64,000 nt of DNA from Gnetum montanum (Eukaryota > Plantae > Gnetophyta). Location: positions 595,496 to 659,495 of the forward strand of contig MNCI01002560.1 in NCBI GenBank assembly GCA_015680685.1. Reading direction: 5' to 3'. The translations under genes were made by a program, and so were the position numbers. How positions within the stretch are numbered: the first letter of the stretch is position 1; every line of letters begins with the position of its first letter. Shown piece after piece: positions 1-64,000 of the stretch. The notes below the pieces were generated by a model that saw only the letters and a program-made list of their open reading frames with translations, was not told where the DNA came from and ran no database searches.

Positions 1-787
1 CTAGGCTAGAACGTGTGATAAGTACAACTTAGTTACGAGCACCCATGGGTGTGTACGGCTAGCTAAGGAATCAACAGCTTATCACACTTAGGCTAAATAG
101 GTGCCTTAGTACGACCACTTTANACAAGTGCTTGAAGTGGTCGTACTAAGGCACCTATTTAGCCTAAGTGTGATAAGCTGTTGATTCCTTAGCTAGCCGT
201 ACACACCCATGGGTGCTTGTAACTAAGTTGTACTTATCACACGTTCTAGCCTAGTGATGAGCAGCCGATTCCTTGACTAGCCATACACACTGAACTACCA
301 CTGGGATTACCAAGCACAGAATCCTGGAATATGTTACTGGGTTACCAAGCAGTCAATGCTCATAGTCAAGTCGTACTCATGCGTTGCGACAAGCAGCCGA
401 GTCCTTGATTAGCCGTACACGTCCGTAGACACTCATAATCAAGTTGTACTTGTGCGCACTAGGAAAGTAGTAAATAAACAACAATAAAACAATGTGCTGC
501 AAGGTTTATCCAATCAAGTTCGTCTTTATTACCATACACAACTTGGGTTTAGGTTACAAGCTGCACGAATAAAGAGCCGTTCACTCTAGGACTCCTACTG
601 CGGGCACATGGGGAAAAATTCTAACTCTGGAGTGATCAATCTGCCAGAGCTTCGCTACTTCTAGCTAGGATTCTGAAATGAGAGGAGTGTAGCCTCTTAT
701 TTATAGATATGGTGGTGGACCGCGATATCGCATACGTGATATCGCATGGGATGAGATATCGCGGCACATGTAGGTTGCGTCTCATCA
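1..787 (-). mobile_element. Young Athila-like LTR (partial, runs off the window) inserted into the gag of an older Athila-like element
   Basis: Ends ...GCGTCTCATCA at 787 like the young LTRs at 51655 and 55195. Carries GCGATATCGC motifs (721-765) and retains CpGs. Directly abuts a truncated gag frame at 788. Confidence 0.8.
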
Positions 788-1042
788 CTTGCGATGTCTG
801 TAGGATATTCGAATAGCCTCTTGTATTTGTGTTAGAGTTGTAGTGGCCAGTATGGGTTCATCATCACTGGGTAAGTTATGCATTCGTGAGTTGGGATGAT
901 GTTGTCTTTGTTTATGTTCATAAGAAACTCCTACATCAGATTGAGTACTCCAAAATTCGTCTTCTTCATCATCTAATTTGTTGGTTATCCAATGAATTAT
1001 CCTACTAGTTTTCATGTTATCATAATCTTGTGAGAGAGACAT
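788..1042 (-). pseudogene. N-terminal fragment of Athila-like gag, truncated by LTR insertion
   Basis: ORF ...SDDEPILATTTLTQIQEAIRISYRHRK aligns with the gag at 40670-41500 (...ATKSLMHIIKAIQISCRHHK). It lies just downstream of the PBS and LTR. Confidence 0.75.
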
Positions 1043-1152
1043 TGTGTGTGAATTTGTGTGTGACTTGATTGAAATTAATTTCTTTTATAAAAGATGTATC
1101 ATGAATACTTTGTTACCATGATCTTGTATGATGTAACTAATCTAAATAACTA

Positions 1153-1177
1153 GCACCATCCTTCGAAACAATGCCAA
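1153..1177 (-). promoter_or_regulatory. Degenerate Athila-type primer-binding site
   Basis: Minus strand reads TTGGCATTGTTTCGAAGGATGG, a decayed TGGCGCCGTTGCCGGGGA, immediately after the LTR end. Equivalent sites lie at ~41615-41638 and ~46928-46946. Confidence 0.65.
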
Positions 1178-2021
1178 TGATGAGTGGCTAGGTACCCCTA
1201 TACTCAACCATACGAATACAAGCATTTCATGCATGATCAAGTCAAACCCTGCAGATGGGCTAGTTGTGGTATCTAGATAGTTACTCGTTGATCGTAGTTC
1301 ACTGTCTTCCCACCTAGACTAGTATTTTCTTTGTCATGTATGGTTTAGTCTAGAGTGAGGTGTATGATGTGTTCCTAAACTAATTCTCCTCCTAGAGACA
1401 ATGGAAAATAATCTTTAATTAAGTTAGGAGGAAAGGAGAGAGAGAGAGTTAAACCAATAGGAGATAGGAAGAGAGAATCTAAGCTAGCCTAAGTCTGATG
1501 AGCATCCGTTCCTTAATCATCCATACACATCTTAGGCCTTGTGCACGACTACCACTAGGATTACCAAGTGCATGGCCTAAATACGTTACTGGGATACTGA
1601 GTAGTTACACGTAGATGCTAGTGATTAAGTCATACTCATTCCATATTTGATAACGATAAATAACAATAAAAATTAAATAATTAAACTAAGTGGATGCTAC
1701 ATTGATGAAGTAATCTCGATCTTTATTTCCAGTCATGTGCGTGTCCAAGTACATCACACTCAAATAAAGGATGTCGTACAATTACAATCATCACACTGTG
1801 GGCATGCACTAGGAGAAAGGATTGACAGGAAAAAATAACAAAATGACTCTAACTAAACTAACTCCTAAAACTGACCAGAAAATGCTAAAAGAAACTAACC
1901 CTTTCTTGTGTGCCTACATGTGTATTTTAGGTCTGCATAGGAGTTGCGATATCATGTACCTGATATCGAGGCTTTGATATTGGGGTTCTGATATCATAGC
2001 CTGATGAATTACAATTCATTA
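1178..2021 (-). mobile_element. Athila-like 5' LTR (older copy)
   Basis: Starts TGATGAGTGGCTAGGTACCCCTATACTCAACC (same as 50528). Ends in decayed GATATC repeats and ...ATTCATTA. PBS adjacent. Confidence 0.8.
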
Positions 2022-5000
2022 GAGAACTACTTGAATTTTAGTATAAATAAAACTATAATATTCTTTGTTAATAATAGTGAATTCTAGTTCCTATTCCCTC
2101 CATCTAAGTCACTAACTATGTTCTATAACCACCAGATCCTAAGGATCATATATGCATATAGCTTCTTGGTTGCAGGTTATGTGTGCTATGTCATGTGGCA
2201 AAATAGTGGAATGATAATGAGGCATAAAAGGTGTTGGATCTAATGACTATCAAGTATGGTATAGGCTTTTATTAATTTATTTTAAGTAATTTTTTGATTA
2301 TTTGGTTTCTTAATGTGTTAGGTGCATTGTAGGTTTTGTAGCATATGAAGCTTATAGCTTATTAAAGTAGCTTGTAGAAGCTTCTTAGTGTACAGAAGTT
2401 GTAGCTTATGAAATTGTAATTGTAATGGGAGAAAATAGAAAAAAAAATTAGAAAAAAATTCTAATTTATATAGTGACATTTAGAAAAAGTGTAAATACAT
2501 TGTAGCATATGTGAAGATAACTAAGAAAATTTGTAGATTTGCAAGTATAGAGGGAAACACAAATTGCAGCTATTAAGAATTGAGTTACAATGTATGAAAC
2601 AAAAGCATCACTATGAACTGCACTATAAATAAACCCTATGATTTTGGAAAAATCAAAAATAATTTTTTGTGTCATTGATGGCACCAACAACTAATAGAAA
2701 AAATAAGTGGAAAATTTACAAATGGATTTTGATGAAGAATTTACATAGAGGTCCTCCTAGCATTAGAAAATCATAATGCTTGAAATATTTAGTGCTAGAG
2801 ATTTATTAACTTTTCCATGATTGCTAACAAATATTTGGCACATTTTGTTGCACCTAGAACACCTCCATGTAGTGTACAAACAATTTTATCTAATTTTTTG
2901 CTCTTTGTACATTTCCTTGTACACTACCTAGCATACAAAATTTCCATACCTTGTGTGTCTAATTAAAACCTAAATATTTTACATTATCTCTATAGGCTAC
3001 CCAATGTACAAAACTATAATGGTTAGTGTATGAGGCTAAAATATCAAATTTTGTAGCTTTTGAAGCACTTTTAACTACCTCAAGCTAACATACATAGATT
3101 TTACAACTTTCACAAGCTAGGACGTATGAGATTTATAGTGTATGGACTACACATCTAATATTTTATATTAAACAAATACCCTTAAATTCCACTAATATAG
3201 GGCCATAACATAAATTTTTTCTCACCAAATTGAAGAATTCATAGATCTTTCACCTCATTCATTTCCAACTCACATCTCAAGCATCCACGTTCAATCTGGA
3301 TAGTCATCAGTTGGTTCATCTTTTGTAGCTGTGGGAAAACCCTGTGCATTCTAGTATCACTCATCATCAGTAATCTCTACAAGGAAGCTTCCATTTTCTA
3401 TTGTGTGGAGTCACCAATGGAGCTCTCTCTGTCCTAAATTTAGAGCTCTTTGCCTCATTTTATTCTATGTCATTCTATCTTGTAACAAGACAACATGTGT
3501 GGTTGTTTGGCAATGCCCCAATTTGGGTTACCTTCTTTAATCCTTGTTCATTTTTAAGGTTGTTCTCAAGTTTCATTCACAGTGCTCATAGCTTCCCCTT
3601 TCTCCTTAACCCTATGACTTATTCAGGTTACTCTAATTGATACACTTTTTAATATTAATAGAACTTCTTTTTAGGGTCTGACAACCCCCATAACATAAGA
3701 TTTTGGGAAAAATAAGCCTAATATACCTACCTTTATTTTTTCACCAACTCACAAAGAATTTTGGCTATGGGCTATAACATGAATTTTCTTTGGGATGTTT
3801 TAAAGCTATAATGTTCTTCATTAATGTTTGCATGAGTTTGACTGCATCCTAGCCACCAAAGAGATTTCTTACACTCCACTACAAATGGGTTTTTTAGTTT
3901 ATAAATATGAGTAGACTCAAGGTTGGAGGTCATATCGATAATGTTTTTAGGTAGAATGATCAATACAAAAGGAATAAATAATGAAAAACTAAGGGATCGA
4001 GTAGATGTGACAAAGGTTTTAACAAGGTAACATTAGGATAAATGAAAAATTTAGTTAAAATATAGAATTTAGAAAATAGAAAAAATAAAATGAATTGAAA
4101 ATGTAAAGAATAATATTTAGTAAATGTAGAGAGATCAGCTGGTTACAACATTTTTAGCATAGCATTTTTGTGCCAATTCTAGGAGTTTAGAGGAAATAGG
4201 AGAAAATTTTGAGGAATCAAAAAACTCAAGGTTAGTGTGTTTGTGGGATTTTTACTACATGAGAGATGTTTATGGCTAAGAGAAAAGTGTTGGTGAAGGA
4301 AAATAAGAAGCAAAAATTTTGGTAGCAAAACTCATCCAAAATCAGCTCCTACATGCTAAATACACTAATGTAGACTTGTCAAAATAAGAAAACAATGCTT
4401 ATGCTCATGTTTAGACAAAGAAAGTAAGTAGAGGCCCTCATTTTAGCACCAAAAAACTATAATGAAAGAAAAATTCAATATTAGATACCAAAGATCACCA
4501 TGTGGAATAGTTGTATCTCAAGATCCATGGGCCTTGAAAGGATCTAAGGTATCTTAGAAAGTCTCTTCAATCACCTAAGGACTTAATAGGTCTATTACAA
4601 GAAAGAAAATTACAGATAGTGTGTGAATAATAGATTTAATGATGAATTTACATGTAAATTAATACAAAATATAACTGATATATAAAAATTTGGCTTAAAT
4701 ACTAGAAATTTTGCATTAATCTTGTGGATAATACAAGATGAGAGAGAATAGATCCGAATGGCTAAATGACTTTCAAAGTGTGGAAATATGAATGTTCAAG
4801 GAATTCCATTGAAATTTTTTTTGGAAAAATCATGTATAGTTAGGAATGGTATGTTCTTTATTTTACTTGAACACACCTAGCTTGCTCAATCTATCAATTG
4901 TAACACACTCTTAGTGCTCTTAATGATTAATGCTTGAAGGAAATTGCTCCAGGATCTTAGATCTATCTCTACTTCAAAAGTCTCAAGTTTGGAAGCATTT

Positions 5001-5444
5001 TTAGGATTCAAAAGTTCCTAAAAGTGGCATTGATTGTTGCTTTCATAGCCTATGATTTGCTATTTTTGTGTTGACTTGGTTCTAGCAAGTTTCTTGGGTG
5101 TTGACTTGGTTCTAGCTAGAAACTACAACATTTTTCATATTTATGCTGAGACTAATAAGTGTAGTGTTTTTGACATTTAATGCTAAAATTGGTAGCATTT
5201 TTGATAATATGAACTCCATTACTTTGGTTTTATATAATTCACATTGGTTTTGAAATTTTCTTTCATTAACTACACTTTAAATATTAACAACACTTAGGGA
5301 TCTTGACAAAAAAAGATTACAATATGAATTTTTTGAAGGAACATTAAGGCATTTGTTTTGTTATCAAATCTAATCAAATTACAATTAAAATTTGGCCACA
5401 CAGCTTCCCTATTTACAACTAAATTTTCTTTAAAGTGTTTCAAA
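2022..5444 (-). mobile_element. Ogre/Tat-like element: 5' LTR (~4501-5444) plus long 5' leader
   Basis: Reverse complement aligns with 49314-50520/55200-55700 and 61268-62185. A PBS-like TGGTGATCT follows ...TTCCACA at ~4501. It interrupts an Athila LTR at ~5445. Confidence 0.6.
3214..3687. mobile_element. ~474-bp insertion flanked by 11-bp direct repeat CCATAACATAA
   Basis: Repeat at 3203-3213 and 3688-3698. The insert is absent from the paralogous site at ~17165-17180. Short T-run at the left end. Confidence 0.65.
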
Positions 5445-7273
5445 TATCTTCTTACTTGGATTACAGGTAGCTTTATCATGTATGATTTAGTCAATAATGA
5501 GACACATAATTATTGATGTTGTGTGGTTATAACTAAGAGATATAAAAATATGAAAACATATTATTTAAGTAATTTAAGTAATAACAAGAAAATAAATTCT
5601 AAATTATTATAATAGTAATAGGTATCCATTTCTAGCTTACTATACACATCCTAAAAGTACATATTCATTACTAAGATTACCAAGTGTTATGCTACTATGT
5701 AAACGAAGTACTAATACTCCTAGGATTATGAAGAAAATATGTGTTTATGCTCAAAATCTGGCATGCTCATTCCACCAATTGATTAATATGCATAAAAATG
5801 TAAATATTAACTAAATACATAGACAGTAAATTCCATTGATAGAAAATCTATTCTAAGTCAAATTGCTACAATGAATATGAATCAATCTCAATCTTATTAT
5901 CATTCATGGACTTTTTCTACGTACAATGATACTTAAAATAAGACATCATATAATTAAATAAAATCCATGCTACTAGCACTCACTAAATGTTTATAAAGAT
6001 TAGGAAAGAAAACTTTAATAGTTTGGCTACACTACTAATGAAATGGTGTCAAATATGCAGTAGGTGTTTGCATACTTATAGGAAAATAAATATCCTATGT
6101 TGATGCATATGCATTAATTCATTTTGTTGCATCAACAAGGCTATGCATTAATTCATTTTGTTGCATTAATTCTTTTGATTATTTTCTTCACTTTCTAAAT
6201 GATTAAGTAAATAAATATTTAAGATTTAAATTAATTAAATAATTAGATTCTAAATTAGATAACAGCCTAATGCAGAGTATTTGTTCCCACTCTCTATACA
6301 TAACGTGAATGTATATTAATGTTGTTGGGTTACCAAGTATATACTATTGGGTATACCAATTATCCTCTAATAGGATTACCAAGTGTTAATATATTTTTCT
6401 CAATGTTGTCATACTCATACTACTTATGAATGATAATATTAATTTCTTAATAACAAGAAAGTAACTTGCCTGTAATGTAAATTATTGAAAAGTAGGTTTA
6501 AGTTGCTCCAAGTGCTACAATGGATACAAGACATCTAGATTTTCTTTATTATTATGCAAATATGTCTAGGTACATATGCACTTGAAAAAAATGTAGTACA
6601 ATGACCTGAATCCATGTTGTGGGCACTCAAAAGAAAAATATTCTAACTTATATGGCATGAAACTACAAGAGTTTGGATAAGGAAATGACCATAAGGTACC
6701 ATAAATGAGAGGATGTGTGCATATATATAGGTAATACTTGGATCAACATTGACATACCTATGTAAATGCATCCTAGGATACATAGATAAGGTTTTGTTGA
6801 CATAGCTTGTCTTATTAATGTTTTTGCATACCCTCACAATTGACTAAAGACTCATCCATGAATAAATAAAAAGAAGATTGAGCTTTGTATGGAATTTGGA
6901 AAAGTATGAAATTTTATTAGCTAACCAACTAACTCATTTACTCTGACTAACTCTTAAGTACCATGATATAAAGGTTACAAAAATTGATGTAATTTATAAC
7001 CAAAATTAATAGGATATTATTAAATGGATAGAGCCATGATAAAGTCTTCTCATAGTAAATCTAGAGATNTGATGTAGCTAAGTTTTGGTAAAGCAATGTA
7101 GTAGCTATGATATAGTAGATGTAATGTAGAATCTACAATGTAATAGAAAATTAAAATGTGTCAGCAAGAATGCATTGATGTAGATGCAATGTAGCATATA
7201 CAACATAGCATCTATAATATAGCATATGAAATATCACAAATGATTAATATAATTAATAAAATGATGCCTCATT
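5445..7273 (-). mobile_element. Old Athila-like 3' LTR remnant (interrupted by a probably mis-assembled block at 6169-7068)
   Basis: Aligns with the LTR at 46947-47921. Ends ATGATGCCTCATTA followed by a PPT-side sequence. The paralog is 18967-19853. Confidence 0.65.
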
Positions 7274-8342
7274 ATACTACCACAACTTACTAAAAACATT
7301 TTCTCAAGGTATGTCCATTACAAATATTATAAGATGACCATGGCTAGATTGGCTACCATTATAAAACTTGAATGTCACATTAAAAAATTTTATTTTAGTG
7401 AATAAATTACAAAATGATAAAAAGAATGGATAGACATCAAAGTTTACAAAATTACAAAAGTCCTTAAAATTATTTTGATGATGAATCTTCAAGTTATTGC
7501 TAGTAGTTGTAGTTTTGTAACCTCAATTGTTATGTTGGCTCTTCTCTTCTTATGCAAAAATTTATGAAGGATGAACTAAAATTTATTTTCATTAACAAAT
7601 ACTTTTCTAGGCTGCAAACATGTGATTTTTATTCTTTAATTCTTGTATCTACTATTTGTCCATAGGCATGTCCTCCTCTTGGCCTCTTTTCCTTTCCTTG
7701 TAAAAGATGTTAAACATTAAGCATTTCTTTTGGCATCATCTGTAATCACCAAAGGATAAATATTGGTTTTGGTAATTTTTAGTTAGTAATTAATACTTTT
7801 AGAATCCCTTTCTAGCTTAAAAGTTTTAAAAAATAACATTTAGGAAAAATTTGATTATGAGATCATGTCCCAAGACTTTAAGATAATTAAAATCATTAAG
7901 TTTTTAAAGTTATTTTAATTATTTTTACTATTAGTTACCATATTGTTAAAAAATGGAGTGTTAGGAAAAATTTTAAAAATCATATCCTTAGCCCCCATCA
8001 CAAAATATCTCAACTCTATAAGCTCACAAGTTTTAAAATAACTAAAATAAAAGGTCTTTTTCACAAGATATTCCAAATGCACCAAAATATTGAAAATCAA
8101 GAAGTTTTGAAATTGCTAAAAAACATTGAACTTAGAGGAACTTAAATATAAAAACATTAAAAAATAATTGAAATTGATGAAAAATAATATTTAAATCATG
8201 CATAAATTTAGATAATATGCCCATGATATCCTTGAAGATGTGAGGTTGATTCAAAGTCATGATCAACAAAAGTTATGTAAGTGGGTCCTTCCCAAAGTCA
8301 GCTCCTATACTAATGTCCTTGTATAACTACTTTATAGAAGTC

Positions 8343-9222
8343 TAATGAATAGCAATAATTCCCTACATCCAACTATATGAATTAGTAGCATGTATGTGAT
8401 ATCAAGTTAAATTCCATGAACTTTATTTACCTAAGTGGCCTATATTCCTAGATAGTCAATTATGTAGTTGCTAATTGTTGTCTTTTCAATTCACTCTTGT
8501 GTTAATCTACGTGTATGGTTAATACTGATTGAGGTATAAGATATTTATTTTTATTCTTTTGATTATTTTCTTCACTTTCTAAATGATTAAGTAAATAAAT
8601 ATTTAAGATTTAAATTAATTAAATAATTAGATTCTAAATTAGATAACAGCCTAATGCAGAGTATTTGTTCCCACTCTCTATACATAACGTGAATGTATAT
8701 TAATGTTGTTGGGTTACCAAGTATATACTATTGGGTATACCAATTATCCTCTAATAGGATTACCAAGTGTTAATATATTTTTCTCAATGTTGTCATACTC
8801 ATACTACTTATGAATGATAATATTAATTTCTTAATAACAAGAAAGTAACTTGCCTGTAATGTAAATTATTGAAAAGTAGGTTTAAGTTGCTCCAAGTGCT
8901 ACAATGGATACAAGACATCTAGATTTTCTTTATTATTATGCAAATATGTCTAGGTACATATGCACTTGAAAAAAATGTAGTACAATGACCTGAATCCATG
9001 TTGTGGGCACTCAAAAGAAAAATATTCTAACTTATATGGCATGAAACTACAAGAGTTTGGATAAGGAAATGACCATAAGGTACCATAAATGAGAGGATGT
9101 GTGCATATATATAGGTAATACTTGGATCAACATTGACATACCTATGTAAATGCATCCTAGGATACATAGATAAGGTTTTGTTGACATAGCTTGTCTTATT
9201 AATGTTTTTGCATACCCTCACA
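8343..9222 (-). mobile_element. Old Athila-like LTR (paralog at ~20938-21817)
   Basis: TAATGAATAGC...TTCCCTACATCCAAC start, GGATTACCAAG sub-repeats and ...CCCTCA end, all shared with the other Athila LTRs. No TSD seen. Confidence 0.55.
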
Positions 9223-9449
9223 ATTGACTAAAGACTCATCCATGAATAAATAAAAAGAAGATTGAGCTTTGTATGGAATTTGGAAAAGTATGAAATTTTA
9301 TTAGCTAACCAACTAACTCATTTACTCTGACTAACTCTTAAGTACCATGATATAAAGGTTACAAAAATTGATGTAATTTATAACCAAAATTAATAGGATA
9401 TTATTAAATGGATAGAGCCATGATAAAGTCTTCTCATAGTAAATCTAGA

Positions 9450-10260
9450 GATGAAGGCTTCTATGGCCCTCATGGTTCTTCATCATGTCTTGATGCTATT
9501 TGAGGTTGAGGCTATTGTACTACTACCACTACCACTACTGAAAATTTAAAGGCATCTAGGAGTGCTTTTACTTTCTTATCCTTTCTGCATGGGTCATATA
9601 TGCTATAGGGTACTTTGCCTAGATTAGCTAGTGTAGAGATGTTCCATGGGCATGATAATGAAGGAAACATATTTTGCATGTTGACGACTAGGCTGCAATG
9701 TTTTATGTACAACATCAAATTTCTTAATAAGGATCTACAACTCCATGTAGTCATTCATTTTCATTACTAGCTTTTTAGCAATAATTCCTTGATTTTTGAA
9801 TCTAGTTTTGAGAACATCAAGCTCTATGTTAGTTATCTCCAACTTTTATTTTGTATCTTTGTAAAGATTGAAATCTACCTCATAGAGATGGTGGGAGCTA
9901 GAAAACTTCTTCTCCATTTTTCTTGTTGGACTTCTTATTATTAGCATTTCTTGGTTTCCATAGTAGAGGTTGGCAAGCTCCATGTACTTAGTCATCTCTT
10001 CAATCTATAGATCCATATAGATTTCTTCTTAATTATATGTATTTAGTCCATCAAATATGGACTATCGCACATCATCTCTTTGCTATATTTTCTAGATAGC
10101 CTCATTTACCTTCATCTTAATCAATTTAATCTCATTTTCATTGACCTCTTTCAGTAGTTTGACTTGGTTCCTATAGTGATTTTACACCTTTTCAGATATC
10201 AAGACCTCATTTTTCAAGCATTGGCTACTATAGCTAGTCATTGTGCAACTATTTGTGTTA
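9450..10260 (-). pseudogene. Decayed coiled-coil C-terminal part of the Athila-like extra ORF
   Basis: Minus-strand DL*IEEMTKYMELANLYY matches DLQIQDLTEYMELANFRY in ORF 52071-52508. Confidence 0.65.
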
Positions 10261-10261
10261 T

Positions 10262-12390
10262 GGCATGTTTGCATTGTGTTAGGCTAGGGGACCTTGATTA
10301 CAAAAGATTCCTTGGAAGGTACTCATGATGGTAATCCTACAGAAAAGGGGTATCTTGAGTTATGGGAGCCTAAAAAAAGCCCTTTTGTTAAAGAGGGATA
10401 CTTGAATCATGAACAATATTGAATCCTGAAATAACTTAAGGACTATCATTAGAATTCAATGGGTCTTTGTAGAATTGCATTGATTGGTAATTTCATCAAA
10501 TTGGATTGAAATTATCTAGGATCAACTCCCCACTATCTATCATCCTTTGCAGGTCATCCTTTAGTGCAAGGAAGAAGTTTGTCTCATGACCAAATAGTTG
10601 ATGATAATGGTAGAAGTGGTCTAGTTTGAAGTATGTAGGCAATTGGGAATGATCTTTCATTGCTCGAGTGTGGTGTTTTGCTATTTTTCATAACCACTTA
10701 TGTTTCATTTGAGTGGCTTTGATCATTAATTTATGTTTCATGCCCCCACTCTTTAATAGTTGCTCTAGTAACTTGGATGATTTCATATGTAAGGTAGTGT
10801 ATTTGGACCTATCAATTCTTTCAAACTTAGGTATAATTATCATTGATGTAGTAGCCCTAGATGTTGATGGTTGGTTATTGATGTTATTAGGGGTGGCCTT
10901 AGGTGGATTGGCCCTTGGCTCCTAGTTTGTGATCTTTGTTTTCTTAGTCCCAATTACTATGGTTGTATTGTTTTGTTTGTTTTTCTATTTCTCTCTTCAT
11001 GTATGTTGATTTTTATATGCTATGTAGGCTAGATCATGACTAGCCTTTACAGCATCCTCTATATTTTTAGTTTACAAGAATTCTTGGCTAAGTGACTCTG
11101 GATTAAGGTACTAGAGCTTGGATTTGATGGAGTCATTAACTACTCCCTTAATTATGGTTAATAGGTGTGCTTTAGTGATGGGTTCTAGTATTTCATTCAA
11201 TAGTCCATATCATCACTGAATGAAATTCTTCATGGGCTCTAGGAATCCCTATTTGACCTTCATGAGTTGGTCAAGAATGATGTTAGGCTTCAAGTTATAC
11301 TTGAATCAGTTGACAAATTGGGGTACTAAGTCCTCTAAATAGGATATAGATACCCTAGGTAATGCACAATACCAATCAAGTGCTTTCCCAGTCAAGGACA
11401 TAGGGAAAATGCTTAGGATGGTATGAGGCCATGGATATAAGAATAAGTATTCAAATTTAAAGGCAATAAGATGAGCATTGGTATTACCTTCTCTATTATA
11501 CTTATTAAATTAAGGAATAGGGACACTGGGAGGAAGTATCAAGGGTGGGACTATAAGACTGATGGGATCATCCTGATAGAAGTCCATGATCTTGATAGTC
11601 TATGATGTGGAGACTTTAAGCCATTTCAACTCCTCTATCAAGTTTTGTATCATTTTGAAGCTTGATCCAAGCCTTGTAGTAGACCTATTGATTGTGGGAT
11701 TTGTACATAGGGTTGTGGTATCTATTGTGAGTCTTTTTTTCTTGTTGAGAATGCAATAAATATTTTGCATCATGGTTGTAGCTTGTGGGCCAAACCAAGA
11801 TAAGGATGTTTGTGTTGGTATCTAAGGTGAAAATTGAAAAACTAAGTTGTGTGACCCTTGACTTTCTTGAAGTCCCATGGTGGGTCCTATATGAGTAGTT
11901 AATGGATTTGTGCTAGCCAAAACCACTGTTGATGGTTGCATAGATTGTGGCCATGTGGCAAATGGCATATATGGTTTATAAATCATAGTTTGTGACATCA
12001 ATTGAGTTTGATGTATGACTATGATTGGTGTGGGATAAGCTATGGTAGGATATGGGGAAGTGGAAAATGATAGCCTATGCCCATGAAGAAGACAAGGGCA
12101 TGAGAGGAAGGCTTGGTGGCCTTGTGGGTTGATTGTTGGAATAATCCCCCCAAGATGTTTTCAAGCTCATATTCTACCATAAATTCATCCTCATCTTTCT
12201 ATTGTTTCTTAGAGCTATGTTTTTCATCTTCTTCCTCCATCTCAATCAATTGGGTCAGTATACTCATATAGATGTTAGATAGAGGTATCTAGTCATAAGG
12301 GGAAGGGACATACTCCTTACCATTATGGTGGATAAGTTCAAATTCCCTTTTTGCTTCTACTTTCAAACATGGAATCAACATGTGAATATA
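10262..12390 (-). pseudogene. Decayed Ogre/Tat-like gag
   Basis: Minus-strand ...PIP*FNKYNREGNTNAHL...IFPMSLTGKALDWYCALP...FKYNLKPN, plus a HYHQLFGHETN...LKDDLQRMIDSGEL zinc-knuckle-like motif. Homologous to 56500-57520 (+). Confidence 0.75.
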
Positions 12391-15300
12391 TATTTTGGTG
12401 CAAATGAAGTTATATCACTATTTATTTATGACTGCAAAATTAAGAATTTTCTCTTTGACCCTTAAATATATAGAAGGGTCTTTGGGGTCATATATCGTCA
12501 TGGCTTGTTCGATAGGACCTTCACCAATGAAGGTGAGTGACAACTTGGTAGATTTCTAGAAAGACATGGCTATGGTGTTGAGAATGACTTAAAAAAAAGG
12601 CTATAAAAGATAAAACTAGAAGTAAATTATAGTGAAGGAAATTCAAAAACGTTTAAAGAAAACAAAAACAACTAAAAAAAAGTAGTTAATATAATTAGTA
12701 AGTGGAGGATAAGATGGGTATAACCCTTTACCAAAAATGGAAATCTAAAAAGGTTGATGTTAAGCATCCTCTATGTTAACCTTTTAACTACCTTTACATT
12801 GGGTATGTAAAGGGGGAATGAAGGACAATGAGACTATGGAAATCTCACACCTTCTTATTTCAACATTGGAGAGGGTAGGCTAAAAATCCAAAGTAGAAAG
12901 TTGTTTCTTTTCCACTAGAATTAGTTTTAGTAGGCTACCAATTTTCTCAGCTTAGAAAAATGGGGGAAAAGCTATCTTCTAGAAGTTTGGTAATTTCTAG
13001 AAGAACTACACCACTAACTTTAGAAATTGAAAAAAAATGGCAGTAAAAGAAATCAAGGATGATAATCTTTCAATGCTATCTTTTGGGCTGAAAAAATTAT
13101 TTGCAAGTGCTATGAAAAGTCAGCACCCAATTACCTACAATCTATGTTGTAGTTTTGGTCATTAGGGGGAAGGGACAATATTGATCTTTTAGGAGTTCTA
13201 GGTCAAAAAATATGGAAAAAGTCTTTCAATTTGCTAGGTTGGCTTTGGGGAAGTTGGTATTAAGCCTCTTCCATGCTAGCCTTCGCAATTGCTTCTATGT
13301 TAAGTATGGAAGGGGGAAGAAAATGTGGGGGGTGAGATAATGGACCTCACACCTTCTGAACCAACGTTGATACGGAGGAAAAGGCTGAAAAATCAAGGTG
13401 GAAAGTTGGCATTTCCCAATAAGAACTTAGATTTGGCAGGTTGCCAATTTTCTTAGCTTGGAAAAATGGAGGAAATCTAAATTCTAAAAGTTTGGTAATT
13501 TTCGAAGGATTGTACCACCCACTTTGGAAGCTAGAAAAATTGGGAGCAAAAAGAAAAATGGAAAAAAGGTTTCAATTTTGGTATTTTGGCAAAAAAACCA
13601 TTTCAATTGTTGTTGTGAAAAGCCATCGTCCAACCACCTACAACTTCCATGTTGCAATTTTTACCATTGGGGGGGAGGGAGGACCAGTGTTGGTTCTTTA
13701 AAGTCTTGGCTATGGGAAATCAAAGTAAAGCTTTTAAATTGAAAAATTGGCAATGGAGAAGAACAAATTTGGTCATAGACTTTGGATGAAGGTCATCCTT
13801 CTATTACTAAGAAAAACTGTTGTGATCAAAAAATTTGATCATTGAAAAAAATTGAAGAAGATCCAATGCATAGTAGTTCCTCAAGACCCAAATTCGTATG
13901 GCCTTCATGAAAAATTGGGATCTAAGGTGCCTTGGCTACTCTAGTAAATCAATCAAGGACTTTGGAGTTTTAAAAAATAGTGAAATGAAATTGAATGCAA
14001 AAACTAAAAATAGATCTGAATAATGAATAGAAAATAAACAAATATAACTTGCAAAAAAAAACACAAAACATAAAACTTTATTGAGAAAAAATAAAGAATA
14101 AGTCAAAGAAATGTATACAAATGGTGCCTAAGTGGATAGCAAGGAAGTTCACTTAGATAGGAGTTCAGGGTTCATTAAAGACAATGTAGTCAATGCCACG
14201 ATCTAGATGTCTTACCACTCTCGATACTATCGTACCTAAAGTGCTAAAATCTTATATTTTCAATGTTGGTTACTACTGGGAGGGGACATGAGAAAAGTGG
14301 AAATATAGTGGCCATTATGCTCCATGCTAGGGGTTGGTAATCTAAGAAATGTAGCATTGACACCCAAAATCCACAAGTCTCAAGGCTATAATGCTTCCAT
14401 GTTGGGGTTCAAGAGAATGCAAGCATGGGAGATTGCAAGAACTCTTGAGTGCTTGAGAAAGCCCCAATGTGAAATTGTACAAAATTTTATTTTAAGTTGT
14501 AAATTGAAAATATTTTCTTGTGTAAAAATTTCTAAACTTTTAAATGGTCTTTGAGGTTAGTTTTTATAGGGCTTGGGCCATGAATGGGGTTGCAAAATTA
14601 CTATGATTTGGCTATAAAATGGCTACAAATTGGTTGCTAATTTCAACCTCATTTAGGTGAGATGGATGCCCAAATTTGAGGGGTTACAATACATATTAAG
14701 TGCCTCCCATCATGCTTATACCATTTACTATAAATAGTAACTAGAGGACACCTTTTACATTGGAGGTGAATCTTCCATGCTGAGCTCTAAACTATGCTTG
14801 TTGAAGTGGCTAGTCAATATAGAAGTGCATGAAGTCATGAATTTTGGCTTTTGTGGATTCCACACTAGGGGATGCTATTTTCAATGCTGGATGTGAAGAC
14901 TCCATGCTATGGGGAAACTTCCACACTAAGGGGGAAAGGTTTCTTGCCTGTGCATTTAGTCTCCACACTAAGGAAAGAAAGTTTCCAAAACCCCCATCCT
15001 TCCATGCTAGGGGTAGGTGAGATTTACTACCTTGCATGTGTTTCCAATGTAGAAAAGTGGATACAACCCATAAAATCCATTAAATTACCTTTTTTTGCAT
15101 TCCAAAAGGCATTTTCGACCCCCCCACACAAACCCAAATATAGATACTAGGTGACTCTTTTTACTTGAGAAATGATGCTTTGACCACTTATGAGGCAATT
15201 TTTAGCCCCAAAAGTATAAAGTATTTGAAATTTCCCACTGTGGATTACAATCTTCACATTTTTAATGAATTTTTGCCTTAGGTTTTATGGGGTGAAAGCT

Positions 15301-15430
15301 ACATGATGAATATTGGCTATAACATGCAAATTTTTGTGGTTTTTCAATCGTAATTAGAGGGTATGTATACCTTCCCATTTCTATAGATGATCTTAAATTG
15401 ATATTTAGACTTAGATTTTGAATGTGGGAT
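12390..15430 (-). mobile_element. Ogre/Tat-like 5' leader and LTR
   Basis: Lies upstream of the gag above. 13900-13970 resembles the Ogre LTR end at 4520-4590. TCCA(T/C)(G/A)CTAGGGG-like motif repeats at 14320-15010. Confidence 0.5.
12750..13760. repeat. Diverged ~500-bp tandem duplication in the Ogre leader
   Basis: 12750-13250 aligns with 13250-13760 (CTCACACCTTCT, CCAATTTTCTyAGCTT, AAGTTTGGTAATTT anchors). Confidence 0.75.
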
Positions 15431-15432
15431 TA

Positions 15433-18400
15433 GGAGACCTACTTAAATTTTACTATAAATAAAATTATAATATTTTTGTTAATAATAGTGAATTCTAGTT
15501 CTTATTTCCTCCATCTAAGTGATTTCCTATATTTTATAACCATTGGATCCTTAGGATCATATATGTAGATAACTTCTTGGTTGAAGGCCATGTGTATTAT
15601 GTCATGTGGAAAAACAGTGGAATGACAACAAGGCACAAAAAGTGTTAGATGCAATGACTATCAAGTATGGTAGAGGCTTTTATTATTTTAGTTTAAGTAA
15701 TTTTTTAATTTTTTGGCTTCTTAATGTTTTAGGTAGGTTGTAAATTTTGTAGCATATGAAACTTAAAGCTTATGGAAGTAGCTTGTTGAAGCTTCATAGT
15801 GTACAAAAGTTGCAACTTATGAAACTGCAACTATAATGGTAAAAAATAGAAAAACATTTTTAGAAAAAATTTCTAGTGTATCTAGTGAAGTTTATAAAAA
15901 GTGTAAATAAGTTGCAGTATACATGAAGATAACTAAGAAAATTTGTAGATTTGCAAGTGCAAAAGTCAACACAAATTACAACTATTAAGAACTTTTAGAG
16001 TTACAAAGTATGAAACAAAAGCATCACTATGAATTGCACTATAAATACACCTTATGATAATAATTTTTTGTTTCATCAATTGCACCAAGAAGAAAAGGGG
16101 AAAATAGATGGAAAATTTAGATATGGGTTTTGATGAATAATTTATGTGGAGGTCCTCCTAGCATCAAAAAATTATAGTGCTTGAAAAATTTAGTGCTAAA
16201 TATCGAAAAATTTAGATCAGAAATAGCTTTAACTTTGGATCCATAGGCCTCACAAAAGGATCTAAGCATCCTTGACAGTCTTATTGATCACCCAAGAACA
16301 TATAAATCCATTACTGATGTATATGAAAATTTAGTGCATATGAAAATGTAGTCGATGCTATAGATTAGAGTGTAGAAAAATGCAAAGAAAAAATGTGGAA
16401 AATGAATGAAACTACAAACTTGTATTAAAATCATAGGAAATTTTTAGAAATAACAATTTAAAAAATACAAGTTACAAGTTTCAAATGCCCAAAAACTTTG
16501 AACAAGTGTATGGAATTTGATGTAGACATCAAGATGTATTCTACAATTAGACCTACCTTAGAATGACCCAAATGATTTACTTGGAATTTATTTGCCACCA
16601 ATTTTTCTATAACTTTGATCTATGCTAGGTAATAATGGTTGTTAACCTTTAGAAATATGCATTTCTTTGAAAGTCTCAAGTTCAACTGAATTCAAATTTT
16701 GCCAAAAGTCCTCAAAATGAAATAAATCTTTGTTTAAATAAGTGTTGGATCCATGATTTGTTGCCATTAATTCTACCATGATTGCTAACAAATTTTTGGT
16801 ACATTTTGTTGCACCTGGAACACCTCCATGTAGTGTATAAACAATTTTATCTAAATTTTTGCTTTTTGTACATTGCTTTGTATGCTACCCAACATAGAAA
16901 ATTTCCATACCCAGTATATGGAATTAAAACCAAAAACTTTTACATTCTCTCTATAGGTTTTCCAATGCACAAAACTATAATGCTCATTGTACAAGGTTAA
17001 GATATCAAATTTTGTAGTGTTTGAAGCACTTTTAACCCCCTCAAGCTAGAATACATGGATTTTACAACTTCCACAAGCTAGGATGTATGAGATTTATAGT
17101 GTATGGACTACACATCTAATATTTTAAATTAAAAAATTACCTTAAATTCCACTAATATTGGTTCATAATGTAAGATTTTGGGAAAAATATGGCAAATGTT
17201 GTTGCCTTTATTATTTCACCAAATTACAAAGAATTTTGGCTATGGGGTATAACATGATTTTTCTTTGGGATGTATAACATGTGTTTGATTGCATCCGAGC
17301 CACCTAAGAGACTACTTACACTCCATTATAGATGGGGTTTTCAGGTTATAAATACAAGCAGAATCCTAGTTGAAGGCCATATCAATAATGTTTTGAGGTA
17401 GGATGGTCAGTACAAAAGTAATAAATAATGTGAAATTGAGGGATCGAGCTGATGTGACAAAGGTTTTAACAATGTAAATGAAGATTATATGCACCATGAA
17501 CATTGCAACAACATGAATGAGTTGTAGTGTAAAGGTAATAGTAGGGTAAATGAAACATGTAGTCAAAATGTAAAATTCAGAAAATAGAAAAAATAAAATA
17601 AATTGAAAATTAAAAGGATAATTTTTAGTAAATGTAGAGAGATCAACTAGTTACAACATTTTTAACATAGCATTTTTTAGGAAATTTTGGGAATTTAGAG
17701 GAAATAGAAGCAAAGTTTGAGGAATTAGAAAACTCAAGGTTAGTGTATTTGTAGGATTTTCATTACATGAGAGAAGTTTATAGCTAAGAGAAAAATTTTG
17801 GTGAAGGAAAACAAGGAGCAAAAATTTTGGTGCTAAAACGCACCCAAAAACAACTCCTTCATGTTGAATACACGGGCATAGACGAGTTGAAATAAGCAAA
17901 CAATGGTTATTCTTGTGTTTAGGAAAGAAAGTAGGTAGAGGCCCTTCTTTAGCACCAGAAAACTATAATGATAGAAAAATTCAATATTAGATACCAAAGA
18001 TCTCCATGAAGAATAGTTGTAGCTCAAGATCCATGGGTTTCAAAAGGATCTAAGGCATCTTAGGAAGTCTTGTGAATCACCTAAGGACTTAATAGGTCTA
18101 TTACTTGAAAGAAAATTATAGATAGTGTGTGAATAATAGATTTAACATTGGATTCATAAGTAAATTAAGAGAGAATATAACTGATACAAGAAAATGTGAC
18201 TTAAATACAAAAAAAATTGTATTAATCTTATGAAAAATACAAGATGAGAAAGAATAGATCTGAATGCATGAATAACTTTCAAAGTATAGAACTATGAATG
18301 TTCCAAGAATACCCTTGAAAGTGTTGTTGGAAAAATCATGTATAGGTAGGGAGGGTATGTTCTTTAGTTTACTTTACCACATCTAGCTTGGCTGATCTAT

Positions 18401-21400
18401 GGACAACAATAGGTTCTTAGTGCTCTCAATGATTAACACTCGAATGAAATTACTCCAAGCTCTAGGATCTATCTCTAGTTCAAAAGTCTCAAGTTTGGAA
18501 TAGTTTTGATTGTATTAAAGTCCCCAAAAGTGCGATAAATTCTTGGTTTTATAGCCTATGATTTGTTGTTTGTCTAATGACTTGGTTCTAGCAAGTTTCA
18601 TGGATGTTTGCACAATGTTTTTGACCATTCATATTAGCCAAAAACTACAACATTTTTCATATTTATGCTAAGACTAATAAGTGCAATGTTTTTAGCATTT
18701 CATGCTAAAATTGGAAGCATTTTTGATAAGATGAACTCCATTACTTTGGTTTGATATAATCCACAATATTTTTGACACTTTGTGTCATTAATTAACCTAT
18801 ACATATTAAGAATGCCTTGGAATCTTGATAAAAAAGGATTACAAGATGAATTTTTTGAACGAACATTGAAGCATTTGTTTTGCTTTTGAATCTAATAAAA
18901 ATTACAATTAAAATTTGGCCACAAGGCTTCCCTATTTAGAACTAAATTCTCTTTGAGGTGTTCTAACTACATTCTTACTTGGATTAGAGGTAGATTTATC
19001 ATGTATGATTTAGTGAAAAATGAGACATATGATTGTTGATGTTAGGTAGTTATAACTAAGAGATATAAAAATATGAAAACTAATTACTTAAATAATTTAA
19101 CTAATAACAAGAAAATAAAATCTAAATTATCATAACAATAATAGGTATTCATTTTTAGCTTAATGTACACATTTTAAACTGACATATCCATTACTAGGAT
19201 TACCATGTGTTATGCTATTGTGTGAACCAAGTAATACTACTACTAAGATTACAAAAAAATATGTGTTTATGCTCAAAATTGGGCATGCTCATTCCACCAA
19301 TTGATTAATATGCATAAAAATGTAAATATTAACTAAATACATGGAAAGTAAATTCCACTCATAAAAAATCTATTCTAAGTCAAATTGTTACAATGAATAT
19401 GATTCAACCTCAATCTTATTATCTTTCATGAAATGTGTCTAGGTAAAATGATACTTAAATAAGACATCATATATTTAAATCAAATCCATGCTACTAGCAC
19501 TTACTGAATATTTACAAAGATTATGAAAGAAAACTTTCAGTGTTTGGCTACACTACTAACGAAATGGTGCCAAATATGTGGTAGGTGTTTACATATATAT
19601 AGGAAAATAAATAGACTATGTTGATGCACATCTATTAATGCATTTAGCTACATCAACAAGGCTATGTTTATGTAGCTAAGTTATAGTAAAGCAATGTAGT
19701 AGCTACGATATAGTAGATGTGATGTAGAATCTACTAGTAGAAAATTAAAATGTGTCAGTAGGAATGCATTGATGTAGATGCAATGTAGCATCTACAAATA
19801 TAGCATATGAATATCACAAATTATTTATATAATTAATAAAATGATGCCTCATCATACTTCCACAACTTACTAAAAACATTTTCCTAAGTTATGTATCAAT
19901 GGACAAAGTTCCATTACAAATATTATAAGATGACCAAAGCTAGATTGTCTACCATTATAAAACTTGAGTGTCACATTAAAAAAATTTATTTTAGTAAATA
20001 TACTAAAATACTATAAAAATAATTGATAGAAATAAATGTTTACAAAATTAAAGAAGTCCTTAGAAATCTTTTGATGATGAATCTTCAGGTTATTGCTAGA
20101 AGTGGTAGTTTTTCTAACCTCAATTGTTATGTTGGCTCTTCTCTTTTTATGAAAAAATTTATGAAGGATGAACTAAAATTTAATTTTATTAACCCATGAT
20201 TTTCTAGGCTTCAAACATGAGATTTTTATTCTTTAATTCCTGTATCTACTATTTTTCCATAGGCATGTCCTCCTCTAGGCCTCTTTTCCTTGCAAAAGAT
20301 GTTAAGCATTAAGCATTCCTTTTGGCATCATCTATAATCACCAAAGGATCAATATTGGTTTTGGTAATTTTTACTTAGTAATTAATACTTTTAGAATCCA
20401 TTTCTAGCTTAAAATTTTAAAAAATTTAACATTTAGGCAAAAGTTGATTATGAGATCATGTCCCAAGAGTTTAAGATAATTAAAATCATTAAGTTTTTAA
20501 AATTATTTGAATTATTTTTACTATTAGTTACCATATTATTAAAAAATGGGGTGTTAGAAAAAATTTCAAAAATCATATCCTTATCCCCCATGAAAAATGC
20601 ACTCAACTCTAGAATCTCACAAGTTTTAAAACAACTAAAATAATAGGCCTAGTTCATAAGATATTGCAAATGCACTAGAATATTGAAAATCATGAAGTTT
20701 TAAAATTGCTAAAAACTATTGAACTCAAAGGAACTTTAATATAAAAAAATTGAAAATTAATTGAAATTGATAAAAAATAGTTTCAAAATCATGCATAAAT
20801 TTAGATAATATTCCCATGATATCCTTGAATATTTTAGGTTGATTCAAAGTCATGATCAACAAAAGTTATGCAAGTGGGTCTTTCCCAAAGCAGGCTTCTA
20901 CAATAATGCCCGTGTATAACTACTTTCATAGATGTCTAATAAATAGCAAGTATTCCCTACACCCAACTATATGAATTAGTATCATGTATAGGCAATCTAG
21001 TTGAATTCCATGAACTTTATTTACATAAGTGATGGATATTCCTAGACATTGAATTATGTAGTTGCTAGTTGTTGTCTTTCCAATTCACTCTTATGTTAAT
21101 CAATGTGTATGGTTAAGAGTGGTTGAGGTAGAAGATATTATTTTTATTCTTTTTATTATTTTCTTCACTTTCTAAATGATTGAGTAAATAAATTTTTAAT
21201 ATTTTAATTAATTAATTAATTAACTACTGAATTAGAGAACAAGCTTAATATAGAGTATTTATTCCCACTCTATGTACATTCCTTGAATGTATATTAATGT
21301 TGTTGGGTTACCAATCATATACTATTGGGTATACCAAGTATCTACTAGTAGGATTACCAAGCATTAATATATTTTACTCAATGTTTTCATAATCATATTG

Positions 21401-22600
21401 CTTATGAATGATAATATTAATTTCTTAATAACAAGAAAGTAACTTGACTGTAATGTAAATTATTGAAAAATAGGTTTATGTTGCTCCAAGTGCTACAATG
21501 GATAGAATACATCTTGATTTTAGTTATGCTTATTCACATATGTCTAGGTACATATGCACTTAAAAAATGTAGTATAATGACTTGAATCTATGTTGTGGGC
21601 ACATAAAGGGCAAATATTCTAACTTCTATGGCATGAAACTACAAGAGCTTGGATAAGGAAATGACCATAAGGTACCATAAATGAGAGGGATGTGTGCATG
21701 TATATAGGTAATACTTGCATCAGAATTGATGTACCTATATAAATGCATCCTAGGATATGTTGATTAGGTTGTGTTGACATAGCTTGTCTTTTTAATGTTT
21801 CCTCATACCCTCATGATTGACTAAAGACTCATCCATGAATAAACAAAAACAAGAGTGAGCTTCGTATGGAATTTGGAAAAGTATGAAATTTTATTAACTA
21901 ACTAACTAACTAATCAATTGACTCTGACTAACTCTAACTACAATACAATATAGATTACAAAAATTGATGCAATTTAAAACAAAAATTAGTAGGATACTTT
22001 TGAATGGATAGAGGTGCGAGGAAGTCTTCTCATAGCACTTGGAGTTAAAGGCTTCTATGGCCCTCATGGTTCTTCATCATGTCTTGGTGGTAGTTAGGTT
22101 GAGGCTACTATACTACTGCCATCATTGCTACTAAAAATGTAAAGCCATCTACGAGTGCCTTTATTTTCTTATCCTTTGTTCATGGATCGTATATGCTATA
22201 GGGTACTTTGCCTAGATTAGCTAGTGTAGATATGTTTCATGGACATGATAATGAAAGAAGCATCTCCTACATGTTGACAAACTAGGCTGCAATGTTTTAT
22301 GTACAACATCAAATGTCTTGATAAGGATCTACAACTCCATGTAGTCATTCATTCTCGTTACTAGCTTTTCAATAAAAATTCTTTGATTTGTGAACCTTAT
22401 TTTGATAACATCAAGCTCCATGTCAATTATCTCCAACTTTTATTTCTTATATTTGTAAAGCCTAAACTCTACCTCATATAGAAGGTAGGAGCGAGCAACT
22501 TGCTTCTCCAATTTGCTTCTTGGCCTTCATATTGTTAGCATTACTAGGTTTGCATAGCAAAGTTGGTGAGCTTCATGTACTTAGTCATCTCTTAAATATG
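15433..22600. repeat. Copy 2 of the segmental duplication
   Basis: Colinear with 2022-10005. Has an extra ~570 bp (16200-16770) and lacks the 3214-3687 insert. Confidence 0.85.
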
Positions 22601-24762
22601 TAACTATGTCATCGATCTTCTTCATCAAGAGATATTAAAATAGATTTCTACATCTCTATGTTGATTAGGCTATCTCAATTGTAGTTCTTTGGTAAAGGTC
22701 ATGGATCTTCTTCATCAAGAGATATTTATTTTTAATGGTTAACCTTCTTAAATCTAATTTTATATTGGTAAGGTTCTCTTGCTATTGGTGGATACATATG
22801 ACCATTTCTTCCTTCTATTACTTAGTAATTCCTAGGAGATGATTATCTCTAATAAGGATCAAGATTTCTTGGTGAAACTTTATAGGTCCTTGTTAGTGTT
22901 ATTTAACATGGCTTCTGACATGGATGTATCAAAGATCATCATATTCTTGGCATTCTTAACCTCCTAATACTTATATTGAAGCTATTGGAAAGCTTCATCT
23001 CATATTAGCTCATGCTAAAGAATGACAACATTAGAGAGACAAGGTTGCAATTTTGCAATCTCAATGACCAACCATGGATTAGTCATGGTGGCCTTCTCAA
23101 GTTATGCATTGGCTACTAGCAACTTATCCATTATGTTTAAAAGCTACAACTAGTTGGCTTTGATATCATTGAGAAGATTAAAGATCTCTGGAGTAGTTAC
23201 CAAGCTCCCACTAGTTGTTCCAACACTTTTTTGTGTTAAGTAGCAGTCATTTAGCCACTCCATGCTCTTATTAATGCATGTATGTCTTCCATGAAAGTAA
23301 TGTCTAGTATAAATGTAGCAAGAGAATTTAGGGATTTAAAACCTTTATTTACCATCACCTTTGATATTATCTCCTAGACCTTATGTGAAATGATGAGGAC
23401 TATCATCCTTTCTCCTTCCTTTAACATGATAGAGAAGGTTGTTTTATTCTCTAAAATTTTAGGAAATGCTTACATGGGAATGGATACAATGATCTCTTTA
23501 GCACTTGGATTAGATTTGGCAAGTTCCTAGTTTCATTGTACAAAGAATAGTACTATTGTGTCACTATCTATATAGCTAATAATCCTTGCAATCTCAATTA
23601 GGTGACTCACGGATGTATGATTGATGAACACTTCCAAACCACCTCTAGATCATTGTTGTTATTGTAGCTATTGCTTCCAAATTTTTTTGAAATACTCAGT
23701 AGCTACAAGCATCTCCTATGTTATTTTTGGAACTGCAGGTCGTGGTGGTGATGGCTACTCCTCATCTTGAAGCTGATCATAAGCCTTCTCTTTCATCATC
23801 TTCTATGATGAGTTGGTAGGAGAACTATGGGCCATATTATTAGAGTATCAGGATATTTCTTCCCTTTTGTATAATTTTCTAATTAATTATGGAAAGAAGA
23901 ATGTCTTCCTACCATTCTCATTTTTCTTAAAATACTTTTCAATTTCAAGGGAGATGAGCTAGGGTAGGTTGATAAAGAAATTTCTACTTATAGCTCTAGA
24001 TGTCCTAGTAGAGAAGACTATCATGTTACTTAGCCTCACCATTAGGTTCAGCTAATAGGCTTCCATCTTAAAGTATGTTCTTTCTGCATTCATTAGGACA
24101 CCAAACTTCTTAGGGTCTACTCCATAGAATCATTGAACCTATTATTTTTTTACTTTAGTATTTCCCTACATTGAGATCTCTACTAAATTTTCCCTAGTGT
24201 TAAGTGCTTTAGCAATGATTTTAATTGAGCAAGAAATGGTAATGTCCTTTATTTTGACCAATGCATCTTCTTGTCAGTTATTTCAAAATAGTTAGGTTTC
24301 CTCCATACATCATTTTGCACTATTGGAGAGAATAGGCCATAGAGGAGACCCCTTCAACTACATCCTACATTCTTTTAGTACCAACTCCAAGAAGAGTCCA
24401 ATGTTCAACTCCTACAAGATAGAACTTTGGACCTCCATAGTTCTTAGATCCTCTCTCGATAGGCTTCAGTGTGTGTGACCTCTAAGTTATGTTTTGCCAT
24501 TGGAACCTCTTCCTAACTAGATTTGTCTGTGTTTACAGTAGGAATATGCCTAGAAAATTCCAACTTAGGCTCCTCCTTAAAATGATTTGAAGAATACATA
24601 GCCTCTACTACTTGAACCTAGGATTATTGTTGCTATTATTGTTGTTAGCCCCTTCCTTCTTGGAGTTACTTCTTCTTGGGCTATGATAGCCCTCCCACTT
24701 GTAGTCCTCTCCTGGGTGTCATCTATGATCACAAACATAACCCATGATTGGCTTTTAGACAT
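22050..24762 (-). pseudogene. Decayed Athila-like extra (env-position) ORF
   Basis: Minus-strand NLP*LISLEIEKYFKKNENGRKTFFFP*LIRKLY (~23870-23975) matches NLPHLYLTEILRRFEEQKIGKMAIPFPCLIRKLC at 53832-54122. Lies between pol and the 3' LTR. Confidence 0.7.
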
Positions 24763-25569
24763 ATCCTTTATTTCCTTTGGATTTATTCCTTTGTTAGATT
24801 AGGTTATGTTAATTCCTATAACATTATGATTTTATTATTAAGTTCTTCTTTTATAAATGTAGGCTTGTGATATTACCTTATTTCAAGATAATGGAGTCTA
24901 TTGGTTGATACTAACCCTCTATGATTATTATTTTAATATTATTTTCATATTCTATCCATGAGGCATTAGAAAAATTTTGAAAATTTTTTGATTAAAAACC
25001 TAATTTTTGAGGTTCCCATAATGTATAGTATAACTTCGATATCTTGAGCGTCAAAAAATGGATGAAATTAGGTAAGTGGTTTGAAATTTATCATGCTCAA
25101 AAGGTTCTTTGGCTTCCAAATATGATAAAAAATCATCTAGAACTTTGGAAAAATGATGAAAAATAAGCTAATTATCATGCATATTTACTTGATTTTTACC
25201 TAGCATCAATGGGGATGCATTGATGGGGTTGTATGGACTCATTCCATTGCATTGTAAAAATATTCTTAGCTGGATTTTTCACATGAAATTGAAGGAATTT
25301 TAGGTGAGTTTGGGAATGAGAAAAGAGCTAAATGGAAGATAAAAAGATGTAGAATAATGACAAAAACATGAAAGAGGTTATGTTTGATGAATTAGAAGCA
25401 ATTAGAATGTACATGATGACTTCCTTTTAAATGTTATGATGTCAAATCAAGAAAAGTTGGATGCTATAATGCTATCAAGATGATTGATCACATAAGAGGC
25501 CAATGGTTATGGATTTTAACTTAAGGTAGATGAAAGGATTGTAAGTGGCTTCTTCCTAAAGCAGACGTA

Positions 25570-28500
25570 TGAGGATTACTGAACTTATAATGGGGGGATG
25601 AATAAATTCTAATTAAAAAATAATCAGCCAATGCACACACCAAATTTAACATGTTTTCCTAGCTTGGGTAGTCCACACTCAAATGATAGTTCAATAGGAT
25701 ACCTATGGATTTTGTTGCTTTGAAATGTGGTTTGAAGGACACTATACCCTACAAAAGATCTAAGCTTCACTTCAAAGTGATTCATTGCAACCAATCCACT
25801 CAACATCACAAGGTCTCAGAAAGCTTAGAATGTCATTTCTAGAATTTCACAACTTTTACAACTTAAGCACAACTTTGGAATGTTGTATTACAATACCAAC
25901 ACTTAATCCCATAGGATCATGAAAACCTCAAGGATGATTCCTTCTGTCAAGAAGCAAATCAACCCCAATGGAAAACAAGAAAGGAAAAAATAAATTACAA
26001 GGAAATGATGCAACTGATTTTTTGGTCCTTGTACTTTGAACCATAATACAATATAATCACTACAACAATACAAATGATGTTACAATGATATACATGAGTA
26101 CAATAGATTAGACAATGAAAGGTTAATTTAGAATATTCATAGTTACATGTATTCACTTGCACTATTCCCAAGAATTAATATCCTATTATAACTTTAAAGT
26201 TTCCAAAATCATCTCCGAATGTTTCCAATAGTCACTTAATAGCTGGTGTAGATGTCTACTTTGAGATTGAGATGTCTCTCTATATTTTTCCTCAATTCTA
26301 TGGAGATGTATGTTGTTTTTGGAAGATGTATATCATTTAAGTAAGATGTCTCTATGATGTCTCTTACAATGTCTCTAAGGAGATGCCTCTAGGAAGATGT
26401 CTCTTTTGTAGGGGCCAAAATGACACTAATTATTTTGATGCTAGAAGCCTCCAAATGCCTCCAAATAAGTCCCCATAGATCCTATAACCTCCTAGACTCA
26501 TCAAATTTATCCAAAAACACTCTAAGATATGTCAAAATGTCCAACAATCATCCCCAACAAAATCAACACAAATAGACACATTCAGCTTCCTTTCAATCTT
26601 TGGAAAATATTCATTTAGCTTTATTCTTCATTCTTGCCATTTCTCCCAATTTTTTATGAAGTCCTTATCCATGATATACATTATTATTTATGTCCTTATA
26701 GTCTCCATATTGAGATCTCTTTGTAGATGTCATTCTTGAGCTTTCATTCATGTTTTTCAAAACATCACAATCCACAACATTCTATGTTTCCCATGTTTCT
26801 TAGGGTTTTGACATACCACAAGGTCAACAATATTCCCTTTTTTGGTGATGTTTAAATCTTAAGAAAATGGATTAGTAGACATGAAAATATCCATAACTAT
26901 TTGCTCCATATTTTTTAGCAACATCAAAAAGGAGAAAGTGAAAACCTAACAAGTACCATAGGAGCAAATAAATTTGCATTAAGAGGTATCCCTTATCTAT
27001 AAACCACAACCGAGCCTTTCAACTAGTATACAAGAGAATTAAATTTTGAAATCCAAACTTTGACCCTTGAAGATCAAGTAATCTTCTTCTAAACCAATAA
27101 TTCATTAGTACCAAATAAACCAATATCTCATCACCCAATACTCTGGCACTTGTGAAACATCAACAAAAAGATAAAGAATATCACTTTCATCATAGGTGAG
27201 GAGAAACATGTGTATTCAAATTTTAAGAGAAAGAAACACATCTAATCATGCTAAATATATGAAAATATCAAACACAAGCAATCATATTTTTTTTTAAATC
27301 ATAAGCTAATATATGAAAATAATGTTGAAAGAAAAAATAGTATATACCTCTTTTCTTATTGAAAGAGATCATGAACACCTTGTCTAGTTCCAAATTATCA
27401 TTGTAAGTATTTAAGATCTCTAAAATGAGTACATCTCAACTTATATTTGCAAGAATGACATTAGAACATAAAATGGTACATTCTTAGCATACAAAAGGTT
27501 AGACATATAAATCCTTAACAAGAAGGTCATAAAGCAATTTATATATATCCATACCCATTTGAAATATCAACACCAATACATACATCACAAGGTAAAATGT
27601 TAAAAATATATCTTGAAAAAAATTAACTCACGCTTTTACCTTGGAAAGTTTACCATACACTAGAATGAATATTCCTTTTCTTGCTCATTTTTTGTTCTAG
27701 TTTTTGGAGTGGAAAGTCCTGCTACTTTAGTGTGTTTTCAAAAAAATCTCAAATAAATTCCCCTAGACTAGTGGCCTTTAAGATGATATCTGTTAATGAG
27801 GTATAGGCTTTCCCTACCCACATGCTTTTATTTCTTCCTAGTCTTTATGGTCATAATGCACCTATTGTAGAGAGATTTGTAACTCCTCTAATCATTTTAG
27901 GATCTTCATGTTACATTAAAATTCTAAGATCAATTGTGAAGACTAAAGTCTTCAATTAATGAAGATGCAAATATTTTTAAGATAATTAATAATAAATCCC
28001 TTCATATTTCATTAAAGGTGCCATACCAAATGCTTCAAACATCTTCTAAAAGTAATTGCACTTTAAGATTTTAGAGTGAACCAACAATGCATATCATATG
28101 GAACATAATGCATATATAAATGAATGATCAAGAAAAAGCCTTTGATCCATGAATTGTAATAAAAAATTTTAACATACTTGAAACCAATACATTCTATTTA
28201 GGAGCATGATTTATTAACAAGAACTTTACAAGTATCACAAGAAAGGAATTAAAAGGAATTGTAAGATCAAAAATTTTTCTTGAATTTTGAAAGATTTCCA
28301 ATAGCTTTTTACAAAATTAAATTAATCTAGACTAATATCATAATGCCAAGGAATAATAATTATACCTATACATACGATTACTTACCTTGCTTCTTGATGG
28401 AGAATGGAGGTCTCTACCAAGCTTGAGAATGATATTTCTCTTTTGAGGTTTCTCTTCTCACATAGACTTCTCAAATTTTCAAGGCTTTACTCCCTTTTCA

Positions 28501-30487
28501 AATTAGTTGGATAGTGTCTTTTCAATTTCAAGTTCCTTCCTCTTGATTCTTCAAAATTTTTGAACTTCTTTGTTCTTTTGAGTTGTTTATTCTTTCTTGA
28601 GTCCTCTCTAATTTGTTTTTCTATCCTTTTTACCTTATGAAAAATCATTTGTAGGCACATTCGAATATGAACAAGGTGTCCTATGATATGACCAAGTGAA
28701 CATGTGATAATAGTCTAAATTTCACTCCCATTTCTTATGCCCAAATTTATGACAATAATAAAATCTCACTTTCCTATAGTAGTTAAACTAATCAAACCTT
28801 AGAGCTACTCTTTAGTGTAGCCTTTAGTTAAGATGAAGTTGGTGTAGATGCTTCTTCTTATGTACAACATCTAGGCCCACTCTTATCATGTGGATTTCTT
28901 CCTTGTCTTACAACCATATGAAGGAACTCCTTTCCTTTGACCGACCTCTCCTTTACAAGTTTAGCATCTGCTAGTTCTTTCTTAACCTAATCATTAAACT
29001 TGGGGAGTTTTTCATTCTCAAGCCTAAGGTCTGAGGTTTCGTTTGTGAGGGCTAAAACATTTAAATTTAATGAAGATATTTCTTGATCCTTGCCTTCTTT
29101 TTGTTTGCTCAAAATACTTTGATACCAATTTTTAAATTCATCATCTATGGAGCTAATATCATCATCTATGAGAGACATATAGATGAGATGTTAATTCTTT
29201 GCATCATCCTTCTACTCTTTATCATCCCAACTCAAGTAGAAGTTGGTCTTTCTCATTGCCTCATCATTTCTATCCTTTCACTATAACCTACCATTACTAG
29301 GACATTCAAAGACCACATGACCTCTTCCACCACATACAAAGCATTCTATTTAAGATGAATCAAAATTAGAAGTTAAAATATTGTTACCTCTTTCCTTACC
29401 TTTGAAGCTCTTACTCATCTACTCAATCACATTGGTTAGTTTTTGAATCTTAGCCTTAAGGTTTGAGTTCTCTTTCTTGAGATAAAAAAATTTATCATTA
29501 AGAACTTTAATTTTTGTTTCCTTGACATTTAAAGAATCTTTTTTCCCAATGCATAAATTTTAAAAAGAAAGAACATTATGGAAAAATATCACATATCTTT
29601 CTTTAAAGGAAACATCATTTAGATTGTCATGAGTTTTATCAACTTTACAAGCATATTTTCCTTTATTTCTAAATGTAAATAAGGGAATGAGAGACTTAAC
29701 TTTACAACAAATGTAATATAGAAATTAAGCATAAGAATTGAAGAAGCACATTCATGCCTTTGTCTAGATGTGTACAATGTTGATAGCCCCTTCCATGTTC
29801 ACTCTTGAAGATTGATGTAGAGAATAAGAATACCAGGCTTTGATACCACTTGAGGATCATTGAACTTAGAAAATGGGGATGAATAAGTTTCAATAATTAA
29901 AAAATAATCAGCCAATGCACACACCAAATTTAATGTGCTTCCCCAACTTGGGTAGTTCACACTCAAAGTGTAGTTCACTAGCACACCTCCAACTTAGGAG
30001 ACATGTCTACAACATTTCTTATGATTTCTTTGAGGAGATGTGTCTAGGAAGACGTCTCTTTTGTGAGGGCAAAAAATGAAACTATTCATTTTGATGTTGG
30101 GATCCTTTAGATGCCTCCAAATAGGTTACCATAGATCCTATAACCTTCTAGAATTATCAAAATGAGTGAAAAACATTCCAAAATGTGTCAAAACATCCAA
30201 GAATCATCCATAAAAAAATCAACACAAACAAACACATTTAGCTTCCTTTCAATCATTGGAAAATCTTTATTTAGCTTTCGTCTTTGTTCTTTCCCTTACT
30301 CACATTTTTCTTATGATGTCCTTATCTATGATATCCATGCGTCTTTGAGTCTTTGTAGTCTCCATATTGAGATATCTTTGTAGATGTTATTTCTTGAGTT
30401 TTTATTCATGTCTTTCAAAACATCACAATCCTCAACATTTTATGTTTTCCATTTTTCTTAAGGTTTTGACATACCAAAATGTCAAAA
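25570..30487 (-). mobile_element. Non-autonomous SIRE/Maximus-like Ty1/Copia element
   Basis: LTRs at 25570-26829 and 29851-30487 (the latter internally deleted). tRNA-Met-type PBS TGGTATCAAAGCC at 29836-29848. PPT at ~26832-26845. TSD ACGTA (25565-69) / ATGTA (30488-92). GGGGATGAATA near the LTR end. Confidence 0.85.
28650..29800 (-). pseudogene. Decayed Copia gag-like region with zinc-knuckle remnant
   Basis: Minus-strand YYCHKFGHKKWE (~28725-28765) and a coiled-coil-like ORF at 28987-29178. No RT or integrase motifs seen between the LTRs. Confidence 0.55.
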
Positions 30488-31749
30488 ATGTATACCTATT
30501 ACATGCTTGCATACCTTCATTGCAAGTAGTCCATGGGCACTATGGATGATGAATAAATGTTTTAAGCCAAATTCCATATCCAATGAAGGAATTGTTCCTA
30601 ATGTTAGGCTATCTAGAAAAAAAATAATCAATCTATCATGATATGAGATAGTTAGGTGATAGAAAATGAAGTAAAGAAATGATATAGAGAGAGAATGGTG
30701 GGTGGATAATGTACATCCTAGTCACATGAGATTCTTGGTAAAAATTATAATTAAGATGATCTAATACTAGTCCATCCCATGTCTAGATCATGTACATTCA
30801 ATTATAGTAACCTTGCATTGATATTCCTGCACTTTGACCATCACACATTCATACTAAACCAAAAGGAAAATCATCACTCCAAGAGAAGAAGAAAAAAGAA
30901 GACAAAAATAGGTAGGGCCTTAGATAGAGGGATGATTTTAGGCATGGGTAACATGTATTTCTAGGCTCATAACTAATGCTTGTAGCCCAATATTATGTCA
31001 AATTTTCATTACTATTATTTTTTTATGGGAATAAAAACATGCAAAGACATGATTTCTTTTTATGGTTGATAATAGGATTGATGATATATCAGTGGAGAAT
31101 CATAGAATTTAAGAAGAAATTTGAGAGAAGAACACATTGAATTTCCTTGAGATCATGCCCTTTTCATTCCCACTTGGTCTTTTTCTAATTCATTAGGATA
31201 CAAGATCATTTGTTACTTTTAGTTATAATGTGAAAGAACCTTCATGCTTTCATGATATAGATTTACCATGGAACAAATGAAATGGGTGGATGTCATAACT
31301 CATAGCTTGATACCACTAGAAAATTGACATATTGTTAGTAGTGAACATAATCCAAGGATAAAATTCATCCTTTTGGTTAATCAATCATAACATTGATAGC
31401 TATCTTGAATAAATTTCTAAAAGTTTTAGTAATACTGAACAAAATCAGATATTTCCAAAAAAACTAAATATAATTAATAAAGAAGAAAAGTAAAGAAATG
31501 AACGTATATAAAATAATCAATAAAATATAAAAAATGAAAAATATGTAAAGAATGTTGTTGAAAAAAATAAAAAGTTGGATATCCTCATCAATATGTTATC
31601 ATGGATCGCCATTTGCCCCACAACTATGTTGAGAGAAGGACATGTGAAAACTAGAGTATGCTTATTCTTATGTAGAGGTGATAGTTTTGCTAGTTACTTA
31701 AGGCTCTAGGAAAGAGTTAAGTTTCTATACATTGAATATTGTATGTTTT

Positions 31750-34700
31750 TGAGAAATGGTTGAGTGATAAATTATCATGACCCTAGAAGAAAATGTTGAA
31801 TGAATGATGTAATATCCTTCACATAACATTTGGAATTTAGTGCATTATGGCATATGCATGGGATTCTAGTAAAGAACCTTATCATTAAGTTGAAATATAA
31901 CTTTTCTATCCATCCATCATGAATTTGTTTGTTATGTGCCTTGTGTACTTCATTTCTCATTAGAATTATTTTTTAGTTCTCATATAGCATATTGAATGTC
32001 ATAAGATACTTTTTTGGACTAGATTAATATTTAGGCTAAGCTCATGGGTTGTTGCAAGTGTACAAAGTTTAGATTGATTAAAAGTCTAGATAACTTTCCA
32101 TATACTAACTCAGAGGAAAAGTAGCATATAGGAAGTTTTTAGATTAAACAATATCACCAAAATAGCATCGTTAAGTTTGGTACTCCAATCTTTCCTATAT
32201 CTACTTATAGTTCATGCTAGAATTCTAGTTATCTCTATATCAGTAACCTTAGCTTGACCACTGGCTTGGAAGTGACAAGGGGTTATAATTTTATGTTGTA
32301 CCTTAAATAATTACATTAATTTTCAAAAAATAGACCTTATGAGATGTTTTCCATTGTCCAAAATTAACGTTATTAGTACACCAAACCTATTTACCACATG
32401 TTTTTGAACAAACAAAGATGCAGTGATAGATGTACAATTCAATACAGCTACAACTTTATCCCATATTGTATAATAGTCCATAGTAAATATGATGTAGGTC
32501 TTTCCATTTAACATGGAAGCAATGGATTTCAGAAAGTTAATTTTCCAAAGATCAAAAGCCTCTAGTAGTTAGATCCATTTTTGGGATCTTTCATTCATAT
32601 GATTATTTGTCCATCTCATTACCCTTACTTACATGAATAGTAGAAATAGTGAGCATTTCTAAAGATTGTTTGTGAAAAGTATCCTACCATGACCTTTGTA
32701 TATTTCTTCCTTCCTATGTAGTTGTCCCCACAAGAACCCTCATGAGCATCTTGGAGGATTCATGGCTAATTTGCATTAGGCACATAGCATCAAACTAAGA
32801 CATTGACACAAACCTTGTCAAGGAAACATTGAATCTCCATGTAATGCTCCAATGAAGAAACTATTATTCCTTCTTACTATTCCATTCTATGGAAGTCTCC
32901 TATATGAGAAGATAGGATAGGAATTCATAATACCAAATGGCAACATTTTTTCCTTGAATTTCAATAGATTTAGTAAAGAGAAGTTCATTTGGAAATTAAT
33001 TAGATAAGGGTTCTCTATCATTCTTGCTATTCCATCTCAACTAAGATAAATGATAACAACTATGCTCTCAGTTCCTATCCTGTTCACTAAGATAAGGTCA
33101 ACTACTTGCTTGTTCATTAGAAAGTGAATTACATTGTAGTTGATATGTACAAAAATTGGGTATCCAAGCACATAGTGGCTAAGTTTTTCTAAAGTATACA
33201 CTACTACCATCAGTTCTTTCTTTGTGGTGGTGTAGTTAAGTTATGCATACACAATGCATTCTTCTTGCACAATGGATGCAATAGTGATGTTTATGATCAT
33301 TCATTTATGTAAGCATCACTCCCAAAGCATAGTTAGATGCATCTATAATTATATAAAATGGTATAGACCAATTTGGGACATGTATAATTTGAGTTCTATG
33401 AGCTTTTTCTTTAAATTCTAAAATGATCATTGACCTTCCTAAGTCAATTCAGAGACTGCATCATTCTTTGTAAGCTACACTAGTAATTTGGAAATTTTAG
33501 AGAAATTTTCTATGAAGCATTTATAGTACCTAGTGTGACCCTAGTGATTTGGCAATTTTAGAGAAATTTTCTATAAAGAATTACCTTATATCTTTTCATA
33601 TTTTCTAGTTATTTCTTGGATTACCCTTACTTTTTTAGGTTTCATCTTAATCTCCTTTTTTAAAATCTACTACCCCAATATAATGCCATCTTGAACAATC
33701 AAATGGCTCTTCTACTAGTTGAGCTATAGTTTCACCTTTATAATTTATTTTAGAACTTGCTTAACATGCTCCAATTATTATTCAAAGTTAGTACCATAAG
33801 TGGAGAAGTCATTCATTAAGACTTTCATACTACTACAAATTTGCTACTAAAATTTTCTTAGAACTAGGCATTAAAAAGTTGTACGAGCATTACAAAGTCC
33901 AAATGGCATTTTGTTATATGTAAAAGTTCCCTAGGGACTTTTGAAACTTATCTTGGCCTAGTTTTTTAGTGTGATTTAAATTTTTCTATAGCCACTATAA
34001 CCATCTAGAAAATCATAATAATTATTTCGTACAATGGTATCCAAAACCTAATTCACAAATGGTAATGGAAAGTGATCTTTAAATGTAGCCATGTTTAATA
34101 GCTTGAATTCTATATAGACTCTTAATTTTCCTTCTTTCTATGGTACAATAAGGAGTGGGGTTACCCACTCACTTTCTACTATAATATAGATTAATCTTAG
34201 CATATGAAGTAATTCAACATCATCTTTAATAACTTGCTTATGCTTTGGATTCAATATCCTCTATGGATTCCTCCTTGGCTTGATAAAGGAGTCTATATAG
34301 ATTTAGTATTGGCATATGCATAGATTTATCTATTCAACTCATGATATGATTTGGAAAACACTATTGAGCATCTATTCATAAATTTTAGAAAATTTCTTTC
34401 CTATTCTTTTGCGAGATTGACATTAATAATTACTAGCTTATCATTATCAAGGAAAACATATTCCAGTATTTTTGGTAAAGTCTTAAGTTCAAAAGGATTG
34501 TATTTAAAATGATCAAGAATTTTTAACTATCCCCAATTAATTTTTGCTTCCTTGTGAAAGAGTTGGTTATGAATCTACTCCATTTCATTGATGTTGTTAA
34601 TATAAGCACTTATGAGAAGCTTCATTAGTTCCATTCATATTGTTGAATCCAGGATATCATTTGCTATCAGTCACTAGGTACCTTCATATTTGATGCTTAT

Positions 34701-35300
34701 TGCATATAGGTACCTTTAAATGTTTGAGGTCTTAGCATACTTATTGTATGCTATGAAGGATATATTGTTTATGGCTCATATTTTCATCATGCAATCGCAT
34801 CCTATGTCACTGTATATAATGCTTGAAAATCATTTCTTCTCTAATTTTCTAAAGTTATTCTCCTTTGAGATTTTCAAAGAAAGATATTTAATCCCCATCT
34901 TAGCATTAATTATGTTGAGCTAAGACTTATCATGATAATAGGAAATACTCCTTTACAAGTATTCACATGGATTACCAAGAAATTTGCTGGATATCACTAA
35001 TCACAAATGGTGATTATAATATCCTTCATCAATCACAAAGTAATAGTAATGGATTGATCTACAAGCTCCAATATGGTATTGCATTTTTGAGTGGAGGCTA
35101 GTTTTAAGTCCTATACATCTCTTATGTAATAAAATTCACCTAGAACTTGAGTCTAGTAGATCCTTACATGGATCATTTCTTATAATCTATACATAAACTA
35201 AGTGACTTCTAGGATTAGATCTTTTCCTGGGAAGATACACTACATTGATCTAATCTATTACTGCATGAGTCAAAATGATACTATAAACATTTAGGAACTT
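31750..35300 (-). pseudogene. Decayed Athila-like pol (PR-RT-RNaseH-IN)
   Basis: Minus-strand RT motifs KDHFPLPF (~34057-34081), FLDGYSGY (~33988-34011) and LMNDFSTYG (~33793-33820). Integrase RFGVLITLILDNGKHL (32323-32514). Gypsy domain order, many stops. Confidence 0.9.
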
Positions 35301-35399
35301 ATAATTTGAAGGGTACCTGATGGTAACTTTAGAATAAAATGATGCAAGGTTTGTAACCATAGATTTCTATGAGGGTTTAGCTGGACTCTTTGGTATGAA

Positions 35400-36900
35400 G
35401 AAAGTCCTCTTTCAAGGCTTACGCTCAAAATCACTTGGATTGTCATCCAACTATAAATTCATGATCATCACTACATTTTTTTTGTTGGGATTGTGGTGAA
35501 TTTTTCACTTGCATAGGTGGTGTGGATGGCAATGGAGTATTAGAGGGTATAAGATAAGTTAGTGAATATGGAGTATGATTAGTGGGAGAAGACTCAGTTT
35601 ATTAAGCAAGTGTTCTATGATATTTTAGGGGATAGAAGCAATGGAAGAAAGAAGTATGGCTTACAATGTGACAAGGATATACAAGTTATTGGACATAATA
35701 TCCATATGGGTCCAGCTTCTAATAAGGATATTACTACTACAGTGGTAGCATGCCTCATGACTATGGATTTTACCATTACTGATAATGTTCTCAAGGTTTA
35801 GGTGGTATTCCATTTGGGTTATATTATGATAAGTGAAACTATTATTAATAATTGTGGTGTCAATAAGGTAATCTCTTGGGTGATTGAATTTTTGCCAATC
35901 TTGGATTAAAGGCATATATCCCATATTCTTGTAGATGTTACGTTACCAGAAAGCATCCCTTACAATATTCGTATTGAAAAATGCTACATCCTTCATCATC
36001 TATTTCTAAATCTACAACCTCATCAATTGTTGTAGCCTTACTTTATTACTAATAATAATTCCTACCTTTATTCCTTCTTCTTATTTTATCTCTATCTCTA
36101 TTCCTCTTTTCCTTTTTCTTCTTCATAATTTTAAGATCAATTTGGAACTTCTTATTTAAGGAGTCCAACATTTTATCCATCCTAGTTGATATTTCTATAA
36201 TATATTTTGAATTAACAAGTTTTTTCTTTGCACTACTTCATCTAGTAGTAATTTCTCATTTAAATCATAGAAACATACCTTACTTTTGTAAATGTAGGGA
36301 TCTCTATTATATTCCTTTGCACTCTCTCATTTTTTATGCTCTCATTATTCCTTTGCCACTCAATTAATTATCCTTTGAACATGATGGACTCTCATTTTTG
36401 ACAATCTCCCTTGGGCATAAATCCCAAGAGTTTCTCTACTTTTGTTTTAGAGTCCATCTACTATGTGGGGAAGTTTTTCTGTTCAAGAAAATTCATGGCC
36501 TTAGCATCAATGTAAGAGAGAGTAATACTATCCAAGGATACATCCAAGGATTCATGATTATCTTGTTTTCATCCTTGGATTTATTCTATTAGGTTAGAAA
36601 TCCTAAAGTACATATAGTACTTATCATTAAATAGCTCTAGCATTATACTTTATCTATGAATGAAGTTCAGCTTCAAGGATTGGTAGCCACTTTTAGCTTC
36701 TTCGATTATTATCCTTGGGAATAGTTTGAGTTTCTACCATTTGTGGCCTCTTCTTTATTGTGCCAAAATTGATATGTTTCACCCAAATACTGTTCTTCAC
36801 TATCCCATAGGATAGGCCATAGTGGAGATCCCTTAAGTAGATCCTTGATTGGTTTAGGGGAAAATTCAGTAAAAGGCCCAAAATAAAGTTCCACACTCAC
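35400..36900 (-). pseudogene. Decayed Athila-like gag
   Basis: Upstream of pol. Homologous to the gag remnants at 40300-41030 and 45500-46330. Confidence 0.7.
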
Positions 36901-39900
36901 GATAGAGTATGTGGACCTTTCCTAAATGGCTTGAACACATTCTAGGAACAATGTGAGGTGTTTTCGGTGTTCTAGTGCCTTGACCTCTCCACCTTGTACT
37001 TGGCTAGATTGTGCAATGACAAGAGTTTCTTGATAGATGCTAAATTATTATGCCTCCTACTTTGCATGCTCTACATGATGTCCTTAGCCTTTGCCTCCTC
37101 TTGGGCATTTGGTTGCACCTTAAGAAGGTCCTTCCTACTATCTTATTTTAGGAGCCATATGTAATCACACAAGGACCAATTGTTAGTAAGGTTATTTAAA
37201 GAAATTTAGTTCTCTTATACCTTACTGATTACCTCTAATAATTGTCTAATTATTTTCTTAGTGTGATTATAGAGTTGGAATTTTTTCAAGGAAGTTGTCC
37301 AAAAAGTTTAATGTTATACCTGATCTATTTAGGTGACTCATATAATAACTTAGATGACTTAGGTGAAGAGAGAAAATTAGTTTGGCATGAATTTCTAATA
37401 GTACTTACCCCTATGATATCCTTTAGGTGAAAGAAAATTTTAAAAAAAATTATGCACAAGTTCTATAGTACCCCTCCCCCACAACTAAGTTGAACACTTC
37501 AACTTTAATTAGGTTCAATAAAAAAAGAAATTGGAGTGTCAAAGAAAAAAATATTGGAAGTTAAATTTAGACTTGAAAAGCTCTAAAAATTGTGGGAGAA
37601 AATTTAAAAAACTCCCCCTGTGTCAACTGTTGAAAATGACATGTGTAGTGCATGGGGGTCTCCTATATATTCTTTTTATGAACATGATATCATGTACATG
37701 ATAGTGTGTACCCAATATCGCATCAAACCCAATACTGGGTACCCAATATCGCATCCCAACCAAGATAGAGTACTTAGTAGAATTGATGATTATTCAAGTT
37801 TTTAGGGCCAAAATTGAAGAATTTAAGGTAGATCCAAAAGGTTTGGGGTAATGGAAAGTGGGAATTGATGTACCGAAAGTGTAATGAACTGGAGTCATAC
37901 AATGAAGTTCCTTGAAAAGGATGAGGAAAAATGGCATGTAATGGTTCTAAGGAATGTTCAAGTAAAATGATGACAAAGAAAAGAATAGATTTGGCAATGG
38001 AGTATTTGGAGGATATAAAATGATGTGGTGGTGTGCAACAAGTAAAAATTACAAAAGTCATGTAAGTGGGTCCTTCCCAAAGTAGATTCCAACCTATCAT
38101 TCACTTGCATAACCACACCTTAAAATGTCTGTAGGCACTAGAAGGGTTAAATGAAACTTGCACCTATGTAACAAAACACACACATGTTAAACACTACCAC
38201 TTTGAGGTATGAATTCTATCCCACACAAGACACAAGTTAGAAGTATCTAGACTGTAAGACGAGATTTATTGTAGAAGGAATTATAGAAATCGGGATGTGA
38301 GGTAACATACCCTAGGCATAATGAATCCTAAGTGTTATGTAGGATTAAAGTACCATTATCTTTCCACAAAACAATTTCATACCTTTGATTAGTGGCATCA
38401 CATTATTTCATTCGAATGATAAACAACTATAAGAGCATCATGATAGCAAGGTGTATGATCACATGGTGCTTTGTGCAAAGGAGGAGTGATTTAAATTTTT
38501 TTGACTCATTTTTCTTGTGCTTTTCTTTTCTGCTCCACTTCTTTCTTTTCTTCTTTGCTTTATTCTTCTTCTAGTCCCTTTTGCACTTGGTCCTTTCCAA
38601 AGGTGATCTAGAGAAGCCACCAACCTTCAAGCATGGATGCACATCTTTCTAGTTGGAACCTCCCCCCCCCCCCCCCCCACCCAACCGCNNNNNNNNNNNN
38701 NNNNNNNNNNGCCTTTATTACAACTCTTACTACCATAATTTGTTAGATCTACAAGGATCTTAGTACAACCAAGCTGTGTGATAGCACATATAGATGTTAC
38801 CAAAGAGAATCCACAAGTTCCCTTGATGTCACACCCTTACCATTCCCTCTTAGTTTGTCACTCTTCACTCTAGACATAATGAGTACAAAGTTACTTTAAG
38901 TTTTAATGATAACAGAATATCATCATACGCAAAGCAAGAACCTCTTATTAATAGAATGGGTGGGTGGATGTTGTAGGCTCACTATCCAAATAATTAGTCA
39001 CTTGTAACTCAATAACATAGAACAATGCCTCAATCAATTAGTTACATGAGTATTTTATTCATAGATGAGATTACCCTCAAAAAATAAAACAATAAATTGA
39101 AAAATGAAAAATTAGAAAACAAAAAATTGTAAAACCAAAGAAAAGGAAAAACATTTACTAATTTTGCTTGTTAGAATGGGAGGTATCCCCCATGACTAAA
39201 CCTTTGATCATGGCAATAATTAATAAATGGAAAGTTAGGATGCATGCATGTTGGAAATATTTGGGTCCAATCATATCCAAACCACTGGGTGTATTTTGGT
39301 GTAGTGACAAGAATGTACAAAAATTGGGATTCACACACTTGATTAAAGTAGTAATAGTGGGGTAAATTATAAGACATGCTCATGTGATAAGAACTAACCC
39401 ACTATGGCACCCTTGATCAGAAGATGGTATGCAAGGATCGATATGTCTTCTCACGTTGTTATATTCAATGGGCCACATGGCTGTTGGAGTATTAATTGGT
39501 GGCTTGGATAAGGTAACAAGAGGTTTTGAGTTTGAAGAGGAAGGTGCACATGGTGTTGGTCTTGTTTTGAGTTGGAGGTGCAGTGGTTTTAGGATTGTGC
39601 TATCTCTTTCTATAGCCATGCCTAAAGAAAATATGCTTTTGATGTTGTGGAGATCTCCCACTACTATTGATAGTAGCTACACAAGTAATGTTCATTGGTT
39701 GATGCTGTGGTGCAAAACATTTTGGTACAACTAGTGGTGATGTAGAAGGAGGTGAAGGAGGAGAATATTAAGAGTAAGGAGGAGTGTAAGGAACATGAGG
39801 TGGTGATCCTGTAGGATAGGACATAAGGTGAAGTAGAGGATTTTGATCTAGTTGGAGAAACAGGGTGTTCAATATAATAAGCATTTGGTTTCAGGTGATA

Positions 39901-40669
39901 CAAAGGGTGTGGCCAATTTGGTGATGGCCTCCCCCATGACTAGGTGTTTTGCCACTACAGTTGAGCGTAATACTTCTATATAAAATCTAGATGTAACATT
40001 CTTCTCCAATGCTCATGTAGATGTGACAAGATTGGGCATTGGCCTTTTGGGTGATTGTACAAGCAAACATCACATTGATACTTATGATTTGTGGTTGAGC
40101 CCCTATCCTCATGTTCTTTAATCCTTCTTTCTGATTGTTGAATGGTGTTCTATCCTATTTCTAAGTTTGGTATCCTCTATTTTTTTTTGGTCATCAAGGT
40201 TATCTTGAATTGATCTCTTTCTAATAATATTTTCATATTCTCCACATTTTTCATCTACTTACTCCATCATCTTATTGATCCTTGCCTCGATTTCATCTAG
40301 TGATTTTAGTATTGGCAAAGGTGGGGATGGTTTTACCTCCTCAAGATGAGTTGATTTCTCCTCTTCATGATTATGGACCTCTGTTATTTCAAGAGTTTGT
40401 TCCTATTGAGATTTTTTAACATTCTCCCATTTCACTATTTCTCCTTCTTCTTTTGCTAGCTAGTTAATAAGCTCTTGGAATTGATGGATTTATAGTTCAT
40501 ATAATTGACTTGGGCCATACATTCCTAGCATCTCCCTTGTTTCATTACAGAGCCTATCCATGATGTGATACATTAGTCTTTGCTCAAAGAAACCATGGCT
40601 TGGGCATTTGTGTAATAAAGAGTAATATCTTTCTAAGGCCATGTCTAAGGGTTCATGTTTCCCTTGTTT

Positions 40670-41029
40670 TCACTCTTGGATTTGTCTCCTCAAGGATGAC
40701 ACTCTCGCATAGGTTTGATATCTTTTATTGAAGAGGTTTACCATTGTAGGCCAACAGTGAATTGAATTCAGTTTTAAAGACTTGTACAAAACTTTTGCTT
40801 GGCCAACGAGTGTCCTAGGGAAGAACTTAAGCCTTTTCCACCCATTTTCAATGTTGTTCCATACATAGGCATTATAGAAAGCTTGTAAATGATGTTGTAG
40901 ATCTAAATCATAGCCTCCTAAGAACTTAGAAAAGTTTTTTAAATCAAGCCTAGGTAGATGGCTTTTCTTGTGATGCCTACAAGATATCTGAATGGCCTTT
41001 ATTATATGCATTAAGCTCTTAGTGGCCAA
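40670..41029 (-). pseudogene. Retrotransposon gag domain fragment
   Basis: KFLGGYDLDLQHHLQAF...RLKFFPRTLVGQAKVLYKSLKLNSIHCWPTMVNLFNKRY is a typical Retrotrans_gag signature. Confidence 0.85.
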
Positions 41030-41803
41030 TGGGGGTTCATCATCACTAAATAAGTTGTGAGTTCATGACTTGGAACAATTCTATCTATGTTCATATTGGT
41101 GTTCTTGCTTTTCCCCATGGGTTCGATTTTTATTTCTATGCTAACACCTTAAGGAATAGTTATCCATGTCACAACCCGACATTAAAAGAGTAGAGGAAGA
41201 GATAGAACTCAAAGATTTTTCATGACTTTTGTAAGTCTCCCAATCATCCCCTCATGTACTTATGCTACCCATTGAGAAGGTCCTACACCTTATATGCCCC
41301 CTCATTCTAGGGGATGTCCCATATTTACTAGAGGTGTTTGTATTGAATGAAAAAATTTCTTAAGTATCATTTGGATGTCTATGAACATATGAAACTCTTG
41401 CATGAGATCGAGTACTCCAAACATATTCTTCATCATAAATTTTGTTGGTTCTCTAATGAATTACCTTGCTTGAAGTTGCATTATCATTGTCTTATGAAAG
41501 AGACATTGTCATGAATTTTCTATGAATTACTTGAATTTAATTTTTTTTTGAAAGATATATCATTAATACCCTATTATAATGATCTTGTATGATATAACTA
41601 ATCTAGATAACTAGCACAATCCCTAGTAATGGTGCTAATGGTGAGCAACAAGGTACCCCCTATGCTCAACCATATGAATACAAGCATGTACATGTGATTT
41701 GGTCAAACTCTATAGATGGACTAGTTGTGGTATCTAAATGGTTATACATTAATTGTAGTTTACTATCTTTTCACTTAGACTAGTATTTTCTTTATCACGT
41801 ATG

Positions 41804-44415
41804 TGTTGGCACATTGGGCCATTTTATGGAACAGTAAGGAATTATATTATTTACTTTAAAATCTTTGGTGAAGAATGTGCTTAAAATTATTAGTAATGCA
41901 AAAAAAATTCATTGGAAAGGTCTCAAATTAAAAATCCCTGTTAACCATTGTTAAGCTCAGTTTTATATTTGGCCCTACCTTGCAAAAATCCAGAAAGCTT
42001 GATTCCCAGACTCTGCCAGAAAGCTTTAGTTTCCAAAATAGTCAGGGTGGCAATAGAAGTTCTCTCCTCATAGAAATCCTTGTTGAAGGGATCGTACTCA
42101 ATCTGCAAATGATCCAGAGCAAGAATAGGCTCAATCTTCTTCTTATCATTGGGCACAACTAGATTATCATCGGAATTGTACTCGGGATGGCCTTAGGCGG
42201 CGTCGACGGCCTTGGCAGTAGTATAAACCTGCTAGTCAAAATCATATCCAGCATTCAAGGCATCCATTTCTTCCCACCATGAACGCATCCAACAGATTCA
42301 CTTCTTTGTCATCGTCATTGTCATGGCCATCATTGTTGTTCTTGTCATCGTCGTCTTCATTAATATTGATGCTATTGAAACCCTCGGTGTACTCAATGTC
42401 GTCCAGGACGTAACCTTCGAAGTGTTCGCTGGGGGGTCTGGTTGGCAACGGCATGTACAGACGCCACTGCGATTTCATGGATTTGAACCCTGGAATCATA
42501 GAATCGCCCAAGAAACCCGGCCTATTTATGCTGAAACCCTCATATTAGAACCTATGCTTTGACATTCTGACCCTCATTGTTTCTCAAAGAATGTGCAAAA
42601 GTGACCACCTTTATCTTGTGTGAAGTTCTGGCTGTAGTCGCACTACAAGAAAAATCCATGGGATGGGAACAAAGGCGGCAAAGAAAATAGCTCCAATGAC
42701 ATGTGCATTTCCAGCTCACCACCATGACTTCCAATACTTTGTTACAGAGATTTTCTAGCTGCTACCTTGCCAAATAGGCCTAGGCTTTCCCAAGGAAAGC
42801 ATTTCAATTTTTTCTTTTTAGGTGGTAATCACCAATGTCATTCACTCCTGGAACATGCAATCTGAAATAGCAGCCATGCCTGATGCCGATGAATTCGATA
42901 TCGCATACCAATCCACTGAACGCAACAACAAAGATACAAAGGCACACTAAGACAGGTGTCAAGAGATATTTTGGGCCAATACCGGTAAATCAAAGTTGCA
43001 GTTCATCAAAAATAAAATTTTAAATGGTCTGGTGATTAATTTAGCAATGTCACAATGTCACATACGCTAATAGTATGAAGCCCTAGTTATAGACTTACCT
43101 TTTAATTTAATTATTCCAAGGCTTCAAAACATTATTTTTTCAAACATTATTATATAAGTTACAACCCATAAAATATTTGTAATATTAATGTTAAAATATT
43201 TGTAATATTNNNNNNNNNNNNNNNNNNNNNNNNNNNNNNNNNNNNNNNNNNNNNNNNNNNNNNNNNNNNNNNNNNNNNNNNNNNNNNNNNNNNNNNNNNN
43301 NNNNNNNNNNNNNNNNNNNNNNNNNNNNNNNNNNNNNNNNNNNNNNNNNNNNNNNNNNNNNNNNNNNNNNNNNNNNNNNNNNNNNNNNNNNNNNNNNNNN
43401 NNNNNNNNNNNNNNNNNNNNNNNNNNNNNNNNNNNNNNNNNNNNNNNNNNNNNNNNNNNNNNNNNNNNNNNNNNNNNNNNNNNNNNNNNNNNNNNNNNNN
43501 NNNNNNNNNNNNNNNNNNNNNNNNNNNNNNNNNNNNNNNNNNNNNNNNNNNNNNNNNNNNNNNNNNNNNNNNNNNNNNNNNNNNNNNNNNNNNNNNNNNN
43601 NNNNNNNNNNNNNNNNNNNNNNNNNNNNNNNNNNNNNNNNNNNNNNNNNNNNNNNNNNNNNNNNNNNNNNNNNNNNNNNNNNNNNNNNNNNNNNNNNNNN
43701 NNNNNNNNNNNNNNNNNNNNNNNNNNNNNNNNNNNNNNNNNNNNNNNNNNNNNNNNNNNNNNNNNNNNNNNNNNNNNNNNNNNNNNNNNNNNNNNNNNNN
43801 NNNNNNNNNNNNNNNNNNNNNNNNNNNNNNNNNNNNNNNNNNNNNNNNNNNNNNNNNNNNNNNNNNNNNNNNNNNNNNNNNNNNNNNNNNNNNNNNNNNN
43901 NNNNNNNNNNNNNNNNNNNNNNNNAAGTGTTTACTTATGTCATTTTACCTTGTTTGAATATTTGAGGTCCATGCAAATCTACTTTCTTTTCTATCTATTT
44001 CCATCGAATCTTGCTCTATTTCTAGTTTTCTTGTGGAACTATTTCCTTCTCTGGGGAAAATTAGAAGTAGATTCGTAGAGTTGTGCTCAAATGTTTTTGC
44101 AAAATTTTATTTGTTACAAGTAGGTATTATAAGGACTGTGTAGACTAGGCAATTGAACAAAATAGGAACTTTCAACAACTCACAGTACTTGGAAAAGTTG
44201 GTTAGATCTCTTTAAGATAAGTCATTTGTAGTTTACACACAATGCAATCATTTCATTTTACACAACCTCATGCTGCAACAGTACATACAGATACTCACAT
44301 TAACTACTGAGTCTATTTGGAGGTATCTGGGCCTTGGTGTTGCCAGAGACCAGCAAGCACTTAAATCCTGTTCTAGGACACTCGTTGGTAGTCGCATCCC
44401 AAACGATCATCAATA
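41804..44415. mobile_element. LTR-like insert (TGTTG...CAATA) with 5-bp TSD GTATG, carrying a host-gene fragment
   Basis: GTATG at 41799-41803 and 44416-44420. Removing the insert restores the host LTR sequence seen at 1321-1370. Contains a ~715-N gap. Confidence 0.8.
41986..42565 (-). pseudogene. RH24: 5' fragment of DEAD-box ATP-dependent RNA helicase 24 (RH24, DDX42/SF3b125 orthologue)
   Basis: MSKHRF*YEGFSINRP...QWRLYMP...LDDIEY...EVNLLDAFM / DALNAGYDFD*QVYTTAKAVDAA*GHPEYNSDDNLVVPNDKKKIEPILALDHLQIEYDPFNKDFYEE...SLGIKLSGF matches, from recall, the plant RH24 N-terminus. Three stops and one frameshifting deletion. Ends before the helicase Q motif. Confidence 0.9.
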
Positions 44416-45105
44416 GTATGGTTTAGTGTAGAGTGAGGTTTATGATGTGATCCCTACTACTATGCTACTCCTAATGACAACAAGAGATAACTTACTTAAG
44501 CTTAATGGGAAATAGGAAATAAGATCTAAGCTAGCATAAATGCAATGAACACCTATTCCTAATCATTCGTATACGTCTTGGACTTCATGTACTACTTCTA
44601 GAATTACCAAGCATACATCACTTGAAGCACTACATGATACTTTACTAGGTTACTATGTAGTTACACTTAAATGTTCGTGATTAAGGCGTACTCATTCTGT
44701 GCTGATAATAGGAATAGTAAATGACCATAAAATAAATATTAACTAAGAAAATAGTAATAAATAATCAACAATTAAAATAATTAAAAGCTATGTGAATGCT
44801 GAAATGATGGAGTAATCTCGATCTTTATTGTTGATCATGTGCATGTCCAAGTATGTCACACTTGAACAATGGTGTCATACAATTACAAACATCACACTAT
44901 GGGCATACACCAAGAATAACTAAAAGATAAACTACCAAAAGAAATGAACTTCTAACTTCCTAATGATCTAACTCCTATCTTACTATGTGCCTAACTGTTG
45001 TATTTATAGGCTAACATAAGAATCACAATATCATGTATATGATATTGTATCCAAGCCGTAATATCGTGTACCCAATATTGGGGCCTAGTAAATTGTCACT
45101 CATCC

Positions 45106-46870
45106 ATAAGGATCTAGTTCATAATAGAGATATTTTTGATTTAGTGGTGGTGTCCCTCATGTCTATGAGTTTTTCCATTGTTGTTGATAGTACTCATGAG
45201 GTAGAGGATTTGTCCCACTTGTATAGTATTGTTGGTTGTAGGATTATCTATAATTATCTTGTGGATAAGAAAATCTCCTAGGCATTTTATTTTTTACAAA
45301 CATCAAATTCAATAAAAAAGCCCTAAACTCATATAGATGTAACATAACTGGTAAATAGTCCTTTGGATGTTCATATTATTAAATGTCACATCCATATTTC
45401 TTATTTAAATAGATGTTTTTCAACCTCTTCTACTAGAAATACTTTTCATTTTTGTAGATAAGTGTTCTTTCTTGTGTTTTTATTCTTTTTTCTTTTCCTA
45501 TGTTAATTAATTAATTCTACTTTATGTATCTTCTTCTCGATGATTTTTAGATTGATTATAACTTTTCATTCATCAGTTCTCACATCTTATCTACCCTTGC
45601 TTTAATTTTACCAATAGACTTTTGGATTGCTAAGGTCTTTTTCATAAAAAAAATTCATTAATAGCTACCTCTTCCTTCTGATAAAAAATATGAATCTTTT
45701 CTCCTTTTTTTTCTTTTTTCTTTTTCTTTTTTTTTTTGCAAATGGTTGTATTTTTGTTATATTCTTCCATACTCTCCCTTTTGCTTGGATTTCCTTCTTC
45801 TTTTTTCATTTGTTTAATTAACCTTTATATTTAATGGGCTTTTAGTTTTGATAATCTTTATTGTTTATACATCCCAAGGATCTTACTCATTTTGTTATGA
45901 AGTCAATTTATGATGTGACAAAGCTAATCTTTTTAAGAAAATCCATAGCATGGGCATCTATGTAGTAGAGAATAGTATCTATCCAAGGCTACATCAAGGG
46001 ATTTATGATTCTCTTGCTTCCACCCTTGAATTTATTTCATTATATTGAAAAATCTTGAAAATGTTTAGTATTTCTCATTCAAGAGTTTAAGCATTGTGAA
46101 TCACTACTAGCTTAAATTTAGTTCCAATGATCTATAATACCTTTCAAATTCTTCTATTTGTTTTCTAAGGAAGAGCTTAAGTTTTTTCCATTTACTTTTA
46201 ATATGTTGCAAGATTTAGGTATCATGGAAGGCTTGTAAATGATGTTGTGGGTCAAAATTATAGGCTTTGTTAAATTTAGAAATGTTATATATATCAAGCC
46301 TTTTAATGCATCATTCTTGTTGATGCCTATGTGATATTCTAACTACCTCCCTGATTTGTATCTACTTGCTAATAAGGATTTATCATCATCAAACATGTTG
46401 TAAAAATAATTTCTAATCTTATTTATCCAGTTATGATGGTCTCATCTTTGCTCAATTTAGTACCTTGTATCTTTTCTTTGATATCTATTTATATCTTTAT
46501 CTTAACCCGTTAGTGGAGTTCTGTCTCTATACCCACATTCATCTTCATTAAAAATAGATGGTGAAGATGAAGAAGAAGATATTAAACTACGATAACTATC
46601 ATAGATCCTATATCTTTCCTTATGATGCTTTGATTTATCTATTCTAGGTTTGCTCAAGGTCCTAAGCTATGAGGCGATTCTTTTTCTAGGACTAGTTCCA
46701 TCTCATCCAGGATTATTCATAATAGTTAAACATAGTCTTTAAATGAAGTAAGGATCAGAATGGCTATATGAAGCCCCTTCTTGTAGTGGTTTCCATTAAT
46801 TTTATTCAACATACATCCTATCATTGTTCTCATCATGTGATGGACTATTGACCCTTTGTGAAGAAGACAT
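45106..46870 (-). pseudogene. Decayed Athila-like gag of an older element
   Basis: Homologous to the gags at 36000-36900 and 40670-41029 (e.g. NFDPQHHLQAF at ~46228-46260). Downstream of the PBS at ~46928-46946. Confidence 0.7.
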
Positions 46871-46946
46871 GTTTTTAGTTAACAATGTATGATTTAAAAT
46901 ATTAATTGTTTTTTAAAAATAAATCATTTCCTAGCAGTGACACCAA

Positions 46947-47921
46947 TGAAAAGTGAGAATTTTTTCCTATGTTCAACTAAATAAATTACAAATGCATACA
47001 TGTGATCTATTTAAATTCCATGGATAGAACTACTTTAGTATCTAGATCATTACATATTTATTGTAGGTCACTATCTTCTCACTTGAACTAGTGGTAGATT
47101 TATCATGTATGGTTTAGTCCAAACTCATGCATATGACTATTGGTGTTGTGTGGATATTACTAAGCTATATAAAAATATGAAAATAAATTATTTAGCTAAT
47201 CTAAGTAATAACAAGAAGATAAATCTTAAATTATCCTAAGGATGATGAGTGTCCATTTCAAACGTGCCATCCATGTCTTGAACTCACATACCCACTATTA
47301 GGATTATCAAGTATTATGCTACTAGGTGAACCAAATAATAACACTATTAGGAGTACCAAGCAAATACATGCTTACACTCAATGCTAGTCATGCTCATTCC
47401 ACCAATTGATTAATATGCATGAAAATGTAAATATTAACTAAGTACATATAAAGTAAATTACATTAATAGAAAATATATTCTAAGTCAACATATTACAATG
47501 AATATGTATCAATCTTAATCATATTATCATTCATGAAATGTGTTTAGGTACAATGCCACTAAAATAAAACATTGAATAATTAATTCATATTCATATTCCA
47601 AGTACTCACTAACTCTTTCCTAAGAATATGAAACAAAACTAAATGAATTTAGCTGTAGTAATAACCAAATAGTGTTGTATACATTATGGATGTTCATATA
47701 TTTATAGGAACATAAAGACACTATGTCGATGCATATGCATTAATACATTTGGTTGCATCAACAAGTCATTGTTAATGTAGCTAAATTATAGTATATGTGA
47801 TGTATCATCTATGATATAGTAGCCAACTAAGATGTATTGATGGGGATGCATCAAAAAGATGTCACATATCATCTATGATATTGCAACTGATTGATATATC
47901 TAACAAAATGATGCTTCATCA
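46947..47921 (-). mobile_element. Athila-like 5' LTR (old)
   Basis: TGA...TGATGCTTCATCA termini, adjacent PBS, aligns with 18967-19853. Confidence 0.8.
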
Positions 47922-50900
47922 CATCCTATAATAAAAGAAACTCATGAATCATGTTGGCTTTCATATAAAACCTCTAATCAATATATATTGTGATAATAAT
48001 TAAATCATACCACTTTTAGATGAACATGCTCTTCACAAAAAATCAAAGCATATCAATATAAAATACTATTTTACTAATAAATAAGTAAAGAAGGATAATA
48101 TTAAACAATTACATATGAATACTACTAAATAATTAATAAACTTACTCACAAATATCTTATTTATTTTAGGTATGAGTACCTTTGGAATAATATACACATA
48201 AAAAAGATAACAAGGAAGAAAGAAGAAGAATGCAATGCACACTAAAGGAGGAACTATGAATAATAGTGTATAATTCATCTACCTATATGAATATGAAAGT
48301 TTAAAAGTCAAAATTTTATTTACTTATTTTCTTAAGTTGATTGGTAGATGTAATCTATTTTTCCCAACTCACCTTTATTTTGCATTAATTTTATTTTCTT
48401 ATTATGATAAATGAATTCTCAAATTTTCAAAGTATGGCCCTCATTATTTCCTATAAATACTAAGTTCATACATAAATATATTAACTTAGTTTCTATAATA
48501 AAAGATCTTATTAAAAAGTTTCTTCTAGAATCATGTTATTGCTATAAGTATTCATACTTCATAAAGCACTTATTGTATTTCTGTTAATAAATGCCTTTTT
48601 TACCATTTCTAATTTCAGAATAATTTCATCAATTCTAGTCAATCTTATGATAACCACTTCTCATATTTATCATTTAGACTTAACAAGCTCTACATTTTAT
48701 CTAACATTCTTATTTTTGCACTTTAGATTCAATTTTCTATAGGTTTTTATCATAAAAACAAGAAGTTTAAAAGTTTAAAGATCATTTATAAGTTTTTTTT
48801 AATCTATACATTTTATCAAGAAAAAATATATGTGATTTTTATTTTATCTTATAGAGCATCATGTAGAGAATCTACACTAATAAATTTCATTGAATTTCAA
48901 TCCTTCAATCTCAAGATATTAATAAAAAATATTTTGACCATGACTTATGGTATGTTACAATTAAGGCTTTCACAGACATGTTGTCATCTTGTGACCTTAA
49001 TTATGACTCACGAATAATTTATGGTTTCCAACCACAACTTATTGTAAGATTAAGAATTAAGATAAATACAAAATGATTCATGATGTGATCATGGTTTTTG
49101 TTAGAATTAGACCATGACTTGTGGTCCACTAATGGTTAAAGGCCATGAAACATGGTCCAATTGTGGTATCTAGCTACTTGATCTGTCCAATGAAATCCAT
49201 AAGGAAGTAATAATCTTTATCCTAATTAGTCTTAGAATTGATTCATTTTATGTTTTTGTGCCTTATAGGTGATTAAGTTAATTGTCATGAGGATACAATA
49301 AATGGAAAAGTTTATGAAACACCTCAAACAAAGTTTATGATGTAAACAATGAATCACTGTAGTCAAATTTTGTCATGTAATTCTTGTTGGATTCAAGAGA
49401 AAAAATAAATACCTCAATTTTCCTTGAAAATGTCAATCTTGTAGCCCTATTTGGTCAAAATCTTGAAGCATTCTCACTTTCTAAAGTGTAATTCACAATA
49501 TGAGAAATGAAAAATTCCATTAATTATGCTACTAAAATAGTTTAATTAAATTTATAATGTCAAAAACAGTAGCATTCCTAGCATAATTGATCAAAATCTT
49601 AGTAGACAAAAACACTACAGTTTCTAGTGATACTAAGTGTCAAAAACACTATGTATGATGCCCAGAAACTTACCCTAGCCAAGTGAACATGGAAACATAA
49701 AATCATGTCCTATTTAAACAAGAATTGATGCCATTTCTAGGGACTTTTAAATCATTGAAACTATTTCAAACTTGAGTCTTTTGGAGTAGAGCAAAGATTT
49801 AAGAGCATGAAGCCATTTTCCTACCACTGATCGTTGAACACATTGAGAACCTATTTGCAGCCTAAATATTGAGCAAATCCAAACATGTTTGGAAGGATTT
49901 CAGAACATACCCCACCCACCTGCATGCTAGAGTTTCAATGGAATTTTCAATGAGATATGTGAAATGTTCATAGTTCCACATTTTGAAAGGCCAGAGGCTT
50001 TTGATTTATATCTTCTAACCTTGTATAGTTGAAGTATTTATACAAATTTTTTAGTTGTTTCTACCATATTGTTTCCTGTTATTTTCATACTATCTCTTGA
50101 TTCTATCATAGATCTAGCATTGGATGTATTTTTTACATTTTCTTGCTCATTTTCACTCATTTTATTTCAATAATAGACTCATAAATTCTTACGTGATCAA
50201 CATGACAACATAAGGTACATTAGATCAATTTTTATGCCCATGGACCTTAAGGTAAAACTATTATATGTAGACCTATTTAATTTTCAGCTTTGAATTTTAC
50301 TGTTATTCCTATTTTCTAGCACAAGAAGAAGGACCTCTGATAACTTTCTTTATTCAAACCTAAGAATCATTACTATTTACCTATTTCAACTAGTTTCACA
50401 TTAGCATATGTAGTGTATAGATGGTACGTTTGAGTGATTTTTAATACCCACATTTTTCAACCTCAATATTCTTTTCTTAATTCCTACACCATTGTTCTCC
50501 CCTAGTCAAAACATCTCTCATGTAGTGTGATGAGTGGCGAGGTACCCCTACACTCAATCATACGAAACGAGCATCGCACGNNNNNNNNNNNNNNNNNNNN
50601 NNNNNNNNNNNNNNNNNNNNNNNNNNNNNNNNNNNNNNNNNNNNNNNNNNNNNNNNNNNNNNNNNNNNNNNNNNNNNNNNNNNNNNNNNNNNNNNNNNNN
50701 NNNNNNNNNNNNNNNNNNNNNNNNNNNNNNNNNNNNNNNNNNNNNNNNNNNNNNNNNNNNNNNNNNNNNNNNNNNNNNNNNNNNNNNNNNNNNNNNNNNN
50801 NNNNNNNNNNNNNNNNNNNNNNNNNNNNNNNNNNNNNNNNNNNNNNNNNNNNNNNNNNNNNNNNNNNNNNNNNNNNNNNNNNNNNNNNNNNNNNNNNNNN

Positions 50901-51759
50901 NNNNNNNNNNNNNNNNNNNNNNNNNNNNNNNNNNNNNNNNNNNNNNNNNNNNNNNNNNNNNNNNNNNNNNNNNNNNNNNNNNNNNNNNNNNNNNNNNNNN
51001 NNNNNNNNNNATGCTCATAGTCAAGTCGTACTTACACTGTGCTATGAAAGCAATAAATAACATNNNNNNNNNNNNNNNNNNNNNNNNNNNNNNNNNNNNN
51101 NNNNNNNNNNNNNNNNNNNNNNNNNNNNNNNNNNNNNNNNNNNNNNNNNNNNNNNNNNNNNNNNNNNNNNNNNNNNNNNNNNNNNNNNNNNNNNNNNNNN
51201 NNNNNNNNNNNNNNNNNNNNNNNNNNNNNNNNNNNNNNNNNNNNNNNNNNNNNNNNNGTAGTCAAGTCGTACTTACACTGTGCTATGAAAGCAATAAATA
51301 ACATGAAATAAATAACAATAAATAAACTAAGTGAATGCTGCAATGATGAAGTAATCTCGATCTTTATTGCCGGTCATGTGCGTGTCCAAGTACGGCACAC
51401 TCGAATAAAGACACCGTACAATCACATTCACCACACTGCGGGCAGACACGGGAAAATTCTAACTCTGGAGGGATCAAACTGCCAGAGCTTCGCTACCTGA
51501 AACTGGGATCCCCAAACAAGGGAGAGCCGCCTCTTATTTATAGACATGGCGACAGACTGCGATATCGCGTACACGATATCGCGGGGGATGCGATATCACA
51601 TTGGACGCGATATCGCATACGCGATATCGCGGCTGATGCAGACTGCGTCTCATCATACCCCCACGACTGAATAAAAACTTGTCCTCGAGTTACAAGGAGA
51701 ACAAGCTTCAGTGATTACACAGTGGATAGGTATGGGATTATTAACTAGAAAAAGAAATG

Positions 51760-54738
51760 GACTAATGCCGCAGTGTGGGAAGACACAACACAGAGAAAAG
51801 CTGCTACGACTGCAAAAATGGGGAACTCATGTAGTTCCTGGTGGCGGTGGCTCCTCCATGGGTGCTTTCCCTTTGTCACGTGCTTCAAGTTTTGAAGATT
51901 GATGATGTTGAAGAATAGCCTGGAGCTTCTCCTTCTTGGTCTGAGGGTCTTGTGCTGTCCATGCTGATGCTCCAATGTTTGATGGTGTCGGCACTTCCCA
52001 TGGATAGGGTAGTTGCGGGAACATCTGATTAGCTTTGACATACCACGCCGCAAACACCCGTCGTTCCTCTTCAAAGGCTCTGGCTTTGTCTTTGTACTCG
52101 TGAAGTTCTATTAGCCATTGAGCCAAGTCGGTTCACATCTTTCTGCCCTTGGTAGCTCTCTTTTACCACCGCGAGTTTAGAATTTGCAACATCTAATTTT
52201 TCAGCCAACTTCTTTCGCTCTGCAAATTTTGCTTCATATTTGATGTAGGCGGAAGCTACCTGCTGCTCGAGCTCTGACCTTGGGCGTCCTGCTGTTAACA
52301 TGGCCAGGTTGGCATATCGAAAGTTGGCCAACTCCATGTATTCAGTTAAGTCTTGGATCTGCAGGTCCCGGTTCTTAATCTCCACCTCGTGGGCATAGGC
52401 ATAAGTGTCCAATATGGCCCCCCAATCAGTGTGCTGGGCACTGATGTTGTTGATTTGGGCTTTTGCCATATGGATCTCCTTTTCCAGGATCTGTTTGTAC
52501 ATCCCCACCTAGTCACGGAAGTGCTCCTTCAGCTTCTCATGTCGTTTAGCCTCATTCTACCACGCACTAATCTCGATGGCTGATTTCTGTCGAATAGTGC
52601 GCACCTCCTCCATTGAGAGGGTTCAATTTTCTCTGGCTAAATTGCTTACGTCTTGGTTGACTTGAATGAATTGTTCTCGCAGCCGATGAAAGTGCTCATC
52701 GAGAACATTCTTTTACTTCTCCACATAAGTCAACCGAAGGTTATCGGCAACCAACTGCTTATTTTCTTCTTGTAAGGCCTTGAGTGCCTTAAGATGTGCA
52801 TGATTTTGCGCCTTTGCTGCGGAGGCATCCCAAGTGGCCGTCTCCTTTTCTTCTGCCACCTTCTTATTTTCTGCAATTAATTTGGTTAATTGCTTGGTTT
52901 TAAAATTGTCTAACTGGTCTACGGGAACCAATCACAAGGGATCCTGCTATGCTGCTTGTAAGACGATGAGCTGCTCTTGTAATTTCTACACTTCAGCCTC
53001 ANNNNNNNNNNNNNNNNNNNNNNNNNNNNNNNNNNNNNNNNNNNNNNNNNNNNNNNNNNNNNNNNNNNNNNNNNNNNNNNNNNNNNNNNNNNNNNNNNNN
53101 NNNNNNNNNNNNNNNNNNNNNNNNNNNNNNNNNNNNNNNNNNNNNNNNNNNNNNNNNNNNNNNNNNNNNNNNNNNNNNNNNNNNNNNNNNNNNNNNNNNN
53201 NNNNNNNNNNNNNNNNNNNNNNNNNNNNNNNNNNNNNNNNNNNNNNNNNNNNNNNNNNNNNNNNNNNNNNNNNNNNNNNNNNNNNNNNNNNNNNNNNNNN
53301 NNNNNNNNNNNNNNNNNNNNNNNNNNNNNNNNNNNNNNNNNNNNNNNNNNNNNNNNNNNNNNNNNNNNNNNNNNNNNNNNNNNNNNNNNNNNNNNNNNNN
53401 NNNNNNNNNNNNNNNNNNNNNNNNNNNNNNNNNNNNNNNNNNNNNNNNNNNNNNNNNNNNNNNNNNNNNNNNNNNNNNNNNNNNNNNNNNNNNNNNNNNN
53501 NNNNNNNNNNNNNNNNNNNNNNNNNNNNNNNNNNNNNNNNNNNNNNNNNNNNNNNNNNNNNNNNNNNNNNNNNNNNNNNNNNNNNNNNNNNNNNNNNNNN
53601 NNNNNNNNNNNNNNNNNNNNNNNNNNNNNNNNNNNNNNNCCTGGCATCATCGATGACACGGAAGAGACTGGTGTCATCATGACTTCCCCAACTGACCGTC
53701 TCAGCAATGGCCCTTAAATGGCTCATTGATGGTCTATAGTCTTGCAACGGCGGCTGATCCTAGCCTGTACCGGGTTCTGCTTCCTGTTGTTGGCTAGGGC
53801 CTATGGCTGGAGGTTGACTGGGTCCTGCAAGCTAAGTTGCAGGGGTTTTAGTCACTTTTTCTTCGTTTTCCTCATTAGGCCCCAACTCTTCGCCAGTACT
53901 CTTTCTTGGAGCTAGCGCCTTTAATAATTCGGCATAAGAAGCATTTTGGGCCTTTCGGAGGACATCATTTGTATATCCCCGAATACCTGCCTGACGGCAC
54001 AGTTTTCTGATAAGGCAGGGAAAAGGGATTGCCATTTTTCCTATCTTCTGTTCTTCGAATCGCCTTAGGATCTCCGTCAAATATAGATGAGGAAGGTTAG
54101 CATTAACCTTTCCCATCAACACTGCACATCCTCTTGCCGCATACGTTGATATTCTCTTTAAGCCTTTTATAGGGAAGAGGTGATAGGTCCCGATTTTAAA
54201 ATAGACTCACTCTTCCATGGTCAGCTCACCGAAAGCCTTATCTCTNNNNNNNNNNNNNNNNNNNNNNNNNNNNNNNNNNNNNNNNNNNNNNNNNNNNNNN
54301 NNNNNNNNNNNNNNNNNNNNNNNNNNNNNNNNNNNNNNNNNNNNNNNNNNNNNNNNNNNNNNNNNNNNNNNNNNNNNNNNNNNNNNNNNNNNNNNNNNNN
54401 NNNNNNNNNNNNNNNNNNNNNNNNNNNNNNNNNNNNNNNNNNNNNNNNNNNNNNNNNNNNNNNNNNNNNNNNNNNNNNNNNNNNNNNNNNNNNNNNNNNN
54501 NNNNNNNNNNNNNNNNNNNNNNNNNNNNNNNNNNNNNNNNNNNNNNNNNNNNNNNNNNNNNNNNNNNNNNNNNNNNNNNNNNNCCGGACCGTCTGGTAGG
54601 AGGTTCGTTTTGATGGATACTGAATGAATGCACCTCCTGTTCATTATGTTGTCTAGCAGGGACTTGTCTTTGACCTTTCCTAGGTTGCTTTGCTCCACCT
54701 TGGGTCAGAATCTTCTGCTAGGTGCGTTTCAGGGCCAT
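51760..54738 (-). pseudogene. Extra (env-position) ORF: putative plant transposon protein-like domain plus long coiled coil
   Basis: ATG at 54738 (MALKRT*QK). IPFPCLIRKLCRQAGI motif at 53832-54122. Heptad-rich ORFs at 52071-52931. Few stops or frameshifts, two N gaps. Confidence 0.75.
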
Positions 54739-54765
54739 CTGTAATCACACGGGCCAACATTAGTA
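54739..54765 (-). promoter_or_regulatory. Putative branch point and splice acceptor directly before the extra-ORF ATG
   Basis: Minus strand TACTAAT...GTGTGATTACAG|ATGGCC. The older copy at 37158-37188 has TACTAAC...GTGTGATTACAT|ATGGCT. Confidence 0.65.
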
Positions 54766-55849
54766 AGGTTGTTTAGGTAATCGAATTATACTTTACTACT
54801 TGCCTTAATTAAAGGTTTGCTATTATTGTGTGATTGTGCCCGAAAATTATGATAATGAGTCGTATGACTTAGGGGGATTTTCGTTTCCCGGTATACTTAG
54901 GGTCATATGATTTATGGCACAATTTCCTAAGGGTTAGTATTAATTACCCTAATTGATGTCCTTTGGGCGATGAANAAGACACCGTACAATCACATTCACC
55001 ACACTGCGGGCAGACACGGGAAAATTCTAACTCTGGAGGGATCAAACTGCCAGAGCTTCGCTACCTAAAACTGGGATCCCCAAACAAGGGAGAGCCGCCT
55101 CTTATTTATAGACATGGCGGCGGACTGCGATATCGCGTACGCGATATCGTAGGGAAGGACGCGATATCGCGGCTGACGCAGACCGCGTCTCATCATAGTG
55201 AAAATCCTACAAATATGCTAACTTTAGGTTGTCCAAATCCTCAAACACTACTCTTGTTTCCCTTGAAATGCCATCAATCTTAAAAATGTTATGGTAAAAC
55301 CACTATATCTTATTTTTTACTTTATATTTACAAAATCTATTTTTAGATTTGTTTCCCTTACATATTCACAAAGTTTTTTTATTTGCACTAGTAGTTACAT
55401 TTATACTACATATTATTTACATTGTTTTAGTTTTTATGCCACATATAATTTCTCTTTAACATTGATAAAACCTATTCCACATTTGTCTAATTACTTGGCT
55501 GAATGCCATTTATTCCTTTTGTGTTGACCATTATATGTTATAACATCATCAATATGGCCTCAAAATAGTAATCTTCTTAGATGTATGACCCTAAGGTCCT
55601 AGATGTAGTAGAGTATAGGTAGTCTCTTAGGTATCTAGGACTCAACCCAACACATGAAAACATTAATGAAGAATACTACAATTACATTGTGCATAAACCG
55701 AAGTTAGTTTGGGCATCCCATCCAAGAAGTTTAACTCCAGGCATTATTAAGAGTTGATCAATAGGAATGGGAAAGAATACATTCCTTCCCCATATGTCCA
55801 TATCTTACTATCGAAATTTTACATATACATCTTAGCATAATTTATGGAT

Positions 55850-58800
55850 GCAAATGATGAGGTTAAAGTGAGTAAGGAAGAAAATTTATGAAATAATCAA
55901 GAGGATCAAGATGAGTTTGGAGCTTATTAGGAGATTGATACTTACCTAGGGGATCCTTTATAGTAATCCTTCACTAAAGTGACCATGACCAACCATGTGT
56001 AGTTAGTCTCAATAATAAACCAAGCATCTCTTATGATCTTTATGAATCAATCCTTTCAACAAGCTTCCTTATTCAATTCCATGTTTACCTTGACATCTTT
56101 TTCCATGGTTCCTTAGCCTCTACCAATAGTTTCCTCTATGTCTCAATCCTTTTTAATTTTGGCTAGTCCCTCTTTGGGACCTCAAATCCCACATATTTCA
56201 TGCAATCCATTGTCACTAATAGTCCCTTTACTTCCCATATCCCCATACAAAAATTTTTCTACATGTTCAAACCTCATACAATGATAGTCACATGAATACT
56301 CTAGTATATACTATTGCTCATATAATAACCACAAACTATTCGATAACTAGTGCAACCTTTAGGAGCATAACAAGGCCTAGATCAAGCCTTCTAGATGATC
56401 TAGAACCTTACTACGAAGTTATGAAAGCATAAAACTAGTACAACTAAAATTGTAAAGATCATAAAATTTTATCAAAATGATCCTATCAATCTTGTTTTTT
56501 TCCCAAATAATATTACCCCTAGGCACACTTATCCCAAAATTCATCAAATACAAGGGTGAAGGAGATCCTAATGTACATCTCATCATATTCCATTTTGAGT
56601 ACCTCTTATTATAAGATTGCTCTTAAATAGTATTGTGAATCTTCCTAATGTCCTTGATAGGAAAATCCTTAGATTGGTATAGGATTTTGTCAAGGAGATC
56701 TATCTCTTGAATTGCTAATTTGATGTCCTAATTTTTTTATAGATTCAAATACAACTTGAAACCTAATACAACTTTAGACCAAGTGATGTAAGTGGGGTAT
56801 GGGTCACTTGAACCAACCCAAAATTTTATTGAGATATGGAATGCAATTCTCAATAGGATTTCAGAGCCCATCTTTGAATCTAATTTGTTAGCCATTTTCA
56901 AGTTGGTATTCAATGACTTTATAAAGCTAAAACTATACTACTTATATCCTCAATCACTCATTCAAGACCTTCATAAATTAAGAACATATAGGAGGCTATC
57001 AATGCTAGCAATGACCCAACCTGTGTAGCCTACAAAAATCAACACACAACAAGGCATAGGAATAAAACTAAGCCAACAGAAGTAACTTTGTCCATTATAG
57101 CAAAAGATGCAAAATAAGCAGAAGGGAAAAAGAGATCACAAGCTAACACATTTTCTAATCCATTAAAACCATCTAATTCATATGAATTTAGCCAAATTAA
57201 ACTAAACATTAAATGCAAGGACATGTCCAAGTACATGAAGTGACAAATGAAGCCTTCTAAGCTTCTTGAACAAGTGCTTACATATAACCATATTCAACAT
57301 AAGTAATAATCTAAGAATTCTAGAAAGAGACATAATCATATTTGTGAGATTACTAGAGAAATAATTGTAGTTACCAAATATTATCCACAATAACAAAAGT
57401 ACTTCAAGCTTAATAGATTTTGTCACTATCATCAAATAATTGGTCACAATAACAATTTTTTCTTAGTCTTTAAAGATGATCTTCAAAAGATAATAAATCA
57501 TAGAGAGCTAGTGTTGAATGAATCTAACTCTCCAAACAAAAAAAATGACCCTTATACCATAGCCTCATTTACAACATTTAATTGGTCTTATCCTCCTAAA
57601 TAAGTGTTTAGCATCATACCACTAGCTAGCACTTCGTCCCAAAATCTAAAGCCTAGAATGCCTTTTGTTATATGGATACAACCACCTTCAGCCTCTAAAG
57701 AGCCTTTTGTTATACATGTTACATTTTTATTGGTAACAACCTCACAACCCAAGAAAAGTGTTATCAATCCCTCTAAAGCTAGGGAACCTTTTGTTATCAG
57801 GATTCATCCATCATCAAGAAGTAAACCTGCAATAATCCATGACCAAGGCTCATCTATTATGGCCAATACCTCAACACTATCATCACTGACCAATGAAAAG
57901 ATAGCATAATAATGATGAAATTTTTTTTTGAAGTTTCCAATTAATCTCATTGAAGATAGTTAACAACAAAAGGCTTGGTAGCAAGTTGGTACACTAAAGA
58001 CAACATCAATAGTAGCCATACTTGTGAACACCATGGCTCAACATGCATCAACCAATCAACCAAGAGAAAATCACAAGCTAGATCTGGGTGAGGGATCCAA
58101 AAAATGCACACTAAAACATGGGCTATGAATCTTAGGCAAGATGAAGGAGGTTAAAGCAACCAAATCTAAAAAGCTACATGCCAACAAAAAAGATTTCCTC
58201 ACAACCATGAAACAAGATAAACATTCCCTACAGCAAAAGAACACACCATTGAACCTATATGACCTAGTCATGTCTTCTTCTACTCATATAGAAAAATTAC
58301 TTAAACTATTGGCCTCTATTCCTATGAGTTAAGATATGCCTACTAATGAGGAATCCATTCACTTTATTATCATGCAACCTTTACTAACAAAAAACAATCA
58401 TCAAGTAATGCTTACTTTTCATGATAGTCAGGTTAAGATTGACTCCCATAATGAAGAAGTGTTCTGTACCCCTCTCTTCATTATTATATGTGTTGAAAAC
58501 TACAAGGTTCATAATGTTCATGTGGATGATGGAGTAGCAATCAATGTAATTCCATTTACCATTATTGAACAATTGGATATGTTTGATAACATCCAAGAGA
58601 CCTCTACTTTAGCATTAAAATATTTCAATTAATCTAGGGTAGTAGTGAAAGGTTCTCCTTTGTTAGACTTTGTAGCTAGGGAACAATTCCTAACATTTTC
58701 TATCTTCTTAATATTTGAAAAGAGGCTTGGCTTTAACTTGATTATAGGATGACCATGGTTAGTTAAACTATGAGAAATCATGTATCCCATACATCAATAT

Positions 58801-58850
58801 ATTCACTTGTTATATGCAGATGGAAAAATTTTCATTCATAGAATAACATG
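55850..58850 (+). pseudogene. Decayed Ogre/Tat-like gag-protease
   Basis: IPKFIKYKGEGDPNVHL...LIGKSLDWY...RFKYNLKPN (56530-56770). HYHQIIGH...FKDDLQKII (~57424-57500). Protease PLFIIICVENYKVHNVHVDDGVAINVIP...FNLIIG*PWL (58470-58760). Confidence 0.8.
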
Positions 58851-61800
58851 TTTCTACCATCTTTTAATAAGGTTAACAATGAATGAGAATTGGAAGTAGA
58901 CTTTTAAGATGAATCTCTAGACACTAATAACAAACTCAACATCCAAGATGGGGCTAGCAACATTAAATCTAACTCTATATTGTTAAAAGAAATATTAAAA
59001 CAAGTATCACCTACCACATTGAAGAAAATGAATAGTGAAAATAAGATTATGCACAAGAAGCTCCTTGATCTATTGAAGATTAAGTAATAAATCTATAATT
59101 GACATCTTATCCCTCCATTTATTAATGATCATTTCTTTTCTTTTGTAGCCTTACATCATGTTTCAACATTTATTTTATTTTTATACTATTTTTTAACATT
59201 ATAATGTTTACTAAAACTTGGATACACTAGCCTACTAGGGCCTAAAACTAGATGCACATTAGCCTATTTTAGACTAACAAACATGTTGCATATTTAGGCT
59301 TATAATGTTGCATATTTAGGCTTATAATGTTGAAAATTGTTGAATTTTACCTAGTTTAGAAATCCTACTTTACCTTCATTGATGTTTAAACTCTTGTAAA
59401 TGCTACATTCTAGGCTTGAAACCTTACTACTTTACATTTCTCAAGTAGAAGTGCCAAAAAAATTGATCCTCATGGTAGAGAGAAACTAGAAACACTAGTC
59501 AAAATGCTAGAATATGAGCAAAAAATAAGCAAAAAAATTACTCTCTTGGCCTAGAAATGAAAACATGCTACCTCCATGCTTCCCTTGATTACATGAAAAT
59601 GCTAGGAATCTCATATTTTCTCACCTCAAATGCCTAGAAAACACTAATAATCTTTCTTTTCCCTACTCCACATTGTTAAGCCCTCTTGAAAAATTTCCCA
59701 AAAATTAACTATGGCCAAACACACTATGGGGAATCTTAATTTTGGCTCGAAAACATTGGTTTGGTAAAAATCCTTGTGAAATTGCTTAGAAACTCTATGT
59801 TATGATCAAAAACGTTACTATTGTATTCCAAAAACACTAGTGGTATGTTCCATGCAAAAACACTGGGGCCAAACAAGGTGCACCAATGAAATTGATAGCT
59901 TGATAGATTGAAAATGCTAGTAAGATTAGGATACACTACTCACACACTATCAGGACTCTCAAAAATGCTTCTATGCATGAATCCATTGCTTACACACTAT
60001 CAATATTACTCAAAAATTATAATCATGATCAAATAAGATGTTATCATGGTGTTTTGACATTAAAATACTATTATTTCATGATTTTATGACCTTTTATTAA
60101 ATTATTTTCTATTTTAACAATATAATAATCAAAATAGAAAATTAATGTCATTTATAATATTATTTTGACTTATTTTAATCTTTTCTAGAAAATGTCTTAT
60201 GCATATTACATTTAATATGTTTTTGTTGACATGGAGGATTAAGATATTGCAAATGACTTGCTTGTGAGCCTGAATGGACCTTTGGTAATGCTATTTTGTA
60301 CAAATCTAGAAAGCAAGATACAATGTTCTCAAGTTTTACTAATTGCATCTCAGGGTGGACAATGTTTGCTTGTTATCTCATATAATTTCTTGTAGTCTCA
60401 TGTTTTTTTGACTTGTGTTCTTGTTCTCTCTAAGTTGTGTTTGTAGGATGAATCTAAAATCATCGTAGAGGTATGACTCATCATAGAAATTAGTTATCAT
60501 GTAGTATTAATATACAAGATTTGGTTAGCTTATTTGAACTTGCTGATAATGGTTGCCTCATATCATTTGTGCTACCCTTTCATAGCCATAGCCATATATC
60601 AATTTTAGCTTTGTCTTTCTAACGGTGAAAACGTATGTTTGACATTCATGTATTATGGTCATGTGAAAGCTTTTACAACATGATTCATCAACTAGTTCAC
60701 TAAATCTCCAAGCACTTCATTAAGCAAGATAACAAAATTTTATCCTTCATGTCAAAACCTAAAGAAGGTTTCACTCCTTGAAAGGAAAAGAAAAAAAAAG
60801 CAAGAAATTCCAAGAAAGCCAAGAGATGAACGTAGCACAAAAAAAAGTTAACTAATGACTCAAGGAAAAAATGAATGAGCCAAATGGCCAAAGTATCTAA
60901 TACAAGAGCACTCATTTCTTCAAATCTAAGCATATGTAACCAATATAATAAGCACAAAGCATGAAGCCCTCATTAGAAAATGAGCACATCACAATGCAAT
61001 AACCATAATGTCAAAACATTTAGAATTCTTCATTAGCTTATTTAACCATATTCAAATAGTTAATTCAGCCAAAATAGTTTACTCCAACTTATCATCATTC
61101 CATTTTAACCTTACTTTATCATCGTGAGTACTCCTTGGCATAATTCAGCAGCTACAGAATCAAGTGTCAAAAAAGAGAGATATTGGTGATCAATGTGTGG
61201 TGATGTTTTACATTATTTGTTGATGTCTTTCATTTCAATTCTCAAAATATAAAAAAAGAGGGGCCAATTAAACACCTCAAATAAAATTCATATTGTAAAT
61301 AGGGAAGCTTTTTTGTCAAATTTTGTAATGTAATTCTAGTTGAATTTGAGAGAAAAAAAATGCCTCAATTTCCCTTAAGAAGATCAATCTTGTACCATTA
61401 TTTTGCCAAAATCCCATAGTGTTCTCACTTTGTAAAGTGTAATTCATGGTATGAGACACAAAAATCATCATGAATTATGCTAAAACATCATAATTAATCC
61501 TCATAATGTTGAAAACACTAGCATTCCCAACATAATTGCTCAAAAACACTATAGTTTTTCACCATACTAAGTGTTAAAAATGTTGTGTATGATGTCCTAA
61601 AAATTATCCAAGCCAAGTTAACATATAAATAGCAAATCACAATCTATTTAAAAATAATCAACACCATTTTTAGGGACTTTTGAATCATCAAAACTCTTCT
61701 AAACTTGAGATTTTTGAAACATAGCAGAGATCTAAAAGCCTAAACTCATTTCCCCAATGCTAATCATTGAGAGCATCTAGAACCTATTTTTAGCCTACAA

Positions 61801-62185
61801 ATTGATTAAATCTAGATGTATTTGTAAGGATTGTCAAACATACCACATCCACCTACACATCAAAGTTTCAATAGCATTTCAAGAAAGATGTATGGAATGC
61901 TCATATTTTTATATTTTTAAAGCCTAGAGGCTTCTAATTTGTATTTTCTAACCTTGTACATTTTTAGTATTAATATAAAGTTTACAGTAATTTTGGCCAC
62001 ATATTTTCCTATTATTTTCATACTATCTCTAGATTCTCTCATGAATCTAATATTAGATGTATTGTTCACTCATTTTCTCTTCCATATTTGTTCATTTTAT
62101 CTTGATAAAAAAATTCTAAGTTTTTAGGTGATCAACAAGGTCATCTAAGATACCTCAAATCCTTTTTGAGGTATATGGATCTAGC

Positions 62186-64000
62186 TGTACTGAAAAAAAT
62201 AATTTTGTAAATTAAACAAATAATATCAATCTAACATACTAACACTAGCTATCCATGTAATCACTAATTCAAAATAAAAATATCAATGTAGCATAGATTT
62301 ATAAGACTAAAACATACTAATATATAATAGTGATATGCATAAAATAAATAGTACTAATCACTAATTATCATGCATAAATTTAAAACATAAAGGAAATTAA
62401 ATAAGCTATACAATAAAACATAAAAGTCTACAACTAATACTAGCTATGCTAACCTATAGAATATTAACATTAAAATACATACTTTAGCCAAGTATACTAT
62501 GAATCATACCAACTACACAAATAACACTAAGTAATTTTAATATGCATAAACATAATAAAAATGTCTATATAATATAATCACATGATGAAAAAAAATACAA
62601 ATATATAGTACTTATTGAAATGATATCCCTAATCCATAGCCATATCCAGTGTAGCTATCACTCATCATAGTAGGTTTTTGTATCAACATAAATAAATACA
62701 TAATATGATAAAAACATAAACAACATAGCATGCTAGCATAGGATTTTAATGAACACTATGTGAACAACCAAATCATAAAATCTCAATTATATCATAGCAT
62801 AAGCACATAAATCATACCAAAGTGCATATATCAAATACATCCAGACGTACATTATACTCATCAACAAAGGATATCAAAATAATTATATAGAAGGAAAAAA
62901 CATAATGAAATTAAGTTTAATACTAACACAGAGTATTAGAATATAGGATTTTACATTTCTCCAGCTTAAGAATCTTCCTCTTAGAAGATCTTAGAATAGG
63001 TAGGATGAACATATGCCTTAAGCTTTCATGTTACATCTTGATAATTATGAAAACTTCAAGTTACCTTAAAAATAAATATTATTTTAGATCACAACCTATA
63101 CTTGATCTAAGATATAAAATAAACACTCAACATAAGATGCATAATCTTAAAGCTAAATCTTAAACTAGTCCATCACATGACTATCATCTAGCACATAGTT
63201 TTGTAACATTGATATGTGGAACATATCATGAATTCAAAAAAATAAAGATGCAAAGCCCACCCAATACACCACATCATCAATCCTCTCTAACATGTGAAAA
63301 TGATCTATAAACCTTAGAGTGAGATTATCTTTCCTATTGAAGCACACCAAGACATTTCAAGTAGAGACATGAAGAAACACTTGATTACCTATTGCAAACT
63401 CTAATAGCATCTCCTATAATTATTTTAGAAGACATGATAAGCCTACATTACCTTCAATTACTCTTCTATAGTATTAACTTATTTGGTGAATTATCTAAAC
63501 ATGTTAGTGCTAAGCCCAAGATATTTCTTGATTGAATTTAGTGAAAATATATTTTGCATGGTGTACCTTATAAAACTTCATATCATGTTGTAGACAAAGT
63601 TACTTATTAGATATTATTGTAGGTAATATTTTCTAATGATAATAAACCATCCAAGAAATCTATGTATTGAAGTGCATATTCTCAAAGCATGTCCTTCAAC
63701 ACTTGGTTCACACTCTTGAACTAGTCATCAATTTGTGAATGATACATAGAAATTACGTTCAATATTAACCCCAAAATACTTTGGAAATCACACCAAAACT
63801 AAGACATGAACTGAAATCTTAGTTGGAACATTGTATAGTCATACAACCTTTACTAGAAGAAGATAGGCTACATCCTTAGTATGAGCAATAGTATTTAGTA
63901 TTAATAAATGAGTAGACATGGTCATCAAATCTATAACTACTAAGATAATATTCTTCCTAATTTTTAATAAGATAAATTAGTCATGAGGTTCATACTAATA
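62186..64000 (-). mobile_element. Tekay/Del-like chromovirus 3' end: 3' LTR (62186-62955), chromodomain remnant, integrase
   Basis: TGTA...TTACA LTR. Integrase remnant SMYHSQIDD*FKSVNQVLKDML (~63684-63750) and a GPF-region remnant RFIDHFHMLERI (~63278-63316). Chromovirus-like PPT context at ~62956-62990. Confidence 0.75.

Follow-up and report, generated by a model that had tools for sequence, protein, structure and literature searches.

A Solo-LTR-Like Insertion Carrying a Decayed RH24/DDX42 Helicase Fragment That Lacks Intron 1

Results and Discussion

Features of the Locus

The window analyzed here, a 64-kb stretch of DNA, contains a 2.6-kb unit that splits a retrotransposon-derived repeat and carries a decayed fragment of the RNA helicase gene RH24/DDX42 (Table 1). 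The unit starts with TGTTG and ends with CAATA (44411-44415). TG stands at the 5' end, and the 3' end has TA instead of CA, a difference that one C>T change would explain; four of the five terminal bases are inverted-complementary (chance expectation ~1.6%). The left arm contains an exon-like GC-rich block of ~1 kb, of which RH24 accounts for only ~620 bp, and it ends at an assembly gap that makes up about a quarter of the unit.

Table 1. Features of the inserted unit and of the repeat that it splits, in window coordinates.
Feature	Position	Strand	Basis
Left half of split host repeat, non-coding	41376..41803	-	78% identity to 909-1342
Left target-site duplication copy, GTATG	41799..41803		single GTATG in each empty-site paralog
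Inserted unit, solo-LTR-like	41804..44415		clean split of host repeat; 2,612 positions including estimated 715-N gap
Left terminus, TGTTG	41804..41808		sequence
AT-rich terminal stretch, 28-33% GC	41809..41944		GC profile; candidate constant end of element
RH24/DDX42 second block, ortholog residues 135-224	41986..42264	-	tblastn E 1e-23 to 1e-27, 56-59% identity
Codon aligned with the Gly codon that intron 1 (conserved, phase 1) interrupts in plant RH24 genes	42046..42048	-	ungapped alignment over junction
RH24/DDX42 first block, ortholog residues 1-89	42272..42565	-	tblastn E 1e-7 to 3e-9; nucleotide alignment
Exon-like GC-rich stretch upstream of RH24 ATG, 40-44% GC	42566..43003		GC profile
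Very AT-rich stretch, 17-30% GC	43004..43209		GC profile; 18-nt tandem duplicate at gap edge
Assembly gap, 715 N, length estimated	43210..43924		sequence
Right arm of unit, ends in CAATA	43925..44415		no coding or repeat homology found
Right target-site duplication copy, GTATG	44416..44420		same empty-site comparison
Right half of split host repeat	44416..44910	-	82% and 68% identity to 1338-1809

The AT-rich stretch next to the left terminus showed no recognisable homology, with no match to RH24 exon 2 above shuffles and none elsewhere in the window. The exon-like stretch upstream of the RH24 start codon may be RH24 5'UTR, with or without another captured piece; it returned no family or look-alike and no similarity to the DNA upstream of the RH24 loci compared. 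A by-eye resemblance of this region to the C-terminus of an amino-acid transporter had no further support and was dropped. Pfam searches with 20 stop-free pieces of the unit gave nothing credible, protein-atlas look-ups of pieces of the unit were also empty, and scanning the window for Rfam families and tRNAs detected nothing. The unit shows no PBS, PPT or gag-pol of its own, and neither TATA nor poly(A) signals could be clearly recognised in it.

A Single Insertion with a 5-bp Target-Site Duplication

The pentanucleotide GTATG stands at both flanks of the unit and occurs once in each of two paralogous empty sites (1338-1342 and 47107-47111), both of which read ...TCATGTATGGTTTAGT.... Both flanking sequences align collinearly with a paralogous repeat (909-1809; 78-82% identity), and a third copy of the split host repeat lies around 46966-47200. 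Since each of these paralogs holds a single GTATG, the 5-bp duplication is real, and since the bases adjoining the two GTATG copies differ on both sides, its length is exactly 5 bp. The interval between the copies is one insertion, seen as a filled site against empty sites. The perfect GTATG duplication reported in an earlier reading of the same DNA (the sequence-only reading) is therefore confirmed by the doubling of GTATG at the unit and its single occurrence in the paralogs.

The sequence-only reading also had the unit cleanly splitting an Athila LTR. The clean split of a retrotransposon-derived repeat was upheld by the collinearity with the paralogs, but the name Athila lies outside what was borne out. 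A gag-like ORF on the minus strand (40670-41029), part of a decayed LTR retrotransposon, has the left half of the repeat ~350-800 bp upstream of it; this ORF gave a weak Retrotrans_gag match (E 1.7e-4, below the Pfam cut-off), and a homologue search with it found nothing. An Athila element would be recognised by a gag-pol of that Ty3/gypsy lineage together with its characteristic LTR and PBS. The host repeat is retrotransposon-derived, and Athila is a putative label whose one basis is the weak Retrotrans_gag match.

The continuity of the two arms is supported by geometry only, each arm adjoining one copy of GTATG and one half of the split host repeat, and no reading frame or homology links them across the gap. 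The arms could in principle come from different loci misjoined by scaffolding, in which case there would be no single 2.6-kb unit; an N gap does separate them, and they share no sequence. However, the outer flanks are two halves of one host repeat and meet at the same five bases as the two empty-site paralogs. A misjoin would not recreate repeat halves meeting at the empty-site GTATG, which counts against a scaffolding error and makes this explanation hardly credible.

A Decayed RH24 Fragment Copied from Spliced mRNA

The RH24 sequence lies in two blocks on the minus strand, the second of which has a weaker collinear extension to about 41945. The ATG is found at 42563-42565, and three in-frame stops interrupt the fragment, one in the first block (42545-42547) and two in the second (42232-42234 and 42193-42195). 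Between the blocks there is a frameshift, together with a deletion of ~45 codons (residues 90-134). Compared with RH24 orthologs, the fragment has ~46% amino-acid identity overall and ~56-59% over residues 135-224; at the nucleotide level, the RH24 loci compared show 58-63% identity to it over exon 1, rising to 69-74% in the best 213-bp stretch. The fragment is a heavily decayed, dead copy of the first ~200 codons of the host RNA helicase gene, and tblastn with RH24 orthologs detected no RH24 homology elsewhere in the window. In agreement with the sequence-only reading, which placed the RH24 sequence about 180 bp from the left end of the unit, the fragment comprises about 200 codons and ends 182 bp from there; the start codon itself stands ~760 bp from the left end.

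Ranking ~120 RH24 orthologs for host lineage gave no signal, as all showed ~45-48% identity overall. A Canavalia RH24-like protein (P0001), considered as a possible family member, was rejected: it showed no greater similarity to the fragment than genuine RH24s do, and it retains residues lost from the fragment. Short DDX42-like ORFs in a representative library, considered as possible copies of the unit, are orthologs from diverse eukaryotes.

Plant RH24 genes have a conserved phase-1 intron 1 in the Gly codon after SIS, and this intron was present in all six of the genomic RH24 lineages compared, which include Medicago-like, Phaseoleae-like and Populus-like loci. In the Populus-like locus it is 112 nt long; this locus had at one point seemed to lack the intron, tblastn having read through it. 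Three truncated read-through ORFs (P0004, P0008 and P0013), which depart from RH24 after SISG, likewise imply intron 1. The fragment aligns ungapped across the junction of exons 1 and 2, with intron 1 precisely absent. The parts belonging to exon 1 and exon 2 were compared separately, and the exon-2 part alone, in exact register, reached z values of 4.6-6.6, with 0-3 of 1000 shuffles matching the observed score. The precise absence of intron 1, whose presence in the parental gene is deduced from the RH24 genes of other plants, indicates that the fragment was copied from a spliced mRNA.

The 5' end of the mRNA is kept and everything beyond about codon 225-235 is lost. The end of the fragment (...CAAG|GTAGGG) was considered as a splice donor, which would have implied capture of genomic DNA, and was rejected: the orthologous exon 2 continues uninterrupted to about residue 613, and hence the breakpoint of the fragment falls inside exon 2. 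No poly(A) was found at either boundary of the fragment, and the 3' end of the mRNA is also absent. The retained 5' end together with the spliced origin points to template switching by reverse transcriptase rather than to read-through or DNA-level capture; the fragment fits such switching and fits neither DNA-level capture nor a LINE retrocopy. An mRNA origin, the precise loss of intron 1 and the internal deletion of ~45 codons are among the points that the present analysis adds to the first observation of the unit.

The RH24 fragment might instead be a later, private insertion into one copy of an LTR, either a nested retrocopy or repair filler. The window offers no second copy for comparison, and the RH24 block does form a compositional island (40-52% GC) within AT-rich arms. 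Against this, no duplication, poly(A) or 3' mRNA end surrounds the block, and in a LINE retrocopy it would be the 5' end that is lost and the 3' end that is retained, opposite to the present fragment. We regard a private insertion as very improbable.

The siRNA or antisense RNA suggested by the sequence-only reading would be a hypothetical product of the fragment. A stretch of 25 nt in the fragment is identical to a distant (Opuntia-like) RH24, and cross-matching 21-24-nt RNAs are therefore possible in principle.

The Unit as a Probable Solo LTR

The integrase of LTR retrotransposons produces target-site duplications of 4-6 bp, and the elements end in 5'-TG...CA-3'; the GTATG duplication, at 5 bp, falls within this range. 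A comparison of the left and right arms revealed no direct or inverted repeat above shuffles (score 25; shuffles averaged 23 and reached at most 38), and no further copy of the unit or of either terminus was found within the window. The earlier remark that no second copy of the terminus is visible thus stands, and the visible arms contain no paired short LTRs or TIRs. Given the absence of an inter-arm repeat and the stated size of the gap, paired LTRs and TIRs are ruled out. A small complete LTR element (TRIM or LARD) would show two direct terminal repeats, which are absent provided that the gap is about as long as stated. The lack of paired repeats and the stated size of the gap also exclude a complete element with two LTRs, and a solo LTR is the most economical reading. 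The likeliest explanation, which we consider somewhat probable, is that the unit is the solo LTR of an LTR retrotransposon with host cargo inside the LTR itself. This had been the proposal of the sequence-only reading, and the integrase-type insertion, the TG-type ends, the RH24 cargo and the lack of paired repeats all agree with it, while the LTR nature itself goes beyond these features.

Several observations count against a solo LTR. The window holds no second copy of the unit or its ends, the 3' terminus is TA, not CA, the gap takes up about a quarter of the unit and its length is an estimate, and the ~430 bp of exon-like DNA ahead of the ATG lack an explanation. In addition, a minus-strand sense of the LTR (see below) leaves only ~140-180 bp for R and U5 after the cargo.

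The arms would belong to two LTRs if the gap were much longer than estimated and hid the interior of a complete, maybe non-autonomous element. In that case 41804-43209 would be the 5' part of one LTR and 43925-44415 the 3' part of the other, and RH24 would still lie inside an LTR. The gap length is an estimate, and arms that share nothing are what is expected of different parts of an LTR longer than 1.9 kb. Such an arrangement nevertheless calls for LTRs no shorter than about 1.9 kb and for a gap several times longer than its estimate. Gaps beside very AT-rich low-complexity DNA (here 17% GC, with an 18-mer in tandem at the edge) are usually a sign that the assembly failed locally. A hidden complete element is, in our view, decidedly unlikely.

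The unit could also be DNA that was inserted by integrase, or was otherwise mobile, and is not a conventional LTR: a one-off chimeric cDNA made of host mRNA pieces and short element ends, or a non-autonomous element of an undescribed class. Only the 5-bp duplication and the minimal TG...TA ends tie the unit to integrase, none of the features specific to LTRs is demonstrated, and there is no second copy in the window. On the other hand, a length of 2.6 kb with AT-rich non-genic arms (~140 bp and at least 490 bp) resembles element sequence, not host mRNA, and we consider an origin of this kind unlikely.

If the unit is a solo LTR, its history may have been as follows. In a virus-like particle, reverse transcriptase would have switched from the element RNA to a co-packaged RH24 mRNA at about codon 230, run to the 5' end of that mRNA and then switched back. 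If the switch was located in the region that forms the LTR, plus-strand synthesis would have copied the cargo into both LTRs, and the RH24 cargo could then have spread with the element. After integration, recombination between the LTRs would have eliminated the interior, so that a single LTR remained between the two GTATG copies, and mutation would later have destroyed the RH24 reading frame. The symmetric ends of a solo LTR do not reveal its orientation; in this model the sense strand of the LTR would be the minus strand of the window, since RNAs that are joined by a template switch have the same sense.

Implications

Each element would come to hold two copies of any cargo that lies inside its LTR, and such cargo would persist in solo LTRs and adjoin the regulatory signals of the LTR. 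If this arrangement is real, it would scatter gene starts (the ATG and N-terminal exons) through the genome more efficiently, and such scattered starts could provide a route to exon shuffling, decoy transcripts or small-RNA production. More tentatively, and with some doubt, the unit may belong to a genome-wide family ("Pack-LTR") whose LTR repeatedly acquires, through template switching, the 5' parts of spliced host mRNAs, and within which the sublineage with RH24 would have multiplied to several copies. This family would be the retro-element analogue of Pack-MULEs, and in it each transposition would double the cargo and place it beside an LTR promoter or terminator. The copy described here is old and dead, and its value would lie in the family, if the family is confirmed.

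Comparison with Known Systems

Like Pack-MULEs, Pack-CACTA elements (Pack-TYPE) and Helitrons, the unit would be a non-autonomous carrier of a host gene fragment, able to amplify it. Those elements capture genomic DNA with its introns, whereas intron 1 is absent here. Pack-MULE, Pack-CACTA and hAT-type elements have TIRs and duplications of 9-11, 3 or 8 bp, respectively, in contrast to the 5-bp duplication and the lack of an end-to-end inverted repeat above shuffles in the present unit. Helitrons have 5'-TC...CTRR-3' ends and a 3' hairpin and insert between A and T with no duplication; the unit has TGTTG...CAATA ends and a 5-bp duplication in a GTATG target. With LINE-mediated processed pseudogenes it shares an intron-less, pseudogenised copy of a host mRNA. 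LINE pseudogenes, however, retain poly(A) along with the 3' end, are truncated at the 5' end and show variable duplications of their own, while here the 5' end with the ATG is kept and the 3' end and poly(A) are absent.

Transduction of host genes by LTR retrotransposons is known, usually in sense (PMC7264820). In the published examples considered here the cargo was drawn between two LTRs (PMC3726574, Figure 3), and the surveys of transduced gene fragments in maize, rice and sorghum screened full-length elements (PMC2774510, PMC3726574, PMC7264820). Bs1 of maize and the other LTR retrotransposons with transduced gene fragments resemble the unit in combining a host gene fragment without introns, acquired via RNA and pseudogenised, with an LTR-type element and a 5-bp duplication. 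They differ in that no LTR pair is present here and 140-180 bp separate the cargo from the end of a solo-LTR-like unit, which would place the cargo inside the LTR if the unit is one.

Cassandra TRIMs have 5S rRNA sequence within their LTRs. Foreign sequence is known to enter LTRs through template switching (PMC13317346), and aberrant switching of this kind accounts for the Wis-2 sequence in the BARE-2 LTR and for the long Veju TRIMs (PMC13317346). Gene capture of the kind proposed here is unusual, not unprecedented. As in BARE-2, Veju and Cassandra, foreign sequence would reside in the LTR and be doubled in each replication cycle, and the proposed route is a template switch between co-packaged RNAs. 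The difference lies in the cargo, which in those elements is other retroelement sequence, unknown DNA or a pol III RNA gene and here is the 5' part of a spliced protein-coding mRNA.

Insertion Site and Target-Site Duplication

The unit (41804-44415) is inserted in an older, retrotransposon-derived host repeat, a putative Athila LTR in the sequence-only reading. A gag-like ORF with a Retrotrans_gag match below cut-off (E 1.7e-4) lies 350 bp from this repeat, and a homologue search with the ORF gave no hits. At the left junction (41799-41808) GTATG is followed by TGTTG, and at the right junction (44411-44420) CAATA is followed by GTATG. Window self-comparison aligned the left flank (41376-41803) with 909-1342 at 78% identity and the right flank (44416-44480) with 1338-1401 at 82% identity, continuing to 1809, and the two alignments share exactly 5 bases of this paralog (1338-1342). 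In a three-way alignment that included a third, more diverged copy of the host repeat (~46966-47200), both empty-site paralogs read ...TCATGTATGGTTTAGT..., with GTATG present once in each (1338-1342 and 47107-47111), and the filled site minus one GTATG aligned with them gap-free. Immediately outside GTATG the bases on the two sides are not the same, which fixes the duplication at exactly 5 bp. Given this clean comparison of filled and empty sites, the insertion and its duplication, first proposed in the sequence-only reading, are real. That reading had also seen no second copy of the unit ends, and a search down to a 7-base word size likewise recovered no other copy of either arm within the window.

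Structure of the Inserted Unit

Positions of the unit's visible arms and of RH24-related features within it
Feature	Position	Strand	Details
Left arm	41804-43209		1,406 bp
Right arm	43925-44415		491 bp
RH24 block 1 (residues 1-89)	42565-42272	minus	35% identity, E 1e-7 to 3e-9 (tblastn)
RH24 block 2 (residues 135-224)	42264-41986	minus	56-59% identity, E 1e-23 to 1e-27 (tblastn)
RH24 fragment ATG	42563-42565	minus	
RH24 fragment in-frame stops	42545-42547, 42232-42234, 42193-42195	minus	

The two visible arms lie either side of a 715-N assembly gap of estimated length (43210-43924). Between them no direct or inverted repeat rose above chance (local alignments scored at best 25 and 24, where shuffles averaged 23.4 and reached 38), no repeats were found between the 300-bp ends of the arms, and the unit lacks TIRs. 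With the gap at about its stated length, a two-LTR element would require LTRs shorter than ~1.3 kb, so that the whole left LTR and the right LTR end would be visible and matching. No such match was observed. A hidden complete element is unlikely. A misjoin of the two arms across the gap, each arm ending at a copy of GTATG, is very improbable.

The GC profile showed an exon-like block of ~1 kb (42004-43003, 40-52% GC) between AT-rich arms (17-33% GC), and the left gap edge is very AT-rich with an 18-nt tandem duplicate. An origin for the 430 bp of exon-like sequence 5' of the RH24 ATG (42566-43003) was looked for and none was identified. At the right end of the unit, 44360-44388 matches 40803-40831 on the sense strand of the neighboring gag-like ORF (29 nt, 83%, E 0.009), and the peptide RTLVG is common to both; this match is probably due to chance.

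Identity and Splicing of the RH24 Fragment

A phmmer search of the whole library linked a 71-aa minus-strand ORF (41941-42156) to DDX42/RH24 proteins, and named members of the matched cluster carry the annotation DEAD-box ATP-dependent RNA helicase 24. In tblastn searches, RH24 proteins matched the window only in two adjacent minus-strand blocks, the second with a weaker collinear extension to ~41945; together with the ATG, these bear out the captured RH24 5' fragment of the sequence-only reading. The blocks are in different frames and residues 90-134 (~45 codons) are missing between them. Judged by its stops, frame change and codon loss, the fragment is dead. Identity to ~120 angiosperm-wide orthologs was uniformly ~45-48% overall, and the host lineage is for this reason unreadable from the fragment. 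Against the first exons of the RH24 loci fetched, nucleotide identity was 58-63%, and these exons share ~75-77% among themselves across orders. The copy is old and degraded; a single stretch of 25 nt retains full identity to an Opuntia-like RH24.

Scanning of JGI metagenome contigs with an N-terminal RH24 fragment yielded 25 plant loci. Their best hits among named proteins place them as Medicago-like, clover-like, Phaseoleae-like (three lineages), Populus-like and Opuntia-like, with one Ericales-like transcript. In every genomic lineage spanning the junction, exon 1 ends within the Gly codon after ...SIS, and exon 2 extends from this split codon to ~residue 613. The window fragment is ungapped across the junction in tblastn, and the 34 residues past it, compared alone with the exon 2 starts of six orthologs, fall in exact register (z 4.6-6.6, the observed score being reached by 0-3 of 1000 shuffles). 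Intron 1 is therefore precisely absent from the fragment, which derives from a spliced mRNA, with the parental intron 1 deduced from its conservation in other plants. Capture of genomic DNA by a Pack-MULE, Pack-CACTA or Helitron is incompatible with the fragment. The RH24 homology breaks off in the interior of exon 2 rather than at a boundary between exons.

An apparent Populus-like RH24 without intron 1 was rejected, as the ~112-nt intron of this locus (L004, 6592-6703) is present and open in frame, so that tblastn reads through it and the locus appears intron-less, a warning for intron-loss calls. Three truncated ORFs on unrelated contigs (P0004, P0008 and P0013) depart from RH24 just after SISG, with read-through at G/GTA. 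A 221-aa hypothetical protein of Canavalia gladiata (P0001) has an unrelated N-terminus fused to RH24 residues ~125-235, crossing the exon 1/exon 2 junction, beyond which the similarity is lost. This legume protein may represent a further truncated or captured piece of RH24.

Other Repeats in the Window

Two pairs of stretches (6166-6465 and 8550-8849; 6711-6937 and 9095-9321) are 100% identical and lie exactly 2,384 bp apart, within an otherwise old, diverged repeat landscape and with a single N at 7069. Either a tandem duplication took place here very recently, or the assembly has duplicated the sequence artificially. A repeat of ~8 kb occurs in two copies (2064-9968 and 15475-22562, 83-92% identity, ~12.6-13.5 kb apart), with a partial third at 47070-47822. 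The window contains no intact ORF of at least 150 aa outside N gaps, and the region is therefore old repeat debris. A minus-strand ORF cluster (51745-54122) is interrupted by five N gaps; one of its ORFs (53832-54122) has a below-cut-off match to Transposase_32, 'putative plant transposon protein' (E 6.6e-6), and adjoins a coiled-coil-like ORF (52071-52508).

Solo-LTR Interpretation and Comparison With Known Systems

The unit ends are TG-type, with 4/5 terminal bases inverted-complementary and the 3' TA one C>T change from CA. A solo LTR fits best because of these ends, the 5-bp duplication, the lack of internal repeats, a size within the range of LTRs and the nesting in retrotransposon debris, and we somewhat favor a solo LTR carrying mRNA-derived RH24 cargo inside the LTR. 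The sequence-only reading of a solo LTR is thus partly supported; within the window no full-length relative, PBS or PPT was seen, and the LTR status itself we infer. A non-LTR or one-off integrase insertion is rather unlikely.

For a solo LTR, uptake may have occurred by template switching: reverse transcriptase would switch onto a co-packaged RH24 mRNA, run off at the mRNA 5' end and then switch back to the element. If the switch fell in the part of the genome destined to be LTR, the cargo would be copied to both LTRs, and later LTR-LTR recombination would leave the solo LTR. The LTR sense is predicted to be the window minus strand, which would leave only ~140-180 bp for R and U5 3' of the cargo; this is possible but tight.

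Plant LTR retrotransposons are known to transduce host genes, mostly in sense orientation (PMC7264820, PMC2774510, PMC3726574). Foreign sequence can also enter LTRs through template switching (PMC13317346). In a maize survey, none of the elements combined fragments of two or more genes (PMC2774510), and the term 'Pack-LTR' was not found in the literature searched. A private nested retrocopy is quite improbable. The RH24 fragment keeps the mRNA 5' end and lacks the 3' end, with no poly(A) at the fragment, the opposite of the pattern of a LINE-made retrocopy.
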